36,620 nucleotides of DNA from a virus. The position numbers were made by a program, and so were the translations under genes. Position 1 is the first letter of the stretch, and each line of letters starts with the position of its first letter. This document shows positions 1-36,620 of this stretch, piece after piece. The stretch is from the IMG/VR virus record IMGVR_UViG_3300045988_182864, one strand, 5' to 3'. The notes beneath the pieces were generated by a model. That model was not told the DNA's origin and made no database searches. It was given only the letters and a program-made list of their open reading frames with translations.

Positions 1-68
1 GTCACATTCTCTCGGAACATATCGAACAGCTTCTGTGCCATTTCCTCTATGACAGAATCCGAGGTAAA
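1..68. repeat. Terminal direct repeat, copy 1 (identical to 36553-36620); circular-assembly overlap or terminal redundancy
   Basis: Read directly: gtcacattctctcggaacat...gaatccgaggtaaa is present at both window ends. A minus-strand ORF is uninterrupted across the join. Confidence 0.95.
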
Positions 69-371
69 AGAAGAACGGCAGAAAATCGTTTTGAAGTCCA
101 TTGTTTCATTGACGGTTTTGGCATTATCGACAACGAGGCAAAGGAAGCGTATCTCCTGGTTGAATGTTACGGGTTTCTTTTCCAAGGTTCCATAAAACCG
201 CTGCCCGTACAGAACATCTACCTTGTGCTCACCATAGGCGAGCGGTATGCGCATAAAACGGTAGTAATACTCGGACAGCTCACCGGAATCAAGAATGATA
301 TTGCCTTCGAACGAAGGAGCGCCGAGCTCGAGGAACCTTTTGAATCCCTCGCGGTTGATATTGTTTGCCAT
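1..371 (-). CDS. N-terminal part of a junction-spanning hypothetical protein (ATG at 371; continues 36552->35898 after circularisation, 341 aa in total)
   Basis: ATG at 371-369 is in frame with the ATG at 41-39 (=36593). I found no minus-strand stop between 42 and 369. RBS-like aggagg in tttaggaggaaaaatatcATG. Confidence 0.7.
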   Translation of the reverse strand, partial: MANNINREGFKRFLELGAPSFEGNIILDSGELSEYYYRFMRIPLAYGEHKVDVLYGQRFYGTLEKKPVTFNQEIRFLCLVVDNAKTVNETMDFKTIFCRSSFTSDSVIEEMAQKLFDMFRENV

Positions 372-444
372 GATATTTTTCCTCCTAAATACTTACTTCG
401 TTAAGCCCTCGAATTTCGGATTTTTCCAGAGCACATTCTTCATA

Positions 445-939
445 TCACTCCTTTTCCATCTGAACAGTCCAGCCGTTCACGTCGGAATAAACCGCATAGA
501 GCAGTGTTGCAAAATTATAGCCTCCGTCATACAGCGTATAACGAAGTGAAATGTTCAGCGCAAGAGTGCGTTCCTTGACGGTGCCATCACAATCAAGATA
601 GCTGAATATCTTTGTCGGATGGAAAAACCATGCTTCACGTTCTTTATTGAATTTATCTTCATCGTATTCCACGACTTGCTTGAAACACGAATCAAACGTA
701 GCAAGCTTGACCGACGAAAATACATCAGCCATCATCCCACACTTTTCAATCAATTCATCAGGCCATTCGACTTTGATGATTGCTGCACCATCGCGCAGTT
801 CTTTCAGTTCTTTGCGGGGGCTCAGCGAGACGTTGTAGCGTTCACTGAGGAAGGTGAACAGCCAGGACCAGTCAATGACTTTCAGGAAGTTAGATACTTC
901 CTTGGAATCCATGAAAATTTTGATTTCTTTCCGTGCCAT
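445..939 (-). CDS. hypothetical protein (start moved to MARKEIKIF)
   Basis: ORF 445..981. The internal ATG at 939 is preceded by aaaacaggaggtaaaact and lies just downstream of the stop of the upstream gene (978). Confidence 0.65.
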   Translation of the reverse strand: MARKEIKIFMDSKEVSNFLKVIDWSWLFTFLSERYNVSLSPRKELKELRDGAAIIKVEWPDELIEKCGMMADVFSSVKLATFDSCFKQVVEYDEDKFNKEREAWFFHPTKIFSYLDCDGTVKERTLALNISLRYTLYDGGYNFATLLYAVYSDVNGWTVQMEKE

Positions 940-977
940 AGTTTTACCTCCTGTTTTTCGATTTTCTAAAAAATGGT

Positions 978-1880
978 TCAAGTCATAGAATTCCAGTTAT
1001 TGCCCAACCATTCACACCAGCCTATGGTGGAGGAGGGGCAATTTTTACTGTCCGCGCAGATATGATTCAGCAGCATTGCCAAGTGAAACTTATCCAATGT
1101 CCGAATCATTTCGAGATTTGTCTTATCAGACTGCACGATTGTCATGTCAACGTCGGTTTTCGTCTTGATGTACGACACGGCGTCGCCCATCTTTTTGAAA
1201 AAAATTCCGCAGACCGGGACAAAGTATCCAACCTCGATGGAAAGCTCTGCCAAAAGACGGTAGCTGTCAGCAGTGTTCGTCCTCTGGAAAAGTTCATCGA
1301 ACTGAGCGCGAATTTTCTTCTCATCGTTTTTCCCAATGTCATTCAGGTCAAAGATGTATTCCTGAACAATGAACCCATTATTAGATTTCGTGGGCACATA
1401 TGCTTTGTAACAGGATGCATCAATCTGTTTCATGACAATCGGAAAGTCATGGGAAGACGTGGAATACAGACGCGCTTTATCGACTTCCTTTTTCAGCTTT
1501 TCCAGCAGCTTTTCAAGAACAGCCTTGAGATATTCGGCGTGCTGATGGCAGGTATCCACTTCTGTCTGGAACATACCGGTGTCATCTTTGAGCCGTCCGG
1601 TTTCCCAAGCTTTGTCAAAGACGCACTTGAGTTTCTGGAGCTCGGTTGCATCCAAGTTGTCGTATTTCCCAGACTTCGTTTTAGCCTCAAAAATGGCGAT
1701 TGCTTCACGCACTTCACTGTACGAATCAAGTATCAACTCAAGGTCCTCCAAAAAGAGTTTCTTGTTGATGTCGATGGAGTAATTGATGTCGGTAACGCGC
1801 AAGGTTACGATTTTTGCTTTTTCTTCGACATCGAACCCCATTTCCCGGCAAATATCCGGGAACTGTTTCAGATACATCAT
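978..1880 (-). CDS. hypothetical protein, 300 aa
   Basis: Long ORF with RBS gaggtg 5 nt upstream of the ATG. No motif recognised. Confidence 0.7.
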   Translation of the reverse strand: MMYLKQFPDICREMGFDVEEKAKIVTLRVTDINYSIDINKKLFLEDLELILDSYSEVREAIAIFEAKTKSGKYDNLDATELQKLKCVFDKAWETGRLKDDTGMFQTEVDTCHQHAEYLKAVLEKLLEKLKKEVDKARLYSTSSHDFPIVMKQIDASCYKAYVPTKSNNGFIVQEYIFDLNDIGKNDEKKIRAQFDELFQRTNTADSYRLLAELSIEVGYFVPVCGIFFKKMGDAVSYIKTKTDVDMTIVQSDKTNLEMIRTLDKFHLAMLLNHICADSKNCPSSTIGWCEWLGNNWNSMT

Positions 1881-2013
1881 AATTTCACCTCAAACTTTCT
1901 CAGCGATATCTTCGCCGTATACCATGCTCAGGTTGGAACCGTTGTCCAATTCGGCAACATAGCTAAAATCTACAGTTAATGTGTTTGTCGTAGGCAATTT
2001 CTCCTTTCCAAGT

Positions 2014-2146
2014 AAAAAAACAGACCCGCCAAAATGGTGGGTCTGCTTGTTGTTTACAGATTGTGAATTGTACGGTGGAAAATGCTGCTAAGTGGAATGT
2101 TATCTATCGTACACTTCCATTCTATTCGGTTCGCACAAACATGCAA
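2014..2146 (-). promoter_or_regulatory. Cassette A: promoter TTGCAT-16nt-TAGAAT, conserved leader (box1 TGTACGATAGATAACATTCCA, box2 GTACAATTCACAAT) and intrinsic terminator
   Basis: -35 at 2141-2146, -10 at 2119-2124, TGCGAA in the spacer. Box1 2093-2113, box2 2060-2073. Hairpin cagaccc/gggtctg plus T7 at 2014-2045. Confidence 0.7.
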
Positions 2147-2148
2147 GT

Positions 2149-2178
2149 AAAAATGGGCCTTCCCAAAAGGAAAGCCCA
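2149..2178 (-). terminator. Rho-independent terminator after gene 2199..2474
   Basis: Minus strand gggctttcc-tttt-ggaaggccc followed by attttt. Confidence 0.7.
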
Positions 2179-2198
2179 TTGTATTGCATTGCTGATAC

Positions 2199-2474
2199 TC
2201 AGATAGCTGCACAGAAGTTCGCAAGGCGTTGCCACAGCAAGTAGTTATCGTAACTCATGCGTACCTTTTCCGGCACGCCTGTAACGAGATACCACTTATG
2301 TGCCTTAGCCTTGATGTTCGAGATGCGCTGCTGTTCACTGCGCGTAAAGGCTTTGCTGAACATGCGGCGTCTGCGCCCGGAATTCCAGTATGCACCCTCC
2401 ATAGTCTCGCAGATAAGAGCATAGGCAAGTTCGTTCTGAACATCGTCATGGGACAACTCGATAATCTTACCCAT
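2199..2474 (-). CDS. hypothetical protein, 91 aa
   Basis: ORF abutting the stop of the upstream gene (2477), with aggtaggtg upstream. Confidence 0.55.
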   Translation of the reverse strand: MGKIIELSHDDVQNELAYALICETMEGAYWNSGRRRRMFSKAFTRSEQQRISNIKAKAHKWYLVTGVPEKVRMSYDNYLLWQRLANFCAAI

Positions 2475-2476
2475 AT

Positions 2477-3058
2477 TCAGGCACCTACCTTTCGGCTGGA
2501 CTTCTCGCGGCTCTGATGCACCATGGAAAGCGCATAGTCGAGCGCAGCAGCATCATCCGGCAGATAGGTGACGGATTTGAGTTCTCCGTACTCGCTATGG
2601 TGGCGCGGGATAGTCTTGGGTCTTTCCGTAACGACCGTCTCCTTCTCAAAATGCAGAGCAATCCGATTTGCAGGAACGGCATACCGTTTCTGTCGCTCAC
2701 ATTCCTTGAAGTAGTTGATGGGCGTTGCGAACCCCAAGGGTTTTCTGCCATCAAGTCCCGTAACGGTGACGACATATGCCTTGATGCCTTTTGCTTCCCG
2801 TCTCTGCTGGTCCGCGTAGTAGTGGTAGGAGATGTACATCGGCGATTCCTTCAAATACGCGTTAGATTCCCGCGCAATGTAGGTCCCGCTTTCCCGGCAA
2901 AACCACAGAAATGTCTGAGGTTTACCGTCGGCTTTCGCTTCCTTTGCGGCTTTCTGAATGACCTTTGTGTCGAGGTCAAAGTCCGACTGATATTGTTTTG
3001 TTACCTGCTTCATCGCAGATTTCAGTTCCGGTAAAATCGGAATCATAGTATTATTCAT
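2477..3058 (-). CDS. hypothetical protein (start at MNNTMIPIL)
   Basis: ORF 2477..3115. The ATG at 3058 follows aaaggggaattgaa and lies after the stop of the upstream gene at 3072. Confidence 0.6.
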   Translation of the reverse strand: MNNTMIPILPELKSAMKQVTKQYQSDFDLDTKVIQKAAKEAKADGKPQTFLWFCRESGTYIARESNAYLKESPMYISYHYYADQQRREAKGIKAYVVTVTGLDGRKPLGFATPINYFKECERQKRYAVPANRIALHFEKETVVTERPKTIPRHHSEYGELKSVTYLPDDAAALDYALSMVHQSREKSSRKVGA

Positions 3059-3071
3059 TTCAATTCCCCTT

Positions 3072-3437
3072 TTAGAACGCTGTGAGCTTGGAAATATCCA
3101 TGTCATAGCGTTCATATTTGTGGATGTAATCGAAAACGGTGTTCATCTGTGCCTGCGTGGCGGTTTTGGTAGTGTCCATATCGAGGAATGTTTTTCCTAA
3201 AGACGGATTACGAACAGCAATCCAGCCGCGCCGGTACAGGTAATCGAGACCTTTCCCGCTCCAATCATAGGCCATGTCCAAGACTTCCTTATCAGAGAGG
3301 TTCAGGCGTATTCTGTTTTGCATGATGATGCGCCCCGCAAGAGCCGCATGTTCTCCAAACTCGCAAGGATACCATGTTCCGTCCGGAGCAATCATGCCGT
3401 ATTCAGATAACTTCTGGATATTGTTAGATTCGTTCAC
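3072..3437 (-). CDS. hypothetical protein, 121 aa (GTG start)
   Basis: ORF with aaagggg 9 nt upstream of the GTG. Confidence 0.6.
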   Translation of the reverse strand: MNESNNIQKLSEYGMIAPDGTWYPCEFGEHAALAGRIIMQNRIRLNLSDKEVLDMAYDWSGKGLDYLYRRGWIAVRNPSLGKTFLDMDTTKTATQAQMNTVFDYIHKYERYDMDISKLTAF

Positions 3438-3456
3438 GCAAATGACCCCTTTGTAG

Positions 3457-3987
3457 TCAGGTGTTGTTGTCCAAAAACTCCTGGCATTCGGTATCGTTCA
3501 TCACGAATCCGAAATACGCCACGCGCTTAACGGTCGTTTCCCAGACGCGCATCGTGCGACTCCGGGGCTGTACGACCCAGGAATGACAACGCCAAAGCCC
3601 GTCCTCAGAAAGAGCATACCCGGTCGCAATAGAGCAGTGACCACGGTTTGCATCCCAAAGATAAGCGGAATTCGCGTGACATTGACTGGGCTGACCCTTG
3701 CGCATATAGCTGCTGCCATAGAAGAACTGCCCCCGACTGAGTGCTTTTACTGCGTCTTCGTCGTATGCAGTCATGCAGACCTCATCTCCGCCGAAGCTGA
3801 GAATCTTGTCATGCAATGCTTTCATGGCATCGAGCATCTCCTTGGAGAATCTCGATTTGCCGTTATATACCTGATGGCTGTCAATCCACCGCTTCCAGTC
3901 ATCGCTCATCGGATTCCAGTGGATGGGTGCGGGCATCTGGTCAGGGGCTGTGATGGGTTTCAGACTGTTCCAACCTTTCGTACTCAT
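3457..3987 (-). CDS. hypothetical protein, 176 aa
   Basis: The ATG overlaps the TAA of the upstream gene (TAATG). RBS gggaggaa. Confidence 0.65.
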   Translation of the reverse strand: MSTKGWNSLKPITAPDQMPAPIHWNPMSDDWKRWIDSHQVYNGKSRFSKEMLDAMKALHDKILSFGGDEVCMTAYDEDAVKALSRGQFFYGSSYMRKGQPSQCHANSAYLWDANRGHCSIATGYALSEDGLWRCHSWVVQPRSRTMRVWETTVKRVAYFGFVMNDTECQEFLDNNT

Positions 3988-4568
3988 TACAATTCCTCCC
4001 TGATAGAACGCAGACAGCTCAGGATTTTTTCATACAAACGGTAACGAGTTTCGCCGCTCGGTACAAAGTCACCAAGCTTTTTGGAAATGAGAAGTTTATC
4101 AAATGCCTCCATAATATCAAAGACGGTGAACAGCTTGTATTGTGTATTTATATGATTCACACGGAACTCGACATCTTCGACAAGATGCCAATATTCCATG
4201 CCATACAACATTGCGCCGCTTTCGTTTGCTTTTCGGTCTTGTTCCTCGTCTGCATCGTTACACACAATACAGACACCGTTTTCATCGAGATAGTTTTCGA
4301 AGACGTCGCAGATATCGGAGGCAACAGAACGGATATCGGAATTTGCCTTCACCTCAGGTTCAGGCTGGGCGGCTTCAACTTTGTACTCGATACTGTCGTG
4401 ACGAAGTGACTCTTCGATACCATCAAAAACGATGTCCGCGTAGTCGTTATCATCCCGACACGCTTTGAAAATGTTTTTGACGGATTCGATTGCCTCTTTG
4501 GAATCGGAGTTTCCCTCAACAGAGAACTCCAAAGGAACCAAGGCAACAACTTTGTATTTATTCTTCAT
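3987..4568 (-). CDS. hypothetical acidic protein, 193 aa
   Basis: RBS taaggagaaaaaatc-ATG. D/E-rich sequence. Confidence 0.65.
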   Translation of the reverse strand: MKNKYKVVALVPLEFSVEGNSDSKEAIESVKNIFKACRDDNDYADIVFDGIEESLRHDSIEYKVEAAQPEPEVKANSDIRSVASDICDVFENYLDENGVCIVCNDADEEQDRKANESGAMLYGMEYWHLVEDVEFRVNHINTQYKLFTVFDIMEAFDKLLISKKLGDFVPSGETRYRLYEKILSCLRSIREEL

Positions 4569-4580
4569 GATTTTTTCTCC

Positions 4581-4748
4581 TTAGTTTAACAGGATGCCGC
4601 AGCATTTGTTCAGGCAGATGACACTGAACACGAGCAGCGCAATATTGTGCAGCGTGAAGGACTGTGCCAAAGCACTGATGCTCAGGATGATGAAGAGAAC
4701 AAACAGGGCGGCTAAGGTTTTGAAGATGGTATAGATGATTCTGTTCAT
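4581..4748 (-). CDS. small membrane protein, 55 aa, two hydrophobic segments
   Basis: MNRIIYTIFKTLAALFVLFIILSISALAQSFTLHNIALLVFSVICL... RBS aaaaggagtatcgcc-ATG after the stop of the upstream gene at 4774. Confidence 0.55.
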   Translation of the reverse strand: MNRIIYTIFKTLAALFVLFIILSISALAQSFTLHNIALLVFSVICLNKCCGILLN

Positions 4749-4773
4749 GGCGATACTCCTTTTCTTGCTCCGG

Positions 4774-5124
4774 TTAGCGAAGCATGTCAACGATTTTTCC
4801 GACCAACTCATCATTGGTCACGAACTGGTTGCGGCCCCTGGCACCGAGCGATACAGAGGAGTAATCCTTCATATCGGCGGCATAGCGAACCATATTCTTG
4901 TCGGCAATCGGCTGATAGCAAGACCGTTCTGTGGTCACATACACGCATTTTCCGTTCAAGATATTCATGATGTGTCCGTAGCAGCCCGTCTGCTTGCCGT
5001 TGCGCTGCATGTTTTGCAGGTTATGCGTCAGCATCAGACCGTCGTTCTCCTTCTCAGCGCTGGAGAGCATAGACAGTAGTTTTCGAGTCTTATACGCAGT
5101 GTTTGTCATAGTAAATCGCCTCAT
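4774..5124 (-). CDS. hypothetical protein (start uncertain, 5124 or 5109)
   Basis: ORF in the operon frame with no strong RBS. Confidence 0.5.
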   Translation of the reverse strand: MRRFTMTNTAYKTRKLLSMLSSAEKENDGLMLTHNLQNMQRNGKQTGCYGHIMNILNGKCVYVTTERSCYQPIADKNMVRYAADMKDYSSVSLGARGRNQFVTNDELVGKIVDMLR

Positions 5125-5127
5125 TTT

Positions 5128-5919
5128 TTAGAAATACTTGTAAGCAGCGTTCAGCCGCTTGTTGTAGAGTTGTAAGGTCGTCAGATTCCCGCAATAGACC
5201 TTGCTGGACGAGATAGGAACATTCACACCGGCTTCCATGTGCGAGAAGAACATCGCAAGACAATCTTCTACACTGTCGCTCGTGGTGAGTGTCTCGTATA
5301 CCGGATACGAGTACCCCGCTGCCTGACTGTAGGTGGCATTGAGCTCATGGACAAAGAATTGGACCTGACCGGACACGGAACTTGCATCCAGACCCGATGC
5401 ATAGCACCAGTTCAAGAGATTCGTCTTGCGACCGTGCGTCCATTGCAGAAGCCCATAGCCTCCATCGTTCGGATTCTCGGCAGTAACGCGAAGCCCGCTC
5501 TCCATTGCCATACACCCCATCACAGCTGCAGTGCCGGCCTTAGAGAGACCTGCATCCCGCAACGCTGTATAGATGGCGTACTCATTGTCAGAAAGGTTCT
5601 GAGGAACCGTGTCAGTCACAGGTTCTTCTGCCGGTTTCTGAGCAGTCTCTGCCGTCTCGACAGAAGGCTCGGATTCGGGCTCTGTCTCGGCCACCTCCTG
5701 CTCAGGTACAGAAAGTACCGGCGCGAAAGGCGGCTGAGCGTTGAGCTCCTTAAAATGGACCTCCAACGGCGTGACATACTCGATATCAGAATCATCAGCT
5801 GGCTTTACCGGCGCGGCATACGCAGGCGTCGAGAAAAAGCAGGCTAAGCAACCTATGATGGTGATGACGCTGAGCATAAAAGCGGTGGTCCCGGCATAGA
5901 ATTTCAGTTTGTCGTTCAT
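5128..5919 (-). CDS. membrane-anchored peptidoglycan hydrolase-like protein (phage tail lysozyme-type domain)
   Basis: Start MNDKLKF with RBS caaaggagtaatcaca. N-terminal hydrophobic anchor, P/E-rich linker, then GCMAMESG...GGYGLLQWTHGRKTNLLNW...QVQFFVHEL. That C-terminal stretch resembles the phage tail lysozyme family as I remember it. Confidence 0.6.
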   Translation of the reverse strand: MNDKLKFYAGTTAFMLSVITIIGCLACFFSTPAYAAPVKPADDSDIEYVTPLEVHFKELNAQPPFAPVLSVPEQEVAETEPESEPSVETAETAQKPAEEPVTDTVPQNLSDNEYAIYTALRDAGLSKAGTAAVMGCMAMESGLRVTAENPNDGGYGLLQWTHGRKTNLLNWCYASGLDASSVSGQVQFFVHELNATYSQAAGYSYPVYETLTTSDSVEDCLAMFFSHMEAGVNVPISSSKVYCGNLTTLQLYNKRLNAAYKYF

Positions 5920-5935
5920 TGTGATTACTCCTTTG

Positions 5936-5971
5936 AATAAAAGTTCCCGCCGACAATAGCTGTTCGGCGGG
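5936..5971 (-). terminator. terminator-like hairpin between 6003..6221 and the lysozyme-like gene
   Basis: Minus strand ccgccga-cagctattg-tcggcgg followed by gaacttttatt (interrupted T-run). Confidence 0.4.
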
Positions 5972-6002
5972 GTGTGATTGATGTTCGGTTGTCGGAAAAA
6001 CT

Positions 6003-6221
6003 TCATGCTTCACGGACTACGATGGCGGTATATCCGCTGTTGGCAAGATACCGATACGCTGCATCATAGGCATCGCTGAGCGACGGGGCTTTGACATACC
6101 CGATAAAATCGGAGCAGATAACCATGCCGGAAAAACCTGGGTTACCGGCATAGATGGCGAAGCGGGTGTTTTTCTTTGGATTGCGATTAAACATAGCGGA
6201 CCTCCTTGCAGTCGCGTTCAA
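6003..6221 (-). CDS. hypothetical protein, 72 aa
   Basis: RBS gcaaggaggtccgct-ATG. Confidence 0.6.
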   Translation of the reverse strand: MNATARRSAMFNRNPKKNTRFAIYAGNPGFSGMVICSDFIGYVKAPSLSDAYDAAYRYLANSGYTAIVVREA

Positions 6222-6247
6222 AAAGATGGATACGGATTTCTGAAAAC

Positions 6248-6389
6248 AAAAAAAGCAGACCTACCACGAATGGTAAGTCTGCCTAATTTGAAAACAGAAT
6301 TGTGAATGATGTACGCCCGAAAGATTCGGCTGTGTAGAATGTTATCTATCGTACAATACCAATTCTATGCCGTTCGCAAGGATACGCAA
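6248..6389 (-). promoter_or_regulatory. Cassette B: promoter TTGCGT-16-TAGAAT, conserved leader and terminator
   Basis: -35 6384-6389, -10 6362-6367. Box1 6337-6354, box2 6298-6314. Terminator ggcagactTACC-attcg-tGGTAggtctgc plus T7 at 6248-6282. Confidence 0.7.
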
Positions 6390-6398
6390 GAGAAAAAC

Positions 6399-6432
6399 AA
6401 AAAAAGGCGAAGTCTTCCGAAAAAGACTCCGC
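6399..6432 (-). terminator. Rho-independent terminator after gene 6495..7046
   Basis: ggcggagtcttt-ttcgg-aagacttcgcc followed by ttttttt. Confidence 0.75.
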
Positions 6433-6494
6433 CATGGTTTTGTGTGCGATTTTTTGCATTTCAGTGTTGTTATTCACGGCACATTTCTCGCATC

Positions 6495-7046
6495 TTATTC
6501 TTCCTCAAGCCATTTCTTGGTGATGTCAAGAAGGCATTTTCGGAATTCAGGAGCGGGCTGCATCGGAATCGAAGACCACTGAGAATCGAGAATGACAGGG
6601 TATTCGTACTGTTTGCCGTTATGCGAAAACGGTATGAACTGAACTTTTCCGTCCACGAGCCATAGCTTTTCCGTTCTGATGGGGTCGATGTACTCCGTCA
6701 GCCAGCATTCGTGCGTGACAACGGAATCCGCCACGAAATACTTTGTCTTATCGTCCAGTATCAGTGCTGGGTTGTTATCCTCGACACAATACACTCTTCC
6801 GACGAACGGCAGGAGCATCGTCTCGGCGGCGTGTTTCGCGCTTCTTCCCTGCCGAATTTCCGATAGCAGGAAACTCGATATGAAATGCGGGATACCGATG
6901 CCGGTCAGGCAGTCATCGAGTGTGTGTCCGGTACAGATTCTCGGTGTTTCCTGGTCCTCACCCTTCATCCGATTCGTAGGGATTTGCGGAACGACCTTGT
7001 CCGGCAAGCATCCGGTATTCGCCATGAGATGAAATAGTATCTGCAT
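6495..7046 (-). CDS. hypothetical protein, 183 aa
   Basis: ORF with aaggag upstream. Confidence 0.6.
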   Translation of the reverse strand: MQILFHLMANTGCLPDKVVPQIPTNRMKGEDQETPRICTGHTLDDCLTGIGIPHFISSFLLSEIRQGRSAKHAAETMLLPFVGRVYCVEDNNPALILDDKTKYFVADSVVTHECWLTEYIDPIRTEKLWLVDGKVQFIPFSHNGKQYEYPVILDSQWSSIPMQPAPEFRKCLLDITKKWLEEE

Positions 7047-7054
7047 TATGGGAC

Positions 7055-7300
7055 TTACTCCTTCGGCAGTTTCTTGCGAAACGGGTCAAGGTCTCCTGGC
7101 CTATAGACCGACTTGACATAGGATTTGATGTCGTCTTCACCAAGGCTCTCAAAGAGATTCAGCCAGCATTCGGCTTCAATCCGCATCTCGCCGCCCATTT
7201 GATACGCTTTCTCGCACTGCACCAAATCAAACTGAAAATCGTTCTTGTAGCGGCAGTTTTCGGCTGCTTTTGCAAATTGCGTAAATGTTCTGGTATTCAA
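7055..7300 (-). CDS. hypothetical protein, 81 aa (TTG start)
   Basis: RBS aaaaggaggtaaacc-TTG. Confidence 0.6.
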   Translation of the reverse strand: MNTRTFTQFAKAAENCRYKNDFQFDLVQCEKAYQMGGEMRIEAECWLNLFESLGEDDIKSYVKSVYRPGDLDPFRKKLPKE

Positions 7301-7329
7301 GGTTTACCTCCTTTTCTGAAAATGGAAAC

Positions 7330-7459
7330 AAAAAAGCAGACTCTCATTTCGAGAGTCTGCTCTAAGCACATAACAGATTGTGAATCTACCGGTATGGGGA
7401 ATCAGAAGATGGTATCTATCATGCACTTACTATTCTATTCGATTCGCACAACTGTGCAA
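7330..7459 (-). promoter_or_regulatory. Cassette C: promoter TTGCAC-16-TAGAAT, divergent box1 (TGCATGATAGATACCATC), box2 ATTCACAAT and terminator
   Basis: -35 7454-7459, -10 7432-7437. Box2 7377-7385. Terminator gcagactctc-gaaat-gagagtctgc plus T6 at 7330-7360, about 30 nt before the RBS of 7055..7300. Confidence 0.65.
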
Positions 7460-7523
7460 GGGGGATTTTAAGATGCAGCTACGCTTTCGCCTTCGCCAAT
7501 TTCTTCGCAGCTACGCTTCCTGC

Positions 7524-8024
7524 TCACTCGCTGGCGGCAGCTACGCTTTCGATATCGTCTGCGTTCAGGTTGATGTACTGCCACGATTGCGGAGCGCGTT
7601 TCAGGTGCAGCTGATGCAGGGATAGAGAAAGTTTGCGAACATTTGAGATGTTCCAGCCATACAGCATGCCGGTTTTGTTGCCATACTCGAACAGCGCGGC
7701 TATATCGATACAGCTTTCCCGAATAAACTTATCCGCCATACCGGACAGCTTTTCGCCGTCTGCATAGTAAGGAGACAATCCTGTCAGGCAGTTCAGCTGG
7801 TCGATGTCCTCGCAGGTAAAGGCCCCGATGATTTCCCCTGCACCGCCGTTCGCCTTCGTTTCATAGCAGAATACTGCGAACGGAAACGAGATTTCCCAAG
7901 GGCGGGATTTGCGGACTTCGAGAGTCTTTTCACCTGCTATGATTTTAGAGAGCCATTCACGCTTAATCGAAATGACGACCGCTTTGCCGTCATTTACCAC
8001 AAGTGCATTTTCGAGAACCGTCAC
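7524..8024 (-). CDS. ASCH (PUA-like) domain protein, 166 aa (GTG start)
   Basis: SIKREWLSKIIAGEKTLEVRKS matches the GxKTxExR signature of ASCH domains. RBS gaggag. Confidence 0.55.
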   Translation of the reverse strand: MTVLENALVVNDGKAVVISIKREWLSKIIAGEKTLEVRKSRPWEISFPFAVFCYETKANGGAGEIIGAFTCEDIDQLNCLTGLSPYYADGEKLSGMADKFIRESCIDIAALFEYGNKTGMLYGWNISNVRKLSLSLHQLHLKRAPQSWQYINLNADDIESVAAASE

Positions 8025-8030
8025 AACTCA

Positions 8031-8525
8031 TCACTCCTCATATTCGTAGTCACAAAAGCTGTTGACCTTTCCTTCTGTCTGTTCGTATTCGGACATAAAT
8101 TTTGCGACAGCCAACTCGAAGTGCCCACGGCTGATACCAGTGACATCCGAAAAATCGAGGAATGCGTGCTCAAAGTTGCTAACCATAGCCACGAGAATGT
8201 ACGATTCAAGTTCCTTGGAGAATTCTTCCGGAGTGCCATCGAAATGGATGATGACATCCTTAGATTCGTCGTCAGGGTCAAGATAATTCGAAACAGCCTC
8301 ATCCTTCGCACTGGAGAAGAACCCATCGACATTGTCACTCACTCGCAGTTCAGCGGAATCGCTAAGCGGTACATTCAGCCCACCTGCAGCTTCCGATTCG
8401 GCCATCAGTTGCATAACATAGTAGCGAAACATGAGGAACGCGCACACACCCGTAGGCTCAAAATTCTGAATGACCTTTTTCAGCTGCGCCTGACGGTTGT
8501 TTACGACTTTATAGTTGGCTTTCAT
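8031..8525 (-). CDS. hypothetical protein, 164 aa
   Basis: RBS taagaaggagatttc-ATG. Confidence 0.65.
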   Translation of the reverse strand: MKANYKVVNNRQAQLKKVIQNFEPTGVCAFLMFRYYVMQLMAESEAAGGLNVPLSDSAELRVSDNVDGFFSSAKDEAVSNYLDPDDESKDVIIHFDGTPEEFSKELESYILVAMVSNFEHAFLDFSDVTGISRGHFELAVAKFMSEYEQTEGKVNSFCDYEYEE

Positions 8526-8550
8526 GAAATCTCCTTCTTAAAAAGATGCT

Positions 8551-9228
8551 TTACAACGCATGAATATTTGATTTGCCGGGCGCATACATCAGCGGTTCGT
8601 CCGTTACTTTCAGAACGGTGCCGTCCCCTTGCCTGCACGCATACAGGATTGCTTTGAGCATCTCATAGGCAAGTTTGCTGTTGTAGGCAAGCCCTGCGTT
8701 GGAGATGCCGAAATTGCCATTCCAGCCAACCCGGAGTTTTCTCAGCTGCGGAATCAGAAGGTCACGGGCTTCCGCTATGCCGATGCCGCCCCAACGAGCG
8801 TCATGATACGCCTGCAGCTGCGGTTTGTTGTCGGTATCAGCTATATCGAGAACCTCATAGATGATGCTGAACTGTCCCATTAGGATTCTGGAATACGCAT
8901 CGAGGATGGCAGCAGCTTTTACCCAAGCACTTTCGTTCATGTCGATGCGCTTAGTATACGGGGTCTCCTTGTTCCCTGCCTCGATATCCGCTGCCGCGAG
9001 CGCAGTCTGATAGATTTCCCCTGCTGTGTTTTGCATGGTAGGCACGGGAGCAGTGACCTTAAAGTCGGTAAATATCATATACGCCTTTTCGATATCCGCA
9101 TCATTCACACCGTAGGCGTCCCCGACCTCTTTGCAGATAGAAGAAAAGTTGTTGCCGTAGAATGTCTGCATTACCTGCATAACATGCAAAAACAGCTGAT
9201 ACTGCTTTTCAGTCATTTCAAAAATCAT
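8551..9228 (-). CDS. hypothetical protein, 225 aa
   Basis: RBS aacggaggtgcgcc-ATG, directly downstream of the promoter at 9254-9282. Confidence 0.65.
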   Translation of the reverse strand: MIFEMTEKQYQLFLHVMQVMQTFYGNNFSSICKEVGDAYGVNDADIEKAYMIFTDFKVTAPVPTMQNTAGEIYQTALAAADIEAGNKETPYTKRIDMNESAWVKAAAILDAYSRILMGQFSIIYEVLDIADTDNKPQLQAYHDARWGGIGIAEARDLLIPQLRKLRVGWNGNFGISNAGLAYNSKLAYEMLKAILYACRQGDGTVLKVTDEPLMYAPGKSNIHAL

Positions 9229-9253
9229 GGCGCACCTCCGTTACTTTATTAGC

Positions 9254-9287
9254 ATTATACCACAAATGTGTATCCAGTACAACCATG
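9254..9287 (-). promoter_or_regulatory. Extended -10 promoter (TTGTAC-17-TGgTATAAT), family 2
   Basis: -10 at 9254-9259, TG at 9260-9262, -35 at 9277-9282. Shares the block catggttgtact...tgtggtataatgc with 19878-19927. Confidence 0.65.
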
Positions 9288-9317
9288 GACAGCGAATCGT
9301 AACAAATAAGACACAAA

Positions 9318-9366
9318 CAAAAAAGTGCCTCTAAAATTCTCGACTGAAATCGAAAATTTTAGAGGC
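9318..9366 (-). terminator. Rho-independent terminator closing the tRNA cluster
   Basis: gcctctaaaatt...aattttagaggc followed by acttttttg. Confidence 0.75.
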
Positions 9367-9368
9367 AG

Positions 9369-9456
9369 TGGCGCTCATGGAAGGATTCGAACCTTCGGGC
9401 AATTTCTCACCGGCGGTTTTCTGGACCGCTGCCATCGGCCACTCGGCCACATGAGC
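9369..9456 (-). tRNA. tRNA-Ser-like: type II tRNA, Ser-like, anticodon positions read AGA; anticodon loop CCAGAAA lacks U33
   Basis: Acceptor GCTCATG/CATGAGC, G73, encoded CCA, T-arm GAAGG-TTCGAAT-CCTTC, long variable arm, anticodon stem GCGGT/ACCGC. Confidence 0.7.
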
Positions 9457-9459
9457 ATA

Positions 9460-9550
9460 TGGCGCAGAGAGCGAGATTCGAACTCGCAAGCCGGGAATTG
9501 ACCCGATGACGGATTAGCAATCCGTTGCCCTACCGTTAGGCGACCTCTGC
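9460..9550 (-). tRNA. tRNA-Ser: tRNA-Ser(GCT), type II
   Basis: Acceptor GCAGAGG/TCTCTGC, G73, CCA, T-arm GCGAG-TTCGAAT-CTCGC, anticodon loop TTGCTAA. Confidence 0.9.
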
Positions 9551-9628
9551 AGATTTGCACCCGTTTTGTTAAACAATAAAGTTGACTACCGAACTCTAAA
9601 CTTTACTATCTCGTTGTGGGTGCTTGTA

Positions 9629-9702
9629 TGACCCCTGGCAGACTCGAACTGCCGACTCCAGCTTGAGAGGCTGGCGACTTGGACCAACTTGTCGAAGGGG
9701 CC
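9629..9702 (-). tRNA. tRNA-Glu: tRNA-Glu(CTC), no encoded CCA
   Basis: Acceptor GGCCCCT/AGGGGTC, T-arm GGCAG-TTCGAGT-CTGCC, anticodon arm CCAGC-CTCTCAA-GCTGG. Confidence 0.85.
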
Positions 9703-9705
9703 TTA

Positions 9706-9790
9706 TGGTGTGCCGGGTAGGATTCGAACCTACGAACTGTAACAGACCTGTTTTACAGACAGTTTGCTTTGACCGCTTGCATACCGGCAC
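9706..9790 (-). tRNA. tRNA-Tyr: tRNA-Tyr(GTA), type II
   Basis: Acceptor GTGCCGG/CCGGCAC, A73, CCA, T-arm GTAGG-TTCGAAT-CCTAC, anticodon loop CTGTAAA. Confidence 0.85.
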
Positions 9791-9813
9791 ATATAAGGAG
9801 GCATTAAGCCTCG

Positions 9814-9889
9814 TGGTGCTCCCGGCTGGAATCGAACCAGCGACACATAGGGCTTCAACCTACTGCTCTACCAACTGAGCTACAGAAGC
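9814..9889 (-). tRNA. tRNA-Phe: tRNA-Phe(GAA)
   Basis: GCTTCTGTAGCTCAGTTGGTAGAGC..., anticodon loop TTGAAGC, T-arm GCTGG-TTCGATT-CCAGC, ACCA end. Confidence 0.9.
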
Positions 9890-9892
9890 AGA

Positions 9893-9969
9893 TGGTGACC
9901 GAAATGGGGCTTGAACCCATACTCTCAAGCTTGAAGGGCTTGCGACTTAACCAATTCGTCTATTCGGCC
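9893..9969 (-). tRNA. tRNA-Glu: tRNA-Glu(TTC) with C33 (anticodon loop CCTTCAA)
   Basis: Acceptor GGCCGAA/TTCGGTC, A73, CCA, T-arm ATGGG-TTCAAGC-CCCAT, anticodon stem CAAGC/GCTTG. Confidence 0.75.
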
Positions 9970-9997
9970 ATATAGCCGCAATCCTGCGGCGAGTGGG

Positions 9998-10219
9998 TTA
10001 TGCGATGACGAGGATGTCATCGATTTTCGTATCGAGCATCGCGGCGAGAATTACAAGATTGTCGATGGTAGGAAGTGCTGTGCCTGCCTGCCATTTGGCT
10101 ACCGCCTGCGTGGATACACCGAGCGTATCCGCCACATCCTTGACCTTGATGCCTGCCGCCTTACGCAGTGCCTTAATATTGGCACCCGTCTGCACAATAT
10201 CGATAGTTGGAACATTCAT
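9998..10219 (-). CDS. XRE-family helix-turn-helix transcriptional regulator, 73 aa
   Basis: IKALRKAAGIKVKDVADTLGVSTQAVAKWQAGTALPTIDNLVILAAML is a canonical Cro/CI-type HTH. Start taken at MNVPTID. Confidence 0.8.
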   Translation of the reverse strand: MNVPTIDIVQTGANIKALRKAAGIKVKDVADTLGVSTQAVAKWQAGTALPTIDNLVILAAMLDTKIDDILVIA

Positions 10220-10309
10220 TTTCTTTCGCTGCCTTTCTGTATTGCAGGCAACAAAAAAACGCTGCCTGCCGAAATGAATCGACAAGCAGCGTTCGGAATG
10301 CAAATGCCG

Positions 10310-10450
10310 TCAGAAGACGCACCGCAGCCGTTCGAGGTCTGTTTTTGCCTGTCGATGGGTATAGGAAACAAAGCTGGATTCGTAGGACTCGAATTCAGAT
10401 TCATAACTATACTCAGCAAACGACATAGCATTAACAGTCTTGCACAGCAT
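10310..10450 (-). CDS. possible small protein, 46 aa (MLCKTVNAMSFAEYSYESEFESYESSFVSYTHRQAKTDLERLRCVF)
   Basis: My own translation. RBS gaaaggagacaaccgaag-ATG, about 28 nt downstream of the predicted TSS of the promoter at 10485-10512. Too short for the supplied ORF track. Confidence 0.4.
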   Translation of the reverse strand: MLCKTVNAMSFAEYSYESEFESYESSFVSYTHRQAKTDLERLRCVF

Positions 10451-10484
10451 CTTCGGTTGTCTCCTTTCGTTTCGTTCTGTTTAC

Positions 10485-10512
10485 ATTATACCACTTTTGT
10501 GGTTCTGGTCAA
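10485..10512 (-). promoter_or_regulatory. Strong sigma70-type promoter TTGACC-16-TGgTATAAT
   Basis: -10 at 10485-10490, TG at 10491-10493, -35 at 10507-10512. Upstream of the small ORF, the XRE gene and the six-tRNA cluster. Confidence 0.65.
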
Positions 10513-10593
10513 TCAACTTGTGGTTGATGTTTATTCGCAGTAACCAGCACCTTCGTGGAAAACGCGGTTTGCGCCGAGTTCGTGCTTGCTCAT

Positions 10594-10971
10594 TTACACA
10601 TACTCTCCTTCCGGAAGTTTGTCTGCATCTGACAGTTCATCGACAGTCAGTTCCCTCAATGTTCCTTGGTCTGTATCCAAGCCGATGGTATATATATACA
10701 CTACACGGCTATCCCGGAATACTTCGGCCGGGGTCTTGCTTTTACTGACGATTTGTTCGATTTGCTGCTCTGTTGCCGGATACAGGACCCAACGCTCTTC
10801 GCTTCGCACTTCTGTGCAGTTACAGAAATACAATTTTTCGTCCTCATCCTTGCATACGCAGAGCAGCGAAATGCCGTCATAACTCCAGAACACTTTATCG
10901 ACAATAAGTTCTTTCCCGAACAAATCCTTAAAATTCAGTCCCTCAAACAAGGGCTCTCCGTGTAAACTCAT
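10594..10971 (-). CDS. hypothetical protein, 125 aa
   Basis: RBS aaaacaggagcggat-ATG. Confidence 0.65.
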   Translation of the reverse strand: MSLHGEPLFEGLNFKDLFGKELIVDKVFWSYDGISLLCVCKDEDEKLYFCNCTEVRSEERWVLYPATEQQIEQIVSKSKTPAEVFRDSRVVYIYTIGLDTDQGTLRELTVDELSDADKLPEGEYV

Positions 10972-11108
10972 ATCCGCTCCTGTTTTACTTCTTCATGCCG
11001 GAACCAACTTATGGTTGAGATTTTTTGGGTTTATCTGCGCCAAAGACGCGAGGATTTGAGGAAGTGAACCTATTGGTGTGCGCTTTTTATTCTTGTGCTT
11101 GCCCATGC

Positions 11109-12077
11109 CTAGTCCTTCTCAAGAAAATGTTCCCACTGTGTTCTTTTGATTTGCTTGCCGCCAAAGGAGTAGTGCTTATCATAATAATCCGACATTTCTG
11201 CGGCATACTTGGCAGCGTCAACTGCGTTGGAAAACACCGTTTTGCCAATACTCTTTAATGCAACCCAGTGGACAGTGATGTTACCATCCACATCCACACC
11301 GACGCAATGCGCATCGACATAGTCATTGTTGGTCATCTCCATTTCATTGAGCTTTTTGAGCCATTTCGTTTTGACGATGTGTTCCAAGTAATCCGCATTA
11401 TATTTGGGATTCGATGAAATCACAGAGAACGGTCTACCAAGCTCTTTCTCTCTCAATTCTTCCGTCTCCCGCATTTTTTCGAGCATATACCGGAAATTTT
11501 CGGGGTAGTATTTATACAGATATGCGAAATTCAAATACGAAGACATGGGGCAATACATACAACCGCAGCGCTTGTTTGTTTTGTAGTAGTTGTTGAAAAT
11601 CGGCTGTGTCTTTGCCCATTCCAAAATCACATCCTCGTTAATGCCGTTTTCTGCGAGAGGGTATATCTCTAACTTTTTGGAACTCAACCGCTTGTTAAAA
11701 CGGTGTTCTTCATCGGCGCAATAGCCTATGTAATGCACTACATAAAAACCGACTTCGTTCAGCCATTCGGATAGTTGCCGCTTTGCATCAAGTTTATAGT
11801 GACCGTTACACCATCTTACTTTTCTTGTTGGGAAACCGCATTTATCATACAATTCTTCCCACGTTTTCCTCGGCTTGATTCGCACAAATTGGATGCCAGC
11901 TCGCTTGCACTCCGTTTCCATATAGTCGATAACGTTATGTATAAACGGGTAGTCGATTTCGAGTTCAAAGTGAACCACGCCGTCAAGCGGGTATCTGTCC
12001 AGATTGTGCAGTATGTAATTGAGCATATACAGGCTATCTTTTCCGCCAGATACGCTTGCCCAGTATGATGGGCGCAA
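11109..12077 (-). CDS. PAPS reductase / PP-loop ATP pyrophosphatase family protein, 322 aa (start codon uncertain)
   Basis: SVSGGKDS PP-loop (SGGxDS) near the N-terminus. Cys pairs CGCMYCP. The TTG at 12077 has no RBS. The frame is open back to 12110, with GGAGG 9 nt before an ATA codon at 12104. Confidence 0.7.
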   Translation of the reverse strand: MRPSYWASVSGGKDSLYMLNYILHNLDRYPLDGVVHFELEIDYPFIHNVIDYMETECKRAGIQFVRIKPRKTWEELYDKCGFPTRKVRWCNGHYKLDAKRQLSEWLNEVGFYVVHYIGYCADEEHRFNKRLSSKKLEIYPLAENGINEDVILEWAKTQPIFNNYYKTNKRCGCMYCPMSSYLNFAYLYKYYPENFRYMLEKMRETEELREKELGRPFSVISSNPKYNADYLEHIVKTKWLKKLNEMEMTNNDYVDAHCVGVDVDGNITVHWVALKSIGKTVFSNAVDAAKYAAEMSDYYDKHYSFGGKQIKRTQWEHFLEKD

Positions 12078-12217
12078 TGCAATTGCTTTGTCTGAGTCAG
12101 TTATTGTCGGTTACCTCCGTTCTGTGATTCCACAACCCAATCGCGTCCTGTTCGTTTTTATGAGGGGTATTTATTATTTTTGGTTGGATTTCTTACAAAA
12201 ATTGGCGGTCTACTAAT

Positions 12218-13756
12218 TTATGTAAATACAATCCCTTCGTTTTTGGCAACAAACTTACATTTACCAGATGAATACGAGTTGCCGTTTGTGTCGTAATATC
12301 CATCTGCCTGACCGTTGTGCGAGCTACTGGTTCCTTGCATCACATGAGTATGCTTGCCAACAAGAAACACACAGCCGGGAAAGTTGCGTTTTGGATTTCG
12401 ATATTCCGGATGATGCTCTTTTACCTTGAGTTTGTAAACGTCATCGGGATGGTTTTGACGAAACTCTTCCAAGCTGTCGGTGGTCTGTTTAATGGCTTTA
12501 TGTCGATTTGTAGCAACTGCCTTATCATTAAGCGTATACACACGGCTCATATTTGCTTTATGCAGTGCTCTTCTATCATGACGGCGGAACTGTTTAAGTT
12601 CATACGGCACACGATTGTTGATGCCGCTATCGCAAACATCATTTGGTAAAACAGAACAAGCGATACAATAAGCATCGAGCCAATGGTCTTTGCTTACACC
12701 GTGCGCTGCACGGTAATCGTAGGTGCTCTTTCCCGTTGTTACGAAAAAGTGCTTTGGAAAAAGAGTGTTTAATCTTTCCGTTAACGCGGGAATGATTTGA
12801 TTTAGCACACTTTGCGCACCGTATTTTTTATTGAGTCCGGTTTTCTTTTTGGCAAGCTTCTTTTGCCATGTAGTATCTTTATGCACAAGGTCGTGGTGTT
12901 TTGTGCATAAGCCAACGATGTTATCAATGGTGTTGCTGCCGTTTTCGGATTGCGGTACTACATGATGATAATGGGCGATAGGCTTCTTGCAAAACAAGCA
13001 ATGGCGTTCCTGCATTTCAGAGACAGCTTCTTCAAGGCTTGCTTTTTGATAGAGCGGGCCTTGCTGATATTGCCATTTCTGAACATTGGGATTATCCAGC
13101 CGCATAAACGCAAATTTATTGACTTCCAACACAACATCACTGATAGGAAGAAACTTCCGAATCTTCTTTACCAAGTTAATGTGTGTCTGCAACAACTGAT
13201 TTGCGGTGGGCGTAAGCCAGCCTTCCGGTCTTGTGCGATTGCTAAACTTTGCTTCTTTGTTCTTGATGCCGATACAAAGGACTTCTTTCTCGCAACCCGG
13301 AAGATGGCGCTTGATGACACCAATCTCCTTTGCACGCTTGCTGACGCTGCCATTTTGAGCTGTGGCTTGCTTTACGCATTTCTTGGAAATGGTGTCATTG
13401 GCTTTAGCTCTACGTTGACGGCGGCAGCGTCTGCCGTTGGTGCGTCTTGCGCGGCGAGAGTCTTTGCGCTTTTTCATCAACTTGGGAATTTCCTTATTGC
13501 GAGTTTCCAGATGTGCAGTAAAGACTGCCGTGCCGTCCGTTTTAACAACAGCAACGCCGATATTGGTTCTGCCGGGGTCGATGCCTAAGTAAAGCGGCTG
13601 CACTACATCGTTGGTTTCATACAACAGTTGAATGGTAAATGGTTTTGATGCTACGACTCGCGCTTTCTTCTCTTTCAGAAGGTAGCGGATATGACCACAG
13701 CGAGTCGTAGGCATTAAAGGTTTACCGTTTTTATTAAGCACATACACAGTGGACAT
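12218..13756 (-). CDS. iscB: IscB (OMEGA system RNA-guided nuclease: PLMP, split RuvC, Arg-rich bridge helix and HNH), 512 aa
   Basis: VYVLNKNGKPLMP (PLMP domain). LGIDPGRTNIG (RuvC-I). RRARRTNGRRCRRQRRA (bridge helix). VVLEVNKF (RuvC-II). CLFCKKPIAHYHHVVPQSENGSNTIDNIVGLCTKHHDLVH (HNH). KDHWLDAYC (RuvC-III). True start MSTVYV with RBS aaaggaggtggcgtat-ATG. Confidence 0.85.
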   Translation of the reverse strand: MSTVYVLNKNGKPLMPTTRCGHIRYLLKEKKARVVASKPFTIQLLYETNDVVQPLYLGIDPGRTNIGVAVVKTDGTAVFTAHLETRNKEIPKLMKKRKDSRRARRTNGRRCRRQRRAKANDTISKKCVKQATAQNGSVSKRAKEIGVIKRHLPGCEKEVLCIGIKNKEAKFSNRTRPEGWLTPTANQLLQTHINLVKKIRKFLPISDVVLEVNKFAFMRLDNPNVQKWQYQQGPLYQKASLEEAVSEMQERHCLFCKKPIAHYHHVVPQSENGSNTIDNIVGLCTKHHDLVHKDTTWQKKLAKKKTGLNKKYGAQSVLNQIIPALTERLNTLFPKHFFVTTGKSTYDYRAAHGVSKDHWLDAYCIACSVLPNDVCDSGINNRVPYELKQFRRHDRRALHKANMSRVYTLNDKAVATNRHKAIKQTTDSLEEFRQNHPDDVYKLKVKEHHPEYRNPKRNFPGCVFLVGKHTHVMQGTSSSHNGQADGYYDTNGNSYSSGKCKFVAKNEGIVFT

Positions 13757-13977
13757 ATACGCCACCTCCTTTATGATAAGTCTCCCCTGCCGAAGCAGGA
13801 GGTTGTGTTTCCCTTGGCTGGGTGTTTGCTGCAAGTGACATTACACGAGGCAATACCACTCTTGCGGAGCTATCAACTGGGAAAATCGATAGGCGCAACA
13901 AACATCCATGTGCCTGTGATACTTATGAAATTAAGTGATTTTATTCAAACCACCAAATTTCGTAAATACCCATTTTC
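13757..13977 (-). ncRNA. candidate omegaRNA (HEARO-type) of IscB; 5' boundary and guide not resolved
   Basis: A 221-nt non-coding gap sits directly 5' of iscB on the same strand. Stems include CCUCCUGC-UUCG-GCAGGGG (7 bp with a UUCG tetraloop, 13780-13801) and CUAUCGA...UUGAUAG (7 bp). The position matches the known omegaRNA location. Confidence 0.55.
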
Positions 13978-14445
13978 TTAGATGTGTGGGAACACCTCAT
14001 ACACACTCACATACAGCATTCCCGGCTTGTAGTCAGCATACTCTACCGAACGCTTCTGGTCGTATACCTTCACATCCGAACCATCATCTGCCGTAAGCCA
14101 GAGATATTTGACATGCTCAGCATAGCGAGGGTCTTTTGCGCGATACATTTGCCCTTCTTTGATTTTGAGGCGGCGCATACAGGCTTGGACGCGGGAAAAC
14201 TCAACAAATGCACCATAGTCACCAATCACGATACGGTTGTACCCGTTGGTAATGACTGTGCCATTAGCGGTTTCGAGCGAAATCGTATCGCCGGAAACAT
14301 TGCACCATTCCGGCAATGCTTTCTGAAACTCGGCTCGCACATCGCAGAAAAAGGTGCGCTGGATAGGCTTGTATCCATAATCTCGGGCAAGTTGCTCTTG
14401 ATATTTGAGCATCTGAGCGCCGACTTCTGAAATTCTATGCTTCAT
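13978..14445 (-). CDS. hypothetical protein, 155 aa
   Basis: RBS gtcaggagtaatcg-ATG. Confidence 0.65.
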   Translation of the reverse strand: MKHRISEVGAQMLKYQEQLARDYGYKPIQRTFFCDVRAEFQKALPEWCNVSGDTISLETANGTVITNGYNRIVIGDYGAFVEFSRVQACMRRLKIKEGQMYRAKDPRYAEHVKYLWLTADDGSDVKVYDQKRSVEYADYKPGMLYVSVYEVFPHI

Positions 14446-14448
14446 CGA

Positions 14449-15129
14449 TTACTCCTGACTCAGCATCTGCGCAGAAGCAACTTCCCGAATATTGCGATTC
14501 TCTTTTTCGGGAGCCGACACAATGCGGCGATGAGAGCGCATCAGCGTCAATACGCGGTTACGGAGCTTTTCGTCCTTGATAAGCCGAGCAACCTGTTTGA
14601 TTTCCGATTCACGCAGATACATTGTACTGTTGATGAGAACGCCATGTACTTCGCCGTCTTCGGAACTTTTCTCAACCTTATCGACATTGTTATAGGCATA
14701 GATGACATCTACGTCGATGGTGATGGACGCTCTCTCAAGAAGTTCAATTCCTCCTTGGGCTACCAGCCACTTGTGTGTGTAGCTTTCGTCAGAAATGTAT
14801 GTTTCGCCAATGAGTTCCAGCGGCGGCGACACAAGGCTGTTCGTGGAATAACGGATATGGTCTTCGCTTTCGTTGAGATTATCCTGCCAAAGGCGCATCG
14901 GCTTGAGGCTCTTGTCCTTGAAGTGAATGTAGGTGTCCTGAATGAATGTGCAGATGGTCCGCTTAATATAGTCGATTTCCGGCATCTCTTCTACATTGCG
15001 GAAAACAAAGCGCGTAGACTCGCCCTCGCCGTACTCTTCGTCGTCCGTCACATAGCGGACTTTCTCCAACACAAACTTGGGTTTTAATGCCTCTTTAACG
15101 GCTTCGAGAGAAAACACATTCCACTTCAT
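14449..15129 (-). CDS. hypothetical protein, 226 aa (start MKWNVF)
   Basis: TGATG stop/start overlap with the upstream gene, with ggagag upstream. Confidence 0.65.
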   Translation of the reverse strand: MKWNVFSLEAVKEALKPKFVLEKVRYVTDDEEYGEGESTRFVFRNVEEMPEIDYIKRTICTFIQDTYIHFKDKSLKPMRLWQDNLNESEDHIRYSTNSLVSPPLELIGETYISDESYTHKWLVAQGGIELLERASITIDVDVIYAYNNVDKVEKSSEDGEVHGVLINSTMYLRESEIKQVARLIKDEKLRNRVLTLMRSHRRIVSAPEKENRNIREVASAQMLSQE

Positions 15130-15560
15130 CAAATAACTCTCCATTCTTTTACCAACTGGTCGTATTCAGCAATTTCCCGTTTTACGGTTTTTCCGTCTTT
15201 TTTATATAAGGTGATTCGCTGTGCATAGTTTGCGGCGTGTTTTTGCAGTCGCTGCAACGCGTCTTCTTCTGAGTTTGCTTTTGTAATTCCGCGATAGGAA
15301 CCACCAGAGCCTAAGATTTCGGGTTCGTACCAACCCGTTTCATAGTATACAGTCTGCTCGCCTGCTTCATCCAGAACGACTTTTCCCTGCTCGCCATAGT
15401 CACCGGTATAGTTACTGCGGATGATGTTAGCGGCACGGTCATTTCCCTGCTCCTCATAGGCTTCGGCAATGAACTCGACATAAGCCCTGAATTTTTCCTC
15501 GTCACCTTCACGATGCGCGGCGATGAGTTTTCCGATGGTCACAGCGTTTATGATGTTCAT
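15129..15560 (-). CDS. hypothetical protein, 143 aa (start MNIINAV)
   Basis: RBS ataggagtgtgtcc-ATG. Confidence 0.65.
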   Translation of the reverse strand: MNIINAVTIGKLIAAHREGDEEKFRAYVEFIAEAYEEQGNDRAANIIRSNYTGDYGEQGKVVLDEAGEQTVYYETGWYEPEILGSGGSYRGITKANSEEDALQRLQKHAANYAQRITLYKKDGKTVKREIAEYDQLVKEWRVI

Positions 15561-15594
15561 GGACACACTCCTATAAAACCGATTTTAAAATTTT

Positions 15595-15672
15595 TGGTAC
15601 TCCAGCCGGGAGTCGAACCCGGAGAAAAACGGGGTTTGAAGCCGCCGCGTATGCCAATTCCGCCACTGGAGC
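15595..15672 (-). tRNA. tRNA-Leu-like: Leu-like tRNA, anticodon CAA, but with a short (about 6 nt) variable region instead of the type II long arm
   Basis: Acceptor GCTCCAG/CTGGAGT, A73, CCA. D region GTGGCGGAATTGGCATACGCG is nearly identical to bacterial tRNA-Leu. Loop TTCAAAC. The anticodon stem has only 4 clean pairs. T-arm CCGGG-TTCGACT-CCCGG. Confidence 0.7.
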
Positions 15673-15759
15673 ATGGTATGTCGCCCACGAAAACAGACGA
15701 CAGTTGCATGGCTTGATTTTGCAGCGAATATCACATTTTATCGCTGTTTTTATGATTGT

Positions 15760-15811
15760 ATTATACCATATTCTGATGCAGATTTGTAGCGAGTACAAGT
15801 ATGATTTACAA
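15760..15811 (-). promoter_or_regulatory. Extended -10 promoter (TGgTATAAT) with conserved upstream block, family 2
   Basis: -10 at 15760-15765 and TG at 15766-15768. The upstream block ttgtaaatcatacttgtac is shared with 23114-23165. Confidence 0.55.
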
Positions 15812-15966
15812 ACAATTAACATCTGAGCGAGTCGCATTTTGTGCGCTTGCTTGTCGTATTTGTCTGGCGCGAATCAGCGCTGAATCTTCCTCGTCAGAAA
15901 ACAGTCAAAAACAACAGCAACACAAACGCGAGTCTTTGCAAGTTTCTAAAATGGCGTTTTCTTGGC

Positions 15967-16677
15967 TCAAGGCTTGCTCTCTGCGGGTGCTGGCGTCCAG
16001 TATAAGAGCGTTCCGAGGATATCGCACATCGGTGCCGCCTCGAAGAAGCAAAGTGTTTCCAGAGCGTCTCTGAGGCGCTGCTCGTAGTCTGTGCGCTGCA
16101 TATCAAGGGGAACCAGCACCTTGTAGGAGCCGAAAGGCGCTTTCAGAACGGGAGATTCGGATGTCTGGTTCTCAGAAAGGTCACTCTCCCAGCCGCAGGT
16201 AACGAGATAGTCATACAGAGCATAGGGGTTTACAGCAGAGACCGTCTTTCTGCCATCAAGCATCTTGTAGGCACGGAGATACTTGGCTTCTCGTGCAAGG
16301 TCTTTGCTTGTGAGAGGATACGGGATTCGGTTAAGGTCCATGTTGCTGACGAGGTCTGCGCGTTTTACCTTGACGGCAATGTCGTTTTGCTTAACACGCC
16401 AGATATACTCTGAGTAGGTCATATCTTTTTCCCGAGTCAGTACAGAGACCGCCTCAGCCACTTTCTGAGGAAATTCCGCTCTGATGGTATCTATCGTGGT
16501 GCCGGTATCTTCCACCGTGTCGTGCAGGTAGGCGGCAGTTTTCACCAGCGGGTCAGGCTCAACGCCGTCTGCGACAACGGCCACATGCGCCGTGAAGTAG
16601 TCTTCCCCTGCCTTGTCGGTCTGGCCCTTGTGCGCCATCATAGCGAACGCCTTTGCTTTTTCAATGTAATCAATCAT
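15967..16677 (-). CDS. HD-domain protein, RelA/SpoT-type (p)ppGpp hydrolase-like N-terminal domain, 236 aa
   Basis: AMMAHKGQTDKAGEDYFTAHV...AAYLHDTVEDT carries the H...HD...ED signature of SpoT-like hydrolases. Start MIDYIEK with RBS aaaggtgatacga. Confidence 0.65.
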   Translation of the reverse strand: MIDYIEKAKAFAMMAHKGQTDKAGEDYFTAHVAVVADGVEPDPLVKTAAYLHDTVEDTGTTIDTIRAEFPQKVAEAVSVLTREKDMTYSEYIWRVKQNDIAVKVKRADLVSNMDLNRIPYPLTSKDLAREAKYLRAYKMLDGRKTVSAVNPYALYDYLVTCGWESDLSENQTSESPVLKAPFGSYKVLVPLDMQRTDYEQRLRDALETLCFFEAAPMCDILGTLLYWTPAPAESKP

Positions 16678-16728
16678 TCGTATCACCTTTCTTTGTTTCG
16701 CAAGCAGCACCATGCGGGTCTGCCAGAC

Positions 16729-16761
16729 AATAAAAAGGCTTGCCAGTTTCCCGGCAAGCCT
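16729..16761 (-). terminator. Rho-independent terminator after the lipoprotein gene
   Basis: aggcttgcc-gggaaact-ggcaagcct followed by ttttatt. Confidence 0.75.
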
Positions 16762-16813
16762 CGATGGATTCAGGTCTTTGCGGACCTATGTTGTAGTGTT
16801 GGAAACGGGAGAT

Positions 16814-19771
16814 TTACTCCGCAGCGCCCTCAACGATTACGACCTCAGCCTCGGTTTCCTTAGGCATGTCGGCATCTTCCTGCTTGGTGTCGGTGCTGTC
16901 CTCGGAAGTCTCGGCAGACTTCTCGGTCTCAGCGGACTCAACAGGAGCGGCAGGCTCGGCGGGAGTCTCAGCAGGTATAGCGGGCTCAACAGGAGCAACG
17001 GGCTCGGCAGGAGTTTCAGCAGGTACAGCAGACTCAACCGGAGTCTCTGCGACATAGGTTTCGGCGTTGATGCTCTCGGCGCTCATTTCCTGCGCCGGAA
17101 CCTCGACAACAGGCTCAGCCCCGGCTACGATAGGGTTTGCAGCCACCTTGGCACTTGCGGGCAGACGAGCGATGGACTCAGTCTTGGTCTCGCCGCAGCC
17201 AGTGCAAGTGTAGGTCTTGACACCCTCATGCTCAGTGGTAGGCTCGGTGGTAACGACACCGTTATCCCAAGTATGGTCTTTCTTGGGCGTGGTAGAGAGA
17301 ACGGTGCTCACTTCACCGCAGACGGTGCAGTAGATTTCGGTGCGACCCTCTTCCTTGCAGGTAGGCTCAATGACACGCATCTCGGCATGGTGACCGGTGG
17401 AGTGTACAATGTTGTCCTTGTAGGAGAAGCTGTCATCTTCGTTGCACTTGTGCATCGTGTAGCCGTCCTCGGTGCAAGTCGGCGGGACAACGGTAACAGT
17501 GAAGGTGTACTTGGTGGGCAGGACCTTTTCGGTCATGGTCGCATCGCAGTTCTTGCAGTGCAGGGTCTTGACGCCGTACTCGTCATGCGTGGGCTGGGTA
17601 GTGATGACACCCTCATCCCAGATATGACCAGTACCACCATAGGAGTAGGTCATGGTATGGGAAGCATCGCGCTTGCAGTGCATCAGCATAGTGCCCGGCT
17701 CGGTGCAGGTAGCCTTTTTCAGGCATTCGGTGTGCTCGAAGTCCCAGTCGTGGCTGCCGATAGCGGGCATAGGAACGAGAATTTTGCTGTCGCAGCCATC
17801 ATTGGTGCAGTACATCCAACGCTCGCCCTCAGTCTCACAAGAGGGCTCCTTGACGATTTCACCGAGACCCGTGTACTCATGGACATGGACCTTGGCAATG
17901 CTCTCGGTCTTGGTCTTGTTGCAGACGGTGCAGGTATAGGTCTTGATGCCCGGCTCGGTGGCAGTAGGCTCCTTGGTGATAACGCCCTCGTCCCACTGAT
18001 GCTCCTCATTGACGGGGATATCGCGGACATGCTGCTTATCGTTGCAGCGCTCACAGACCTTATCTACACTGCCAGCGTCCTTGCAGGTGGCGGGAGTAGT
18101 GACTTCCTTGTACTCATGACCCAGCGCAGGGACGATGTTGTCCTTGAAGGACTTGGTGGCATCTTCCACGCACTCGTGCATGGTATAGCCGTCCTCAGTG
18201 CAGGTAGGAGCGACCACGGTCTCGTTGTAGGTGTAACCCAGAGCCGGAATGCTCTCGGTGTAGGTATCACCACAGTTGTGGCAGGTGAAGGTCTTGACAC
18301 CGTTCTCGGTGTAGGTAGGCTCGGTGGTCACAACGCCGTCATCGTAATCGTGACCGGTTGCGGGGATGACCTCGGTGTAGGTATGGTTCTTGTCGTTCTG
18401 GCAAGTGAAGGTCTTGACGCCATCCTCAGTGCAGGTAGCAGCCTTGGTGACAACGCCGTCATCGTAGTTATGACCCAGCGCGGCAATCTCCTCGGTCTTA
18501 GTCTCGGTGCAGCCATCGTTCAGGCACTTGTAGGTCTTCACGCCGGAAGCCTCACAGGTAGCGGGCGTGGTGACAGTACCATCATCCCACTTGTGACCCA
18601 CAGCCGGGATGACCTCAGTCTTGGTCGCGCCGTCACGAGAGCAGGTAAAGGTCTTGACGCCATCCTCAGTGCAGGTAGCAGCCTTGGTGACGACACCCTC
18701 GCCCCAATCATGGTCCAGAGCGTCCACGAAATCGCGGTTCTCGGTCAGCGTAGCGTCCTGGTCGCAGATGTAGACGGTGTAGCCCTGCTCAGTGCAGGTG
18801 GGAGCAACCGTATCACCCTTGTGCCAAGTCTTCTCCACCATCGGGATATCCTCGGTATAGGTATCACCGCAAGCAGAGCAGGTAAAGGTCTTGACGCCCT
18901 TCTCGTAGATGGTCGCTTCCTTGGTCACGACACCCTCATCATAGGTGTGCGGGGTCTTGTCGGTGAAATTGCCCTTGTAAGTAAGACCCGGAACCTCATT
19001 GCACTCATAGATGGTATAGCCCTCAGAAGTGCAGGTGGGAGCAACGACCTGCAGGATGTGGTAGGTCTTGTCCAGAGAAGGAATCTCCTCAGTACGGGTC
19101 TCACCGCAATCCTTGCACTTGAAGGTCTTGATGCCGGTCTCGGTGTAGGTGGCAGCTTTCGTCACAGTGCCGTTATCCCAGCTATGCCCCTTGGCGGCAA
19201 CATAGTTGTCGTTGTAGTTCATACCGCCCCACTCGTTGCAGATATGCTCATCATAGCCCTGCGTGGTGCAGGTGGCGTCATGATGGCGCACGGTGAAGGT
19301 GTAGACGGGCTGAGACTTCTTCTCGGCAGGAGCGGCAGCGGGAGTCACAGCAGCAGGCTTCTGGGCAGGAGTCTTGGTGCCGGTGGTGGTTTTATGGGTG
19401 TTGTAGACGGGAGCCTTGGCGGGACCGTCCTTAGTAGAAACATTGTCGGGGTTCGTGTTCTGGCTGGCGGCGGGCTTCTCAGCCTTGTCGGAAGCGGCCT
19501 CAGACTCAGCGGTCTTGTTCTCGGTGTTGGCAGCATCGGAATTGGGCTTGCTCTCAGCCTTGCTCTCGGACGCCGCCGCGCTGGTATCTTCCTTCTCGGC
19601 AGTGTCAGGGGTTTCGGACTGTGCGGTGCTTGCGGAATCGCTCAGGCTGGTGGAAGGAGCAGAAGAGGCAGCATCCTGATTCTTCTTGCCCTTACATCCG
19701 GTAACAGAGATTGCGACTGTAGCAGCCATGGCAACTGCAAGCACATTCTTCATCATAGACTTTTTGCGCAT
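16814..19771 (-). CDS. large secreted lipoprotein with about 20 tandem Cys-containing repeats and P/A/E-rich termini, 985 aa
   Basis: Signal peptide with lipobox AISVTG-C. Repeats of the form GHxWDxGVVTKxATCTEDGVKTFTCxxCGxTxTExIPA. Near-identical DNA repeats, e.g. 18400-18455 versus 18640-18695. RBS aaaaggagaagtaaaatc-ATG. Confidence 0.8.
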   Translation of the reverse strand: MRKKSMMKNVLAVAMAATVAISVTGCKGKKNQDAASSAPSTSLSDSASTAQSETPDTAEKEDTSAAASESKAESKPNSDAANTENKTAESEAASDKAEKPAASQNTNPDNVSTKDGPAKAPVYNTHKTTTGTKTPAQKPAAVTPAAAPAEKKSQPVYTFTVRHHDATCTTQGYDEHICNEWGGMNYNDNYVAAKGHSWDNGTVTKAATYTETGIKTFKCKDCGETRTEEIPSLDKTYHILQVVAPTCTSEGYTIYECNEVPGLTYKGNFTDKTPHTYDEGVVTKEATIYEKGVKTFTCSACGDTYTEDIPMVEKTWHKGDTVAPTCTEQGYTVYICDQDATLTENRDFVDALDHDWGEGVVTKAATCTEDGVKTFTCSRDGATKTEVIPAVGHKWDDGTVTTPATCEASGVKTYKCLNDGCTETKTEEIAALGHNYDDGVVTKAATCTEDGVKTFTCQNDKNHTYTEVIPATGHDYDDGVVTTEPTYTENGVKTFTCHNCGDTYTESIPALGYTYNETVVAPTCTEDGYTMHECVEDATKSFKDNIVPALGHEYKEVTTPATCKDAGSVDKVCERCNDKQHVRDIPVNEEHQWDEGVITKEPTATEPGIKTYTCTVCNKTKTESIAKVHVHEYTGLGEIVKEPSCETEGERWMYCTNDGCDSKILVPMPAIGSHDWDFEHTECLKKATCTEPGTMLMHCKRDASHTMTYSYGGTGHIWDEGVITTQPTHDEYGVKTLHCKNCDATMTEKVLPTKYTFTVTVVPPTCTEDGYTMHKCNEDDSFSYKDNIVHSTGHHAEMRVIEPTCKEEGRTEIYCTVCGEVSTVLSTTPKKDHTWDNGVVTTEPTTEHEGVKTYTCTGCGETKTESIARLPASAKVAANPIVAGAEPVVEVPAQEMSAESINAETYVAETPVESAVPAETPAEPVAPVEPAIPAETPAEPAAPVESAETEKSAETSEDSTDTKQEDADMPKETEAEVVIVEGAAE

Positions 19772-19877
19772 GATTTTACTTCTCCTTTTTACTGTGTGAG
19801 GTGAGTCCCCACATCAACGAAACGATGTGAAGAGCGGAGGACTTCTGATATTTCGTTTTCCCTGTCGCTCTATATGC

Positions 19878-19927
19878 ATTATACCACATTTTTCCTTGAA
19901 AGTGTACTGAGTACAACCATGATTAAC
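19878..19927 (-). promoter_or_regulatory. Extended -10 promoter (TGTGgTATAAT), family 2, upstream of the lipoprotein gene
   Basis: -10 at 19878-19883, TG at 19884-19886. Conserved block catggttgtactcagtacac. Confidence 0.55.
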
Positions 19928-20013
19928 GTAATGTTCACAAATCGCAACAGAATCCGAGAGGCTCCTATCGGGAAAAAACGATTCTGGTACGATGAAAAGA
20001 AGCGCAAATATGT

Positions 20014-20048
20014 AAAAAGCAGCCGGGTACAGAGTGTATCCGACTGCT
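20014..20048 (-). terminator. Rho-independent terminator closing the tRNA/ncRNA island
   Basis: gcagtcggata-cactctg-tacccggctgc followed by ttttt, immediately 3' of tRNA-Ser(TGA). Confidence 0.7.
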
Positions 20049-20050
20049 GA

Positions 20051-20138
20051 TGGCGGATAGGGTAGGATTCGAACCCACGGACGCGGATGCATCTCTGGTT
20101 TTCAAGACCAGTTTCATAAACCACTCGGACACCTATCC
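20051..20138 (-). tRNA. tRNA-Ser: tRNA-Ser(TGA), type II
   Basis: Acceptor GGATAGG/CCTATCC, G73, CCA, anticodon arm CTGGT-CTTGAAA-ACCAG, T-arm GTGGG-TTCGAAT-CCTAC. Confidence 0.9.
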
Positions 20139-20179
20139 AAGAATCAGAGAGTGTTAGCCGCAGAAATCTGCGTTGCCCG

Positions 20180-20214
20180 CCATCTACCGCGTGGAGGTCG
20201 CTCTCAAAAGATGG
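20180..20214 (-). repeat. Conserved hairpin motif, copy 1 (plus-strand loop ACCGCGTGGAGG; minus-strand CCUCCACGCGG)
   Basis: Stem ccatct/agatgg, preceded by gttgccc. Confidence 0.6.
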
Positions 20215-20446
20215 CTGACGAGACGAATTTGTCTCGCCCATGCCGCAGCCGTTTTCGCCACTCGGCATGGTGTTTTCGGCTTGACGTAACCCTGTGTAAA
20301 TGACCCTCAGGTGGGGGCGGTGCGGGCAGGATTATCGTCTTCGTGGTGTAGTTAAGGAGTACCGCACCAAATAAATGACCGTACTGCGCTTGTGTAACAG
20401 TACAATGCACGCCCAGAGACGATTTCCAAGATGGAGATGTGTCTGG

Positions 20447-20522
20447 TGGTGGAAGCAAAGGGATTCGAACCCTCGACCCCCTGCTTGCAAAGCAGGTGCT
20501 CTCCCAGCTGAGCTATGCCCCC
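20447..20522 (-). tRNA. tRNA-Ala: tRNA-Ala(TGC)
   Basis: GGGGGCATAGCTCAGCTGGGAGAGC..., G3:U70, anticodon loop TTTGCAA, T-arm GAGGG-TTCGAAT-CCCTT, ACCA. Confidence 0.9.
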
Positions 20523-20549
20523 ATGATGGCGGGAAGGACCCGCCAGTAA

Positions 20550-20933
20550 TTACGCATAGTGAAGTTCGCCGTACTGTTTGACCTCGCGCTCCAGATGCAG
20601 CGGAATGGTCTTGGCGCTTTTCTGCGTGATATCCTCACGCGTCAGAAGGCGCTCATCGACGCCAGCTGCCTGCAGAACTTCGTACAGGTTCGAGGGACCG
20701 GTGCCGTCGTAACCCGCAGTTAAGCCATTGACCTGCAAAGCGAAGCCGTGCAGATGCGGTGCCAGACCCGGTACAAAATCGAGTTCAACAACGACTTCGT
20801 TACTGTTCTCGTCCACGCGCTTAACCGAGAGAGCACGGATGTTCTGACTTCCGAAGGCCTCAATCAGCTTCTTAGCCGCCGCTGCGGTTTCAATCGTTGA
20901 TGTGCCTTCGACATTGATAATCGCCTGCTCCAT
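20550..20933 (-). CDS. hypothetical protein, 127 aa, the only convincing CDS inside the RNA island
   Basis: RBS ggaaggag 9 nt before the ATG (MEQAIINVEG). Ordinary amino-acid composition. Confidence 0.6.
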   Translation of the reverse strand: MEQAIINVEGTSTIETAAAAKKLIEAFGSQNIRALSVKRVDENSNEVVVELDFVPGLAPHLHGFALQVNGLTAGYDGTGPSNLYEVLQAAGVDERLLTREDITQKSAKTIPLHLEREVKQYGELHYA

Positions 20934-21134
20934 CGGAATCATCTCCTTCCTACTTAGAGTTGTCATGCGCTATAGCAGATAACGCTCTGCCGTGCGGGGC
21001 TTTACGTTGCCCATTCGTGTTCGGTTCCGGCTACGACGACTTCCGTAAGGACTTAGCCAACCGTCAGCAAGTGCATGCCCCCGCTGACAGCTTCTTGGGC
21101 GGATTCTCAAAGAGCGCGTCACCCAATCGGACCG

Positions 21135-21210
21135 TGGAGCTTGATGGCAGACTCGAACTGCCGACCTGCGCGTTACGAATGCGCTGCTCTACCAACTGAG
21201 CTAACCAAGC
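21135..21210 (-). tRNA. tRNA-Thr: tRNA-Thr(CGT)
   Basis: GCTTGGTTAGCTCAGTTGGTAGAGC..., anticodon loop TTCGTAA, T-arm GGCAG-TTCGAGT-CTGCC, TCCA end. Confidence 0.85.
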
Positions 21211-21484
21211 ACGGTAGGGTGTTTTATGCTGGTTATCACCCCTCAGCGAGGAAGCCAACCTCGCGTCCAGCACCATCCGGTAGCAACCCCGGAGGATTCT
21301 GCGCTGTATCCTCTCCGATGTTTTTCAGCACCATTCGCGACTGATGCCGAGACTTTCGGATACCTTCAGGTGCAGCACCTGTTTGCCGATTCTTTTTTGA
21401 CTGTCCATTGGCAATTCGGACAGCGGACCACATGTGGACCATGTTCGCCAATTTTAATGTCGTGGCGTACGGTGACGGCGACGG

Positions 21485-21559
21485 TGGAGCGGGCAGCGGG
21501 ATTCGAACCCGCGTGACCAGCTTGGAAGGCTAGTGTATTAACCCCTATACGATGCCTGC
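21485..21559 (-). tRNA. tRNA-Gly: tRNA-Gly(TCC)
   Basis: Acceptor GCAGGCA/TGCCCGC (A3:C70 mismatch), U73, CCA, anticodon loop CTTCCAA, T-arm GCGGG-TTCGAAT-CCCGC. Confidence 0.85.
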
Positions 21560-22272
21560 ATGAGAAAAAGCGGGTGAACCCTCTCTTAGCCCCGCCATGA
21601 TGTCCGTTTAGTAGGTCGTCATCCCCGAAACATCATCTTTGTGCCTCTTAGCGATTCCGCGAATCTCTGCGTGGACGATACGAAAGAATCCGGAAAAGCA
21701 TTTTAGACACTGGTCAACTTCAATTCAAGCCCTGCCGTTACTTCCCTGTCAATTCGGGTCAACGGATTGTTACGGGCTGTGTAAGACTGCGGCAAACTTA
21801 CCAGATGCCGCGCAGCAGTCTCGCCTTTTTCGGCTATGTCGCGTCTGGCTGCGCCCCGGCTTAACGGGGATGCTCGTACGATGCATGCTTAGCGGGACGA
21901 GATTTGTTGTTTCTGCGCCGAAGCACAAGAGGAAGCACTCGCCCACACAGCTTCCTGACCGTTTAGGATACCGCTTGCACAGGGAATGCAATGCGGTTCC
22001 TGAAAGGACATTCGTCAGCGGCAATCATAGTCGCTGTCCACCACCCGCCGCGTGGAGGCTGTCCCATCGGGTGGCTGAGTGCGCCGAGGTATGGACGCAC
22101 TCAGATAGGCGCTACCTATTATGGTGTTTTAAGGCGGGAGCTGCCCGCCATCAGGTAAATCAGTACATCGGTGTGACCCTTTCCTTGATTTTGACATTCG
22201 GACGCGGTAATTACTGCATCGGAGTGCCCTCCCTGTTTTATTTGACCTGTTAGAATCGCTTCCAACAGGTCA
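21560..22272 (-). ncRNA. about 710-nt ORF-poor, hairpin-dense segment between tRNA genes; candidate large structured RNA (class unknown; ROOL/GOLLD-like context)
   Basis: More than 10 local or long-range stems read by eye. Examples: agactgc(ggc)...(gcc)gcgcagcagtct, ggaagc/gcttcc, accgc-ttgca...tgcaa-gcggt, ctgagtgcg/cgcactcag, ggcggg-agct-cccgcc, acctgtt/aacaggt. The ORFs present are Cys/Arg/Trp-rich and lack an RBS. Confidence 0.5.
22041..22074 (-). repeat. Conserved hairpin motif, copy 2 (loop GCCGCGTGGAGG)
   Basis: Stem ccaccc/gggtgg, inside the long non-coding segment. Confidence 0.6.
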
Positions 22273-22363
22273 TGGCTCTGGCAGGTGGAGTTGAACCACC
22301 TTTTCCCGTGCGCTGCGGGCGAATTAACCATGGTGCATTGCAACCTTCGTATTCGATACCAGA
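22273..22363 (-). ncRNA. tRNA-like element: canonical acceptor stem, T-arm and CCA, but aberrant D and anticodon regions
   Basis: Acceptor TCTGGTA/TGCCAGA, G73, CCA, T-arm GGTGG-TTCAACT-CCACC. The 5-bp stem CGAAT/ATTCG encloses a 26-nt insert. The short arm CCCG-CAGCGCA-CGGG has A at position 33. Confidence 0.5.
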
Positions 22364-22430
22364 ATATTTCGGTCATTTTACGTCCGACCGATTGACATGA
22401 ATAGCCGGTTTAACGTCATGGCATGGACGA

Positions 22431-22505
22431 TGGGTGCGGAGACAGGACTTGAACCTGCAACCGCCAGCGTATGGGGCTGGTAAGCTACCTTTGCTATACT
22501 CCGCG
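22431..22505 (-). tRNA. tRNA-Met-type: tRNA with CAT anticodon (Met, fMet or Ile2 type) with C33 (loop CCCATAC) and a C1xA72 mismatch
   Basis: Acceptor CGCGGAG/CTCCGCA, C73, CCA, anticodon stem CCAGC/GCTGG, T-arm GCAGG-TTCAAGT-CCTGT. Confidence 0.75.
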
Positions 22506-22581
22506 TGGCGGGTCGTACTGGGTTCGAACCAGCGACGCTCGGATTAACAGTCCGATGCTCTACCGACTGAGCTAACGACCC
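22506..22581 (-). tRNA. tRNA-Asn: tRNA-Asn(GTT)
   Basis: GGGTCGTTAGCTCAGTCGGTAGAGC..., anticodon loop CTGTTAA, T-arm GCTGG-TTCGAAC-CCAGT, GCCA end. It abuts the previous tRNA with no spacer. Confidence 0.9.
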
Positions 22582-22628
22582 AAGAAAAAAGACATTCGCC
22601 ACGGGGAGCTCAATACCCGTGTTACCGC

Positions 22629-22660
22629 CGCTCGCCGCGAGGAGGCTGTCTTTATGAGCG
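22629..22660 (-). repeat. Conserved hairpin motif, copy 3 (loop GCCGCGAGGAGG)
   Basis: Stem cgctc/gagcg, preceded by gttaccg. Confidence 0.55.
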
Positions 22661-22842
22661 ACAACTCTTATGGGATACCAGATACGATGCTTGCCGCTGC
22701 TCTACAACCAGCCGCAAGCGGATGTGTATGTAAGTGTGTGTAAAACTATGATGTTGTTTCGGAGCGTATCTGGTATCTTTTAAGAGTTTTATGTTATCTG
22801 CGAAGATGTTCGCCAAGCTAAGGGAGGTTAAGCTTGTTGCCC

Positions 22843-22877
22843 GATGCCGACCGCGTGGAGGTCATCTTCTCGGCATC
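22843..22877 (-). repeat. Conserved hairpin motif, copy 4 (loop CCGCGTGGAGG), directly abutting the 3' end of tRNA-Thr(TGT)
   Basis: Stem gatgccga/tcggcatc, preceded by gttgccc. Confidence 0.6.
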
Positions 22878-22950
22878 AGCTTCTGACAGGATTCGAACCT
22901 GTGACCCGCTGCTTACAAAACAGCTGCTCTGTCAACTGAGCTACAGAAGC
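22878..22950 (-). tRNA. tRNA-Thr: tRNA-Thr(TGT), no encoded CCA
   Basis: GCTTCTGTAGCTCAGTTGACAGAGC..., anticodon loop TTTGTAA, T-arm ACAGG-TTCGAAT-CCTGT. Confidence 0.85.
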
Positions 22951-23002
22951 ATATTCAGGAGAAGTAACTCTCCCGAAAAATAGGTAAATTACCCTTCTAC
23001 CA

Positions 23003-23030
23003 ATTATCTGCAATTCGCATATTTTGTCAA
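23003..23030 (-). promoter_or_regulatory. Family 1 promoter TTGACA-16-GATAAT with TGCGAA spacer element, upstream of the RNA island
   Basis: -35 at 23025-23030, TGCGAA at 23014-23019 (plus strand ttcgca), -10 at 23003-23008. Confidence 0.65.
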
Positions 23031-23113
23031 CACAAAAGTGCCACATACAGTGTCCAGAACGGAAAATGTTGTGCATAAGCACAACATATAGTGTTTTCCG
23101 TTTCTGTACTTGC

Positions 23114-23165
23114 ATTATACCATATTTTGGCGTGAAAGTGTATCAAATACAAGTATGATTTACAA
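23114..23165 (-). promoter_or_regulatory. Extended -10 promoter (TGgTATAAT), family 2
   Basis: -10 at 23114-23119, TG at 23120-23122. Upstream block ttgtaaatcatacttgtat is shared with 15760-15811. Confidence 0.55.
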
Positions 23166-23898
23166 AATGTTCAAACACTTTTCCGGACTCGATGCGTTCC
23201 GGAAATCGCAGACTCTTGTTGCCGACGCGGTGCATCCGGTGGTCGATGACATCAGAACGGCGCATCTGTTCCGCGTTTACGCAAAAGCCTGTACCGTAGT
23301 ATTGCATGTAGTTACTTCGTTGCTCTTTGTTTTCCGCAGCCCTCCCGAAAGGTCTCCGTTCATCGTGGACGAACACCGTATCCGAGCATAGAGCGAAATC
23401 GAGGTAGTGCATTGCCGCCATGCGCTCAAAGACATATATCTGCCTGGTCTCGATGAAATAATAAAAGATATAGTCGGCTTCCTTGTACAGCCATCCCTTT
23501 GAGTGCTTGGCTATCGCTTTCTGGTATTTTCCAAACCGCAGCAGTTTGTCATCTTCCCCGATAGCAAAACTATTCACCGCTGTTTCGAGGAATACATTCC
23601 CAGTTTTGTAGGTGTCAGCCTTGGCTTCCACCGTGAATGAAGAACCGTCCTTCCGGTATACAACGAAGTCAATGTCGTCTTCCTGATATTTCTTGTCATC
23701 CCGTACATCCGAAAATCCCGCAATCCTGTCCTTGTGCGTTTCGCAGTAGTAGTCAAGATAGTGCATGGTGACAGATTCGCCAATCAGACCTACCTTCATC
23801 TGACCCGCCATGTTATAGGGCGTCTTGTTTTTCTGTCTGTACAAGGGTATTACCTCACGATGTTTCCGCAAAACGGGCACTTTGCGCCTTTCCGGCAA
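23143..23898 (-). CDS. putative PD-(D/E)xK-fold nuclease, 251 aa (start uncertain)
   Basis: EDDIDFVVYRKDGSSFTVEAKAD fits D...(D/E)xK. The ORF overlaps the upstream gene by 49 nt if 23898 is the start. Confidence 0.45.
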   Translation of the reverse strand: MPERRKVPVLRKHREVIPLYRQKNKTPYNMAGQMKVGLIGESVTMHYLDYYCETHKDRIAGFSDVRDDKKYQEDDIDFVVYRKDGSSFTVEAKADTYKTGNVFLETAVNSFAIGEDDKLLRFGKYQKAIAKHSKGWLYKEADYIFYYFIETRQIYVFERMAAMHYLDFALCSDTVFVHDERRPFGRAAENKEQRSNYMQYYGTGFCVNAEQMRRSDVIDHRMHRVGNKSLRFPERIESGKVFEHFVNHTCI

Positions 23899-24587
23899 AT
23901 GTCAGCAATCGAAGGCGTCCAGTCTTTGTCTTTGCCGTACCCGCATACGGGGCATACGAGCGGGATATTTTTGCAGCTGCCGGTCGTATACATGTCGGGG
24001 CCGAATTCATTGTCAGGGTGCCACAAAGCGGCGATTTGAGGGCATGCAACTGATACTACAGGTTTCCTTGCTGTTTTGGCGTAGTGGGCTCTCATGACCT
24101 TTCTCAGTGAGTTTCTGGCGCATTCTGGACATCCGGTATGTACTTCCCCGGACCCGCAGGCAAAAGCAATCATCGGATGCCATTCCCCGCTTGCGCCGTA
24201 CCCGCAATCCTTGCAGACAAGGTATACATGCTTTGCGCTTCCGGAAGTCACTCGCGTGGGCGGGAACTCATTAAGTGTCGGATGCCACTGTGCAGCGATT
24301 TCGGGATGTACGGTAGCTACATCATTGACGCCTTCGACAAGGACTTTTCCGGAACACGCCGGGCATCCGCCGCCTGTTCGACAGGCACCGGCGATAGAGG
24401 GACGCCATTCGCCGTTCTTTCCGTATCCGCATTTCTGGCAGATAATAGCGATTCTGCGATTGCTGCCGCAGGTGACTTCCTCCGGTGATACAGAATTGGC
24501 TGTCGGATGCCACATAGTAGCAACGCAGGGACATTCCTGTGCTACCGTTCCACGATGCCTGCGATACCGCCACTCGAAATCTTTCAC
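23850..24587 (-). CDS. zinc-ribbon repeat protein (four DUF4379-like W-H-P...C-x2-C...GEW...C-P-x-C modules), 245 aa
   Basis: Four repeats such as WHPTLNEFPPTRVTSGSAKHVYLVCKDCGYGASGEWHPMIAFACGSGEVHTGCPEC. The GTG start overlaps the upstream TGA (GTGA). Confidence 0.6.
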   Translation of the reverse strand: MKDFEWRYRRHRGTVAQECPCVATMWHPTANSVSPEEVTCGSNRRIAIICQKCGYGKNGEWRPSIAGACRTGGGCPACSGKVLVEGVNDVATVHPEIAAQWHPTLNEFPPTRVTSGSAKHVYLVCKDCGYGASGEWHPMIAFACGSGEVHTGCPECARNSLRKVMRAHYAKTARKPVVSVACPQIAALWHPDNEFGPDMYTTGSCKNIPLVCPVCGYGKDKDWTPSIADICRKGAKCPFCGNIVR

Positions 24588-25768
24588 GGTACAACCACCC
24601 CCGCCCGTTTATGGATGTTTTCGGACTTTGCGATATTTACAGCTGTGCTGTAGGAGATACCATATATATCCGCAAGGTCACGAAGATTTTTGCCGGTATT
24701 CATCCGTGCAAATTCCGCAAATTCCCGGTTTCGGGCTTTTACATTATCCGTGATAGGAGAACGGCTTTGCGTGGCTTTACGGGTTTCGGCTTCTGTCAGC
24801 GATTCAGAAAGCTTTCCGTAGTCGTGCAGAATCTTATAGGTCTGACCCACGGCAATCTTATGGTCTTTAGCAATGTCGGAGACGCTTTTCCCGTTCTGGT
24901 ATTCTCCCGCAATCCCCTCGCAGACTTCTTCCGGCAGCGTCTTCTTCATTTTTGCGTTGCCGCGCAGGTTCTTGCGGTAGAGGGGATGATGTGTCCGGTA
25001 TTTCTGTATAAGCCCCGCAATGAATCGCGGCGTGACATTGTACCGTACTGCGATATTCTCTACCTTGACACCCGCTTTGTAGTCTTTCAGGATATCGTTG
25101 TTCCGCGCTTCGACTTCCTCCTGGGTCTTGGTGTCTTCCAAGGCTTCACGCTGTAGCCCCAATACTTTCGGGCTGTGCTTGAATTCCGGGATGTTCATGG
25201 GTGGTTCAGGACCGAAACGGACAAGACCACCAGAAATCGGATGCCCTGCTTCTCGAAATACCTGATAGGTGGTGGATTCCGATAACCCATACTTGTCCAT
25301 GATTTCTCCGACAGTCATGTACGGATTTGCCCTGACATCCGCAACGATTTCAGCATTGCGCTGGCGTTTCTTGAACTGTACAGCTGACCCGATATTCTCT
25401 TTGTGCGGGGTATAATCAGGGCTTCTGCGCAGGATATGATAGACCTGTTGTCCAGAGAGATTGTATTTCTCAGCGATTTCAAAGGTCCAGGCCCCGTTTT
25501 TGTAGTCTTGCGCAATCTCAATATTCCGCTGCTCCATGTCGGCTTTCGACAATCGTTTCTGATTGTTGGGTTTCCGATTCGGGCTTTTGCGGTCATTGCG
25601 GCGCACAGCATCAAAACCCTCTAACACTTCAAGGGATTTCTTAACATTCGTGCAGCTGATACCGTATTTCTCAGCCAATTCCGCGATGTGCATACCGGCG
25701 ACATAATCGTTCAGCATTGCCTTATCGCGGTTCAGCTTTGCTTCTCCGGTCAAACTTTTCCGATGCAT
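24584..25768 (-). CDS. protein built from about six tandem helix-turn-helix modules, 394 aa
   Basis: Repeats of the form RNxEIxxDYxxGxxxxEIAEKYxxSxxxVYxIL. Start MHRKSL with RBS aatcaggaggatacacc. Confidence 0.7.
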   Translation of the reverse strand: MHRKSLTGEAKLNRDKAMLNDYVAGMHIAELAEKYGISCTNVKKSLEVLEGFDAVRRNDRKSPNRKPNNQKRLSKADMEQRNIEIAQDYKNGAWTFEIAEKYNLSGQQVYHILRRSPDYTPHKENIGSAVQFKKRQRNAEIVADVRANPYMTVGEIMDKYGLSESTTYQVFREAGHPISGGLVRFGPEPPMNIPEFKHSPKVLGLQREALEDTKTQEEVEARNNDILKDYKAGVKVENIAVRYNVTPRFIAGLIQKYRTHHPLYRKNLRGNAKMKKTLPEEVCEGIAGEYQNGKSVSDIAKDHKIAVGQTYKILHDYGKLSESLTEAETRKATQSRSPITDNVKARNREFAEFARMNTGKNLRDLADIYGISYSTAVNIAKSENIHKRAGVVVP

Positions 25769-26664
25769 GGTGTATCCTCCTGATTTGCTACCCAGTCGAT
25801 GATATGGTCGATGCAAAGATTCGTGATTTTGCTTGCGGTATAATACTGTGAAGTGTCATTGAGCAGCGATTCAATTTCCGTTTCGGATGCCGAATACCCT
25901 ACTGATGCAAAGAACAGCCTTGTGAGGGTACGCGCATCGTCCCGGCACAGAGGTCTTACCGTATGCCCAAAGGTGAAACGCCGGAACAGAGCATCGTCCA
26001 GAGTATCGGGACGGTTCGTGGTCCCGATAAGGATGATTTCGTTGCCGAGTCTGTCAAGTTCCTGCATCAGGGCAATCGTCACACGGTTCATCTCCGCAAC
26101 ATCGTCCTTGCCGCCGCGCCGTGTCCCGATAGCGTCAATCTCATCGAGGCAGAGCACGCACGGACTTTTCCTTGCATAGTCGAATACCATACCGATATTC
26201 TTCTGTGTTTTGCCCAGAGCGGAATTCACCATACCGGAGAAATTTGTGTACACGAAAGGAAGGTTCGTCGTATAAGCTATATACCGCGCCAACTCAGTCT
26301 TTCCGGTTCCCGGCTCGCCCATGAGTAAAAGAGAACTCGTATAGTGAATCCCCATCTCCTGTAACCGCAGCGCAGCACGGCGCGTCTTGCACATTTTATC
26401 AATGACCGCCTTCTCGCTGTCTCGGATGAGGAACCGGTCTTCTCGGAAAGCGCTCGAATCCTCCGCGACCAAAAGCCCCTGCAGGTTATACGGCAGTTCG
26501 ATGAGTGTAGGACTTTTACTTGCAAGTGTTCGCAGACAGGTTTCCTTGAACGCTTTGTCCTTGACAGTAGTAAGCCCCTCCAACACGATTTTCGCCTGTT
26601 GCTGAGATTTCCGAATATCCCCTTCCACTACATACCGAAGCAATGCCCGTTCATTCTCGTTCAC
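25750..26664 (-). CDS. AAA+ ATPase (classic clade), 304 aa (GTG start)
   Basis: Walker A GEPGTGKTELA. Walker B VLCLDEIDA. Second region of homology GTTNRPDTLDDALFRRF. RBS gagggagggaaattaa. Confidence 0.85.
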   Translation of the reverse strand: MNENERALLRYVVEGDIRKSQQQAKIVLEGLTTVKDKAFKETCLRTLASKSPTLIELPYNLQGLLVAEDSSAFREDRFLIRDSEKAVIDKMCKTRRAALRLQEMGIHYTSSLLLMGEPGTGKTELARYIAYTTNLPFVYTNFSGMVNSALGKTQKNIGMVFDYARKSPCVLCLDEIDAIGTRRGGKDDVAEMNRVTIALMQELDRLGNEIILIGTTNRPDTLDDALFRRFTFGHTVRPLCRDDARTLTRLFFASVGYSASETEIESLLNDTSQYYTASKITNLCIDHIIDWVANQEDTPCIGKV

Positions 26665-26718
26665 TTAATTTCCCTCCCTCATAAAAAGAAAAGCCCTCTG
26701 CAACATTCTGCAGAGGAC

Positions 26719-27204
26719 TCAATCTCTTTTACATTTCTGCTTACGGACGCGCCGAATAATACTGTAAATACCCGGCAAGGAATAATGGTATGCCTTAGCG
26801 AGGTCTTTGGCCTCGATGCCGTTTTGGTATTTCTCGAAGATTTCATCGTTGCGTTTTTGCTGACGGCGGGTGATGCGACGATGACTGAGTTCTTTGTTGC
26901 TGATTCCGGCCTGAACCGCGATGGCACTGCAATACCCTACGGAAACGCCGTACTTTTCGGCAATGTCGCGGACACGCGTATTTTTCTGATACTCCGCCAC
27001 GATTTTATCGACCAGATTGGTATGGTCCTGTTCTTCCGCAATGCGCTGCGCCTGCCGCTCCTCATCGAGAGCGCGGTAGCAAGTCCTGATGCAAAGCCCG
27101 TATTTCTCGGACAGTTCCTCGAACGATAGACCGTTCTCGTAGTCCTTTACAATCTTCTCGTTTCGTTCGATGATTTCGCTGCGGGTTGCTTTCCTTTTCC
27201 TCAT
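26719..27204 (-). CDS. protein with three tandem HTH modules, 161 aa
   Basis: NEKIVKDYENGLSFEELSEKYGLCIRTCYRAL, KIVAEYQKNTRVRDIAEKYGVSVGYC and NDEIFEKYQNGIEAKDLAKAYHYSLPGIYSII. Confidence 0.7.
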   Translation of the reverse strand: MRKRKATRSEIIERNEKIVKDYENGLSFEELSEKYGLCIRTCYRALDEERQAQRIAEEQDHTNLVDKIVAEYQKNTRVRDIAEKYGVSVGYCSAIAVQAGISNKELSHRRITRRQQKRNDEIFEKYQNGIEAKDLAKAYHYSLPGIYSIIRRVRKQKCKRD

Positions 27205-27210
27205 ACTGGT

Positions 27211-27729
27211 TCACCCCTTAGGCTTTGCTGCCTTCTTTTTGCGTCCCTTGCCGCGATAGATACCGGCCTCATGAAGATACTTGAATCCGGAAGAGGGACT
27301 GATACCGTATTCCCGAGCAAGGTTCTCGACCGGCGTGTTGGGGTTCTTCTTCGCGTAGTCCACAAACCCCTGCTTGAAATCTTTAATGCGGCGCAAAGTA
27401 GAGGTCTCGATTTTCGTGTCGAGGTGCCGGTGGTAGGAGTCCCCGCCTTCTTTCAGAATACGAAAAATCGTGGCGCGGTTAAGGTTAAAAGTTTTTGCCA
27501 GTTCTTCGGCTGAAATGCCTTCCTGATACTGGTTGCGAATCTCGTCGTTGCGGTTGTCCTTCCACTCCGTAAAAGTCACTTTCCGCCGCTTCTCCATCTC
27601 AGCCTGTGCGATATGGTAGACGGTTTGTGGGCTGAGTCCGTGCTCCTGCGCGAGGTCCGTGACCTTTGCGCCATTTTGCAGTGCATCGGTAATTTTTCGA
27701 TTGCGTTCCAGCAACTTTTTATGCGTCAT
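27211..27729 (-). CDS. protein with three tandem HTH modules, 172 aa
   Basis: Start MTHKKLL with RBS tgggaggttttt. Modules KITDALQNGAKVTDLAQEHGLSPQTVYHIA, NDEIRNQYQEGISAEELAKTFNLNRATIFRIL and NPNTPVENLAREYGISPSSGFKYL. Confidence 0.7.
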   Translation of the reverse strand: MTHKKLLERNRKITDALQNGAKVTDLAQEHGLSPQTVYHIAQAEMEKRRKVTFTEWKDNRNDEIRNQYQEGISAEELAKTFNLNRATIFRILKEGGDSYHRHLDTKIETSTLRRIKDFKQGFVDYAKKNPNTPVENLAREYGISPSSGFKYLHEAGIYRGKGRKKKAAKPKG

Positions 27730-27740
27730 AAAAACCTCCC

Positions 27741-27877
27741 AAAATAAAAGAAGCAAGCTCCCGAAAGAACTTGCTTCTTATAATCTGTGTTCACTTTTTT
27801 CGCGTGATGCGGGCAAAAAACTCACCCACTGATTCACTTTACAGTTTTCATTTTACCCAATTCGCACGAATGTGCAA
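27741..27877 (-). promoter_or_regulatory. Cassette D: family 1 promoter TTGCAC-16-TAAAAT, non-homologous leader and terminator directly before the RBS of the HTH operon
   Basis: -35 at 27872-27877, -10 at 27850-27855, TGCGAA in the spacer. Hairpin aagaagcaag...cttgcttctt followed by ttatttt at 27741-27779. Confidence 0.6.
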
Positions 27878-27892
27878 CAACTTTTTGTGAAT

Positions 27893-28360
27893 TCAGGTCC
27901 ACTGTATGTACGGGATATCGGAAAGCATCATAAGGCAGGTCTCAAACTCGTCTTCGATGTATCGGGTGATGGCATCGAATCTCTGCATCAGTGGCAGTTC
28001 CGCGAAAGATGTGCCGGTTTCCTTGCGGCATTTCCCCTCTGCGCTCGTATATATCACATTCAGCATGACATTCAAGGCGAGAAGAATATCTTCATCCTTG
28101 CCCTGAACCGTGAAGTAGAAGTAGTGCTCCGACTCACCGTCTGTAACGCCGATTCGGTTGTCGTATTTTCCGTAACTCGCCAAATCACCAAACACACTGA
28201 TTGCAATATATCGCAACTTATCCTCAATAGGAACAGTCCCCCATAAAGGATAATGTTCATCCGGCTGAAAATCTGCCTTACCGCCGTTATACTCCCATTC
28301 AACAAAATCACGGACGGAGAGTTTCTGACCGCCCGGAATGATTATTTCTAGCTGTTCCAA
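27893..28360 (-). CDS. hypothetical protein, 155 aa (TTG start)
   Basis: RBS aagaggtgagaacact-TTG, downstream of the promoter at 28398-28425. Confidence 0.6.
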   Translation of the reverse strand: MEQLEIIIPGGQKLSVRDFVEWEYNGGKADFQPDEHYPLWGTVPIEDKLRYIAISVFGDLASYGKYDNRIGVTDGESEHYFYFTVQGKDEDILLALNVMLNVIYTSAEGKCRKETGTSFAELPLMQRFDAITRYIEDEFETCLMMLSDIPYIQWT

Positions 28361-28397
28361 AGTGTTCTCACCTCTTTGCGTTGTCTCGTCATTTTCT

Positions 28398-28425
28398 ATT
28401 GTATCCGGTTCGCACGATTATGCAA
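28398..28425 (-). promoter_or_regulatory. Family 1 promoter TTGCAT-16-TACAAT with TGCGAA spacer element (no leader terminator)
   Basis: -35 at 28420-28425, -10 at 28398-28403, spacer aatcgTGCGAAccgga. Confidence 0.65.
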
Positions 28426-28470
28426 CATTGAGAGAGAAATTACCGGACACAGGAATCTGACGATAAACAA

Positions 28471-28499
28471 AGAAAAGCCGCCTCCAAGACGGAGACGGC
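28471..28499 (-). terminator. Rho-independent terminator after gene 28509..28862
   Basis: gccgtctcc-gtctt-ggaggcggc followed by ttttcttt. Confidence 0.7.
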
Positions 28500-28508
28500 T
28501 CGATGGTA

Positions 28509-28862
28509 TTACATTCCGATTCTCTCAAGATACGGGATAGCGGCACGCATTCTTTCGCACTCCCAACTCCTGCGGGGGTTGCGTTCGTGCTTCTTGATGA
28601 ACTTCTTCATCTCGGCGGAGGTTTCGGCACCCAGTCCGGTGGCGGCTAAGATTTCCCTTGCACCGTCACACTTCATGGCTTTCAGGGTATCCGACTCAAT
28701 TTCGCGTCCGCCCTCAAACGGCTGCATAAATTTGAGTCTGCAGAACGGGAGATAGCCTTCCGGTGCATTATCGCCGATATTCCAAATGATATAGCCGAGA
28801 GGCGGTTCCGTTACGACCTCGTAGGTGTCGCATACGCCAAGCGCAGTATGATGGATTTTCAT
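28509..28862 (-). CDS. hypothetical protein, 117 aa
   Basis: RBS aataaggagtacaaca-ATG. Confidence 0.65.
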   Translation of the reverse strand: MKIHHTALGVCDTYEVVTEPPLGYIIWNIGDNAPEGYLPFCRLKFMQPFEGGREIESDTLKAMKCDGAREILAATGLGAETSAEMKKFIKKHERNPRRSWECERMRAAIPYLERIGM

Positions 28863-28909
28863 TGTTGTACTCCTTATTTTTGTGGCGGTCTTTAGACCGG
28901 CTGTGATGA

Positions 28910-29425
28910 TTACAGGTTCAGCGAGATGTTGCGGGCACTGGGCTCGTATTTCTTAGTCTCTACCCCGGTAATCTTGAACATGTGTCGTGCAGCGACATTG
29001 TTGTTCGCATCCCGGTACTTGTCGTCGAGATACACGATACGCTTTATCCCGCTCTGAATGATTGCTTTCGCACACTCGTTGCACGGGAAAAGCGTGACAT
29101 ACATCGTAGACCCGTGCAGGTCTTTCCCGGCGTTGAGGATAGCGTTCAACTCCGAGTGGCAGACATACATGTACTTGGTTTCGAGTTCGTTTCCTTCCCT
29201 GCCCCAAGGCATGATATCGTCATCGCAGCCAATCGGCATACCGTTGTACCCCAGAGACAGGATTTTATTGTCGCGCACGATACATGCGCCCACCTGACTG
29301 TTCGGGTCTTTGCTGCGCATCGCGGACAGCATCGCAATGCCCATGAAATACTCGTCCCACGAGATATAGTCGCGGCGTTTGGCGGTGTTGTTCTGAGATG
29401 CTTCGTTTTTAGGTGAAATGCTCAT
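28910..29425 (-). CDS. deoxycytidylate (dCMP) deaminase, 171 aa
   Basis: Zinc-binding motifs VCHSELNA (HxE) and PCNECAK (PCxxC). WDEYFMGIAMLSAMRSKDP is typical of the ComEB/dCMP deaminase family. RBS agaaggagaaccat. Confidence 0.85.
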   Translation of the reverse strand: MSISPKNEASQNNTAKRRDYISWDEYFMGIAMLSAMRSKDPNSQVGACIVRDNKILSLGYNGMPIGCDDDIMPWGREGNELETKYMYVCHSELNAILNAGKDLHGSTMYVTLFPCNECAKAIIQSGIKRIVYLDDKYRDANNNVAARHMFKITGVETKKYEPSARNISLNL

Positions 29426-29479
29426 ATGGTTCTCCTTCTTGTCTGATTTAGACAGTGGGTTCGTTTGCGTATTTTTGCG

Positions 29480-29511
29480 AAAAAAGGCGGTGGAGTGTCT
29501 TGCCCCACCGC
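29480..29511 (-). terminator. Rho-independent terminator after gene 29523..30269
   Basis: gcggtgg-ggcaagacact-ccaccgc followed by cttttttc. Confidence 0.75.
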
Positions 29512-29522
29512 ATTGGTATTGG

Positions 29523-30269
29523 TCAGATGTACTTTTCCCAGAATTTCTCGAAGGTTTCGTCCGGCATCACCATTTCCGTCTCATCGAGGACACGGCTGAA
29601 CTCGCTGCTGCTGATGTCGGTGCCGATGAAATCCGTGACGGCATCGCGGCCACGCTGCATCAGGGCATCTTTCAGGATATACCAGCGGTATTTGTGGATG
29701 AGGTCCGTCAGAGATTCGCCGTCGTTCTCCCAGTAATCGTTCTTTGCCTGAACATGATACAGAGCATCGAGAACGCCGTCGTAGTCATCGCTGTCATACT
29801 CGCTCACGATGTCGGTGAGATTGAGCAGACTGCGGTCAACGCCATCGACATTCACGGTTGCGTTTCTGAACGAGTCATCGTAGCAGGGCTGTGCAGGAAC
29901 TTCCACAGCAAACACCTCGCGGGTTTTCTTGTTCACCTTGCACGGCAGATGGAACGATGCACCAGAATCGAAGTTCGAGGTGATGACGCCGGATACAATA
30001 TCGGGCATCGGGTTTTCGCGAGCCTCCTCAAACTCCGGCAGATGGAACACATCCACGACATTCTCGATGTCGTAGTCAAGGGCACGGACCTTCGTGACGA
30101 TGTAGCCACCACGCTGCAATTCGAGAACTGCACGGCAGAGGTCAAGCTTAATCTCGTGCTCATTCAGAAGACCACCGTGACTGTCTTTCACGAGGGTGAT
30201 TTCGATTGTTTTGTTCTTGGCAGTCGTTTCGGCCAGAAAATAGGTCTTGTCATTGCAAATTTCAAACAT
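29523..30269 (-). CDS. hypothetical protein, 248 aa
   Basis: RBS aaaaaggagcgtaatgac-ATG. The first 24 codons are duplicated at 31900. Confidence 0.65.
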   Translation of the reverse strand: MFEICNDKTYFLAETTAKNKTIEITLVKDSHGGLLNEHEIKLDLCRAVLELQRGGYIVTKVRALDYDIENVVDVFHLPEFEEARENPMPDIVSGVITSNFDSGASFHLPCKVNKKTREVFAVEVPAQPCYDDSFRNATVNVDGVDRSLLNLTDIVSEYDSDDYDGVLDALYHVQAKNDYWENDGESLTDLIHKYRWYILKDALMQRGRDAVTDFIGTDISSSEFSRVLDETEMVMPDETFEKFWEKYI

Positions 30270-30298
30270 GTCATTACGCTCCTTTTTGTGTTGGACGC

Positions 30299-30436
30299 AA
30301 AAAGAGCGGGCCTCTCAGAATCGAGAAGTCCGCCCTTCAAGCGAAATTGTGAATGTACGAAAGGCATAAACCCTTTCGATATGGAATGTTATCTATCGTA
30401 CAATACCTATTCTATGCCATTCGCACGTTTTGGCAA
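30299..30436 (-). promoter_or_regulatory. Cassette F: promoter TTGCCA-16-TAGAAT, conserved leader and terminator
   Basis: -35 at 30431-30436, -10 at 30409-30414. Box1 30382-30402, box2 30346-30358. Internal hairpin cgaaagg/cctttcg. Terminator region 30299-30336. Confidence 0.7.
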
Positions 30437-30437
30437 G

Positions 30438-30469
30438 AAAAAAGTCGCTGCCCCAGCATAGGCAGCGAC
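30438..30469 (-). terminator. Rho-independent terminator after gene 30485..31558
   Basis: gtcgctgcc-tatgctgg-ggcagcgac followed by tttttt. Confidence 0.8.
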
Positions 30470-30484
30470 CAGATTATAATGCCG

Positions 30485-31558
30485 TTAGATATAATTGGGA
30501 TTCCATTTTTCGCAGCCATAGGAAATAATGGATTGCAAAAATTTTAGCGGAACAAGATTCTCGCTGACCGAGGCACTGTTTTCTTTTACATATTGATTGA
30601 TTTTTTTACGCTCCTCATCGTTTGCGGATTCAACATTGATGAAAACCTCTTTTGTGGTCGGCTCATAGAAGAAAAAGCTGCTGCAAGAAATCTTGACAGA
30701 GATACCCTCACCGTTGCCGTTTCCGATTACGATAGTTATATTTTTTCTTGCGTCAAGCGTCCGTGCGCAGTATACAGACACGCTTTTTGCAATGCGTTGT
30801 GATTCATTATCATCGAAAACAAATGCAGGGCTCATTTTATCAGCCATTCTTGCTGCTGCAACTCTTTTGGGAAACTCATTTGCTCGTCTGCTATACCAGG
30901 CTCCCTGAAGCGACAAACTTCTTAGCACATAATCCTTGAGCGTTTCCATCGCAGCTTCAAGATAACCATCCTCGTCAATGATGTAATTCACAATGCTCTT
31001 ATAATTGATATTACGCACAATACTTTTCGCGTTTAGAAGAAGAAAGTTATAGTGAACCGGTCTGCCTTCGAGCATGGTATAAATAGCATATTGTTCCGCC
31101 CGCTCATTCGTTTCCTTGCCATCGCTTAAGGCATGACAGAAGCTTAATTCTTCAATGATTTTCTTGCAGTATGCCTGCTCGAATTGCTGATGATAATCTA
31201 TCAGCTCTTCTTTAAGCTTTGGACACACGCTGATGAGATAGCTGGGTAAACTCCAAAATCGAGTAGAGTCAATGCTGTAACCGGCTTTTTTGAAACTGTT
31301 CGAGTAATCACTGGGAAGCGGTGTGTTGTAACCGTTTTTCCACGCTTCCCACCGAAATTCCTGCATATATATCTCGTCAACTCTACTGTTGACCGGCACC
31401 TTAAAAATCTTGATATATACCCCACTTTCGCAATTTCGATGGCAGAAAATGTGGTTTTCATCTACAATAAAGCCTTCGAGAAAGGCTTCGTTTGGATTGT
31501 GGAAATATTGATAAACACATTCTTTGTTCAAGTATTTCACGTTTTTTATTGCTGCCAT
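30485..31558 (-). CDS. hypothetical protein, 357 aa (paralog of 33408..34442)
   Basis: RBS aacggaggatgaatt-ATG. Shared blocks YLEG, KVPV, EVYMQ and FFYEPTTKEVFINV.../...ERKKINQYVKE...ENLVP. Confidence 0.7.
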   Translation of the reverse strand: MAAIKNVKYLNKECVYQYFHNPNEAFLEGFIVDENHIFCHRNCESGVYIKIFKVPVNSRVDEIYMQEFRWEAWKNGYNTPLPSDYSNSFKKAGYSIDSTRFWSLPSYLISVCPKLKEELIDYHQQFEQAYCKKIIEELSFCHALSDGKETNERAEQYAIYTMLEGRPVHYNFLLLNAKSIVRNINYKSIVNYIIDEDGYLEAAMETLKDYVLRSLSLQGAWYSRRANEFPKRVAAARMADKMSPAFVFDDNESQRIAKSVSVYCARTLDARKNITIVIGNGNGEGISVKISCSSFFFYEPTTKEVFINVESANDEERKKINQYVKENSASVSENLVPLKFLQSIISYGCEKWNPNYI

Positions 31559-31714
31559 AATTCATCCTCCGTTTTCAATATTTGTACCAATTTTCTTGGC
31601 AATGATTTCAGCCATGCGTTTCGCATTGTTTTCATCGGTCACAGACCAAACCTCAAAAAATTGGTTACCGTAGTAGTTTCTATCCTCTTCCTGACTGCTG
31701 CCACACTGGTGGAA

Positions 31715-31900
31715 CTAGCTAAAACCCTTGTCGCGGATTTGCATTTCGTCGTACATAGCACGGACAAACGCAGTGGCATCTACCTCCCGGTGCTGCGTGT
31801 AAGCACGAAGCCTATCCCTTGCAAGGGTGATTTCGATTGTTTTGTTCTTGGTGGTCGTTTCGGCCAGAAAATAGGTCTTGTCATTGCAAATTTCAAACAT
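31715..31900 (-). CDS. short ORF of 61 aa sharing its first 24 codons with 29523..30269. It ends at a TAG that is followed in frame by 50 more sense codons (to 31562)
   Basis: Start MFEICNDKTYF with RBS aaaaaggagcgtaatgac. The in-frame continuation FHQCGSSQEEDRNYYGNQFFEVWSVTDENNAKRMAEIIAKKIGTNIENGG ends 3 nt before the next ATG. Confidence 0.5.
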   Translation of the reverse strand: MFEICNDKTYFLAETTTKNKTIEITLARDRLRAYTQHREVDATAFVRAMYDEMQIRDKGFS

Positions 31901-31930
31901 GTCATTACGCTCCTTTTTCGTATTGGACGC

Positions 31931-32069
31931 AAAAAGAGCGGGCTTCTCAGAATTGAGAAGTCCGCTCTTCAAGCGAAATTGTGAATGTACGAAAGGCACA
32001 AAACCCTTTCGATATGGAATGTTATCTATCGTACAATACCTATTCTATGCCGTTCGCATTTTTTGGCAA
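31931..32069 (-). promoter_or_regulatory. Cassette G: promoter TTGCCA-16-TAGAAT, conserved leader and terminator
   Basis: -35 at 32064-32069, -10 at 32042-32047. Box1 32015-32035, box2 31978-31990. Terminator gagcggacttctca-attc-tgagaagcccgctc followed by ttttt. Confidence 0.7.
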
Positions 32070-32070
32070 G

Positions 32071-32103
32071 AAAAAAGTCGCTGCCCCCAGCATAGGCAGC
32101 GAC
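32071..32103 (-). terminator. Rho-independent terminator after gene 32115..33131
   Basis: gtcgctgcc-tatgctggg-ggcagcgac followed by tttttt. Confidence 0.8.
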
Positions 32104-32114
32104 AAAATTATATG

Positions 32115-33131
32115 TTATTGATTGAGAGCCTTTTCGGCGTTTTCTTTGACGGTAGCACGGATATCGTCAGATACCTGCAGCACATCCAATGCTGCATCAA
32201 GCGTCAGAGTGCCGGAGCGAACAAGGTTTGCAACGCTCGCGGAAAGAGATTCAACATACCCTTCCGCACGACCTTTTACAATTCCCTGTTGTTCCACAAA
32301 GTCACTGTAATTACACATTTGATTGAGTCCCTCCCTAACGTCGGTTGTAACCTGCAAACCACATTCAGTGGCGAGTTGCAGCTTTTTCTCTACCGGCATA
32401 TTGTTATCGAATACCGAAGAAAAGAAACGTACCATGTTATTCGCGGATTGTTTGTCCTGCAAACACGCGATGATGATGCAGAAGTTGTCATATTGCTTTT
32501 TGGGGAAGTGACATTCTTTGGCTAAGCAGGTTTCGCTCATGGAATATGTATTACATACTCCGCGAACTTTTTCATCTGGCGCAATGCACAACCAAATACT
32601 GTATACTTTTTGTAGTTTATTGTAGTCCGAATTACGAAAGACAGTTTCTTTTTGTGCAGAAATCATTCTGCCGCAATAAAAGCTACCGCGCTTCAGCATT
32701 GAGTATCCGGGATTGAAGTGATTCTGAGCTTCAATATCTACAATGACACGGCTTGGAGGTGATTTACCACCCGGCATACCGATGTCGAACAGAACATCAT
32801 AGTATATTGTTCCCTCGTTTGTGCTTTTTGACTCGACATTCTTTTCGTTCAGTTTATCCGGCAAGTCATCAACAATGTGACATCCAATTTCAACCGGCGA
32901 AGTATTGTTTGCTTGAATTTCAGCCAATTCCTCCGGCGTCATTTGGCTTTTTGCTTTCTTGTAAATGATATATTCCTGAATTTCTTCAAGGGACATATCG
33001 CGGAATTCAGGGATGCAGTTCTTTACGATAAAAGCTGCAACAGCAGTACAACCAAGCAAAGCCTTGCATCCGGCATCCAAATAAGATTTTTCGTTGTTGA
33101 TGGCATGTCCGACGGTATTAAGACCTTCCAA
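32115..33131 (-). CDS. Rpn-family / PDDEXK_2-type recombination-promoting nuclease-like protein, 338 aa (TTG start)
   Basis: YYDVLFDIG...RVIVDIEAQNHFNPGYSMLKRGSFYCGRMIS resembles the D...ExQ core of this family. The C-terminal EQQGIVKGRAEGYVES motif is typical of Rpn-like proteins. RBS aaaggaggtaagagaca. Confidence 0.55.
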   Translation of the reverse strand: MEGLNTVGHAINNEKSYLDAGCKALLGCTAVAAFIVKNCIPEFRDMSLEEIQEYIIYKKAKSQMTPEELAEIQANNTSPVEIGCHIVDDLPDKLNEKNVESKSTNEGTIYYDVLFDIGMPGGKSPPSRVIVDIEAQNHFNPGYSMLKRGSFYCGRMISAQKETVFRNSDYNKLQKVYSIWLCIAPDEKVRGVCNTYSMSETCLAKECHFPKKQYDNFCIIIACLQDKQSANNMVRFFSSVFDNNMPVEKKLQLATECGLQVTTDVREGLNQMCNYSDFVEQQGIVKGRAEGYVESLSASVANLVRSGTLTLDAALDVLQVSDDIRATVKENAEKALNQ

Positions 33132-33209
33132 TGTCTCTTACCTCCTTTATTATACCATGTTCGCAAGAAAAATGCACTACTATGTTGGATAGAAAGTGCT
33201 TTTGTACGC

Positions 33210-33349
33210 AAAAAAAGAGTGGGCCTTCCCTTTTTGGGAAAGTCCACTCTGATTGCGGATTGTAAATGATACGAAAGGCGGAATGCCTTTGTCGATTGCT
33301 GGTATCTATCGTACAATATCAATTCTATGCTGTTCGCACATTTTGGCAA
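33210..33349 (-). promoter_or_regulatory. Cassette H: promoter TTGCCA-16-TAGAAT, conserved leader (variant boxes) and strong terminator
   Basis: -35 at 33344-33349, -10 at 33322-33327. Box1 TGTACGATAGATACCAGCA at 33299-33320, box2 GTATCATTTACAAT at 33259-33272. Terminator agagtggactttccc-aaaaa-gggaaggcccactct followed by T7. Confidence 0.7.
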
Positions 33350-33407
33350 CAGAACAGCGAGAAAATACAGGAAACAGTCGTTACTCCCGGCAACCATCGC
33401 TGCGGAT

Positions 33408-34442
33408 TTATGCTTCAAACCTTTGTACAAGCATCATAGGGACGAGGTTTTCGCGCACAAGGAAACCGCAATCTTTGACATAGCGGTTTACTTTTTTACG
33501 TTCACCCTCGCAAATATCGCAGATGTTTACGAAGATTTCTTTTGTTTTCGGCTCATAGTAGAGAAAGTTGTCAATGGGAATCTTAATCTGCATATTTCCG
33601 GCGCTTTTGTTGCACAGCGTTACATCGACAATGTTCTTTTTGCAAATAGTTCCCTTATGGGAATTCAGAAGATGTCTCGCTGCTTTCTGGGATTCGTTTT
33701 TGGTCGGAACGAACATGTTGGTCATCTTACTTGCAAGCCTCGCTGCCGCAACCTTTTTGGGAATATATGCACCGGTTGGCGTTTCCTTTGATGTCGTTTT
33801 AAAGTTCCTTCTGCTGAGACTTGTCAACAAAGAAGTTGTGAATCCTTCAGGGTCACAAGCATAGTTGAGACCCAACTCGTAGCAGCCAAGTACACTGACT
33901 GGATATAAAGTTTGCAAGGCGTTCTCGATACAGCCGAAATACACCGGCTTCTCACGCTTAGAGAGCATATCCAAAATCGCGTACTGTTTTGCCAGATTCT
34001 TAACGGCCTCGCTCTTTTCTACGCCAGCGTCAACTGCGTATTCCTTCAAAACCTTTCTGGTAAACGCATCCCAAAATTCAGACACAAAATCAGCATCATC
34101 GAACTTCTGCCGACTTTGAGTGCAAATTCTCCAAAGCGGCTCCATAAGCCAAAGACGAGACGAATCAATGACAACCCCGACCTTTTCAAATTTGGTATCT
34201 TTCCCAAACTCCTCTATCGGACGGTTGCTGTCACCTTCAAACGTTTTGTATGGGATAGCTTGCATGTATACTTCGGACGCTTTATCTCTAACGGGAACCT
34301 TCAGCAATCGGACATATACACTCCTATCCGTTTCTGTTGGAAAACCGTAGCTTTGAGGGATAAGTCCCTCGAGATAGGTCTCACTTGAATTGTGCATATA
34401 GTCAAGAATCGTATCAGCATCCAAATATCTTATAGCATCCAT
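33408..34442 (-). CDS. hypothetical protein, 344 aa (paralog of 30485..31558; start MDAIRYL)
   Basis: RBS gaaaaaggagtctgtcct-ATG after the stop of the upstream gene at 34459. Confidence 0.7.
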   Translation of the reverse strand: MDAIRYLDADTILDYMHNSSETYLEGLIPQSYGFPTETDRSVYVRLLKVPVRDKASEVYMQAIPYKTFEGDSNRPIEEFGKDTKFEKVGVVIDSSRLWLMEPLWRICTQSRQKFDDADFVSEFWDAFTRKVLKEYAVDAGVEKSEAVKNLAKQYAILDMLSKREKPVYFGCIENALQTLYPVSVLGCYELGLNYACDPEGFTTSLLTSLSRRNFKTTSKETPTGAYIPKKVAAARLASKMTNMFVPTKNESQKAARHLLNSHKGTICKKNIVDVTLCNKSAGNMQIKIPIDNFLYYEPKTKEIFVNICDICEGERKKVNRYVKDCGFLVRENLVPMMLVQRFEA

Positions 34443-34458
34443 AGGACAGACTCCTTTT

Positions 34459-35871
34459 TCAGCTGTTCGTAGCCATAGGCAACCACTGCTGCGGGTAGGC
34501 ACGAAGTTTCTCCCTAGGCACGCAATCGTTCAGAGCGGAGTTTTCAGCGAGCGCCATGTCGATGATGTAATAATCATCACCATTGCGCATCACATCCACG
34601 CTCCACTGCCCTACCAGTTCGACAGCGGGAAGAATCTTCTTGATTTCCTCCAGAATCATCCGAGCACTGTCATCGTATCGAGACTGCAGGATATCCTCGT
34701 GCATCTGATAGATGACATAGTCGTGGCGTTCCTGCGGAGTGCTTGCGTTCTTGAACTTACCCTTCATTACATCGGCTCGCCAATAAGGGCTGATACCCAG
34801 CACCTCATCAGCGTCAAAATCGACGAATACGCGGTACTCAGTATGCAGCGGCAAACCGTTGTAGATGGTCGGGTTGTGTTCCTTGTCCTTGATATATTTC
34901 CTGAGCACCCACTCGTTCGTTGTATTAGCACCATAGAAGCAGGTATTGTTCAACGGCGAAGCCATAGAACATGTCAGATGATTCAGGAACAGGAAATACT
35001 CGCCCATCTCATTGATTTCCTTCGGGTCATGGATATGAGCGTTACGAAACTCATACTTGGAAGAATAAGTTCCGGTCTTGATGAAGTAATCCTCGTGCTC
35101 ATCCAGCTTGAATATCCGCTTGCAATAACGGTTCACGATTTCCTTGGTCACAGGATTCAGGGTTTCAAAGCCAAGGCGAGTGAGCTGCAGCATCGGCAGC
35201 GGAACACGCAAAATCTTGGTATCAGGAATCCTGAAGAATTTGTTCCCGTACAACGCTTTTGCCAGCGGCGGAAGCCAGAATCCCATCGTGTTGGGATTCA
35301 TTTCGAGCATCTGGTAGGTAAAGTCGTCGAGGTCAAGAATATCAAGACCCTGACGGAACTGGTTGTAGTAGAACTTCTTCATGCGGTCATCGCGTGCATC
35401 CTTGTACTCGGCGTAATTCTGAAGCAGAATCTTATACGATGGCTCCGAGATATCGACCTTCGCAAGATTTCCTGTCAGCTGAGGTCTGAGTTCTTCCGGG
35501 TATTTTTTCAGGTCATCGTTCGTTACCGTCACAGTGTATCGAGATGCCGCATAGTTCACATAGTATCCGCCGCGTTTTTCATTGTAGATGTACAGGCGAG
35601 TACCATCTGTTAACTCACCTACGATACGGTCAATGAGCGCTTCGAGGTCCCGCGTAAACGGCACCCTCTTGTCGAGCATAGCCTTGACAGTAGCGGTATC
35701 CCACTGTAAGAGGTTCTCGGATAATGCCCCGCTGTCCAGCACCTGTTTCTTATAGGCGTCCTCGAATGTTTTGAGGGCATCAGGGCTGGTTTTCAGCATT
35801 GCAGCAAGTTCTTCGTAGGAAAACGATTTATCTTCCCTTTTGGTCATCATTTTACCGATTTTGGCAATCAT
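34459..35871 (-). CDS. hypothetical protein, about 470 aa; weak ATP-grasp-like C-terminal features (start uncertain: 35871 or 35928)
   Basis: Long ORF. The stretch WSVDVMRNGDDYYIIDMALAENSA resembles the Mg-binding end of ATP-grasp folds, but I cannot verify this by eye. Confidence 0.6.
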   Translation of the reverse strand: MIAKIGKMMTKREDKSFSYEELAAMLKTSPDALKTFEDAYKKQVLDSGALSENLLQWDTATVKAMLDKRVPFTRDLEALIDRIVGELTDGTRLYIYNEKRGGYYVNYAASRYTVTVTNDDLKKYPEELRPQLTGNLAKVDISEPSYKILLQNYAEYKDARDDRMKKFYYNQFRQGLDILDLDDFTYQMLEMNPNTMGFWLPPLAKALYGNKFFRIPDTKILRVPLPMLQLTRLGFETLNPVTKEIVNRYCKRIFKLDEHEDYFIKTGTYSSKYEFRNAHIHDPKEINEMGEYFLFLNHLTCSMASPLNNTCFYGANTTNEWVLRKYIKDKEHNPTIYNGLPLHTEYRVFVDFDADEVLGISPYWRADVMKGKFKNASTPQERHDYVIYQMHEDILQSRYDDSARMILEEIKKILPAVELVGQWSVDVMRNGDDYYIIDMALAENSALNDCVPREKLRAYPQQWLPMATNS

Positions 35872-35897
35872 ATTTTCGATTTCCTCCTTTTTGGGAA

Positions 35898-36620
35898 TCA
35901 GGTGTTTGCAAAATCCGGATTCTTCCAAATCAACTTATTCCCGTAATAGACTTCGGGAATGTACTTGATGGGAATTCTGCGATTGTCTTCGAGTTGCGAA
36001 TCGTTGTTCGCGATAAACTCCTCGATGCGATTTTCTTCACTGCGCGGGGTGATGTTACAAGTCGAGAAACCTCCACCGTACAGGATATCACTGTTCATCA
36101 TACCTTTGACCGGATACTTTACTTCGGTCGTTTTACCGTTGATGTTCAGGACAAGGCGAACGGTTTTGTATTGCTTAGCAAGTTCCACAAGAAGCCTGAA
36201 CATGATTTCCTGAGTGTTCGGACTATTGTACTTTCTCATATACTCTTCCGTCAACTCTTCCACCACAGCCAATGTAATCCCGTATAGGCTTCCATGCCGC
36301 CCGGAATTTGCCTTTTTGATTTTCTCCATCGTCCGTTCAGCCCAGCCAGTGGGATTAGCAAGATAATCCACTACCAGTTCATCGGCATTTGTGGATGTCA
36401 GGCCAAAGCAAGACCCTTTTCCAATCTCATCGACGATGCTGTCAATAGGGCTGCGATAATTCTTATACCCCTTTATTATGCGACAGAAAGCGTTCTGTCG
36501 TGCTATCTTGTCGTAATGACTGCCCTTGAGAATTTTCTTCTTGTCTTCTTCCGTCACATTCTCTCGGAACATATCGAACAGCTTCTGTGCCATTTCCTCT
36601 ATGACAGAATCCGAGGTAAA
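35898..36620 (-). CDS. C-terminal part of the junction-spanning hypothetical gene (see 1..371)
   Basis: ORF 35898..36593 in the track. The frame stays open to the window end and continues at 1..371. Confidence 0.7.
   Translation of the reverse strand, partial: FTSDSVIEEMAQKLFDMFRENVTEEDKKKILKGSHYDKIARQNAFCRIIKGYKNYRSPIDSIVDEIGKGSCFGLTSTNADELVVDYLANPTGWAERTMEKIKKANSGRHGSLYGITLAVVEELTEEYMRKYNSPNTQEIMFRLLVELAKQYKTVRLVLNINGKTTEVKYPVKGMMNSDILYGGGFSTCNITPRSEENRIEEFIANNDSQLEDNRRIPIKYIPEVYYGNKLIWKNPDFANT
36553..36620. repeat. Terminal direct repeat, copy 2 (identical to 1-68)
   Basis: Same 68 nt as the window start. Confidence 0.95.

Follow-up and report, generated by a model that had tools for sequence, protein, structure and literature searches.

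A promoter-locked leader and terminator cassette repeated in a large gut phage-like element: a candidate factor-dependent attenuation system

The window, by which we mean the whole stretch of 36,620 nucleotides analysed here (IMG/VR virus record IMGVR_UViG_3300045988_182864), contains six cassettes that each join a promoter to a strong terminator by way of a short, structured leader RNA. One of these occupies positions 2014-2146 on the minus strand, and the features described there by a first-pass annotation were located on that strand at those coordinates. Their order is a sigma-A-type promoter (TTGCAT-16-TAGAAT), box1, box2, a short linker, an intrinsic terminator, an RBS and a gene, with box1 and the start of box2 able to form a helix that we call P1:

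2141-2146, minus strand: -35 hexamer TTGCAT of the cassette promoter (by sequence)
2130-2135, minus strand: conserved spacer element TGCGAA, a constant 5 nt 5' of the -10
2119-2124, minus strand: -10 hexamer TAGAAT (by sequence)
2108-2113, minus strand: P1 5' strand, UGUACG, partner of 2069-2074
2099-2112, minus strand: box1, GTACGATAGATAAC, near-invariant in 80 distinct model-aligned sequences
2106-2111, minus strand: -10-like TACGAT inside box1
2101-2106, minus strand: TAGATA inside box1
2069-2074, minus strand: P1 3' strand, CGUACA, the start of box2, partner of 2108-2113
2060-2068, minus strand: box2 core AUUCACAAU, conserved and predicted to be single-stranded, as it is unpaired in the predicted folds
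2056-2060, minus strand: linker UCUGU, candidate 5' strand of an antiterminator, complementary to GCAGA at 2042-2046
2021-2046, minus strand: intrinsic terminator hairpin (from fold and covariation), its 5' base GCAGAC near-invariant in the family
2014-2020, minus strand: terminator U-tract (U7)
1997-1890 and 1880-978, minus strand: a 35-aa ORF and a 300-aa ORF downstream of the leader

The RBS, GGAAAGGAG, lies immediately 3' of the terminator. Box2 of this copy is CGTACAATTCACAAT, and is listed as AATTCACAAT at 2069-2060 (minus strand). Transcription probably starts at G2112, the 7th or 8th nucleotide after the -10, a position assigned from this spacing rather than by mapping. With this +1, TACGAT lies at about +2 to +7 and TAGATA at +7 to +12, and not at the +4 to +15 initially proposed for the two hexamers. 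The leader sequence quoted in the first-pass annotation, ATTGTACGATAGATAAC, is indeed the family consensus; the copy at 2014-2146 reads AGTGTACGATAGATAAC and, because of this difference, its P1 is shortened to 6 bp (UGUACG/CGUACA), instead of 7-9 bp. This leader folds with -23.4 kcal/mol (z = -4.7), and the variable hairpin (P3) is almost missing from it.

The repetition of the cassette in the window is far above chance. Allowing up to 2 mismatches, there are 6 matches to TACGATAGATAAC, compared to 0.48 expected, and a covariance model found exactly six copies, all on the minus strand. Leaving aside a coincidental match within coding sequence at 16486-16498, box1 is confined to these promoters. 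The other copies, together with the TGCGAA promoters that have a different leader or none, are the following:

6248-6389, minus strand: cassette copy 2, promoter to U-tract (covariance model, 57 bits)
7330-7459, minus strand: cassette copy 3, a GCATGA variant without a P1 partner (covariance model, 24 bits)
30299-30436, minus strand: cassette copy 4 (covariance model)
31931-32069, minus strand: cassette copy 5, a recent duplicate of copy 4 (covariance model)
33210-33349, minus strand: cassette copy 6 (covariance model)
33160-33165 (TGCGAA) and 33149-33154 (-10), minus strand: leaderless TGCGAA promoter 3' of copy 6
28398-28425, minus strand: leaderless TGCGAA-type promoter, driving an acidic protein of 155 aa (28360-27893)
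27740-27877, minus strand: TGCGAA promoter whose leader is of another type and has a terminator of its own

The promoter at 27877 heads an operon encoding three Mor-like multi-HTH proteins, an AAA ATPase and a zinc-finger protein.

The family extends to related IMG/VR contigs, where cassettes number hundreds: 720 kb of these contigs gave 179 covariance-model matches, about 1 per 4 kb. Among 185,579 GTDB species genomes, the motif was present in just 2 MAG species, and this restricted distribution argues for an element-specific partner. Rfam contained no matching family, either in a gathering-threshold scan of the whole window or in an E <= 10 scan of 1950-2200, in which the sRNA and leader matches were at chance level and were caused by the terminator. 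When 25 kb were compared by megablast with 50,697 phage records, only tRNA fragments matched and no near-identical phage was revealed, and a full-text literature search for the box1 sequence and related descriptions gave nothing.

As first described, the promoter, the conserved early-transcribed block and the terminator form a unit, which would release an RNA of about 100 nt. An ORF preceded by an RBS follows 172 of 181 leaders, its start codon being a median of 29 nt away from the terminator, and an intervening promoter was seen in only 3/181. Since there is no room for promoters of their own, the genes behind the leaders can soundly be inferred to depend on read-through for their expression. 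These ORFs belong to 62 unrelated gene families.

Could the short transcript itself be the product? It could serve as a multi-copy sRNA or decoy with AAUUCACAAU as its seed, or as a 5' stabiliser, or it could be a self-acting put-like RNA, with the genes expressed by basal read-through. In support of this, each unit has the anatomy of sibling sRNAs, with a strong promoter and a terminator and, between them, a 5' domain and a single-stranded box that are both conserved, P1 sits at the extreme 5' end as 5'-terminal stabiliser hairpins do, and copy 6 (33349) has an independent promoter before its gene. The close, co-oriented ORFs with their RBS speak against it, as do the missing Rfam sRNA match and the pairing of box2 with the only other leader type (27877), which is not significant; moreover, constitutive antitermination would render a universal terminator pointless. 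We consider this possibility distinctly unlikely.

The promoters of the family have the -35 consensus TTGCCA, located 16 nt from the -10 in 172/180 copies. TGCGAA, which the first-pass annotation had called invariant and likened to a factor-binding element, is found on 8/8 such promoters of the window; among 212 unique related copies, conservation is 83-90% at every one of its six positions, and its distance from the -10 is always 5 nt. Its proposed role as a loading element is called into question: it occurs at the same spacing on the leaderless promoters 28425 and 33165 and on 27877, with its different leader. TGCGAA seems to behave like a general promoter element, not like a qut-type loading site. 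A tandem second promoter, using TGCGAA as the -35 and TACGAT as the -10, is unlikely, as its spacer would be 19 nt.

Box1 is asymmetric, contains a (GATA)2 direct repeat and is held at a rigid distance of 6-7 nt from the -10. This register fits a role at the level of the DNA or of the 5' end and, together with the invariance of box1, is explained by a function in the DNA no less well than by one in the RNA. TACGAT lies at the place expected of a sigma-dependent pause element. Behind TGCGAA promoters, TACGAT also appears as TATGAT, CATGAT and AACGAT, and A2 is kept in all four forms, even in variants that break P1. The resemblance of the two hexamers to a -10 was borne out in part, since TACGAT keeps A2 and T6 and TAGATA has no T6. 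Note that 18% of all 17-mers in the window contain a hexamer that resembles a -10 as closely as TACGAT does (A2, T6 and at least 4/6 matches overall), so the resemblance alone is not beyond chance; what is notable about TACGAT is only its conservation and its fixed position.

Two DNA-level explanations have to be weighed here. In the first, the cassette is a Q-type site, as the first-pass annotation proposed by analogy with lambdoid PR'-qut-tR': sigma-A would rebind TACGAT, causing a pause at about +16 to +25, a DNA-binding antiterminator would dock on TGCGAA or on the GATAGATA repeat, and the polymerase would then resist the leader terminator and later ones. The position of TACGAT in a rigid register of 6-7 nt with the -10, the retention of A2 and the terminator after 191/193 leaders are all consistent with this, and the three tandem-HTH Mor-like proteins of the window could bind such sites. 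In addition, the conserved block is 16 nt long, which is about the start-to-pause distance of lambda PR' (PMC9191641). Against it stand the presence of TGCGAA on leaderless promoters, the frequency of equally -10-like hexamers and the lack of T6 in TAGATA. The number and placement of the cassettes also tell against this explanation, with six in about 36 kb and 55% of the cassettes in the family directly 3' of another terminator; this insulation speaks more for a decision taken locally, at each leader, than for processive modification of the polymerase. In the second explanation, box1 (+1 to +16) would be a DNA operator for a repressor or activator of the element, for example a Mor-like or Cro/CI-like protein, giving genome-wide control of a promoter family much as mycobacteriophage stoperators do, and the terminator would be a separate attenuator or a guard against leakage. 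An invariant, asymmetric site with a direct repeat, in rigid register with the promoter, would suit such an operator, and several HTH regulators are encoded in the window; the absence of box1 away from these promoters, barring the match at 16486-16498, weighs on the other side.

The structure of the RNA bears on both explanations. The complementarity between box1 and box2 noticed at first in one leader proved to be general: 176 of 193 unique leaders can form 6 bp or more, compared to 33/193 after shuffling. P1 is paired in 96.8% of cases family-wide, and compensatory changes are absent from the best 80 distinct sequences. A frozen P1 is what would be expected if its 5' strand were constrained as DNA, and it thus agrees with the Q-type site and likewise with the operator. 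Moreover, P1 is broken in the conserved GCATGA variants, including copy 3 of the window (7459). Degenerate scans of viral contigs for P1 variants returned mostly unrelated environmental matches and, after filtering, three non-canonical types: GUAUG/CAUAC, which is compensated, GCAUGA, which is uncompensated, and GAACGA, which has at best a weak 4-bp partner.

P3 behaves differently. Its 4/4 modelled pairs covary, 88% of its cells are paired, and none of 500 shuffles reached the observed score. Since its frequent G-U pairs make this hairpin strand-specific, P3 points to a role at the RNA level; its loops are variable in sequence. The proposal that the box1/box2 stem closes around a variable hairpin applies to the family as a whole, with the reservations that the hairpin is almost absent from the copy at 2014-2146 and that P1 lacks compensatory change. 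An RNA-level role for the box1/box2 pairing is plausible. The 5' fold as such would not be a strict requirement, because P1 is broken in the GCATGA variants and P3 is almost absent from the copy at 2014-2146. We do not claim a further hairpin, P2 (UAGAU/AUCUA), which is 78% paired, shows no covariation and has its outer pairs broken in half of the sequences, nor an extension of P1 by ATT/AAT, which probably lies 5' of the start site and is replaced by GTG in the copy at 2014-2146.

The terminators following the leaders have a mean energy of -21.3 kcal/mol, and 9/12 of their pairs covary. The 5' base of the stem is near-invariant and the upper stem freely variable, and a second pairing partner would explain the near-invariant base. 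A candidate partner is the linker: in 154 of 191 leaders it is complementary to the terminator base over 5 bp or more, compared to 66/191 after shuffling. In line with this pairing, the linker UUCGC occurs with GCGGA 35 times and with GCAGA once, and in a divergent leader, whose terminator differs, the two segments read UGAAC and GUUCA, which again match. The resulting hairpin is part of the minimum-energy fold of 138/174 unique leaders when the transcript is taken up to the terminator loop. Note that this candidate antiterminator helix is short (5-8 bp, including G-U pairs), and that its apparent covariation is largely confounded with the two cassette lineages. P3 and the complementarity between linker and terminator are foreign to the Q paradigm and point to attenuation at the RNA level. 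Both are left without a role by the Q-type site, which we regard as unlikely and as only partly supported. The operator leaves box2, the covariation of P3, the universal terminator and its conserved base unexplained, and we hold it to be quite improbable.

Our preferred reading is that the region is a promoter-locked, factor-dependent attenuation (antitermination) leader that gates dozens of unrelated operons of a large gut phage-like element, and we give it an even chance of being right. In this model, the host sigma-A RNA polymerase would initiate at or beside the G of GTACGATAGATA. The first ~55 nt would then fold so that P1 (GUACGA/UCGUAC) closes a junction displaying the invariant GAUAGAUAmCA, with P3 inside, and this 5' domain would be followed by the invariant, single-stranded AAUUCACAAU. 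The next 5-8 bases (UCUGY or UUCGC) would pair with the terminator 5' base GCrGACU in a weak antiterminator hairpin while the terminator 3' arm has yet to emerge. Without the factor, the stronger terminator (about -21 kcal/mol) would displace the antiterminator, the ~100-nt leader RNA would be released and the genes would stay off. A factor encoded or induced by the element, recognising box1 and/or box2, would stabilise the antiterminator or otherwise block the terminator, switching on all the leader-bearing operons together. TACGAT at about +2 to +7 may add a sigma-dependent promoter-proximal pause, giving time for folding or for loading of the factor. What we infer in this model is the start site, the switch, the factor (both that it exists and what it is) and a pause, if there is one.

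A leader of this kind could also respond to a small molecule, with the three-way junction as an aptamer that senses a host metabolite or an alarmone and gates the terminator. The ~55-nt conserved domain, in which the junction bases are conserved and the distal helix covaries, would be in keeping with such a riboswitch, as would the expression platform with alternative pairing downstream of it and the HD_4 (p)ppGpp-hydrolase-like gene carried by the element. The motif is, however, absent from bacterial chromosomes except for the 2 MAG species, the downstream genes fall into 62 unrelated families, the P1 3' strand does not overlap the antiterminator, conserved variants do without P1, and there is no Rfam family match; a riboswitch is thus very improbable.

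The factor that the attenuation model calls for was sought among the proteins of the window. No homologues of Q, N or NusG/RfaH were found among its ~50 ORFs (Pfam, PHROGs), nor were NGN or KOW domains detected in these ORFs. The sole match to the Q family (PF06530) covered a generic HTH and, at 19.2 bits, fell short of the 26-bit cut-off, and this also counts against the Q-type site; as the search covered the window ORFs, a divergent protein or one encoded off the window is possible. No motif or protein of the CAT/PRD, TRAP, PyrR, HutP or ANTAR type was detected (Rfam to E <= 10; window protein domains), and no candidate RNA-binding antiterminator was identified in the window. The product of the leaderless promoter at 28425, the 155-aa protein, was considered as the factor and rejected, since this acidic protein, for which PDB, Pfam and PHROGs yielded no relative, does not convince as one that binds RNA. 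The window does encode several HTH regulators, among them tandem-HTH Mor-like and Cro/CI-like proteins.

Two RNA partners were likewise discarded. A trans-acting RNA, in which the two AAGUGAA(U/C) repeats of the 27877 leader would pair with AUUCAC of box2, was dropped because the duplex energies were not better than those of shuffled controls. A T-box-like function of box2, based on possible pairing of UUCACAA with a tRNA-His anticodon loop, was set aside too; the window has no tRNA-His, and a T-box bulge motif was not seen.

The DNA-level and RNA-level features could also work together. The cassette would then supply the cis-acting half of an antitermination system, so far undescribed, in Firmicutes phages, combining a DNA-level sigma-A pause or loading element (TACGAT/GATAGATA, locked to the promoter) with a nascent-RNA element (box2 and the antiterminator hairpin), and licensing the host RNA polymerase at every early operon. 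An element-encoded factor, possibly tandem-HTH Mor-like, would flip dozens of terminators at once. We see a small chance that this elaborate version is correct. Taken more broadly, the cassette most probably gates the expression of early genes in a way not described before, rather than being an established site of the lambda Q type.

To our knowledge, almost nothing is known about the timing of gene expression in large phages of gut Clostridia. If the cassette is a factor-dependent terminator gate, it would define a whole temporal gene class from sequence alone. Its leader, as RNA or DNA, would be a bait for a new antiterminator or for a new use of sigma-dependent pausing in Gram-positive hosts, and the cassette itself a portable, tightly off terminator switch. 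Even as a familiar attenuator, the motif would be useful for annotating transcription units and for recognising this group of phages in metagenomes.

Finally, we compared the cassette with known systems. As in lambdoid PR'-qut-tR', a conserved element lies within the promoter, the first ~10 transcribed bases include a -10-like hexamer, and a terminator ~100 nt downstream would release a short RNA, so that the genes need read-through. Unlike that system, which is present in one copy, there are many cassettes per genome, insulated by upstream terminators; the promoter element also occurs beyond the regulated promoters, the window yielded no Q homologue, and the cassette has a conserved RNA structure and a linker that competes with the terminator.

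Firmicutes attenuators (LicT/SacY-RAT, the TRAP-trp leader, PyrR, HutP) resemble it in having a leader with an intrinsic terminator whose 5' arm can alternatively pair upstream. As in these systems, the weak antiterminator would need a bound factor, and one factor could control many operons. In contrast to them, the cassette has no RAT, (G/U)AG-repeat or PyrR-box, the window yielded no CAT/PRD, TRAP or PyrR protein, and the leader is fused to the promoter in fixed register on a mobile element.

The linear conserved boxes that flank an early-transcript hairpin upstream of terminators recall lambda N-nut, rrn boxA/boxB and HK022 put. The structure of the hairpin is kept and its sequence is free, as in rrn boxB, whereas its loop is not conserved, unlike that of lambda boxB. 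By inspection, the family consensus contains no box resembling CGCUCUUA or UGCUCUUUAACAA, which we take to be the boxA consensus. The cassette also differs from nut and put in being locked to the transcription start, and its predicted fold, a P1-closed junction with one covarying hairpin, is unlike the two adjacent stem-loops of HK022 put (~65-70 nt), which act on RNA polymerase unaided by any protein.

As a short asymmetric element that heads many operons of a regulon in one orientation, it is comparable to RfaH-ops and LoaP leaders and to mycobacteriophage stoperators. It departs from ops and stoperator sites in its coupling to a leader terminator and an RNA fold, and from RfaH-ops and LoaP in that no NusG paralogue was found in the window. 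CGATAG resembles CGGTAG, presumably the ops core, a likeness that we offer as a lead only.

Our analysis read 2146-2014 (minus strand) as one complete small transcription unit.

Features of the flagged cassette, read from the sequence, and copies found in the window by the covariance model (box1-P3-box2, P3 being the variable hairpin between the boxes)
2146-2141, minus strand: -35 hexamer TTGCAT
2135-2130, minus strand: spacer element TGCGAA
2124-2119, minus strand: -10 hexamer TAGAAT
2112-2099, minus strand: box1, GTACGATAGATAAC, six bases after the -10
2074-2060, minus strand: box2, CGTACAATTCACAAT
2046-2021, minus strand: strong terminator hairpin
2020-2014, minus strand: terminator U-tract, seven U
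2060-2113, 6299-6355, 7377-7425, 30346-30402, 31978-32035, 33259-33315, gene strand: covariance-model copies

In the flagged copy, the ~25 bases from box1 to box2 have little structure, the linker between box2 and the terminator hairpin is 13 nt long, and an RBS with a 35-aa ORF, followed by a 300-aa ORF, lies directly 3' of the terminator. The predicted leader fold has a free energy of -23.4 kcal/mol (z = -4.7 vs shuffles), mainly the terminator's contribution. The model found exactly six copies in the window, all on the gene strand, and the core motif was observed 6 times vs 0.48 expected. Note that 30193-30454 and 31824-32087 are a recent duplication (97-98% identity) spanning the whole leader cassette and the gene 5' end (MFEICNDKTYF...); the 344-aa and 357-aa proteins beside it have paralogue-like N-termini. 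In a related copy (L069:2169 region, plus strand) box1 and box2 are fused (TAAAATAGTATTCGTACAATTTACAAT), with linker and terminator kept; it looks as if recombination between two CGTAC repeats had deleted the 5' domain.

Alignment of 212 unique promoter copies, anchored on box1 only, gave the consensus T-rich, cTTGCCA, N5, TGCGAA, N5, TAgAAT, N7, GTACGATAGATAmCA. The -35/-10 spacing was 16 nt in 172/180 copies, TGCGAA always stood 5 nt from the -10, and the distance from the -10 to the box1 G was 7 nt in 163 copies and 6 nt in 9, including the flagged one. Counted from the -10, this G is base 7 or 8, and a pyrimidine precedes it; its spacing makes it the likely +1, so that TACGAT would lie at about +2 to +7 and TAGATA at +7 to +12. 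TGCGAA had been proposed as a factor-loading element, but with identical spacing it also occurs on the leaderless promoters 28425 and 33165, and on promoter 27877, whose leader differs greatly; it reads as a general promoter element and not a leader-specific one.

At 27740-27877 (minus strand), that promoter heads another kind of leader, in which two AAGTGAA(T/C) repeats enclose a hairpin, with its own terminator, and the operon behind encodes three Mor-like multi-HTH proteins, an AAA ATPase and a DUF4379 zinc-finger protein. A test for pairing between this leader and box2 gave no significant result. A second repeat family near the tRNA clusters (9253-9287, 15746-15812, 19864-19930 and 23100-23166; families D9/D16/D18) resembles, on the minus strand, another promoter type (TTGTAC ... 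TGGTATAAT) without TGCGAA, and has a weak plus-strand match to the covariance model.

The intrinsic terminator was present in 191/193 unique leaders (mean -21.3 kcal/mol), with compensatory change at 9/12 stem pairs. In P3, 4/4 modelled pairs covaried and 88% of cells were paired, in an alignment fitted to the model and thus biased toward it; the covariation score was reached by 0/500 shuffles, slid controls collapsed, and the stems differ visibly in sequence (GGCGC/GCGUU, GGCAC/GUGUU, GCAGC/GCUGC, AAAGG/CCUUU). Since many of its pairs are G-U, the predicted hairpin would be strand-specific, which points to RNA. The suggested box1/box2 helix (P1) reached at least 6 bp in 176/193 leaders vs 33/193 shuffled; however, among 80 distinct sequences (96.8% paired) zero pairs had changed on both sides. 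A local hairpin in box1 (P2) had no support. Two degenerate scans, then filtered, left three non-canonical P1 types behind TGCGAA promoters: GUAUGA, compensated by CAUAC; GCAUGA, uncompensated and conserved across many contigs, window copy 7459 included; and GAACGA, with a weak 4-bp partner at best. Given the last two, P1 is usual, not obligatory. In the GCATGA variant at 7345-7424 (minus strand), RNAfold pairs box1 GCAUGAUAGAU with AUCUGUUAUGU just 3' of box2 (11 bp including 3 G-U), a pairing that would tie up the antiterminator strand. It is not a general feature of the family, and the overall z-score reaches only -1.1.

An ORF with an RBS followed 172/181 leaders at a median distance of 29 nt, which leaves no room for another promoter, and an intervening promoter was seen in 3/181 only. 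These first ORFs form 62 clusters of mostly unknown proteins. With a terminator-like hairpin directly upstream of 55% of cassettes and intervening promoters rare, the units are insulated, and each relies on polymerase passing the terminator of its own leader.

The first-pass annotation had likened the cassette to lambdoid PR'-qut-tR', with Q loaded at a sigma-dependent pause. Lambda PR' carries a -10-like element near +1; it makes sigma-containing polymerase pause at +16/+17, the site of Q loading (PMC9191641). At the level of parts the analogy is fair: TACGAT is suitably placed and conserved, with A2 retained in every variant, P1-less ones included, within a conserved block of 16 nt; box1 keeps a rigid register with the promoter, and P1 is frozen in sequence. 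However, a comparable -10-like hexamer occurs in 18% of random 17-mers, TAGATA lacks T6, and TGCGAA is general. Pfam and PHROGs searches of the window ORFs turned up no Q-, N- or NusG-type protein, the sole match being a sub-threshold PF06530 over an HTH; copy number and insulation are unlike those of a single late promoter, and RNA-level signals have no place in a Q model. We regard the first-pass reading as supported in part, and a Q-type loading site as unlikely.

About half of our confidence goes to a factor-dependent attenuator. The terminator 5' base (GCrGACU) is nearly invariant, with the upper stem and loop free to vary, and the five to eight bases 3' of box2 (UCUGY or UUCGC) show complementarity to it, of at least 5 bp in 154/191 leaders vs 66/191 shuffled. 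UUCGC goes with GCGGA in 35 leaders and with GCAGA in one, UCUGY with either; a UCCGC linker accompanies a GUGGA base, and in one divergent leader, whose terminator is unrelated, the matching pair is UGAAC/GUUCA. With the nascent transcript cut at the terminator loop, folding placed the antiterminator hairpin in the minimum-energy structure of 138/174 unique leaders, and it is predicted to be able to coexist with the upper terminator stem. Because the main linker/terminator classes coincide with two cassette lineages, which are also distinct in the sequence that follows the U-tract, this covariation is suggestive of an antiterminator, not proof of one.

In such an attenuator, the nascent leader would display box1, set in the P1/P3 junction, and box2 as a single strand beside a weak antiterminator hairpin. 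Without a factor the terminator would win, releasing a ~100-nt RNA; a partner stabilising the antiterminator or blocking the terminator would open all leader-bearing operons together. Genes on leaderless TGCGAA promoters, those for the 155-aa and 338-aa proteins among them, would be expressed first, perhaps together with the HTH/AAA operon, which has a leader of its own. Sigma-dependent pausing at TACGAT may help and would be compatible with attenuation. Box1 may be invariant through being constrained twice, as DNA and as RNA; that box1 is a DNA operator at +1 is quite improbable.

Its closest functional counterparts are phage antitermination sites and Firmicutes leaders of the terminator/antiterminator kind. 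The cassette does not qualify as any of the named families compared: no Q was found, it lacks boxA and boxB, the two-stem fold of put RNA and the RAT, TRAP and PyrR motifs, and Rfam scans, also with the cut-off relaxed to E <= 10, matched no family. A put-like RNA, sRNA or stabiliser is distinctly unlikely, and a metabolite riboswitch more so still. Three features are unusual: promoter and leader form one unit in fixed register, the leader sequence is extremely invariant over hundreds of copies, and the cassette serves as a regulon-wide module carried by a mobile element. A literature search for the motif found nothing. An exact-pattern scan of IMG/VR gave at least 120 loci, with 179 model copies in 720 kb (~1 per 4 kb) among the matches listed; in GTDB (185,579 species genomes) the motif was present in two 'Clostridiales' MAGs only, in one of them many times on a 224-kb contig. 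This restricted distribution suggests a partner specific to the element.

With bases 1-68 identical to 36553-36620 (68 nt), the window closes into a 36,552-bp circle, which may be a complete phage, a satellite or plasmid-like element, or an assembly product; among the matches listed, many related IMG/VR contigs are 33-38 kb, others 100-270 kb. Recognisable genes encode a dCMP deaminase, an HD-domain protein, a tail-lysozyme domain protein, a Cro/CI-like protein and three Mor-like HTH regulators. SPbeta-like phages carry relatives of one window protein, and neither Pfam nor PHROGs recognised capsid, portal or terminase genes. There are also 14 tRNAs and two HDV-like ribozymes (HDV-F-prausnitzii / theta-type; 20145-20215 and 22588-22662, minus strand), each preceding a tRNA by 6-7 nt in the direction of transcription (Ser-TGA, 20051-20138; Asn-GTT, 22506-22581). 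The 512-aa protein at 12218-13756 (minus strand) combines an RRXRR domain (E = 2.5e-49) with an HNH domain, an IscB-like architecture that might adjoin a guide (omega) RNA. Finally, 16814-19771 (minus strand) encodes a 985-aa protein whose N-terminus resembles a signal peptide and whose gene has long internal repeats (periods 237 and 351 nt).

What the first reader, a model, noticed from the sequence alone, without database searches (positions are those of the whole stretch)
12218..13977. IscB (OMEGA) RNA-guided nuclease with an upstream structured RNA carried on this mobile element, with no TnpA
The 512-aa ORF has the full IscB domain order: PLMP, RuvC-I, Arg-rich bridge helix, RuvC-II, HNH, RuvC-III and a C-terminal domain. 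A 221-nt non-coding leader precedes it and contains a 7-bp stem capped by UUCG plus other stems. This is the position where HEARO/omegaRNAs are encoded. I see no Y1 transposase, so it is a solo IscB. The annotated longer ORF start (13834) probably reads into the RNA gene. On a phage- or plasmid-like replicon, the guide could be used for homing, for competition with related elements, or against host targets. The guide sequence itself is not yet defined.
Basis: partly seen in the sequence, partly recalled or inferred. Interest (0 to 1): 0.75.

Follow-up and report, generated by a model that had tools for sequence, protein, structure and literature searches.

The report
Phage IscB element with inverted-repeat ends
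This gut-phage window carries an intact Cas9-ancestor nuclease (IscB) with its guide RNA, but on a small transposon with inverted-repeat ends and 8-bp target duplications rather than the IS200/IS605 type described for IscB, and it seems to spread among related phages by cutting copies that lack it.

Summary
On the minus strand, 12218-13756 encodes a 512-aa IscB. It is 53% identical to OgeuIscB over its full length, all catalytic residues are kept, and dN/dS is 0.05-0.11. The 215 nt upstream (13757-13971) are an omegaRNA scaffold with the OgeuIscB layout. It evolves 4-9 times slower than synonymous sites and shows compensatory changes, including in the pseudoknot. Rfam HEARO misses it, but it also misses the leaders of six other IscB relatives of this clade, so that test is not decisive.

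Comparison with more than 100 related loci sets the element at 12165-13971 (1,807 bp). Its ends are imperfect terminal inverted repeats. Sibling copies, including relatives 72-74% identical to OgeuIscB, are flanked by exact 8-bp target-site duplications, and true empty sites exist. This is not IS200/IS605 anatomy. No transposase was found.

The predicted guide (13972-13987) exactly matches the uninterrupted allele, followed by an NNRR motif, in about 44 related phage contigs. At shared sites the element is 99.5-100% identical while the flanks are about 96% identical, and the change falls exactly at the repeat ends.

Best reading: a non-autonomous element moved by an unidentified transposase acting in trans, which also homes between phages under RNA guidance. 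It is a new variant of a known kind.

The parts
12165..13971 (-). Whole mobile element (1,807 bp): left end plus omegaRNA gene, iscB, right end
   Evidence: Conservation with 35 class-A loci in unrelated flanks starts sharply at 13971 and ends at 12165. The inverted repeat I1 lies at exactly these coordinates.
13952..13971 (-). Left terminal inverted repeat (GGGTATTTACGAAATTTGGT...). It is also the 5' arm of the first omegaRNA hairpin.
   Evidence: It is 80% complementary over 20 nt to 12165-12184. Left and right ends change together in four end variants: A1, A2, B and OgeuIscB-like.
12165..12217 (-). Right end: 53 nt after the stop codon, ending ...CCAACCAAAAATAATAAATACCC. It holds two direct copies of the CCNCCAA(W)n...TAA motif.
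13972..13987 (-). Predicted 16-nt guide, 5'-ACACAUCUAAGAAAAU-3'. It is phage flank, overlaps the TAA of the upstream gene and is not part of the element.
   Evidence: It lies directly 5' of scaffold nucleotide 1, as in OgeuIscB. It differs in every insertion. An exact match followed by NNRR occurs in 53 viral contigs, about 44 of which are the homologous uninterrupted allele. The RNA 5' end has not been measured.
13757..13971 (-). omegaRNA scaffold (215 nt)
   Evidence: RNAalifold predicts 73 pairs, 7 of them with compensatory changes. Divergence is 5-17%, against pS of 0.40-0.63 in the adjacent ORF. Model R1, built from its core, finds one hit just upstream of each IscB relative tested.
13917..13971 (-). 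Guide-adaptor hairpin
   Evidence: 21 pairs, 4 of them with changes on both sides between the A1 and A2 variants. Its position matches G1-A43 of the OgeuIscB omegaRNA.
13879..13884 (-). Pseudoknot loop strand, UUUCCC
   Evidence: It pairs with 13808-13813. 94.9% of cells are paired, 2 pairs show double changes, and the covariation score is 0.265 against 0.097 in shuffles (0 of 500 reach it).
13808..13813 (-). Pseudoknot 3' strand, GGGAAA, within AGCCAAGGGAAACA (nexus)
   Evidence: It is the analogue of OgeuIscB C93-C96:G155-G158.
13784..13801 (-). Terminal hairpin 1: 7-bp stem with a UUCG loop
   Evidence: alignment columns 171-188. It is the analogue of OgeuIscB C167-G186.
12218..13756 (-). 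iscB ORF, 512 aa, with RBS AGGAGG at 13765-13770
   Evidence: dN/dS is 0.05-0.11.

Best explanation
Window 12165-13971 (minus strand) is an intact, non-autonomous transposable element. Its only cargo is an IscB RNA-guided nuclease and the matching omegaRNA gene.

Shown:
- The protein is a full-length IscB with all catalytic residues and is under strong purifying selection.
- The 215 nt upstream form a conserved, covarying RNA with the OgeuIscB omegaRNA layout: guide-adaptor hairpin, nexus, pseudoknot hairpin, linker and terminal hairpin.
- Conservation begins exactly at the first scaffold nucleotide.
- The element ends in terminal inverted repeats of about 20-25 bp.
- Sibling copies are flanked by exact 8-bp duplications of variable target sequence, and matching empty sites exist.

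Inferred:
1. The RNA is made by read-through from the upstream phage gene, since every insertion is co-oriented with its neighbours. Its 5' 16 nt are the left flank, so each insertion automatically carries a guide for its own empty site.
2. The empty allele has the protospacer followed by N-W-R-R, often the next gene's ribosome-binding site (AAAGGA). The occupied allele has GGGT there and is therefore spared.
3. In a co-infection, IscB-omegaRNA cuts related phage genomes that lack the insertion. Repair from the occupied genome copies the element in. This homing, or gene drive, explains why the element is 99.5-100% identical in phages whose flanks differ by about 4%.
4. Moves to new sites are made by a transposase supplied in trans that cuts the target with an 8-bp stagger. 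By end sequence and duplication length, an ISL3- or IS1595-type DDE enzyme is the best guess. It has not been identified.

The window copy has lost a clean duplication. Its junctions have been remodelled or recombined, as in several sibling copies.
For: IscB identity. Purifying selection: dN/dS 0.05-0.11.

omegaRNA:
- Fold z-score -4.3.
- 7 compensatory pairs within class A.
- Pseudoknot covariation: UUUCCC/GGGAAA becomes UAACCC/GGGUUA in L078 and UUGCCC/GGGCGA in L314.
- The leader is 5-17% diverged, against 40-63% synonymous differences.
- Model R1 hits once, just upstream of the ORF, in class-B, 70%, 57-61% and OgeuIscB-like loci.
- The positions of its parts agree with the OgeuIscB omegaRNA.

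Boundaries and inverted repeats.

Target-site duplications:
- 16 of 36 distinct flank pairs match 8/8, against 0.16% of mismatched control pairs.
- The empty site ATCATTTAAATGTTG^AAAGGAGG occurs in 19 contigs.
- The OgeuIscB-like loci L321, L322 and L323 also have 8/8 duplications; L322 and L323 carry perfect 22-bp inverted repeats.

Guide and TAM:
- Window guide plus NNRR occurs in 53 contigs, about 44 of them the homologous empty allele.
- After the duplication, position 3 is a purine in 18/18 sites and position 4 in 16/18, against a background of 0.28.

Recent spread: the element is 99.5-100% identical while flanks are about 96% identical, with the step exactly at the ends (0.41 versus 3-8 variable columns per 50 bp).

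Host range: the clade at 70% identity or more appears only in viral and metagenome contigs. The best GTDB genome hit is 57% and the best GenBank phage hit is 31%.

End similarity to ISL3: the CLJ-ISL3 repeats GGGTATCCGGAATTTCTGGTTGAT and GGGTATACGGATTTAATGGTTGAT share GGGTAT and TGGTTGA with the OgeuIscB-like end.
Against: - No transposase was found in the element, in 40 window ORFs, in 3 Mb of related loci, or by a metagenome scan with the 22-bp end.
- The window copy itself shows only 3/8 identity between the 8-bp flanks.
- No co-conversion gradient is seen next to the element. Classical homing often leaves one.
- No promoter-like site above chance lies upstream of the guide.
- The RNA, its 5' end, the TAM and any cleavage are all unmeasured.
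- The residues that read the TAM in OgeuIscB (E460, G461, R462) differ here.
- The purine-rich motif after the duplication is confounded with ribosome-binding sites.
Confidence: 0.7

Rival explanations
1. It is an ordinary IS200/IS605-type ISC element: a solo IscB moved in trans by a Y1 (HUH) TnpA through single-strand peel-and-paste.
For: Most IscB genes lack a neighbouring tnpA and are assigned to this superfamily. The left end forms a long hairpin.
Against: ISC and IS605 elements have no terminal inverted repeats, make no target duplication and insert next to a fixed 4-5-nt motif. Here the ends are inverted repeats that change together across four variants. Exact 8-bp duplications of unrelated sequence flank about 14 independent insertions. 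The left flanks share no motif.
Confidence: 0.04
2. The element is a transposon moved in trans, as in the best explanation. However, its presence at the same site in diverged phages comes from repeated site-preferring transposition or ordinary phage recombination, not from IscB-guided homing. IscB would then only restore the donor site after excision, or have some other role.
For: The identity step falls exactly at the element ends, with no co-conversion tract. This fits precise re-insertion at least as well as break repair. Insertions cluster just upstream of ribosome-binding sites. Two insertions lie 4 nt apart in the same spacer.
Against: Target 8-mers at different sites share no consensus, so a transposase alone is unlikely to hit one site repeatedly. 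The guide-plus-TAM match to the empty allele is exact in about 44 contigs. IscB is under strong purifying selection. Hybrid-flank copies show that recombination happens, but recombination would carry flanks along.
Confidence: 0.18
3. IscB here is a domesticated phage weapon or defence gene, aimed at the host or at competing phages, and is no longer mobile. The repeats are relics.
For: It lies among phage genes in the same orientation. The window copy has no intact duplication. Many decayed solo ends exist in related phages.
Against: The guide differs at every insertion site and always equals the local flank, so there is no dedicated target. ORFs that are 98% identical sit at different sites (L001 and L005). 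Presence/absence polymorphism with intact duplications exists. Some contigs hold 2-3 copies.
Confidence: 0.04
4. The element needs no separate transposase. The IscB-omegaRNA break at the guide-matched site is itself where the element is inserted, as a form of self-contained RNA-guided insertion.
For: No transposase was found anywhere. The duplication abuts a TAM-like motif. Same-site copies have razor-sharp boundaries with no co-conversion. RuvC has the RNase H fold shared with DDE transposases (own knowledge).
Against: A copy's guide matches only its own site, so this cannot explain arrival at new sites. Inverted repeats that change together imply a protein that binds both ends symmetrically, and IscB has no known end-binding or strand-transfer activity. 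An exact 8-bp stagger is typical of DDE enzymes.
Confidence: 0.04

Closest known systems
OgeuIscB-omegaRNA (human-gut metagenome IscB; PDB 7XHT, 7UTN; PMC9640706)
   Same: Full-length alignment at 53% identity with the same domain order and catalytic residues. The omegaRNA has the same order and near-identical positions of guide-adaptor hairpin, nexus, pseudoknot (loop CCC with downstream GGG), A-rich linker and terminal hairpin. Relatives 72-74% identical to OgeuIscB have the same kind of ends and duplications.
   Different: There is a 19-aa insertion in the REC linker. The TAM-reading residues E460, G461 and R462 are replaced by S, S and H. The adaptor hairpin is longer (55 versus 43 nt). 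The native genomic context of OgeuIscB itself was not available to me.
ISC / IS200-IS605 IscB elements (Kapitonov 2016, PMC4810608; ISGst5, Meers 2023, PMC10055086)
   Same: A non-autonomous element of about 1.3-1.8 kb carrying only iscB. The guide is taken from the flank, so the nuclease targets the element-free allele. The logic of a TAM next to the insertion point is the same.
   Different: Those elements have no terminal inverted repeats and no target duplication. They insert at a fixed 4-5-nt motif and are moved by Y1 TnpA. This element has inverted-repeat ends, 8-bp duplications of variable sequence, and a TAM-like motif beyond the right-hand duplication.
OMEGA nucleases inside DDE/TIR transposons: prokaryotic TnpB with ISL2, IS630 or IS1031 transposases, and eukaryotic Fanzor in TIR/TSD DNA transposons (review PMC13565253)
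   Same: An RNA-guided nuclease rides on a transposon with inverted-repeat ends and target duplications. Each new flank must be re-read as the guide.
   Different: Those cases involve TnpB or Fanzor, usually together with the transposase gene. The review lists none for IscB. Here the cargo is IscB, the element is non-autonomous, and its hosts are phage genomes.
ISL3-family insertion sequences (e.g. CLJ-ISL3 / ISPpu12 type, PMC7643977) and the IS1595 family
   Same: 8-bp target duplication (own knowledge of ISfinder family tables). The ends start with GGGTAT and contain an internal TGGTTGA (compared). One relative's end (L087), GGGGCTG..., resembles IS1016-group ends (own knowledge).
   Different: No DDE transposase gene lies in or near the element, and no autonomous partner was found. 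The similarity is short and was noticed after the fact.
Free-standing homing endonucleases of T-even phages (SegF, SegB; reviewed in PMC13565253)
   Same: A phage-borne nuclease gene sits between conserved genes, is present or absent among related phages, and is predicted to cut the allele that lacks it during co-infection.
   Different: Recognition is by a flank-derived RNA guide rather than by protein. The unit has discrete transposon ends. No co-conversion of flanking markers is seen.

Membership tests
IscB (OMEGA RNA-guided nuclease) | Sequence membership: curated family model and full-length similarity to a characterised IscB | tested here: met
   NCBIfam NF040563 scores 236.6 bits against a cutoff of 175. 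OgeuIscB matches at E=2.6e-175 over residues 1-509.
IscB (OMEGA RNA-guided nuclease) | PLMP motif, split RuvC (D, E, H/D), Arg-rich bridge helix and inserted HNH with a catalytic His | tested here: met
   PLMP 13-16, D60, E211, H265, H358 and D361 align with the OgeuIscB catalytic residues (residue roles).
IscB (OMEGA RNA-guided nuclease) | A structured omegaRNA of about 200-400 nt encoded directly upstream, with the guide at its 5' end | tested here: met
   A 215-nt conserved, covarying scaffold with the OgeuIscB layout. Conservation starts at scaffold nucleotide 1 and the upstream sequence varies between insertions. The RNA itself was not observed.
IscB (OMEGA RNA-guided nuclease) | RNA-guided, TAM-dependent cleavage of double-stranded DNA | not testable with these tools
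   Needs biochemistry or a plasmid-interference assay.
Rfam HEARO RNA (RF02033) | A match to the covariance model at or near its gathering score | tested here: not met
   No hit at the gathering score and none at E<=10 in 13500-14500. The model also finds nothing at the leaders of six other IscB relatives of this clade, although it detects a different HEARO copy in L088.
IS200/IS605-type ISC transposon | No terminal inverted repeats; subterminal hairpins instead | tested here: not met
   Inverted repeats of 20-25 bp lie at the exact ends and change together in four variants.
IS200/IS605-type ISC transposon | No target-site duplication | tested here: not met
   Exact 8-bp duplications occur at about 14 independent sibling insertions, and empty sites hold a single copy. 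The window copy itself lacks an intact one.
IS200/IS605-type ISC transposon | Insertion next to a fixed 4-5-nt target motif that abuts the left end | tested here: not met
   The left flanks share no motif.
IS200/IS605-type ISC transposon | A Y1 (HUH) TnpA in cis or in the same genome | tested here: inconclusive
   None among 40 window ORFs. The rest of the phage and the host genome were not available.
Non-autonomous DDE-type TIR transposon (ISL3- or IS1595-like) | Terminal inverted repeats plus a fixed-length target duplication | tested here: met
Non-autonomous DDE-type TIR transposon (ISL3- or IS1595-like) | An autonomous partner with the same ends that encodes the transposase | tested here: inconclusive
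   Not found in 3 Mb of related loci, in viral-contig scans with the end pattern, or in a metagenome scan.
Homing (gene-drive) element of phages | Presence/absence polymorphism at one site, with a nuclease specific for the empty allele | tested here: met
   Predicted from sequence only. The guide plus NNRR is present in about 44 empty alleles and absent from the occupied allele, which has GGGT.
Homing (gene-drive) element of phages | The element is younger than its flanks, and nearby markers are co-converted | tested here: inconclusive
   The element is about 10 times less polymorphic than its flanks, but no co-conversion gradient is seen in the first 50-600 bp.

The most novel reading that the evidence does not exclude
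The IscB-omegaRNA complex takes part directly in inserting the element. The element would then be a self-contained RNA-guided mobile unit, or would recruit a host enzyme to the IscB-made break. This would explain the missing transposase, the 8-bp duplication that abuts a TAM-like motif, and the same-site copies with razor-sharp boundaries and no co-conversion.
Probability: 0.05. Interest if true: 0.95.

Novelty: new variant of a known kind. Interest (0 to 1): 0.74.

Why it matters
IscB is the presumed ancestor of Cas9, and its biology has been framed entirely around IS200/IS605 peel-and-paste elements. This study finds a whole IscB clade on elements of a different transposon type, with inverted-repeat ends and 8-bp target duplications. 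The clade includes relatives 72-74% identical to OgeuIscB, the IscB engineered for genome editing. These elements live in gut phage genomes and appear to sweep through diverged phages at fixed sites.

If confirmed, three things follow:
- OMEGA nucleases can switch transposon superfamily.
- OgeuIscB's NWRRNA TAM gains a natural rationale, because it matches the AAAGGA ribosome-binding-site context that follows the duplication.
- The system offers a tractable case of RNA-guided homing between viruses.

It also gives many natural guide, target and TAM triplets for this clade without any experiment.

Tried and rejected
1. Rfam HEARO. There was no hit at the gathering score or at E<=10. I rejected it as a test after it also found nothing at the leaders of six clade relatives.

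2. Direct alignment to the OgeuIscB omegaRNA sequence. The sequence I recalled turned out to be the Un1Cas12f1 sgRNA, so I discarded it. The real sequence is not in the held text or supplements. I compared the layout and positions described in PMC9640706 instead.

3. GenBank phages. Megablast found no match and the best tblastn hit was 31% identical. No cultured relative or host could be named.

4. Search for the transposase.
- Pfam and PHROGs on 40 window ORFs found only HTH/Mor-type proteins.
- End-pattern scans of viral contigs gave IscB copies, solo remnants, an in-situ 495-bp deletion derivative and chance hits.
- A de novo search for inverted-repeat plus duplication pairs in 3 Mb found nothing else.
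- A metagenome scan with the 22-bp end gave 9 hits; where both ends were present they were spaced as in IscB elements.

5. The antisense 212-aa ORF (12950-13588). It is interrupted in many copies, so its openness is a codon-usage artefact.

6. The upstream 155-aa ORF as a possible TnpA. It has no family hit and is a conserved phage gene that is also present where IscB is absent.

7. A clean duplication for the window copy. None exists. The right junction is shared with a copy whose left junction lies 4 nt further on.

8. L021 as a compensatory pseudoknot variant. The register does not fit, so I did not count it.

9. Promoter scan upstream of the guide. Matches were no more frequent than chance.
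Full report

On the minus strand, an ORF runs from ATG 13756 to the stop at 12218 (512 aa). AGGAGG lies at 13765-13770.

- Pfam finds RRXRR (2.5e-49, residues 4-233) and HNH.
- The NCBIfam equivalog model guided_IscB scores 236.6 bits against a cutoff of 175.
- Against solved structures, the best match is OgeuIscB (7XHT, 7UTN) at E=2.6e-175 over residues 1-509. BLASTP identity is 53%.
- In a pairwise alignment, PLMP (13-16), D60, E211, H265, H358 and D361 sit opposite OgeuIscB PLMP, D61, E193, H247, H340 and D343. The roles of those residues come from Kato et al. 2022, PMC9640706.
- The differences are a 19-aa insertion in the REC linker and substitutions at the TAM-reading positions E460, G461 and R462.
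- Compared with seven relatives, dN/dS is 0.05-0.11.

The alternative TTG start at 13834 lies inside the conserved RNA. All homologues align from the ATG.

The 221-nt leader is real and folds better than all 200 shuffles (z=-4.3). The 7-bp UUCG-capped stem is at 13784-13801.

**2. The RNA**

Rfam gives no HEARO hit at the gathering score and none at E<=10. This is not decisive. HEARO also finds nothing at the leaders upstream of six other IscB genes of this clade, although it detects an unrelated HEARO copy elsewhere in one of those loci.

Four lines of evidence support a functional omegaRNA.

- (a) In 14 class-A copies, RNAalifold predicts 73 pairs. Seven have compensatory changes: four in the first hairpin, one in the pseudoknot hairpin and two in stem-loop 3.
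- (b) The loop UUUCCC (13879-13884) can pair with GGGAAA (13808-13813). In other lineages the two strands change together: UAACCC/GGGUUA in L078 and UUGCCC/GGGCGA in L314. On a mini-alignment of the two motifs, 94.9% of cells pair. The covariation score is 0.265 against 0.097 in shuffles (0 of 500 reach it), and it falls when the partner strand is slid.
- (c) The leader differs by 5-17% between copies whose adjacent ORFs differ at 40-63% of synonymous sites.
- (d) A covariance model built only from the class-A core (13782-13916) finds exactly one hit in each tested locus. The hit always ends 20-30 nt before the IscB start codon. This holds in class-B, 70%-identity, 57-61%-identity and OgeuIscB-like loci, with E-values from 1e-13 to 1e-2.

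The order and positions of the parts match the OgeuIscB omegaRNA described in PMC9640706:

| Part | This RNA | OgeuIscB |
|---|---|---|
| Guide-adaptor hairpin | 1-55 | 1-43 |
| Pseudoknot, loop strand | 88-93 | 93-96 |
| Pseudoknot, 3' strand | 159-164 | 155-158 |
| Linker | A-rich | A-rich |
| Terminal hairpin 1 | 171-188 | 167-186 |

**3. Where the element ends**

BLASTN of the region against 80 IMG/VR loci encoding relatives 70-100% identical shows two groups.

- In 35 class-A loci with unrelated flanks, similarity begins sharply at 13971 (GGGTATTTACG...) and stops at 12165 (...AAATACCC). The element is therefore 1,807 bp.
- Its two ends are inverted repeats. The repeat finder reports 12165-12184 against 13952-13971, 80% complementary over 20 nt.
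- Class-B loci share only 13819-12331. Both their ends are different, yet again inverted (GGGTATTGAAGAATTTTAGTGG / CCACGAAAAATCTTCAATAACC).
- A third variant (A2) and the OgeuIscB-like clade show the same pattern. The latter has a perfect 22-bp repeat in L322 and L323, GGGTATTTGCGAAAATAGGTGG.

Left and right ends thus change together in four lineages, which argues that the repeats are functional.

**4. Target-site duplications**

- Among 36 distinct flank pairs, 16 have the last 8 nt of the left flank identical to the first 8 nt of the right flank. In mismatched control pairs the rate is 0.16%. After collapsing shared sites, about 14 insertions are independent, and their 8-mers are unrelated to one another.
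- The empty site predicted from L002 (ATCATTTAAATGTTG^AAAGGAGG, with a single copy of AAATGTTG) occurs exactly in 19 viral contigs. Three of them share the long flanks of the occupied locus.
- Three loci whose proteins are 72-74% identical to OgeuIscB (L321, L322, L323) also have 8/8 duplications.

According to Kapitonov et al. 2016 and a 2026 review, ISC and IS200/IS605 elements have no terminal inverted repeats, make no duplications and insert at fixed 4-5-nt motifs. That review lists DDE/TIR associations for TnpB and Fanzor only. In the searched literature I found no report of IscB on an element with inverted-repeat ends and target duplications.

**5. The window copy**

It has the inverted repeats but only 3/8 identity between the flanking 8-mers. 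Its right junction (ACCC|CTCATAAAAACG) is shared with a copy whose left junction lies 4 nt further downstream. The empty allele reads ...CTAAGAAAATCAAAAACGAACAGG. Several sibling copies carry the left flank of one site and the right flank of another (L019, L041, L042, L072). Copies therefore recombine and their junctions get remodelled.

**6. Guide, target and TAM**

By analogy with OgeuIscB, the guide is the 16 nt directly 5' of scaffold nucleotide 1. That is 13972-13987, 5'-ACACAUCUAAGAAAAU-3', which overlaps the stop codon of the upstream gene.

- A scan of IMG/VR for this 16-mer followed by NNRR returned 53 contigs. About 44 carry the same upstream gene end (...GAGGTGTTCCCACACATCTAAGAAAAT), followed mostly by CAAAAT... 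and in five by AAGA.... These are the uninterrupted allele. The remaining nine are about what chance predicts.
- In the occupied allele, the same 16-mer is followed by GGGT.
- Across the 18 sequences that follow an intact or 7/8 duplication, position 2 is A or T in 14, position 3 is a purine in 18, and position 4 is a purine in 16. The background frequency of NNRR is 0.28.
- The three OgeuIscB-like sites read AAAGGA, which satisfies the published NWRRNA TAM (TAM from PMC12660989 as listed, and PMC9640706).
- This motif often coincides with the next gene's ribosome-binding site, so TAM and insertion context are confounded.

**7. Evidence for spread between phages**

- At one A2 site (8 contigs), mean pairwise identity is 0.995-1.000 inside the element and about 0.96 in 2.4 kb on each side. 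The change falls exactly at the element boundaries. There are 0.41 variable columns per 50 bp inside, against 3-8 outside, starting in the first 50 bp.
- A class-B site shows the same pattern: the element is 99.7-99.9% identical for most pairs while the flanks are 90-98% identical.
- The element is therefore much younger than the genomes that hold it.
- ORFs 98% identical at different sites (L001 and L005) show fairly recent transposition.
- No co-conversion gradient is visible. This leaves room for precise re-insertion as an alternative to break-repair homing.

**8. Context**

The window is phage-like. It has a tail lysozyme, a PAPS-reductase-like gene, a dCMP deaminase, an HD phosphohydrolase, Mor/HTH regulators and 14 tRNAs.

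Close relatives (70% identity or more) occur only in viral and metagenome contigs, often 100-270 kb long. The best hit among 185,579 species-representative genomes is 57% identical (Owariibacterium). The best hit among GenBank phage records is 31%.

All insertions examined are co-oriented with the neighbouring genes. No promoter-like site above chance precedes the guide. Read-through transcription is the likely source of the RNA; this is an inference.

**9. What moves it?**

Nothing in the 1,807 bp besides iscB can encode a protein. The antisense ORF is not conserved.

No Y1 or DDE catalytic domain was found among 40 window ORFs. No alternative cargo sits between such ends in 3 Mb of related DNA. 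No differently spaced end pair turned up in a metagenome scan.

An exact 8-bp duplication with GG-initiated inverted repeats is typical of the ISL3, IS1595, IS256 and IS6 families (my own knowledge of ISfinder tables). The ISL3 repeats GGGTATCCGGAATTTCTGGTTGAT and GGGTATACGGATTTAATGGTTGAT (PMC7643977) share the terminal GGGTAT and an internal TGGTTGA with the OgeuIscB-like end. This is a lead, not a demonstration.

**10. Verdict**

The added finding is that this IscB clade sits on a non-autonomous transposon with inverted-repeat ends and 8-bp target duplications in gut phages. The flank-derived guide matches the empty allele in many related phages, and the population signature points to recent spread.

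| Claim | Confidence |
|---|---|
| IscB identity | about 0.99 |
| Functional omegaRNA | about 0.9 |
| Inverted-repeat/duplication element type (for the family) | about 0.9 |
| Guide coordinates | about 0.75 |
| RNA-guided homing as the cause of spread | about 0.6 |
| ISL3- or IS1595-type transposase acting in trans | about 0.25 |

Noticed in passing
window 20145-20215 (-) and 22588-22662 (-): Two HDV-F-prausnitzii-type ribozyme hits, just above the Rfam gathering score (45.6 and 44.3 bits against 44). Each lies directly 5' of a tRNA gene (Ser-tga at 20051-20138, Asn-gtt at 22506-22581) within the phage tRNA island.
   Followed up: no
window 16712-19804 (+) and 16814-19771 (-): Two ORFs of about 3 kb (1030 and 985 aa) lie on opposite strands over the same DNA. 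Neither has a Pfam hit, and it is unclear which is the gene.
   Followed up: no
L207, L216, L220, L237, L139, L183 (related phage contigs): The same phages carry a second, distant IscB-like gene. It is 23-26% identical overall and 43-50% identical over the first 90 aa.
   Followed up: no
IMG/VR contigs 3300045988_183639 (L004, L017, L075) and 3300029684_000316 (L001, L139): In these two contigs with two or three IscB elements, each copy is a different end variant (A1, A2, B). No genome here has two copies of the same variant, which suggests avoidance of recombination between copies or separate invasions.
   Followed up: partly
window 13968-13980; L139; L025 versus L026-type loci: Small indels of 3-4 nt fall exactly at the junction of left flank and element in otherwise identical insertions (...AAGAAAAT|GGG against ...AAGAAAATCAAA|GGG...AAATCCAA|GGG against ...AAATC|GGG). 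Each changes the seed end of the predicted guide and the motif that would follow its target.
   Followed up: partly
window 13819-12331 compared with class-B loci (e.g. L014, L037, L051); L041: Elements are mosaics. Classes A and B share the middle but differ in the left end plus the first 150 nt or so of the omegaRNA, and in the last 38 codons or so plus the right end. L041 combines a class-A left end with a class-B right end.
   Followed up: partly
L254 11526-12020; L219; L014 9700-9764; L016 2225-2282; about 14 loci with a 32-nt solo right end: Related phages hold many decayed remnants: a 495-bp internal-deletion derivative still in place, solo right ends retaining the last 9 nt of iscB, and solo left-end hairpins. 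The association with these phages is therefore old.
   Followed up: partly
window 11109-12077 (-): In the PAPS-reductase-like ORF, only about the last 70 codons are shared with the related phages L038 and L044. There a different short N-terminus precedes that part, so this looks like a domain-shuffled gene next to the insertion.
   Followed up: no
L078, L079, L315 (IscB 70% identical): This sister clade has a homologous omegaRNA but no recognisable right end or inverted repeat. Similarity stops at the stop codon, so its ends may be of another type.
   Followed up: no
L315-L320: Relatives 61-71% identical sit next to SecY- and SecE-like genes, in L315/L316 on contigs of about 240-260 kb. This is an unusual neighbourhood if these contigs are phages.
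   Followed up: no

Follow-up and report, generated by a model that had tools for sequence, protein, structure and literature searches.

Long spacers in a gut-phage tRNA island are apparently RNA genes excised by the surrounding tRNAs and ribozymes

Organization of the island

The window analysed is a 36,620-nucleotide stretch of viral DNA (IMG/VR record IMGVR_UViG_3300045988_182864), and the minus-strand island at 20014-23030 within it comprises seven canonical tRNAs and one tRNA-like element, set 170-710 nt apart. Together with these, the unit of roughly 3 kb holds a small protein gene, four HDV-like ribozymes and at least three conserved structured RNAs. A preliminary description had placed eight tRNA or tRNA-like genes here, and all eight are found: ARAGORN and the Rfam models call seven tRNAs, and the tRNA-like element at 22273-22363 is real. 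From the promoter-proximal end, all on the minus strand, the seven are tRNA-Thr(UGU) (22878-22950; Rfam 68.1 bits), tRNA-Asn(GUU) (22506-22581; 70.1 bits), a tRNA with anticodon CAU (22431-22505; 47.2 bits) that directly abuts the CCA end of tRNA-Asn, tRNA-Gly(UCC) (21485-21559; 57.9 bits), tRNA-Thr(CGU) (21135-21210; 60.9 bits), tRNA-Ala(UGC) with a G3:U70 pair (20447-20522) and tRNA-Ser(UGA) (20051-20138; 47.6 bits). Six of the seven encode CCA, the exception being tRNA-Thr(UGU). The spacer lengths had also been given correctly (296, 713, 274, 168 and 308 nt), and they are indeed unusual, the other tRNA array in the window (9369-9969) being spaced by 3, 78, 3, 23 and 3 nt.

The eighth element (22273-22363, minus strand) resembles tRNA-Arg(GCG), with a 7-bp acceptor stem, a T-arm reading GGUGG-UUCAACU-CCACC, an encoded G-CCA end and a 26-nt D-loop. 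The native sequence goes undetected by tRNA finders; when an 8-nt loop is substituted for the D-loop, ARAGORN calls tRNA-Arg(GCG). Its anticodon loop is non-canonical, with A33 in the window versus U33 in relatives, and compensatory changes occur among relatives in the acceptor, anticodon and T stems. A tRNA-like element also occupies the tRNA-Ala slot of distant relatives, where the acceptor and T arms are intact, the anticodon loop has 6 nt and G3:U70 is absent.

As previously claimed, there is only one plausible coding sequence, which lies at 20550-20933 on the minus strand and encodes 127 aa from M12 of a 138-aa ORF, with AAGGAG 9 nt upstream. The protein has no match in Pfam or PHROG, its homologues are confined to this phage group, and identity to the relative L066 is 87, 91 and 48% at codon positions 1, 2 and 3; an AlphaFold model (pLDDT 51.5) was left out of the interpretation. 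The preceding segment, SegF (20934-21134, minus strand), forms the 5' UTR of this gene; distant relatives lack SegF, and in them the gene directly follows a tRNA or a ribozyme.

The stretch looks like one RNA-dense minus-strand unit, and its borders suggest a single transcription unit. A sigma-70-type promoter-like site, TTGACA-16-GATAAT (23003-23030, minus strand; 11 of 12 matches), stands about 50 nt before the first tRNA. An extended -10 promoter-like motif, TGGTATAAT, is read farther upstream on the same strand (23114-23122), with a terminator-like hairpin after it at 23066-23087; further copies of the motif lie at 19878-19886 and, in the relative L040, upstream of the island. Both sites are promoter-like, as had been proposed. 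The terminator-like element at the other end (20014-20048, minus strand) is also borne out, consisting of the hairpin GCAGUCGG...CCGGCUGC at 20048-20018 (-18.0 kcal/mol) followed by UUUUU, which a terminator-scan tool passed over because of its long loop.

Theta ribozymes within the spacers

A sizeable share of the spacer sequence belongs to a known class, the HDV-like "theta" ribozymes (RF02682); the earlier reading overlooked that four of its "stems" are such ribozymes. Their presence explains how the pieces of the island can be separated. Theta ribozymes are minimal HDV-like ribozymes of gut Caudoviricetes (Kienbeck et al. 2024, PMC10879173; RF02682 HDV-F-prausnitzii), for which the published context is a cut at a tRNA 3' end, copies elsewhere being termed "isolated" and of unknown function. 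All four island copies lie on the gene strand, as do those published, which likewise come from uncultivated gut phages. They were scored with RF02682 and with R1, a covariance model built here, under which they reach 64-73 bits. Ribozymes 2 (22587-22662; RF02682 44.3 bits, R1 73.2 bits) and 4 (20146-20215; 45.6 and 66.0 bits) exceed the RF02682 gathering score of 44, and ribozymes 1 (22801-22877; 37 bits, E 1.8e-4, R1 64.2 bits) and 3 (22003-22075; 28.1 bits, E 0.02, R1 67.6 bits) fall below it. With R1 and filters off, nothing besides these four scored above 10 bits, and the island holds no degenerate copies.

The double-pseudoknot fold of the ribozymes is supported by covariation. Across 39 distinct copies, pairing reaches 97.8% in P1 and 83% in the P2 pseudoknot, with covariation at all seven and all five pairs, respectively; P3 and P1.1 are conserved, and slid controls show only 33-54% pairing. 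The C at the aligned catalytic position is invariant (39 of 39). Fold and core sequence are those of published theta ribozymes, with P1, P1.1, P2, P3, a short P4 and the C in J4/2.

The positions of the ribozymes match the published context only in part. Ribozyme 1 has the classic one, its predicted cleavage site adjoining the 3' end of the CCA-less tRNA-Thr(UGU), with G1 of the ribozyme coming immediately after the discriminator U of that tRNA. Unlike the published arrangement, the other three of the four copies do not abut a tRNA 3' end. Ribozymes 2 and 4 end 5 nt upstream of tRNA-Asn and 7 nt upstream of tRNA-Ser, respectively, with the predicted cut at the 3' end of a structured RNA. Ribozyme 3 has its homologue directly 5' of the SegD core in distant relatives (in L066 at 5157-5229, with the core from 5230). 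This copy is followed by a large structured RNA, or by an mRNA in L201. The words "upstream" and "leader" occur nowhere in the text of PMC10879173. The proposed link between theta ribozymes and recoding does not apply here, since no suppressor tRNA was found in the island and the ORFs are read through in the standard code.

This syntax of ribozymes and tRNAs recurs in relatives. The 200 related loci yield 104 distinct combinations of ribozyme and context: 15 with the ribozyme directly after a tRNA 3' end, 36 with its own end no more than 20 nt before a tRNA, and 53 with neither arrangement. The predicted cuts also tend to follow helices: in 68% of cases the nearest paired base upstream is no more than 2 nt away from the cut, versus 38% at random positions, and the mean MFE of the 60 nt upstream is -19.7 kcal/mol at cuts versus -12.7 kcal/mol at random positions. 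Within the window, the predicted cut coincides with a helix end for all four ribozymes. More specifically, SegA (22663-22800, minus strand), a 14-nt linker and an irregular hairpin of about 126 nt with perfect stems of 8 and 13 bp (MFE -46.7 kcal/mol, z = -8.0), has its final base paired and ends at the predicted ribozyme-2 cleavage site; it is found solely in close relatives (at least 93% identity), and covariation is therefore uninformative. The remainder of SegB (22076-22272, minus strand) contains a conserved 13-bp hairpin (22271-22243), two to three copies of a motif of about 45 nt (GGG.CAC.CCGAUG...) and a terminal 8-bp hairpin ending at the predicted ribozyme-3 cleavage site.

Conserved structured RNAs in the remaining spacers

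The spacers had been described as generically structured. Their structure is borne out, folding being better than in shuffled sequences in three segments (z = -8.0, -3.7 and -3.4), but their generic character is not, for what remains beside the ribozymes consists of distinct conserved modules, and both conservation and covariation are present among relatives, where their absence would have counted against the preliminary description. Conserved copies of SegC (about 230 nt), the SegD core (about 320 nt) and SegE (274 nt) occur in more than 100 related contigs of uncultivated gut phages, and none of the three segments matches anything in Rfam, GenBank phages or GTDB representative genomes. An Rfam search of the island returns only the seven tRNAs and the four RF02682 matches, two of them above the gathering score; for the SegD core and SegE there is no match at E <= 10. 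SegC, SegD and SegE are accordingly three candidate new RNA families.

The SegD core (21560-21892, minus strand; alignments A4 and A8) reaches the 5' end of tRNA-Gly and has a hairpin loop with the invariant palindrome CGUACG. Pairing in alignment A8 extends to 98.8% of cells, with changes on both sides at 20 pairs (12.4 shuffled, 1-7 slid), although the 5' 120 nt are invariant and structure there is consequently without covariation support. A 5' extension (21893-22002, minus strand), missing from the most distant relatives, contains covarying hairpins with compensatory pairs (alignment A3, columns 8-96). SegE (21211-21484, minus strand; alignments A2 and A9) has an invariant hairpin loop, G-UCGCGA-A, and 98.0% of cells paired; its 12 pairs changed on both sides compare with 0-3 in slid controls, a count not above that of shuffles (114 of 500). 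SegC (20216-20446, minus strand; alignment A10) is a 231-nt structured RNA with a pseudoknot that begins at the 3' end of tRNA-Ala, its terminal hairpin stopping 2 nt before the predicted ribozyme-4 cleavage site. It shows 98.4% of cells paired and 15 pairs changed on both sides (8.0 shuffled, 0-3 slid). Covariation tests are of limited power for these segments since the relatives are only about 75-100% identical. SegC, SegD and SegE are conserved, covarying and non-coding, and their conserved G:U pairs are compatible with the minus strand only.

It is very improbable that the spacers instead encode unrecognised small proteins on either strand. Every copy does contain stop-free stretches of 41-104 codons, and a 204-aa plus-strand ORF spans 21639-22253; however, the translations contain much Cys, Arg and Trp and have no family matches, and substitutions are mostly compensatory and in paired columns. 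Variable columns are spread evenly over the three phases (45/48/49, 46/44/46 and 39/42/38 in the three segments), without the third-position bias of the real coding sequence, and the segments differ in length by numbers not divisible by three, in agreement with the preliminary description of the spacers as non-coding.

Identity to distant relatives is 82-87% for the SegD core and SegE and 75-86% for SegC, compared with 46-58% at third codon positions of the embedded coding sequence. This comparison bears on whether the spacers are what is left of decayed mobile elements, tRNAs or ribozymes (IS200/605 ends, omega-RNA relics, pseudo-tRNAs) whose conservation reflects close kinship. IscB-like and TnpB-like genes do occur in the same phages, with a HEARO RNA in one relative, some relatives have a duplication of the SegC 3' domain, and tRNA-like elements with defective loops exist. 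Such an origin is nevertheless improbable, given spacers 82-87% identical where neutral sites are near saturation, helices maintained by compensatory changes, a ribozyme model that finds no degenerate copies, and, tRNA and RF02682 aside, no Rfam family, HEARO included, matching the island at E <= 5-10.

A proposed RNA operon and its precedents

The "long spacers" are apparently RNA genes, and the island is probably a phage "RNA operon" in which one bracketed precursor is cut by tRNA and ribozyme punctuation into tRNAs, an mRNA and stable non-coding RNAs. A minus-strand precursor would run from the sigma-70-type promoter at 23030-23003 (possibly also from 23122-23114) to the terminator at 20048-20014. 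Host RNase P would cut the 5' ends of the tRNAs and the tRNA-like element, RNase Z or exonucleases would produce their 3' ends, and each theta ribozyme would cut itself at its own 5' end. Ribozyme 1 would thereby form the 3' end of the one CCA-less tRNA, and ribozymes 2, 3 and 4 would form 3' ends of structured RNAs carrying a 2',3'-cyclic phosphate within 2 nt of the base of the terminal helix. Ribozymes 2 and 4 would afterwards be trimmed off as the 5' leader of the next tRNA, and ribozyme 3 would remain on SegD, which would thereby begin with a 5'-OH and a compact fold. The small mRNA would be excised between tRNA-Thr(CGU) and tRNA-Ala. The predicted products are seven tRNAs, a tRNA-Arg-like RNA, the mRNA for the 127-aa protein and several stable structured non-coding RNAs (SegA, the SegB remainder, SegC, SegD and SegE). 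Co-transcription, cleavage in vivo, stability of the products and any function are all inferred.

Alternatively, the spacers may be cis-acting scaffolds only, with ribozymes and hairpins that insulate the tRNAs and speed their maturation, the released pieces being degraded. Consistent with this, ribozymes adjoin tRNAs in 51 of the 104 contexts, most cleavage sites are preceded by a helix that would keep the ribozyme from misfolding, and modules are gained and lost among relatives. The block SegD-tRNA-Gly-SegE-tRNA-Thr(CGU) is missing from the distant relative L201, which has SegC, the most widely kept module, and about ten relatives carry a 2.2-kb TnpB-like insertion that SegE tolerates, at 21432/21433. 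Such losses and insertions, and the restriction of SegA to close relatives, indicate that the modules are not all essential. The scaffold explanation is still unlikely. SegE in the window contacts no ribozyme, and SegD lies downstream of ribozyme 3, so that its 3' end does not come from this ribozyme. No variation is seen in long unpaired stretches and hairpin loops (among them 120 nt of SegD, CGUACG and UCGCGA), an invariance that would be superfluous in an insulating hairpin; the spacers are at least as conserved as the neighbouring tRNAs and far more conserved than synonymous sites; and the other tRNA array in the window matures without such spacers.

An RNA operon of this kind has precedents in tRNA punctuation, in which tRNA or tRNA-like folds are the RNase P and RNase Z cleavage signals that set the ends of neighbouring mRNAs and non-coding RNAs, as in the mitochondrial model, the 3'-end mechanism of MALAT1/mascRNA and the phage T4 tRNA cluster with its stable RNAs C and D. 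In the island, tRNAs likewise flank the small mRNA and SegD/SegE, and the non-decoding tRNA-like elements retain only the acceptor and T arms. In contrast to these systems, the island precursor adds self-cleaving ribozymes, and no description of natural tRNA punctuation and self-cleaving ribozymes in the same precursor was found in the papers searched. Synthetic ribozyme-gRNA-ribozyme and tRNA-gRNA arrays use an HDV ribozyme 3' of the cargo to give an exact 3' end and tRNAs to release their neighbours. The island would follow the same release logic, although those arrays are engineered and the island is a natural arrangement.

SegC, SegD and SegE might act in trans as RNAs, a working guess by analogy with what has been proposed for other large phage RNAs beside tRNA islands. 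ROOL and GOLLD are large ornate RNAs of phages and prophages that often lie beside tRNA islands, GOLLD sometimes with a linker tRNA (PMC12286853). The island RNAs are similarly phage-encoded, several hundred nucleotides long, highly structured, of unknown function and situated inside a tRNA island; they differ in being smaller (230-320 nt each) and in not matching the Rfam ROOL and GOLLD models even at E <= 10. The arrangement SegD-tRNA-Gly-SegE resembles GOLLD with its linker tRNA. In some relatives (L047, L065) a ribozyme lies between tRNA-Gly and SegE, and thus SegD and SegE need not be one molecule.

Theta-type ribozymes of the tRNA island

The scan of the island (minus strand, 20014-23030) against Rfam that the preliminary description had proposed returned, besides the tRNAs, four matches to RF02682 (HDV-F-prausnitzii), all on the minus strand. 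Two of these exceed the gathering score of 44 (ribozyme 2, 22588-22662, 44.3 bits; ribozyme 4, 20145-20215, 45.6 bits) and two lie below it (ribozyme 1, 22800-22877, 37.0 bits; ribozyme 3, 22008-22075, 28.1 bits), the numbers following the order of transcription. A covariance model built from 15 ribozyme copies of this phage lineage scores all four at 64-73 bits, its training set including them, and with filters off it finds no further or degenerate ribozyme above 10 bits in 19900-23100.

The full HDV topology with both pseudoknots was imposed on an alignment to which the window and ten relatives contribute 39 distinct copies. Among these copies, the window's four included, the nested double pseudoknot (P1, P2, P3, P1.1 and P4) is paired in 91.8% of cells, and pairing falls to only 33-54% when the partners are slid. 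More specifically, P1 is 97.8% paired with all seven pairs covarying, P2 is 83% paired with all five pairs covarying, and P3 and P1.1 are conserved. The catalytic C at the first J4/2 position, as read off the alignment (A7, 39 copies), is invariant; the J4/2 regions of the window copies read GGCGAA, GGCGAA, GACGAA and GGCUAA, and G1 is found at the cleavage site of all four. The HDV fold is demonstrated by this comparison of sequences, and the four island elements correspond to the 'theta' ribozymes of Kienbeck et al. 2024 (PMC10879173).

Theta ribozymes were reported from gut Caudoviricetes and cast in 2024 as makers of tRNA 3' ends linked to stop-codon recoding; 58% of their occurrences in annotated phage databases cut within 5 nt of a tRNA 3' end, and the remainder (~42%) were termed 'isolated', with function unknown (PMC10879173). 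In the island a cut within 5 nt of a tRNA 3' end is predicted for ribozyme 1 alone (0 nt), and ribozymes 2, 3 and 4 cut 215, 355 and 231 nt past the preceding tRNA. All four cut sites are located at the end of a helix or 2 nt beyond it, this helix being the tRNA acceptor stem for ribozyme 1 and a stable hairpin for ribozymes 2-4. The loci of the relatives carry 4-8 ribozymes each, all on the gene strand. Among 104 distinct combinations of ribozyme and context, 15 adjoin a tRNA 3' end, 36 end at most 20 nt upstream of a tRNA (Thr-UGU in 16 cases, Ser-UGA in 9, Asn in 7 and CAU in 3 for these leader-position ribozymes) and 53 do neither. For 68% of the ribozymes, as against 38% of random positions, the fold upstream has its last paired base no more than 2 nt from the cut.

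Two differences from the published theta ribozymes (PMC10879173) emerge. Most island copies would serve RNAs other than tRNAs or are placed in tRNA leaders, and the words 'upstream' and 'leader' are absent from the text of that paper. There is also no link to recoding here, because no suppressor tRNA occurs among the window's 14 tRNAs and the long ORFs are in the standard code. The ribozyme class is a known one, and its use here varies on a published one; the literature searched gave no example of a natural precursor punctuated by both tRNAs and ribozymes.

Conservation and structure of the spacer RNAs

The 127-aa protein encoded within the island (20550-20933, minus) retrieved 80 IMG/VR loci at 76-100% amino-acid identity, and a 17-mer from the spacer segment SegD (21560-22002) retrieved at least 120 loci. 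A more distant contig from ENA (L201) encodes the embedded protein at 66% identity. The relatives are all uncultivated contigs of up to 389 kb, and their IMG/VR sample identifiers suggest gut-associated samples; the RNA family has so far been seen in one gut-phage lineage only.

The preliminary description had left room for the spacers being degraded processing by-products, with neither conservation nor covariation among relatives. On conservation and covariation this alternative fails, as SegD and two further spacer segments, SegC (20216-20446) and SegE (21211-21484), are conserved and contain helices with two-sided changes among the relatives. The SegD core (21560-21892) and SegE share 82-87% identity with more distant relatives along their entire length, and SegC shares 75-86%; in the same comparisons the embedded CDS is 46-58% identical at third codon positions and 87-96% at first and second positions. 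Because spacer identity is far above that of the third codon positions, the three spacers are, on this measure, under purifying selection similar to that on amino-acid-determining positions. A coding explanation of this conservation was rejected, since the variable columns show no preference for any of the three phases and length differences are not multiples of three.

In the SegD core 98.8% of cells are paired and 20 pairs have changed on both sides (12.4 in shuffled alignments, 1-7 with slid partners), and in SegC, including a pseudoknot helix added by eye, the values are 98.4% and 15 pairs (shuffled 8.0, slid 0-3). SegE is 98.0% paired with 12 two-sided pairs (shuffled 10.5, slid 0-3), a count of covarying pairs that alone is not above shuffles (reached in 114 of 500); its cells changed on both sides number 79, compared with 26.6 in shuffles. 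Conserved G:U pairs in the spacer RNAs are compatible with the minus strand only. The 5' 120 nt of the SegD core are invariant, and hence no covariation bears on the fold there. At the level of sequence comparison, selection on SegC, SegD and SegE, their structure and their non-coding nature are demonstrated. SegD and SegE also present invariant self-complementary hexamer loops flanked by purines (A-CGUACG-A in SegD and G-UCGCGA-A in SegE, with CGUACG in a second SegE loop too). Three palindromes are observed among 54 loop hexamers where 0.84 is expected by chance, a weak hint that SegD and SegE may pair through kissing loops.

No Rfam family matched SegC, SegD or SegE, either across the island (E <= 5) or in an 881-nt query, 21130-22010 (E <= 10). 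An identity with GOLLD or ROOL was rejected at these same thresholds, and RNase P RNA, tmRNA, group I and II introns, HEARO/omega-RNA, 6S and T-box were rejected for want of a match to their Rfam models. Resemblances to RNase P motifs (GAAGUUGACCA, GAAAGUC and CAGAAUCC) were dropped because they behave unlike CR-I/CR-IV: the P4-like strand forms part of a local hairpin that covaries, and the A residues of GAAAGUC are variable. A blastn search of the island against 50,697 GenBank phage records yielded tRNA matches only, and searches with SegC, SegD and SegE against GenBank phages yielded none. Two conserved motifs had no exact match in 185,579 GTDB representative genomes, exact patterns being liable to miss remote homologues. 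SegC, SegD and SegE are candidate new RNA families with respect to Rfam, GenBank phages and GTDB, the 10,006 unnamed candidates of a 2023 catalogue of structured phage RNAs (PMC10690425) lying outside the comparison. The 127-aa protein belongs to no Pfam or PHROG family and its homologues, all unnamed, are restricted to this phage group; its AlphaFold model (pLDDT 51.5) is of too low a quality to be searched for similar folds. Identity of the tail-lysozyme protein to Staphylococcus myovirus proteins is only ~30%.

Order of elements and tRNA-like elements

Of the 14 tRNAs that ARAGORN finds across the window, seven lie within 20051-22950 on the minus strand, and Rfam agrees on all seven, so that the tRNA identities and coordinates of the preliminary description are correct. 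Its spacer lengths are also borne out, with the window's other array (9369-9969, minus; six tRNAs, no ribozyme) as an internal control in which the spacers measure 3, 78 (9551-9628), 3, 23 and 3 nt. A lone tRNA-Leu(CAA) is located at 15595-15672 (minus). The proposed transcription signals were likewise recovered on the minus strand: a promoter-like TTGACA-16-GATAAT (23030-23003, 11/12 matches), the extended -10 motif TGGTATAAT (23114-23122, read from the sequence) and a terminator-like hairpin followed by UUUUU (20048-20014, fold of -18 kcal/mol). The extended -10 motif, which recurs at 19878-19886 and in a relative (L040, ~4600-4612) ahead of transcription units, is probably a phage promoter signature. 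Another terminator-like hairpin (23066-23087) lies between the 23114-23122 copy and the second promoter. The reading of the island itself stood in part: its spacers are conserved structured RNA, and the four ribozymes had been overlooked.

On the minus strand the first element after the promoter is tRNA-Thr(UGU), the sole island tRNA without an encoded CCA, followed directly by ribozyme 1, whose G1 adjoins the discriminator base. SegA (22663-22800), a long hairpin of 137 nt (z = -8.0), separates ribozymes 1 and 2, and 5 nt after ribozyme 2 comes tRNA-Asn-CCA, which directly adjoins tRNA-CAU-CCA. The following SegB (355 nt) comprises a hairpin, a tRNA-Arg-like element, a 13-bp hairpin, a repeated ~45-nt motif and a terminal hairpin, and is separated from SegD by ribozyme 3. 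SegD occupies the 448 nt from ribozyme 3 to tRNA-Gly-CCA and consists of a 110-nt 5' extension (21893-22002) and the ~320-nt core. SegE (274 nt) lies between tRNA-Gly-CCA and tRNA-Thr(CGU)-CCA, a 201-nt 5' UTR and the 127-aa CDS lie between the latter and tRNA-Ala-CCA, and SegC (231 nt) fills the stretch from tRNA-Ala-CCA to ribozyme 4, after which come 7 nt, tRNA-Ser-CCA and the terminator. The 3' hairpin of SegD (GCGGGG...CCCGC, 21565-21596, minus) is followed by UUUUU in the window lineage and a few relatives only, and by AAUCUU in other relatives; it may form a lineage-specific partial terminator ahead of tRNA-Gly.

The order of elements recurs among the relatives, as comparison of the loci demonstrates, with SegC followed by a ribozyme in all of them. 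L201 is without the entire block SegD-tRNA-Gly-SegE-tRNA-Thr(CGU), and there the ribozyme that elsewhere precedes SegD sits directly before the CDS. SegD and SegE need not form a single molecule, since some relatives (L047, L065) possess a ribozyme between tRNA-Gly and SegE. Approximately ten relatives carry a 2.2-kb insertion in a hairpin loop of SegE at window position 21432/21433 (L007 3338-5535; also L009, L011, L012, L021, L024, L037, L039, L045 and L056), suggesting that SegE is dispensable or at least interruptible. The 579-aa product of the insertion is TnpB-like and has the RuvC-type motifs GIDIG, EDMNY and RDLYSA. A search for a group I intron in the insertion was negative, so that it resembles a plain IS200/605-type element more than an IStron.

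The tRNA-like element previously noted in SegB (22273-22363) is real, and compensatory changes occur in its acceptor, anticodon and T stems among relatives. It combines a 7-bp acceptor stem, a canonical T arm and an encoded G-CCA end with a 4-bp D stem, a 26-nt D-loop and an anticodon-like stem of 4-5 bp bearing the loop CAGCGCA. No tRNA finder calls it (ARAGORN, Rfam); this lack of a tRNA-model call, the long D-loop and A33 in the window copy set it apart from canonical tRNAs, and ARAGORN calls tRNA-Arg(GCG) only once a normal loop of 8 nt takes the place of the D-loop. The position of tRNA-Ala is occupied in distant relatives by another tRNA-like element (L066 6436-6511, L040 6448-6523, L073 6442-6517, L201 10490-10563), labelled 'tRNA-???' by ARAGORN. 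Its anticodon loop has 6 nt (CGCAAA) and A3-U70 replaces G3:U70, but both the acceptor arm and the T arm are intact, which suits a processing signal that probably does not decode. Such elements would parallel mascRNA-type processing signals, here in bacterial viruses.

Proposed processing and neighbouring genes

The island is best described, from its arrangement, as a ribozyme- and tRNA-punctuated RNA operon. HDV-type ribozymes cleave at their own 5' ends, leaving a 2',3'-cyclic phosphate and a 5'-OH, RNase P cuts tRNA 5' ends, and RNase Z or exonucleases process the 3' ends. Given this established enzymology, a single precursor would yield the tRNAs, one mRNA and a number of defined non-coding RNAs. 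Ribozyme 1 would stand in for RNase Z at the CCA-less tRNA-Thr, and ribozymes 2-4 would set cyclic-phosphate-capped 3' ends on SegA, SegB and SegC, at the base of the terminal helix or no more than 2 nt from it. Ribozymes 2 and 4 would later be thrown away as tRNA leaders, and ribozyme 3 would stay on SegD as a structured cap with a 5'-OH. RNase P, acting on the next tRNA, would generate the 3' ends of both SegD and SegE, comparable to MALAT1/mascRNA.

ROOL and GOLLD are phage RNAs found beside tRNA islands, GOLLD at times with a tRNA in its linker (PMC12286853), and SegC, SegD and SegE occupy this same genomic niche. By analogy, the best guess is that the three act in trans as RNAs, as ROOL and GOLLD are suspected to. 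It is rather improbable that they represent three new ornate RNA classes excised by tRNAs and ribozymes, with SegD and SegE forming homo- or hetero-oligomers via their CGUACG and UCGCGA loops. If true, they would be small functional cousins of the ROOL/GOLLD nanocage RNAs, and the general job of the 'isolated' theta ribozymes would be to provide exact, cyclic-phosphate-capped 3' ends for such RNAs. As a punctuated RNA operon, the locus with its relatives gives the 'isolated' theta copies a concrete context, that of punctuating a multi-gene RNA precursor, in which conserved structured RNAs would owe their 3' ends to them, in many cases shortly before the next tRNA. The theta ribozymes are the known part and account for the separation of the pieces; the three conserved RNAs, the tRNA-Arg-like RNA and the leader-position ribozymes are the new part.

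An HD_4 phosphohydrolase gene (PF13328, phrog_990; 15967-16713, minus) stays close to the RNA island even in L201 (12306-13010), the most distant relative, and its product might, speculatively, remove the 2',3'-cyclic phosphate that the ribozymes leave. A lipoprotein-like 985-aa protein (16814-19771, minus) has a signal sequence followed by Cys and many Cys-rich 'GVKTFTC' repeats; the 1030-aa antisense ORF of odd composition that mirrors it (16712-19804, plus) is almost certainly spurious. An IscB-like 538-aa protein (12218-13834, minus) contains RRXRR (PF14239) and HNH domains. An omega-RNA beside its gene was rejected, with no HEARO match in 11900-15700 at E <= 1; a HEARO RNA occurs in one relative (L072, 8097-8355, 92.5 bits). 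Upstream of the IscB-like gene, 610 nt (13835-14445) contain nothing but an unsupported 155-aa ORF and might conceal a divergent guide RNA. A tmRNA (tag DNNRYASPIAA, Rfam 86.7 bits), absent from the 36.6-kb window, lies inside the second, larger tRNA array of relatives (L043 9884-10283, L047 9895-10294, L073 9829-10228). Upstream of the island are genes for a cytidine/deoxycytidylate-type deaminase (PF00383, a family to which the tRNA deaminase TadA also belongs) and for several multi-HTH Mor-like regulators (28910-29425, 24584-25816 and 26719-27756, minus), with an AAA ATPase gene (25750-26664) between the regulators; the regulators and the AAA ATPase gene are found upstream of the island in L201 too.

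Follow-up and report, generated by a model that had tools for sequence, protein, structure and literature searches.

A candidate new class of large structured RNA, headed by an HDV-like ribozyme, in the tRNA arrays of large human-gut phages

What is encoded by a hairpin-dense stretch of about 710 nucleotides that interrupts the tRNA genes of an uncultivated virus (IMG/VR record IMGVR_UViG_3300045988_182864)? The window, i.e., the whole stretch of DNA that was analysed, is 36,620 nucleotides long, and the segment in question occupies positions 21,560 to 22,272. An initial annotation, made from the letters only, proposed a single large non-coding RNA flanked by tRNAs, either a relative of the ROOL and GOLLD RNAs from phages and prophages of Firmicutes or a new class. 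The hairpin density is real: the 713 nt fold better than shuffled controls (z of -3.46 for the minus and -3.37 for the plus strand; none of 20 shuffles did as well), and all five helices that had been named are present where they had been placed:

21786-21825, read on the plus strand: agactgc-ggc / gcc-gcgcagcagtct, corresponding to H4/H4b of the core model described below
21971-21997, read on the plus strand: accgc-ttgca / tgcaa-gcggt
22077-22105, read on the plus strand: ctgagtgcg / cgcactcag
22134-22150, read on the plus strand: ggcggg-agct-cccgcc
22246-22270, read on the plus strand: acctgtt / aacaggt

The site within a phage tRNA array and the reading as a large structured non-coding RNA region were likewise borne out, the region being conserved across relatives. 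The proposal needs revision in its strand and its extent. The helices had been read on the plus strand, whereas the RNA is transcribed from the minus strand, and the 713 nt do not form one RNA but are divided into two by an HDV-like ribozyme in the middle. The 14 tRNAs are all encoded on the minus strand, as are four HDV-like ribozymes, the neighbouring genes and most genes of the window. The immediate surroundings are as follows:

23003..23030, minus strand: promoter-like site TTGACA-16-GATAAT, called from its consensus match (11 of 12 positions)
22273-22363, minus strand: tRNA-like element forming the 5' flank, with its CCA adjoining the right end of the segment (22272)
21485-21559, minus strand: tRNA-Gly (UCC), adjoining the left end of the segment

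The promoter-like site lies around 50 nt upstream of the first tRNA in the block and is likely, judging by its consensus match, the start of a polycistronic transcript that carries the RNA. Between this site and the RNA, no terminator-like sites were found except one match within tRNA-Thr. The tRNA-like element comprises an acceptor stem of 7 bp (UCUGGUA/UGCCAGA), a T arm (GGUGG-UUCAACU-CCACC), a G as discriminator and an encoded CCA, and compensatory changes occur in its acceptor stem, its T stem and a stem of 4 bp that closes a 7-nt loop. Its D and anticodon region is non-canonical. It was called neither by ARAGORN nor by the Rfam tRNA model, and relaxed ARAGORN settings yielded implausible calls only. 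The tRNA-Gly is found downstream of the RNA in nearly all relatives examined, with its T arm replaced in one of them (L091). A co-transcribed protein of 127 amino acids (20550-20933) has no sequence match in Pfam, PHROG, NCBIfam or PDB, only close relatives that lack annotation, and its AlphaFold model (pLDDT 52) is unusable; divergent copies of this small protein lie at contig ends and gave no more distant relatives of the RNA.

In the direction of transcription, the segment is composed of the following parts:

22076..22272, minus strand: upstream hairpin-rich RNA, 197 nt
22005..22075, minus strand: HDV-like ribozyme, F. prausnitzii type, including a P4 hairpin
21891..22004, minus strand: accessory domain, 114 nt, three hairpins, delimited by alignments
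21774..21890, minus strand: 5' domain of the core, serial hairpins H0-H4b and the 5' strand of H5
21711..21773, minus strand: remainder of the H5 stem-loop (all of H5: 21728-21778), then a junction
21570..21710, minus strand: 3' domain of the core, H8 enclosing H9-H11, then H12 and the terminal hairpin H13
21560..21569, minus strand: linker of 10 nt, the 5' leader of tRNA-Gly

By its anatomy, the element at 22005..22075 appears to be an HDV-like ribozyme, from which we infer self-cleavage between A22076 and G22075, with C22014 as the putative catalytic residue. It scores below the cut-off of both covariance models (28.1 bits against a gathering score of 44 for RF02682 and 27.3 against 50 for RF00094), and its counterparts in the seven scanned relatives lie at 26.5-38 bits. 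Its predicted layout resembles that of the HDV-like (drz) ribozymes, including the RF02682 type, with a 7-bp P1 from G1, a P2, a P3/L3 of CCUCC.CGCGG, a P4 and a putative C in J4/2. P1, P3 and the P4 hairpin of around 24 nt were placed by covariance-model alignments, and the predicted P2 (GGGACA/UGUCCU) covaries; the J4/2 C, which lies within ..GAC-GAAUG.. (compare GGC-GAAUG in HDV), and P1.1 were assigned from the sequence only. P1 starts at the G of the predicted cleavage site and occurs in four or five versions that are all complementary, namely GCCACCC/GGGUGGU (or ..C), ACUGCUC/GAGCAGU, GCCGCUC/GAGCGGU and GCUGCUC/GAGCAGU. The sequence of this ribozyme was not found in the supplements of the paper on theta ribozymes (PMC10879173).

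The predicted cut lies 197 nt past the tRNA-like element in the window and 68 nt past tRNA-Thr in another clade. The upstream 197 nt would be a separate RNA, whose 3' end would be produced by the same ribozyme cut. This part folds with z = -4.84 and carries hairpins at 22243-22272, 22133-22149 and 22105-22119, followed by a terminal hairpin (22076-22103) that ends at the predicted cut. It contains a module of about 55 nt, present in two copies in the window and in three in some relatives, and it varies among clades, with distant ones keeping it only in part. Compensated changes are seen here as well (GAGUGCG/CGCACUC to GAGUACG/CGUACUC and GGCGGG/CCCGCC to GACGGG/CCCGUC).

Downstream of the predicted cut, the RNA of 516 nt consists of the ribozyme, the 114-nt accessory domain and a core of 323 nt with the 10-nt linker before tRNA-Gly. 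Only the ribozyme and the last 323 nt are conserved in all clades. The accessory domain occurs in the clade of the window and several others and is missing from the L216/L226 clade, in which ribozyme and core adjoin each other; among its helices, UUGCA/UGCAA covaries to UCACA/UGUGA, and three pairs covary in a 6-bp hairpin. The 5' domain of the core is almost invariant, with 86-93% identity to the window compared to around 75% for tRNA-Gly and 74-88% for the neighbouring gene. As its helices never vary, covariation is uninformative there and only energy prediction places them. This domain opens with clustered palindromes (GCAUGC, AUGCAU, CGUACG), and the duplex between two copies of the 5' end is predicted at -21.2 kcal/mol versus 2 x -3.3 kcal/mol for the separate copies. 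The junction UUGAAGUUGACC after H5 is conserved, while in one clade an unrelated hairpin replaces the inner hairpins H6/H7. Most compensatory changes fall in the 3' domain (H8: 4 of 5 pairs; H9-H11: 9 of 17; H12: 4 of 10), including a loop-loop pseudoknot in which 21674-21678 (UCGUC) pairs with 21616-21620 (GACGA). Two of its five pairs show such changes and one of its variants is doubly compensated. The stem of H13 is identical to the T stem of the adjacent tRNA-Gly. Two further candidate features were rejected: the ACCUCCU of an internal loop, which resembles an anti-Shine-Dalgarno sequence, is not conserved (the window reads CCUACU), and the match of 8 nt by which the CUGGUAAG loop would pair with a stretch of 16S rRNA is within chance expectation.

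The initial annotation had held that a lack of covariation support for the helices would count against its proposal. Compensatory changes are found in 23 pairs of the core, the pseudoknot included, versus 3-7 pairs in slid controls, in which partners were shifted by 1-3 columns. Across 38 representative sequences, 97.1% of the cells in the 83-pair core model are paired versus 32-44% in the slid controls, a share that is a less independent measure than the compensatory-pair count. The model was drawn partly from the RNAalifold consensus and by eye on the same sequences, so both controls favour it. None of 500 shuffles reaches the observed values, a statistic that overstates independence because the sampled diversity is narrow (seven clusters at 90% identity) and mosaic. 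RNAalifold gives comparable support for the core structure, and compensated hairpins also occur outside the core. The ribozyme and core part of 516 nt folds with z = -2.27. A brute-force covariation scan returned an excess of chance hits, owing to the few independent clades.

The core is present in all 245 loci fetched from viral contigs, with one copy each, and in 115 of 120 metagenome loci, the other five being partial through internal deletions (two) or contig-end cuts (three). Together, 96 distinct core sequences were obtained. All contigs found to carry the RNA are phage-like, measure at most 389 kb and derive, with few exceptions, from human-gut samples. The prophage setting in Firmicutes that had been suggested was not borne out: two conserved core motifs gave no hit in 185,579 species-representative bacterial genomes. 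A search for core paralogues found none, and a DNA search of cultured-phage records returned tRNA matches only. In one natural lineage, with contigs of around 241 kb, three quarters of the RNA are missing along with tRNA-Gly, tRNA-Thr(CGT) and the beginning of the gene that follows, and a second deletion variant (L296) exists. Given the natural lineage without most of it, the RNA is probably dispensable to the phage.

We estimate a probability of roughly 60% that the stretch from 22075 to 21560 on the minus strand specifies a non-coding RNA that is stable, highly structured and of a class not described before, carried by a group of large human-gut phages. It would be transcribed within the polycistronic transcript of the tRNA array and would free itself from the upstream RNA by means of the HDV-like ribozyme at its 5' end, which would stay in place as a compact cap bearing a 5'-hydroxyl. 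As expected from established tRNA processing, a cut by RNase P at 21560|21559, the 5' end of tRNA-Gly, would set the 3' end just after the terminal hairpin. The product would measure about 516 nt in this phage, with a minimal form of about 400 nt (ribozyme and 323-nt core). The array holds a second hairpin RNA headed by a ribozyme (22877 to 22663, z = -7.2), so the arrangement recurs. Our best guess for its function is a trans-acting scaffold made alongside the phage tRNAs, in which the invariant 5' domain would bind a conserved protein or RNA partner, or the palindromic 5' end would self-associate. Such dimerisation is suggested by palindromes that never vary. By analogy, the scaffold might be functionally comparable to GOLLD and ROOL while being unrelated to them. 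An unlikely variant of this reading is that the core is a functional RNA machine of a new class as opposed to a passive scaffold, either a self-assembling RNA-only complex nucleated by the invariant palindromic 5' end or a new large ribozyme whose substrates during infection would be tRNAs or other RNAs, and the HDV-like ribozyme would in both cases be a dedicated biogenesis device and stabilising cap.

The RNA could also act in cis, as a processing or regulatory leader that serves the downstream tRNA-Gly (e.g., as a spacer for the timing of RNase P) or controls the ribozyme, with no role in trans. Its position directly upstream of tRNA-Gly, across a linker of about 10 nt, fits such a leader. 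The other ribozymes of the array lie 6 nt upstream of tRNAs, so the core looks as if it had been inserted between such a ribozyme and the tRNA that follows it, and in the deletion lineage the RNA and tRNA-Gly are lost jointly. However, the remaining tRNAs of the array need no such leader, and an RNA of 323-516 nt with a 5' domain more conserved than the tRNA itself far exceeds what a leader would need. A long-range pairing between P1 of the ribozyme and the 3' hairpin, predicted by RNAalifold, was rejected, as it is lost in clades with a different P1, and riboswitch and T-box models gave no match. We regard a cis-acting role as improbable on balance. The array holds a second hairpin RNA headed by a ribozyme (22877 to 22663, z = -7.2), so the arrangement recurs.

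It is quite unlikely, in our judgement, that the segment is decayed filler of the tRNA array, i.e., functionless remnants of tRNAs, ribozymes and repeats with hairpins inherited from their origin and conservation due to recent ancestry and recombination. The array does hold a degenerate tRNA-like element, modules in variable copy number and four ribozymes, the phage group is narrow and mosaic, deletion variants exist and the H13 stem matches the T stem of tRNA-Gly. Against decay stand the multiple independent compensatory changes, which extend to a tertiary loop-loop contact, a 5' domain that evolves more slowly than both the adjacent tRNA and the protein gene, and the single copy of the core in every viral-contig locus. 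Moreover, no similarity of the core to tRNA or tmRNA was found. ARAGORN detected no tmRNA in the window, though tmRNAs were found elsewhere in relatives, and a comparison of the RNA with those tmRNAs gave short chance matches only, none of significant similarity.

That the RNA is a divergent member of ROOL or GOLLD, as first considered, is very unlikely. The setting is the same, as these large structured non-coding RNAs likewise lie beside tRNAs in the DNA of phages and probably share a transcript with them (PMC5737381), and the size is of a comparable order. Self-association, shown for GOLLD and ROOL by cryo-EM (PMC12286853), is a possible further likeness, suggested here by the palindromes only. 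Yet, the Rfam checks that had been proposed (ROOL, GOLLD, OLE, RNase P and tmRNA) all turned out negative: at gathering score, none of these models nor HEARO matched in the RNA when the whole window was searched, and at E<=10, positions 21100-22700 and seven relatives from several clades returned only tRNAs and HDV-like ribozymes. Within the RNA, neither OLE nor any RNase P RNA model (bacterial A/B, archaeal, nuclear) matched at E<=10. With these models negative, the new class is the reading that survives of the two first offered. The published architecture of ROOL, with six multistem junctions, three pseudoknots and few highly conserved nucleotides (PMC5737381), also differs from the mainly serial hairpins, single enclosed three-helix domain, single kissing pseudoknot and highly conserved sequence seen here. 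Compared to both families, this RNA has no detectable sequence or covariance-model similarity, is smaller (a core of 323 nt, or 400-516 nt with the ribozyme), has an extremely conserved 5' domain, has an HDV-like ribozyme built into its 5' end, and has two core motifs that are absent from species-representative bacterial genomes.

An element whose hairpins act in the DNA itself, for example an origin of replication or a packaging site, would account for a non-coding region with repeats in which both strands fold about equally well, but it is highly improbable, as the minus-strand reading of the helices gives 150 G.U cells versus 59 A.C cells, a ribozyme with compensated P1 variants is embedded and the site lies inside a transcribed tRNA array. 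Hardly any credence is left for a guide (omega) RNA of the IscB gene 8 kb away in the window, beside which no HEARO-type RNA was detected, or for translation of the 204-aa plus-strand ORF (21639-22253) or an 84-aa minus-strand ORF: IscB lies on a mobile 1.8-kb insertion that relatives carry at other positions or lack, with clean empty sites, while the RNA stays in fixed synteny and without a HEARO match, and both ORFs exist, the longer having been named beforehand as a potential objection, but signs of coding are absent, with variable sites spread over the codon positions without periodicity (51/104, 50/103 and 56/102), up to 15 frame-breaking indel events between relatives and the window, and no Pfam match for the 204-aa ORF.

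The proposed biogenesis has partial counterparts in known systems. In the RNAs of R2-type retrotransposons (see also PMC11331408), an HDV-like ribozyme frees the 5' end of a functional RNA from a longer co-transcript and remains as the 5' terminal structure. An HDV-like ribozyme at the 5' end is the shared feature, with self-cleavage predicted from anatomy in the present case. R2 differs in being a eukaryotic, protein-coding retroelement, as opposed to a non-coding RNA of a bacterial virus with a 3' end that would be set by a tRNA. The tRNA cluster of phage T4 likewise includes stable non-tRNA RNAs, "species 1" and "species 2", that are co-transcribed and processed with the tRNAs. These share the location within a phage tRNA cluster but are much smaller, at around 120-140 nt, and have no ribozyme; we know of no sequence relation between them and this RNA. 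Theta ribozymes are minimal, lack P4 and cleave at most 5 nt from the 3' end of a tRNA (PMC10879173). The present ribozyme, which also resides in the tRNA array of a gut phage, departs from them by having a P4, by not being at the 3' end of a tRNA and by capping a large non-tRNA RNA, and it belongs to the non-tRNA-associated kind of that study. Another ribozyme of the array (22877 to 22800), which begins exactly at the 3' end of tRNA-Thr, is theta-like in this respect.

Large, strongly conserved RNAs of bacteria and phages are rare, and several have proved to be ribozymes, ribonucleoprotein cores or RNA-only assemblies. If the reading as a stable, ribozyme-capped RNA is correct, it adds a new class of large RNA in the large phages of the human gut, with a size that suits structure probing and cryo-EM. 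The succession of ribozyme, RNA and tRNA would be a natural counterpart of engineered designs that release defined RNAs from longer transcripts. The function of gut-phage HDV-like ribozymes away from tRNAs was left open in PMC10879173, and for one of these unexplained ribozymes the present locus would provide a job: to produce the 5' end of a large non-coding RNA and to cap it.

The region at 21560-22272 comprises a non-coding RNA that is conserved, structured and read from the same strand as the tRNAs; it is situated between HDV-like ribozyme anatomy on its 5' side and a tRNA on its 3' side. The window is phage DNA, with HNH endonuclease genes and genes for Mor-like regulators, an AAA ATPase and a tape-measure-like domain. 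Since the minus strand carries all 14 tRNA genes and the genes adjoining the region, it is also the strand on which the region must be read, not the plus strand used in the initial annotation. The excess of G.U over A.C cells in the helices (150 vs. 59) also fits the minus strand. Of the two tRNAs that had been proposed as flanks, the left one is indeed tRNA-Gly(UCC), while the right one is a tRNA-like element that neither ARAGORN nor the Rfam tRNA model calls. Likewise, a large structured phage RNA does occur beside tRNAs, yet the presumed single RNA of about 710 nt is a composite with an embedded HDV-like ribozyme.

Features of the region, in the direction of reading
23030→23003, minus strand: promoter-like site TTGACA-16-GATAAT, a near-consensus match
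22363→22273, minus strand: right flank, tRNA-like element with a 7-bp acceptor stem, a canonical T arm and an encoded CCA (GCCA)
22272→22076, minus strand: (a) hairpin-rich RNA, 197 nt, fold z = -4.84
22075→22005, minus strand: (b) HDV-like ribozyme
22004→21891, minus strand: (c) three-hairpin domain, 114 nt
21890→21568, minus strand: (d) core, 323 nt, in every full-length relative
3' of the core, minus strand: (e) linker of about 10 nt, then tRNA-Gly
21559→21485, minus strand: left flank, tRNA-Gly(UCC)

Between the promoter-like site and the region, no terminator-like site was found save one match within tRNA-Thr. Compensatory changes in relatives maintain the acceptor stem, the T stem and one further stem of the tRNA-like element. 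Its D and anticodon region is non-canonical, with a 7-nt loop CAGCGCA or UUGCGCA.

All five helices named initially are present in the sequence where they had been placed. Compared with dinucleotide-preserving shuffles, folding of the 713 nt is better on both strands (z = -3.46 for minus, -3.37 for plus). A 204-aa plus-strand ORF does exist. Nonetheless, the region is non-coding, as variable sites in relatives are spread evenly over the codon positions (51/104, 50/103 and 56/102) without periodicity, up to 15 frame-breaking indel events separate relatives from the window, and a Pfam search with the ORF gave no match.

RNAalifold predicted 97 pairs from 68 sequences, 23 of them with compensatory changes. 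A hand-drawn 83-pair model of the core (helices H0-H13) with one pseudoknot, partly derived from the sequences used for counting, has 97.1% of its cells paired in 38 representatives; sliding the 3' partners by one to three columns lowers this to 32-44%. In the same representatives, 23 pairs are changed on both sides, compared to 3-7 in the slid controls. None of 500 shuffles equalled the real alignment in pairing, covariation score or count of compensated pairs, a control that overstates independence because the clades are few and mosaic. Compensation is found in the 3' domain, namely in H8 (4/5 pairs), H9-H11 (9/17) and H12 (4/10). A loop-loop pseudoknot, UCGUC (21678-21674) with GACGA (21620-21616), shows a C-G to A-U exchange, with double compensation in one variant. 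The 5' domain (21890→21774) differs: its helices never vary, so that covariation is silent there. Its identity to the window (86-93%) exceeds that of tRNA-Gly (around 75%) and of the neighbouring protein gene (74-88%) in the same clades, a sign that the primary sequence itself is under selection. In one clade, an unrelated hairpin takes the place of the inner hairpins of H5, as is typical for peripheral elements of structured RNAs.

The Rfam gathering score admits just two HDV-type ribozymes in the window (22662→22588 and 20215→20145). Reporting by E-value reveals a third one inside the region, with 28.1 bits for RF02682 (gathering score 44) and 27.3 bits for RF00094 (gathering score 50). Across seven scanned relatives, the score of the orthologous element is 26.5-38 bits, with four of the seven at 34-38 bits. 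P1, P3 and P4 can be assigned from the covariance-model alignments; the sequence has an HDV-like L3 (CCUCC.CGCGG) and a C at 22014 within ..GAC-GAAUG... P1 comes in four or five variants, every one complementary (GCCACCC/GGGUGGU or ..C, ACUGCUC/GAGCAGU, GCCGCUC/GAGCGGU and GCUGCUC/GAGCAGU), and P2 covaries. The cut is predicted between A22076 and G22075, exactly where the last hairpin of the upstream 197-nt RNA ends. The hairpins of the latter carry compensatory changes among relatives, and it includes a tandem module of about 55 nt (GGGNACNCCGAUGNA...; 22152-22235, minus strand), present in two copies in the window and three in some close relatives. The module also lies in the upstream pieces of three related loci (L206, L158 and L180). 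Downstream, the 114-nt domain is absent from one clade, in which the ribozyme directly adjoins the core. Since it has a P4 hairpin and lies away from a tRNA 3' end, the ribozyme is not a theta ribozyme, the tRNA-associated HDV-like type of gut phages, as defined in PMC10879173. The same study reports that non-coding regions hold hundreds of ribozymes without tRNA association, and does not settle what they do.

A fourth HDV-like ribozyme (22877→22800, minus strand) reaches 37 bits for RF02682, below the gathering score, and is thus missed at default Rfam thresholds. It begins exactly at the 3' end of tRNA-Thr(UGU), the arrangement of theta ribozymes. Between it and the next ribozyme lies a long interrupted hairpin RNA of about 137 nt (22663-22799, minus strand); the fold of 22877→22663 has z = -7.2. 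Together, they would form a second ribozyme-capped RNA, its 3' end cut by the ribozyme at 22662. The predicted cuts of the ribozymes at 22662, 22075 and 20215 all come directly after a terminal hairpin. For tRNA-Asn and tRNA-Ser, an HDV-type ribozyme (22588-22662 and 20145-20215, minus strand) precedes the tRNA by 6 nt, which inverts the published order, with the ribozyme at the tRNA 3' end. This ribozyme-then-tRNA tandem also occurs in relatives (e.g., locus L181: ribozyme at 71-151, tRNA at 156-228). The 231-nt non-coding spacer 20216-20446 (minus strand; fold z = -3.66), with an end hairpin at the cleavage site of ribozyme 20215, may be another ribozyme-terminated RNA.

With the two flanking proteins as baits, 125 viral-contig loci were collected, all of which (125/125) contain the region. 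A conserved 39-nt motif yielded at least 120 further viral-contig loci, and a 19-base motif scan of metagenome contigs 120 loci, 115 of which carry the RNA. Almost all of the metagenome loci come from human-gut assemblies, in contigs no longer than about 280 kb; IMG/VR contigs with the RNA reach 389 kb. The RNA occurs once per locus, and its 96 distinct core sequences form 39 clusters at 99% and seven at 90% identity. Among 50,697 cultured-phage records, nothing similar except tRNAs was found. Two conserved core motifs had no match in 185,579 species-representative genomes, prophages therein included; judged from these motifs, it is no host housekeeping RNA. One lineage (contigs of about 241 kb, several assemblies) has lost most of the RNA, along with tRNA-Gly, tRNA-Thr(CGT) and the first part of the following gene. 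The junction, at a GCTGCA microhomology, joins core nt ~85 to codon ~20 of that gene (L318, reverse strand, ~1182 onward; L366, 4050-4156), and gene callers report a chimeric 152-aa protein (P0057, P0058). A different deletion occurs at locus L296 (6412-6491). Under some conditions at least, the phages can therefore do without the RNA.

In related loci L088 (9884-10283), L097, L108, L121, L091 and L092, a phage tmRNA (tag DNNRYASPIAA) and about 20 tRNAs follow downstream of the array. The window has in their place a Cys-rich, repetitive 985-aa protein with a lipoprotein-like N-terminus (16814-19771). An HD-domain phosphohydrolase (15967-16713, minus strand) adjoining the tRNA region resembles the hydrolase part of RelA/SpoT and may degrade (p)ppGpp.

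At E ≤ 10, the window and seven relatives from several clades match only tRNA and HDV-type ribozyme models in Rfam. No membership is thus detectable for ROOL or GOLLD, the leads raised initially, nor for OLE, RNase P RNA, tmRNA, HEARO, riboswitches or T-boxes. The RNA does not fit the published description of ROOL either (581 nt, six multistem junctions, three pseudoknots and few highly conserved nucleotides; PMC5737381), and full-text literature searches returned no description of it. It is a new RNA class, the option left alongside those leads, rather than ROOL or GOLLD. A guide RNA for IscB was considered as well. The window encodes this RNA-guided nuclease (12218-13834, minus strand; NF040563, 236 bits; RRXRR and HNH domains) on a mobile insertion of about 1.8 kb (12165-13975, minus strand), with clean empty sites in relatives L205 and L194 and copies elsewhere in relatives L119, L316 and L365. 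Because the RNA keeps its position whatever the insertion does, it is not the IscB guide; the ~140 nt upstream of IscB match no HEARO/omega-RNA model.

From established ribozyme and tRNA-processing biochemistry, we infer how the new RNA would mature (precursor, self-cleavage, RNase P cut, exonuclease resistance). The whole array would be transcribed as one precursor. The ribozyme would cleave at its own 5' end, so that the 197-nt RNA upstream would end in a 2',3'-cyclic phosphate and the ribozyme-capped RNA downstream would begin with a 5'-OH. The 3' end of the latter would be set by RNase P cutting 5' of tRNA-Gly, a few nt past hairpin H13. Capped by a compact ribozyme that bears a 5'-OH, and closed by a hairpin at its 3' end, it would be expected to resist exonucleases. 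The invariance of the 5' domain suggests that the RNA has a conserved partner. One candidate is a 127-aa protein encoded by the sole ORF within the tRNA array (20550-20966, minus strand; start at M12 by most callers). Its synteny with the RNA is constant, its relatives are close only and lack annotation, and its AlphaFold model (pLDDT 52) is unusable. Three of the four 6-nt palindromes of the RNA cluster in the first 16 nt of the core, where a duplex of two copies of the 5' segment is computed to be favoured (-21.2 vs. 2 × -3.3 kcal/mol); self-association through this end is at most a lead. The RNA is a large phage RNA associated with a tRNA array, of unrelated fold, with a 5' end that predicted ribozyme cleavage would make.

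Follow-up and report, generated by a model that had tools for sequence, protein, structure and literature searches.

A repeated promoter, leader and terminator cassette is a candidate conditional terminator of early gene blocks in a large gut phage

Six cassettes precede separate gene blocks

The DNA analysed here, a stretch of 36,620 nt from the IMG/VR record IMGVR_UViG_3300045988_182864 (hereafter the window), carries six copies of a regulatory cassette, all on the minus strand, at positions 2014-2146 (A), 6248-6389 (B), 7330-7459 (C), 30299-30436 (D), 31931-32069 (E) and 33210-33349 (F). An earlier note on this DNA had placed six copies at exactly these coordinates, and a search with a covariance model (R1, filters off) recovered the same six and no others in the window, with scores of 58-86 bits, the next best match scoring 25 bits. 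In each copy, a TTGCnn -35 hexamer is followed by a 16-nt spacer with an invariant TGCGAA, a TAGAAT -10 hexamer, 5-6 variable nucleotides, box1 (TG(T/C)A(C/T)GATAGATA(A/C)CA across the window copies), a variable segment, box2 (TT(C/T)ACAAT), a GC-rich hairpin and a run of 5-8 T residues. The resulting module of ~190 bp thus comprises a promoter, a conserved, folded leader of ~100 nt and a strong terminator. This bears out the four-part order (promoter, box1, hairpin with box2, terminator) that had been read from the sequence before, with the qualification that copy C, a structural sub-class, lacks the CGTACA half of box2. The string TAGAAT-N6-TGNANGATAGATA was found five times in the window against 0.07 matches expected (copy A has N5 instead), and the six leaders fold far better than their own shuffles (z of -4.1 to -5.7); together with the gap in R1 scores, these values argue that the copies are no chance pattern.

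The focal copy, cassette D (30299-30436, minus strand; R1 score of 82.4 bits), consists of a promoter, a 104-nt leader and a terminator. Its -35 hexamer TTGCCA (30431-30436) and -10 hexamer TAGAAT (30409-30414) flank a spacer in which TGCGAA (30420-30425) lies 5 nt upstream of the -10, and box1, TGTACGATAGATAACA (30387-30402), is situated at the predicted 5' end of the transcript, where UGUACG forms the 5' strand of a closing helix, P1. A hairpin of free sequence, P2 (CGAAAGG/CCUUUCG; 30358-30378), is followed by box2 (30346-30359), in which CGUACA provides the 3' strand of P1 and the adjoining UUCACAAU is single-stranded. X1 (UUUCGCU; 30340-30346) is the 5' strand of a short antiterminator-like hairpin, P3, with GCGGA at 30329-30333 as its partner, and the intrinsic terminator (30299-30338) is a 16-bp GC-rich hairpin with a conserved base, GCRGAC, followed by UCUUUUU. 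The target of cassette D is ORF 29523-30269 (248 aa), whose ribosome binding site (RBS), GGAG, lies ~17 nt past the T-run. On the upstream side, the terminator of the preceding gene (30485-31558), at 30443-30470 on the minus strand, adjoins the -35 and would insulate the cassette.

Cassette A precedes a 35-codon ORF (start at 1997) and ORF 978-1880, and cassette B precedes a block that extends from 6221 to 2199 and includes a lysozyme-domain protein (5128-6006). The earlier statement that an RBS follows the terminator closely in copies B and C holds for C, where it lies ~18 nt past the T-run before ORF 7055-7300; in B, an ORF does start 27 nt past the T-run, but its Shine-Dalgarno sequence is not clear. 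Cassette E is a near-duplicate of D, followed by a truncated copy of the 5' end of the D gene and then by ORF 30485-31558. D and E stem from a recent segmental duplication, which took in the terminator ahead of the cassette and ~27 codons at the start of the ORF behind it as well. Cassette F precedes ORF 32115-33131, and in this copy a second, leaderless promoter core (TGCGAA-N5-TATAAT; 33149-33165, minus strand) lies between the terminator and its gene.

Distribution, downstream genes and recombination

A covariance model had been suggested as a check on the cassette, and R1, applied to 820 kb (0.82 Mb) of related IMG/VR phage DNA, retrieved 247 copies; a further search with R1 gave 13 copies in four 20-kb loci. 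In all, 219 cassette instances were compiled, whose leaders (83-110 nt) comprise 138 unique sequences. The RBS begins 0-30 nt past the T-run in ~80% of the 138 unique leaders, which supports the earlier proposal that the downstream genes depend on terminator read-through; in 10 of the 138, no RBS was found within 90 nt. A dozen or more near-identical cassettes occur per phage genome, the genome being ~235-290 kb in size and the window only ~36 kb of it.

The phage is a large, uncultured gut phage and very common: one of the window proteins occurs with identical sequence in 2,700 blocks of a collection of public assemblies, where the contigs that carry it reach 286 kb. An exact-protein look-up gave no match for the ORF at the right end of the window. 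A contig scan with box1 yielded nearly exclusively single chance matches; the one true cassette came from a 'Clostridiales' metagenome-assembled genome (contig of 224 kb), so the host assignment is weak.

A total of 47 protein families were found directly downstream of cassettes. These include NrdD, SSB, an N6-methylase, YopX and a deoxynucleotidase, with most of the others being without known function. Another is an MBL enzyme with a faint Pfam match to Anti-Pycsar_Apyc1, which is likely to be anti-defence-like. The same gene may be preceded by a full cassette (L040 and L037) or by a deleted one (L006 and L027), and this presence and loss, together with the use of the same promoter class by leaderless genes and tRNAs (see below), suggests that the cassette is a dispensable regulatory add-on.

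The cassettes also recombine with one another. For instance, L034 is a chimera that joins the promoter of window copy F to the leader of window copy E; the exchange took place within box1, and the gene in between was lost. Otherwise identical contigs differ in gene content between cassettes.

The cassette promoter belongs to the general promoter class of the phage

The general promoter class of this phage is TTG(A/C)C-N8-TGCGAA-N5-TAnAAT, and we propose that the cassette promoters are of the host type (sigma-70/sigma-A-like). The TGCGAA spacer motif is common to promoters of this phage with or without a cassette, including those of tRNA genes and leaderless genes. It was considered as a Q-binding element and rejected, since it is general to the promoters of the phage. 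For instance, a TTGACA..TGCGAA..GATAAT promoter (23003-23030, minus strand) drives tRNA genes without the cassette leader, and a TGCGAA-N5-TACAAT promoter (28398-28414, minus strand) leads straight into ORF 27893-28360 without leader or terminator, making the latter a candidate immediate-early unit. Searches with its 155-aa product, and with a protein of ~105-111 aa that a further leaderless promoter precedes, were not informative. At 27745-27866 (minus strand), a cassette-type promoter is followed by an unrelated ~100-nt leader and a terminator just before the RBS of an operon of HTH regulators, indicating that the phage makes recurrent use of the promoter-leader-terminator layout. Box2 was likewise considered as an ordinary second promoter and rejected, as a -35 at the right spacing is absent from all copies save, by chance, copy F.

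The leader RNA alternates invariant and compensated segments

The box1 core lies 5-6 nt past the -10 in all but ~6 of 279 occurrences in ~1 Mb of loci, and among 101 distinct leaders GAUAGAUA.CA is invariant. Box1 includes a -10-like hexamer, TACGAT, which is invariant in the main class. Variants of this hexamer elsewhere either keep A2 and T6 (CATGAT, TATAAT, TATGAT, AACGAT, TACAAT) or lack T6 (CATAAC, TACCAA, TACTAA, CACAAC). Box2 (YAYAAT) is also -10-like and varies mainly where a -10 hexamer tolerates change. By insertion or loss of hairpins, box1 and box2 come to lie closer together or farther apart, over a range of ~30 nt.

The closing helix P1, made by the predicted 5' end of the transcript, is paired in 96% of cases and has independent compensatory variants, namely UGUAUG/CAUACG, and UGUACA with the partner UGUACA(A). 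At the P2 position, at least 10 unrelated stem sequences with variable loops were found. The shuffle test of P2 was crude (mean z of -1.1), with segment boundaries that cut some stems, and the support for P2 therefore comes mainly from the alignment and individual folds. In sub-class C, box1 pairs with a stretch of 12-13 nt past box2, with the compensatory variants GCAUG/UAUGUGC, GUAUA/UAUAC and GCAUAACAGAU/AUCUGUCAUGC. In cassette C itself, GUGCAUGAUAGAU of box1 pairs with AUCUGUUAUGUGC just past box2 over 13 bp, which sequesters X1. Pairing between box1 and X1 was also considered as a universal feature and rejected, since on inspection it holds for the CUG-type X1 and sub-class C and not for the UUCGC-type copies. 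X1 with its loop was rejected as a boxA-like element, being found in one sub-class only.

The leader alignment as a whole alternates invariant blocks with freely varying, compensated segments, which points to selection on specific nucleotides rather than to simple homogenisation. At the level of predicted pairing, the covariation shows that RNA, and not only DNA, is under selection.

A short hairpin competes with the terminator

In the terminator helix, 7 of 12 pairs have changed on both sides and 98% of cells are paired, compared with 38-49% in slid controls. Of 101 leaders, 77 have U-G at one particular terminator pair, indicating that the sense RNA strand is the selected strand. The base of the terminator, GCRGAC, is conserved, and in many copies holds an A opposite a C.

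P3, a short hairpin just past box2, takes its 3' strand (GCRGA) from the base of the terminator 5' arm. X1 pairs at five of five positions with the start of this arm in ~115 of 132 unique leaders, and the UUCG(C/U) form of X1, seen ~45 times, occurs only with GCGG and never with GCAG. Column pair 69-85 is represented by CG (33), UA (27) and UG (19). In copy F, X1 is UCCGC and pairs with GUGGA, and diverged copies keep the overlap by means of other sequences (UCUUUU/AAAAGG in L054, CUUAUGC/GCAUGAG in L091, AAUCU/AGAUU in L012). P3 is short, however, and rests on one clearly covarying pair and on these alternative sequences, with counts that are inflated by the relatedness of the copies. Predicted folds of the nascent RNA show P3, and the full-length fold has the terminator in its place. 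Minimal variants (85 nt, without P2) and L066 have no clear P3. Sub-class C and the main class share no obvious common switching geometry.

As judged from these alignments, the overlap of P3 and terminator is an antiterminator arrangement, with the anatomy of classical single-terminator attenuation. Another terminator adjoins the -35 in 54% of 198 cassette contexts, and the transcription units are thus predicted to be insulated by terminators on both sides.

Searches for known families and for a factor

The suggestion that the motif had not been described was upheld, as neither Rfam nor the deposited phage genomes contained it. No match to Rfam 15 was obtained at gathering score, with chance-level matches only at E-values of up to 10. 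Searches of 50,697 deposited phage genomes (INPHARED; megablast, blastn and tblastn) returned no cassette and, at the protein level, only remote matches to unannotated faecal phage contigs. Text searches of the literature found no prior description. The cassette is a candidate new Rfam family.

Among the 46 ORFs of the window, which covers ~36 kb of a ~235-290-kb genome, no member of the CAT_RBD/PRD, ANTAR, KOW/NusG, HutP, TRAP, PyrR, Q, N-like or RAT-binding families was found. Searches of Pfam, PHROGs and PDB with these ORFs gave only HTH or Mor-like, AAA, deaminase, IscB-like and lysozyme matches. Multi-HTH proteins are encoded at 24584-25816, 27211-27756 and 26719-27204. The best Phage_antitermQ match (19.2 bits, cutoff of 26) fell inside an HTH of a 410-aa multi-HTH protein and was rejected as a Q-family gene.

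Binding sites of known antiterminator proteins have characteristic features, namely a 29-mer for RAT, two hexaloop hairpins for ANTAR and UAG/GAG repeats for HutP and TRAP. Inspection of the leader alignment revealed none of these; the P2 and P3 loops vary in length and sequence, and box1 has a single UAG. Nor was a boxA consensus or a boxB hairpin with a conserved loop found, box1 and box2 being unlike the lambda boxA consensus. A search of ~1 Mb of loci for complements of the box1 core returned none outside cassettes.

A conditional terminator model and its alternatives

We suggest, with about even confidence, that the cassette provides at least 47 early gene families with a leader that works as a conditional terminator (attenuator) and is switched by a factor that recognises box1 and box2. 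Each cassette would control a single early gene block as a self-contained module. The host-type promoter of the general phage class would fire, with RNA predicted to start at box1, and the first ~65 nt would fold into a closed domain in which the 5' end UUGUACG and CGUACAA form P1, enclosing a small hairpin from GAUAGAU and the free-sequence hairpin P2. Single-stranded box2 (UUCACAAU) would follow, and then the weak, 5-7-bp P3, which uses GCRGA of the terminator 5' arm. By default, the 12-16-bp terminator would displace P3, and polymerase would stop ~100 nt from the start and 0-30 nt before the RBS, releasing a short leader RNA. A trans-acting factor, whose existence and nature we infer, would tip the competition by recognising the invariant nucleotides of box1 and box2. 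It would most likely be an RNA-binding protein, either an immediate-early product of the phage or one of the host; a metabolite or RNA is a less likely choice. The factor would cause the terminator to fail and the gene block to be expressed, either by keeping P3 in place or, in sub-class C, by releasing X1 from the 13 bp that it forms with box1; this direction of the switch is the one that we favour. Many identical attenuators would then constitute a regulon that gates delayed-early genes. As a side effect, gene blocks would be shuffled by recombination between the repeated cassettes.

This anatomy resembles that of the Firmicutes attenuation leaders (RAT/BglG-SacY-LicT, ANTAR, PyrR, HutP, TRAP) and of ON-type terminator riboswitches. 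The likeness extends to a leader with one strong terminator just before the RBS and, with the exception of copy F, without an intervening promoter; to a weak alternative hairpin that uses nucleotides of the terminator 5' arm; and to adjoining conserved recognition nucleotides. In contrast to the Firmicutes leaders, the cassette matches no Rfam family in sequence and fold, its cognate protein family was not found in the window, its element begins exactly at the predicted transcript 5' end, and it is present in at least a dozen near-identical copies per genome rather than in one to few per regulon. T-box leaders likewise occur as many copies of one leader family with a conserved core, a variable stem and an antiterminator/terminator choice; they exceed 200 nt, however, whereas the cassette leader is ~100 nt long, lacks the T-box sequence and specifier-loop features, and is not matched by the Rfam T-box models.

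An alternative, which we consider unlikely, is a constitutive module in which a strong early promoter and a leaky terminator scale expression down and block incoming transcription, with no switch or factor; the 5'-terminal helix would stabilise the mRNA, such helices being known stabilisers of RNA in Firmicutes, and the repeats would serve recombination. A leaky terminator could indeed be enough for expression without any factor, and the L034 chimera, the D/E duplication and the differing gene content all fit recombining repeats. The precedent is the promoter-early stem-loop (PeSL) cassettes of T4-type phages (Arbiol et al. 2010, PMC2839356; Comeau et al. 2014, PMC4122927), of which ~50 promoter and stem-loop cassettes occur per genome (PMC2839356). 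As in the present phage (247 copies in 820 kb, 47 families), tens of composite sigma-70-type early promoter and terminator cassettes per large genome precede ORFans and genes such as nrdD, and recombination between copies gives rise to indels and gene-block shuffling. The PeSL stem-loop, however, halts incoming transcription from a position at, within or upstream of the promoter (PMC2839356), whereas the cassette terminator lies downstream of the start. PeSLs also lack a conserved transcribed leader of ~100 nt, box1 and box2, and a terminator between start and gene, all of which the cassette has, and the phage lineage and host phylum differ. A constitutive module would leave unexplained the invariant single-stranded box2, GAUAGAUA.CA, the GCRGAC terminator base and the tracking of the terminator arm by X1, and compensated variation of P2 and of the upper terminator stem is not to be expected from recombinational homogenisation.

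The attenuator model also fits better than processive antitermination of the nut/put/qut type, to which the cassettes had been likened in the earlier note. Here the leader RNA would travel with polymerase past this and later terminators, either unaided or together with a phage protein. The need for a cis-acting RNA in each unit would explain the many copies, every unit does begin with the element, and two hairpins within a closed domain precede the terminator, much as lambda nut and HK022 put have conserved RNA elements and a hairpin near the 5' end. HK022 put, in the account of one source, requires no protein (PMC9378689). The lambda Q, N/nut and HK022 put systems are nevertheless processive, with one or two sites per genome, whereas the cassette units are numerous, are insulated and have one antiterminator hairpin apiece. 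Such a hairpin, which shares its 3' strand, and covaries, with the terminator arm, would be superfluous to a processive polymerase, and the strong terminators that close units right before the next promoter would be ignored by it. Furthermore, no strong internal terminators that would have to be bypassed were seen in the operons of the window, no boxA/boxB-like consensus is present, P2 is freely variable, and no N-like or NusG-like gene was detected among the 46 window ORFs. We therefore regard this reading as distinctly improbable. A similarly slim chance is given to a leader RNA that is itself the sensor and needs no factor, whether as a riboswitch-like aptamer or by direct action on RNA polymerase. 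If true, this would be a phage-wide riboswitch regulon, in which the entire set of early and anti-defence genes is gated by a small molecule or host state, for example a nucleotide second messenger; we know of no precedent for such a regulon.

Slightly less probable again is a DNA-level mechanism of the Q/qut or roadblock type, in which box1 would be a -10-like pause element right past the start, where a DNA-binding phage protein (the tandem-HTH and Mor-like proteins being candidates) would load onto or block polymerase, and box2 a second pause site before the terminator. In lambda, the PR' -10-like hexamer is AACGAT, which is similar to the TACGAT of box1, and PR'-qut-tR' (6S RNA) resembles the cassette both in this hexamer right past the start, a likeness of sequence, and in a promoter followed ~100-200 nt on by a terminator that downstream genes must overcome. 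The fixed distance of box1 from the -10, the many box1 variants that keep A2 and T6, the tolerance-like changes in box2, the expected short terminated RNA and the several multi-HTH proteins of the window are all consistent with this mechanism, and the -10-like box1 (TACGAT) and box2 (YAYAAT) may have a DNA-level role. Against it, the compensatory changes in P1 and the sub-class C helix and the G-U pairs indicate that RNA pairing is selected, the box1-box2 spacing varies by ~30 nt, some box1 variants lack T6, TGCGAA is not specific to regulated promoters, and the only Phage_antitermQ match in the window was sub-threshold.

It is very improbable that the terminated ~100-nt RNAs, the expected default product, are the functional product, as a multi-copy sRNA family, which had also been suggested, or as decoys that act in trans on host or phage targets, with incidental downstream read-through. 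In favour of this reading, every copy runs from its own promoter to its own terminator and is predicted to give plentiful, stable RNA that is structured and has conserved single-stranded motifs, and a few copies (the 10 of 138 and the tandem copies in L015) have no gene directly downstream. Against it, the tight coupling of the terminator to the next RBS leaves no space for another promoter, essential early functions (NrdD, SSB) lie directly behind cassettes, and the ~1 Mb of loci gave no complement of the box1 core outside cassettes.

Implications for the biology of the phage

Given how common this phage is, the cassette offers a possible entry to the timing of its genes. One recognisable RNA element marks a large set of early units, from which a map of the early regulon can be drawn that takes in nucleotide metabolism, replication and, likely, anti-defence. 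As a compact candidate conditional terminator, the cassette also provides a handle for finding its regulator. The PeSL idea of repeated regulatory cassettes as gene-shuffling engines would be extended to another phage lineage, with the addition of a putative RNA-switch layer.

Cassette copies in the window and their relatives

All six cassettes described in the earlier note, each combining a promoter, a leader of ~100 nt and an intrinsic terminator, were recovered on the minus strand at precisely the positions given there: 2014-2146 (copy A), 6248-6389 (B), 7330-7459 (C), 30299-30436 (D), 31931-32069 (E) and 33210-33349 (F). In the 5' to 3' direction they comprise TTGCnn, 16 nt, TAGAAT, 5-6 variable nucleotides, box1 (consensus TGTACGATAGATA[A/C]CA, at the predicted transcript 5' end), a variable segment, box2 (consensus TT[C/T]ACAAT), a GC-rich hairpin and a T-run. 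The -10 plus box1 pattern had five matches in the window compared with 0.07 expected, and a covariance model trained on 35 non-redundant relatives, when run over the window with filters off, returned six matches of 58-86 bits, with the next best at 25 bits.

Copies D and E were found to be a recent duplication; the duplicated stretch also takes in the terminator upstream and ~27 codons at the start of the ORF downstream. Its residue is a truncated copy of the 5' end of a 248-aa ORF (MFEICNDKTYFLAETT...; 31715-31890 relative to 29523-30269, both minus strand), which continues behind cassette E into unrelated sequence. Two ORFs of 357 and 364 aa without known domains (30485-31558 and 33408-34502, both minus strand), situated in neighbouring cassette-bounded blocks, looked paralogous by eye.

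A pattern scan of IMG/VR retrieved at least 120 stretches, most on phage contigs of 20-390 kb and with several matches per contig. The box1 core occurred 279 times in ~1 Mb of fetched DNA, in all but ~6 instances 5-6 nt past the -10 of a cassette-type promoter, and 219 extracted cassettes yielded 138 unique leaders of 83-110 nt. The covariance model, a check proposed in the earlier note, detected 247 copies in 820 kb of related loci (no locus of 12-15 kb holding more than eight or nine), and pooling the loci of single contigs gave at least a dozen cassettes per genome. No match was found in Rfam at either threshold or in 50,697 deposited phage genomes (megablast and blastn), nor did a text search of published literature find a description, in agreement with the earlier note, which knew of no description of the motif.

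An exact copy of the window's dCMP deaminase was present in each of 2,700 blocks of a public assembly collection, the contigs measuring 235-286 kb. The cassette-bearing phage is a very prevalent jumbo phage; four 20-kb loci from such contigs harboured 13 further cassettes. In a bacterial genome collection the sole genuine match was a contig of 224 kb that had been assigned to a Clostridiales MAG. The regulated genes include an anaerobic ribonucleotide reductase, which, together with -35 and -10 hexamers near the sigma-70/sigma-A consensus, would weakly fit an anaerobic Firmicute host.

Structure of the leader RNA

Several predicted helices of the leader are supported by comparative evidence. 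The terminator helix had both-sided changes in 7 of 12 pairs, with 98% of cells paired compared with 38-49% in slid controls, and one of its pairs was U-G in 77 of 101 leaders, which places selection on the sense RNA. In the closing helix, P1, the leader-initial UUGUACG pairs with CGUACAA at the 5' edge of box2; this helix is 96% paired and almost invariant, and compensation was sought by targeted scans for box1 point variants. These revealed UGUAUG with CAUACG, and UGUACA with its partner CGUACA changed to UGUACA. In minimal variants the leader 5' end pairs with box2 itself, whilst in sub-class C (the structural class that includes window copy C) the partner of box1 is the 12-13 nt directly after box2, with compensatory variants GUGCAUGAUAGAU/AUCUGUUAUGUGC, UGUAUAAUAGAU/AUCUGUUAUACA and GCAUAACAGAU/AUCUGUCAUGC. 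The P2 hairpin had at least 10 unrelated stem sequences and was missing from an 85-nt cassette variant.

The 5' strand of the antiterminator-like hairpin P3, here X1, is the pentamer 2-3 nt past CACAAU, and pairs at all five positions with the five nucleotides that open the terminator 5' arm in ~115 of 132 unique leaders. X1 of type UUCG(C/U) (~45 occurrences) was found only with GCGG and never with the incompatible GCAG. On a model-derived alignment the central P3 pair was C-G (33), U-A (27) or U-G (19), with almost all unpaired cells attributable to 19 rows one register off, and diverged copies retained a hairpin overlapping the terminator base, with other sequences. When nascent main-class RNA was folded to the terminator loop, a three-way junction (P1, a small GAUAGAU hairpin and P2), a single-stranded box2 and P3 were obtained; in the full-length fold the terminator replaced P3. 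As invariant nucleotides (GAUAGAUA.CA, UU.A.AAU and GCRGAC) alternate with freely varying, compensated segments, the alignment points to selection on specific nucleotides, not mere repeat homogenisation.

In many cassettes the first ~15 nt past the T-run (e.g., window 30290-30298 and 7315-7329) tend to echo the class of terminator 5' arm, being GCG in GCGG-type copies and GUUUGCAGA in GCAG-type copies. Eight exact 5-mers were counted where 3.8 were expected, a count reached in 9 of 1000 permutations. Given this echo, X1 could also pair past the T-run in read-through RNA, producing a long helix around the terminator.

Genomic context and promoter type

The RBS starts 0-30 nt past the T-run in ~80% of unique leaders, supporting the proposal that the downstream genes depend on terminator read-through; among the six window copies, only F has a second promoter between terminator and gene. 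A second intrinsic terminator abuts the -35 in at least 54% of 198 distinct contexts, and simple scans found no strong terminators inside the window operons, thus the cassette units are insulated on both sides.

Directly behind cassettes were 47 protein families, including NrdD, SSB, a metallo-beta-lactamase with a faint match to Pfam Anti-Pycsar_Apyc1, an N6-methylase, YopX, a deoxynucleotidase and GmrSD_N, the remainder having no known function; the downstream genes match an early, DNA-metabolism and counter-defence profile. For one gene, two phages have the full cassette upstream, and in two more a deletion runs through the cassette to the T-run, which makes the leader a regulatory add-on that can be removed. 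Four ENA contigs of 235-286 kb (L479-L482) were otherwise collinear, with whole gene blocks between cassettes differing (e.g., sortase, radical-SAM and UvrD-like helicase genes); here a metallo-beta-lactamase with a faint Apyc1 match sits directly behind an 85-nt cassette variant.

The cassette promoter reads TTG(A/C)C, ~8 nt, (G/T)TGCGA(A/G), 5 nt, TAnAAT, and its TGCGAA block does not belong to the cassette proper. Promoters of this type also drive tRNA genes (23003-23030), genes lacking a leader (28398-28414 and 33149-33165, the latter being the second promoter of copy F) and an unrelated leader with a terminator (~27745-27866, minus strand). Owing to its presence in these non-cassette promoters, TGCGAA, otherwise the first choice for a Q-binding element, was dropped as such. 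The unrelated leader (~100 nt, with its own strong terminator) contains a hairpin flanked by two direct repeats (AAGUGAAU / AAGUGAAC) and is conserved in several related phages; the operon behind it encodes a triple-HTH protein (27211-27756), a Mor-like protein (26719-27204), an AAA ATPase (25750-26664) and a 410-aa multi-HTH protein (24584-25816). In two related loci (L039 and L051), an ORF starting MRMVVKTYKYKLYNS..., which looks TnpB-like, lies behind a leaderless TGCGAA promoter.

Other features of the window

HDV-like ribozymes (Rfam RF02682) were identified on the minus strand at 20145-20215 and 22588-22662, with scores of 45.6 and 44.3 bits that narrowly exceed the gathering threshold (44). 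They lie directly 5' of tRNA-Ser(tga) (20051-20138) and tRNA-Asn (22506-22581), respectively, and look like ribozyme-tRNA processing units within the phage's set of 14 tRNAs. A 538-aa protein (12218-13834, minus strand) carries an RRXRR domain (E 3e-49) followed by HNH, an order that reads as the domain architecture of RNA-guided nucleases of the IscB-like kind; the stretch around its gene (window 11900-14600) yielded no Rfam RNA.

Proposed mechanism and alternatives

With a strong terminator before the RBS, a weak hairpin using the terminator base and adjacent conserved single-stranded nucleotides, the cassette has the anatomy of a classical single-terminator attenuator. The 5' domain leaves X1 free in the main class and sequesters it in sub-class C. 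As a rough estimate, the computed folds having given whole-RNA energies only, the terminator (~-17 to -22 kcal/mol) would outcompete P3 (a few kcal/mol), in which case the default product should be the ~100-nt RNA. A factor recognising box1/box2 would then stabilise P3 or release X1, turning the block on. Given such a factor, cassette units would be delayed-early and genes behind leaderless promoters of cassette type immediate-early, and the latter would be the natural candidates to encode it. Domain and PDB searches found no RNA-binding antiterminator family among the 46 ORFs of the window, which represents ~1/8 of the genome.

Since recombination between cassettes is demonstrable, the strongest rival is a constitutive module like the PeSLs (promoter-early stem-loop cassettes) of T4-type phages, which are organised in a closely analogous way (PMC2839356, PMC4122927). 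Compared with window 31931-33349, a cassette of locus L034 (IMGVR_UViG_3300045988_182149) is a chimera of the window-F promoter and window-E leader, with the crossover within box1 and a 338-aa gene block (32115-33131) lost, which is direct evidence of cassettes as recombination sites. Such a module leaves the invariant unpaired nucleotides and X1 unexplained. Processive action, as in the earlier comparison with nut/put/qut sites, accounts for one copy per unit but is not the best fit, since the antiterminator hairpin and insulating terminators would be pointless. Both box1 (TACGAT) and box2 (YAYAAT) contain hexamers resembling a -10, and the phage encodes tandem-HTH proteins, which together suggest a DNA-level Q/qut-like or roadblock mechanism. 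Such a mechanism accounts for neither the compensatory RNA changes nor a box1-box2 distance that varies by ~30 nt, though pausing could operate alongside the RNA switch. A pure sRNA role, the alternative of a six-member family, conflicts with how tightly the cassettes are coupled to the RBSs that follow, and with the presence of essential genes behind them.

This prevalent gut jumbo phage carries a highly repeated leader family of attenuator type that is in no catalogue and also serves as a recombination cassette; the weight of the family lies mainly in how many copies there are, how common the phage is and its direct testability.
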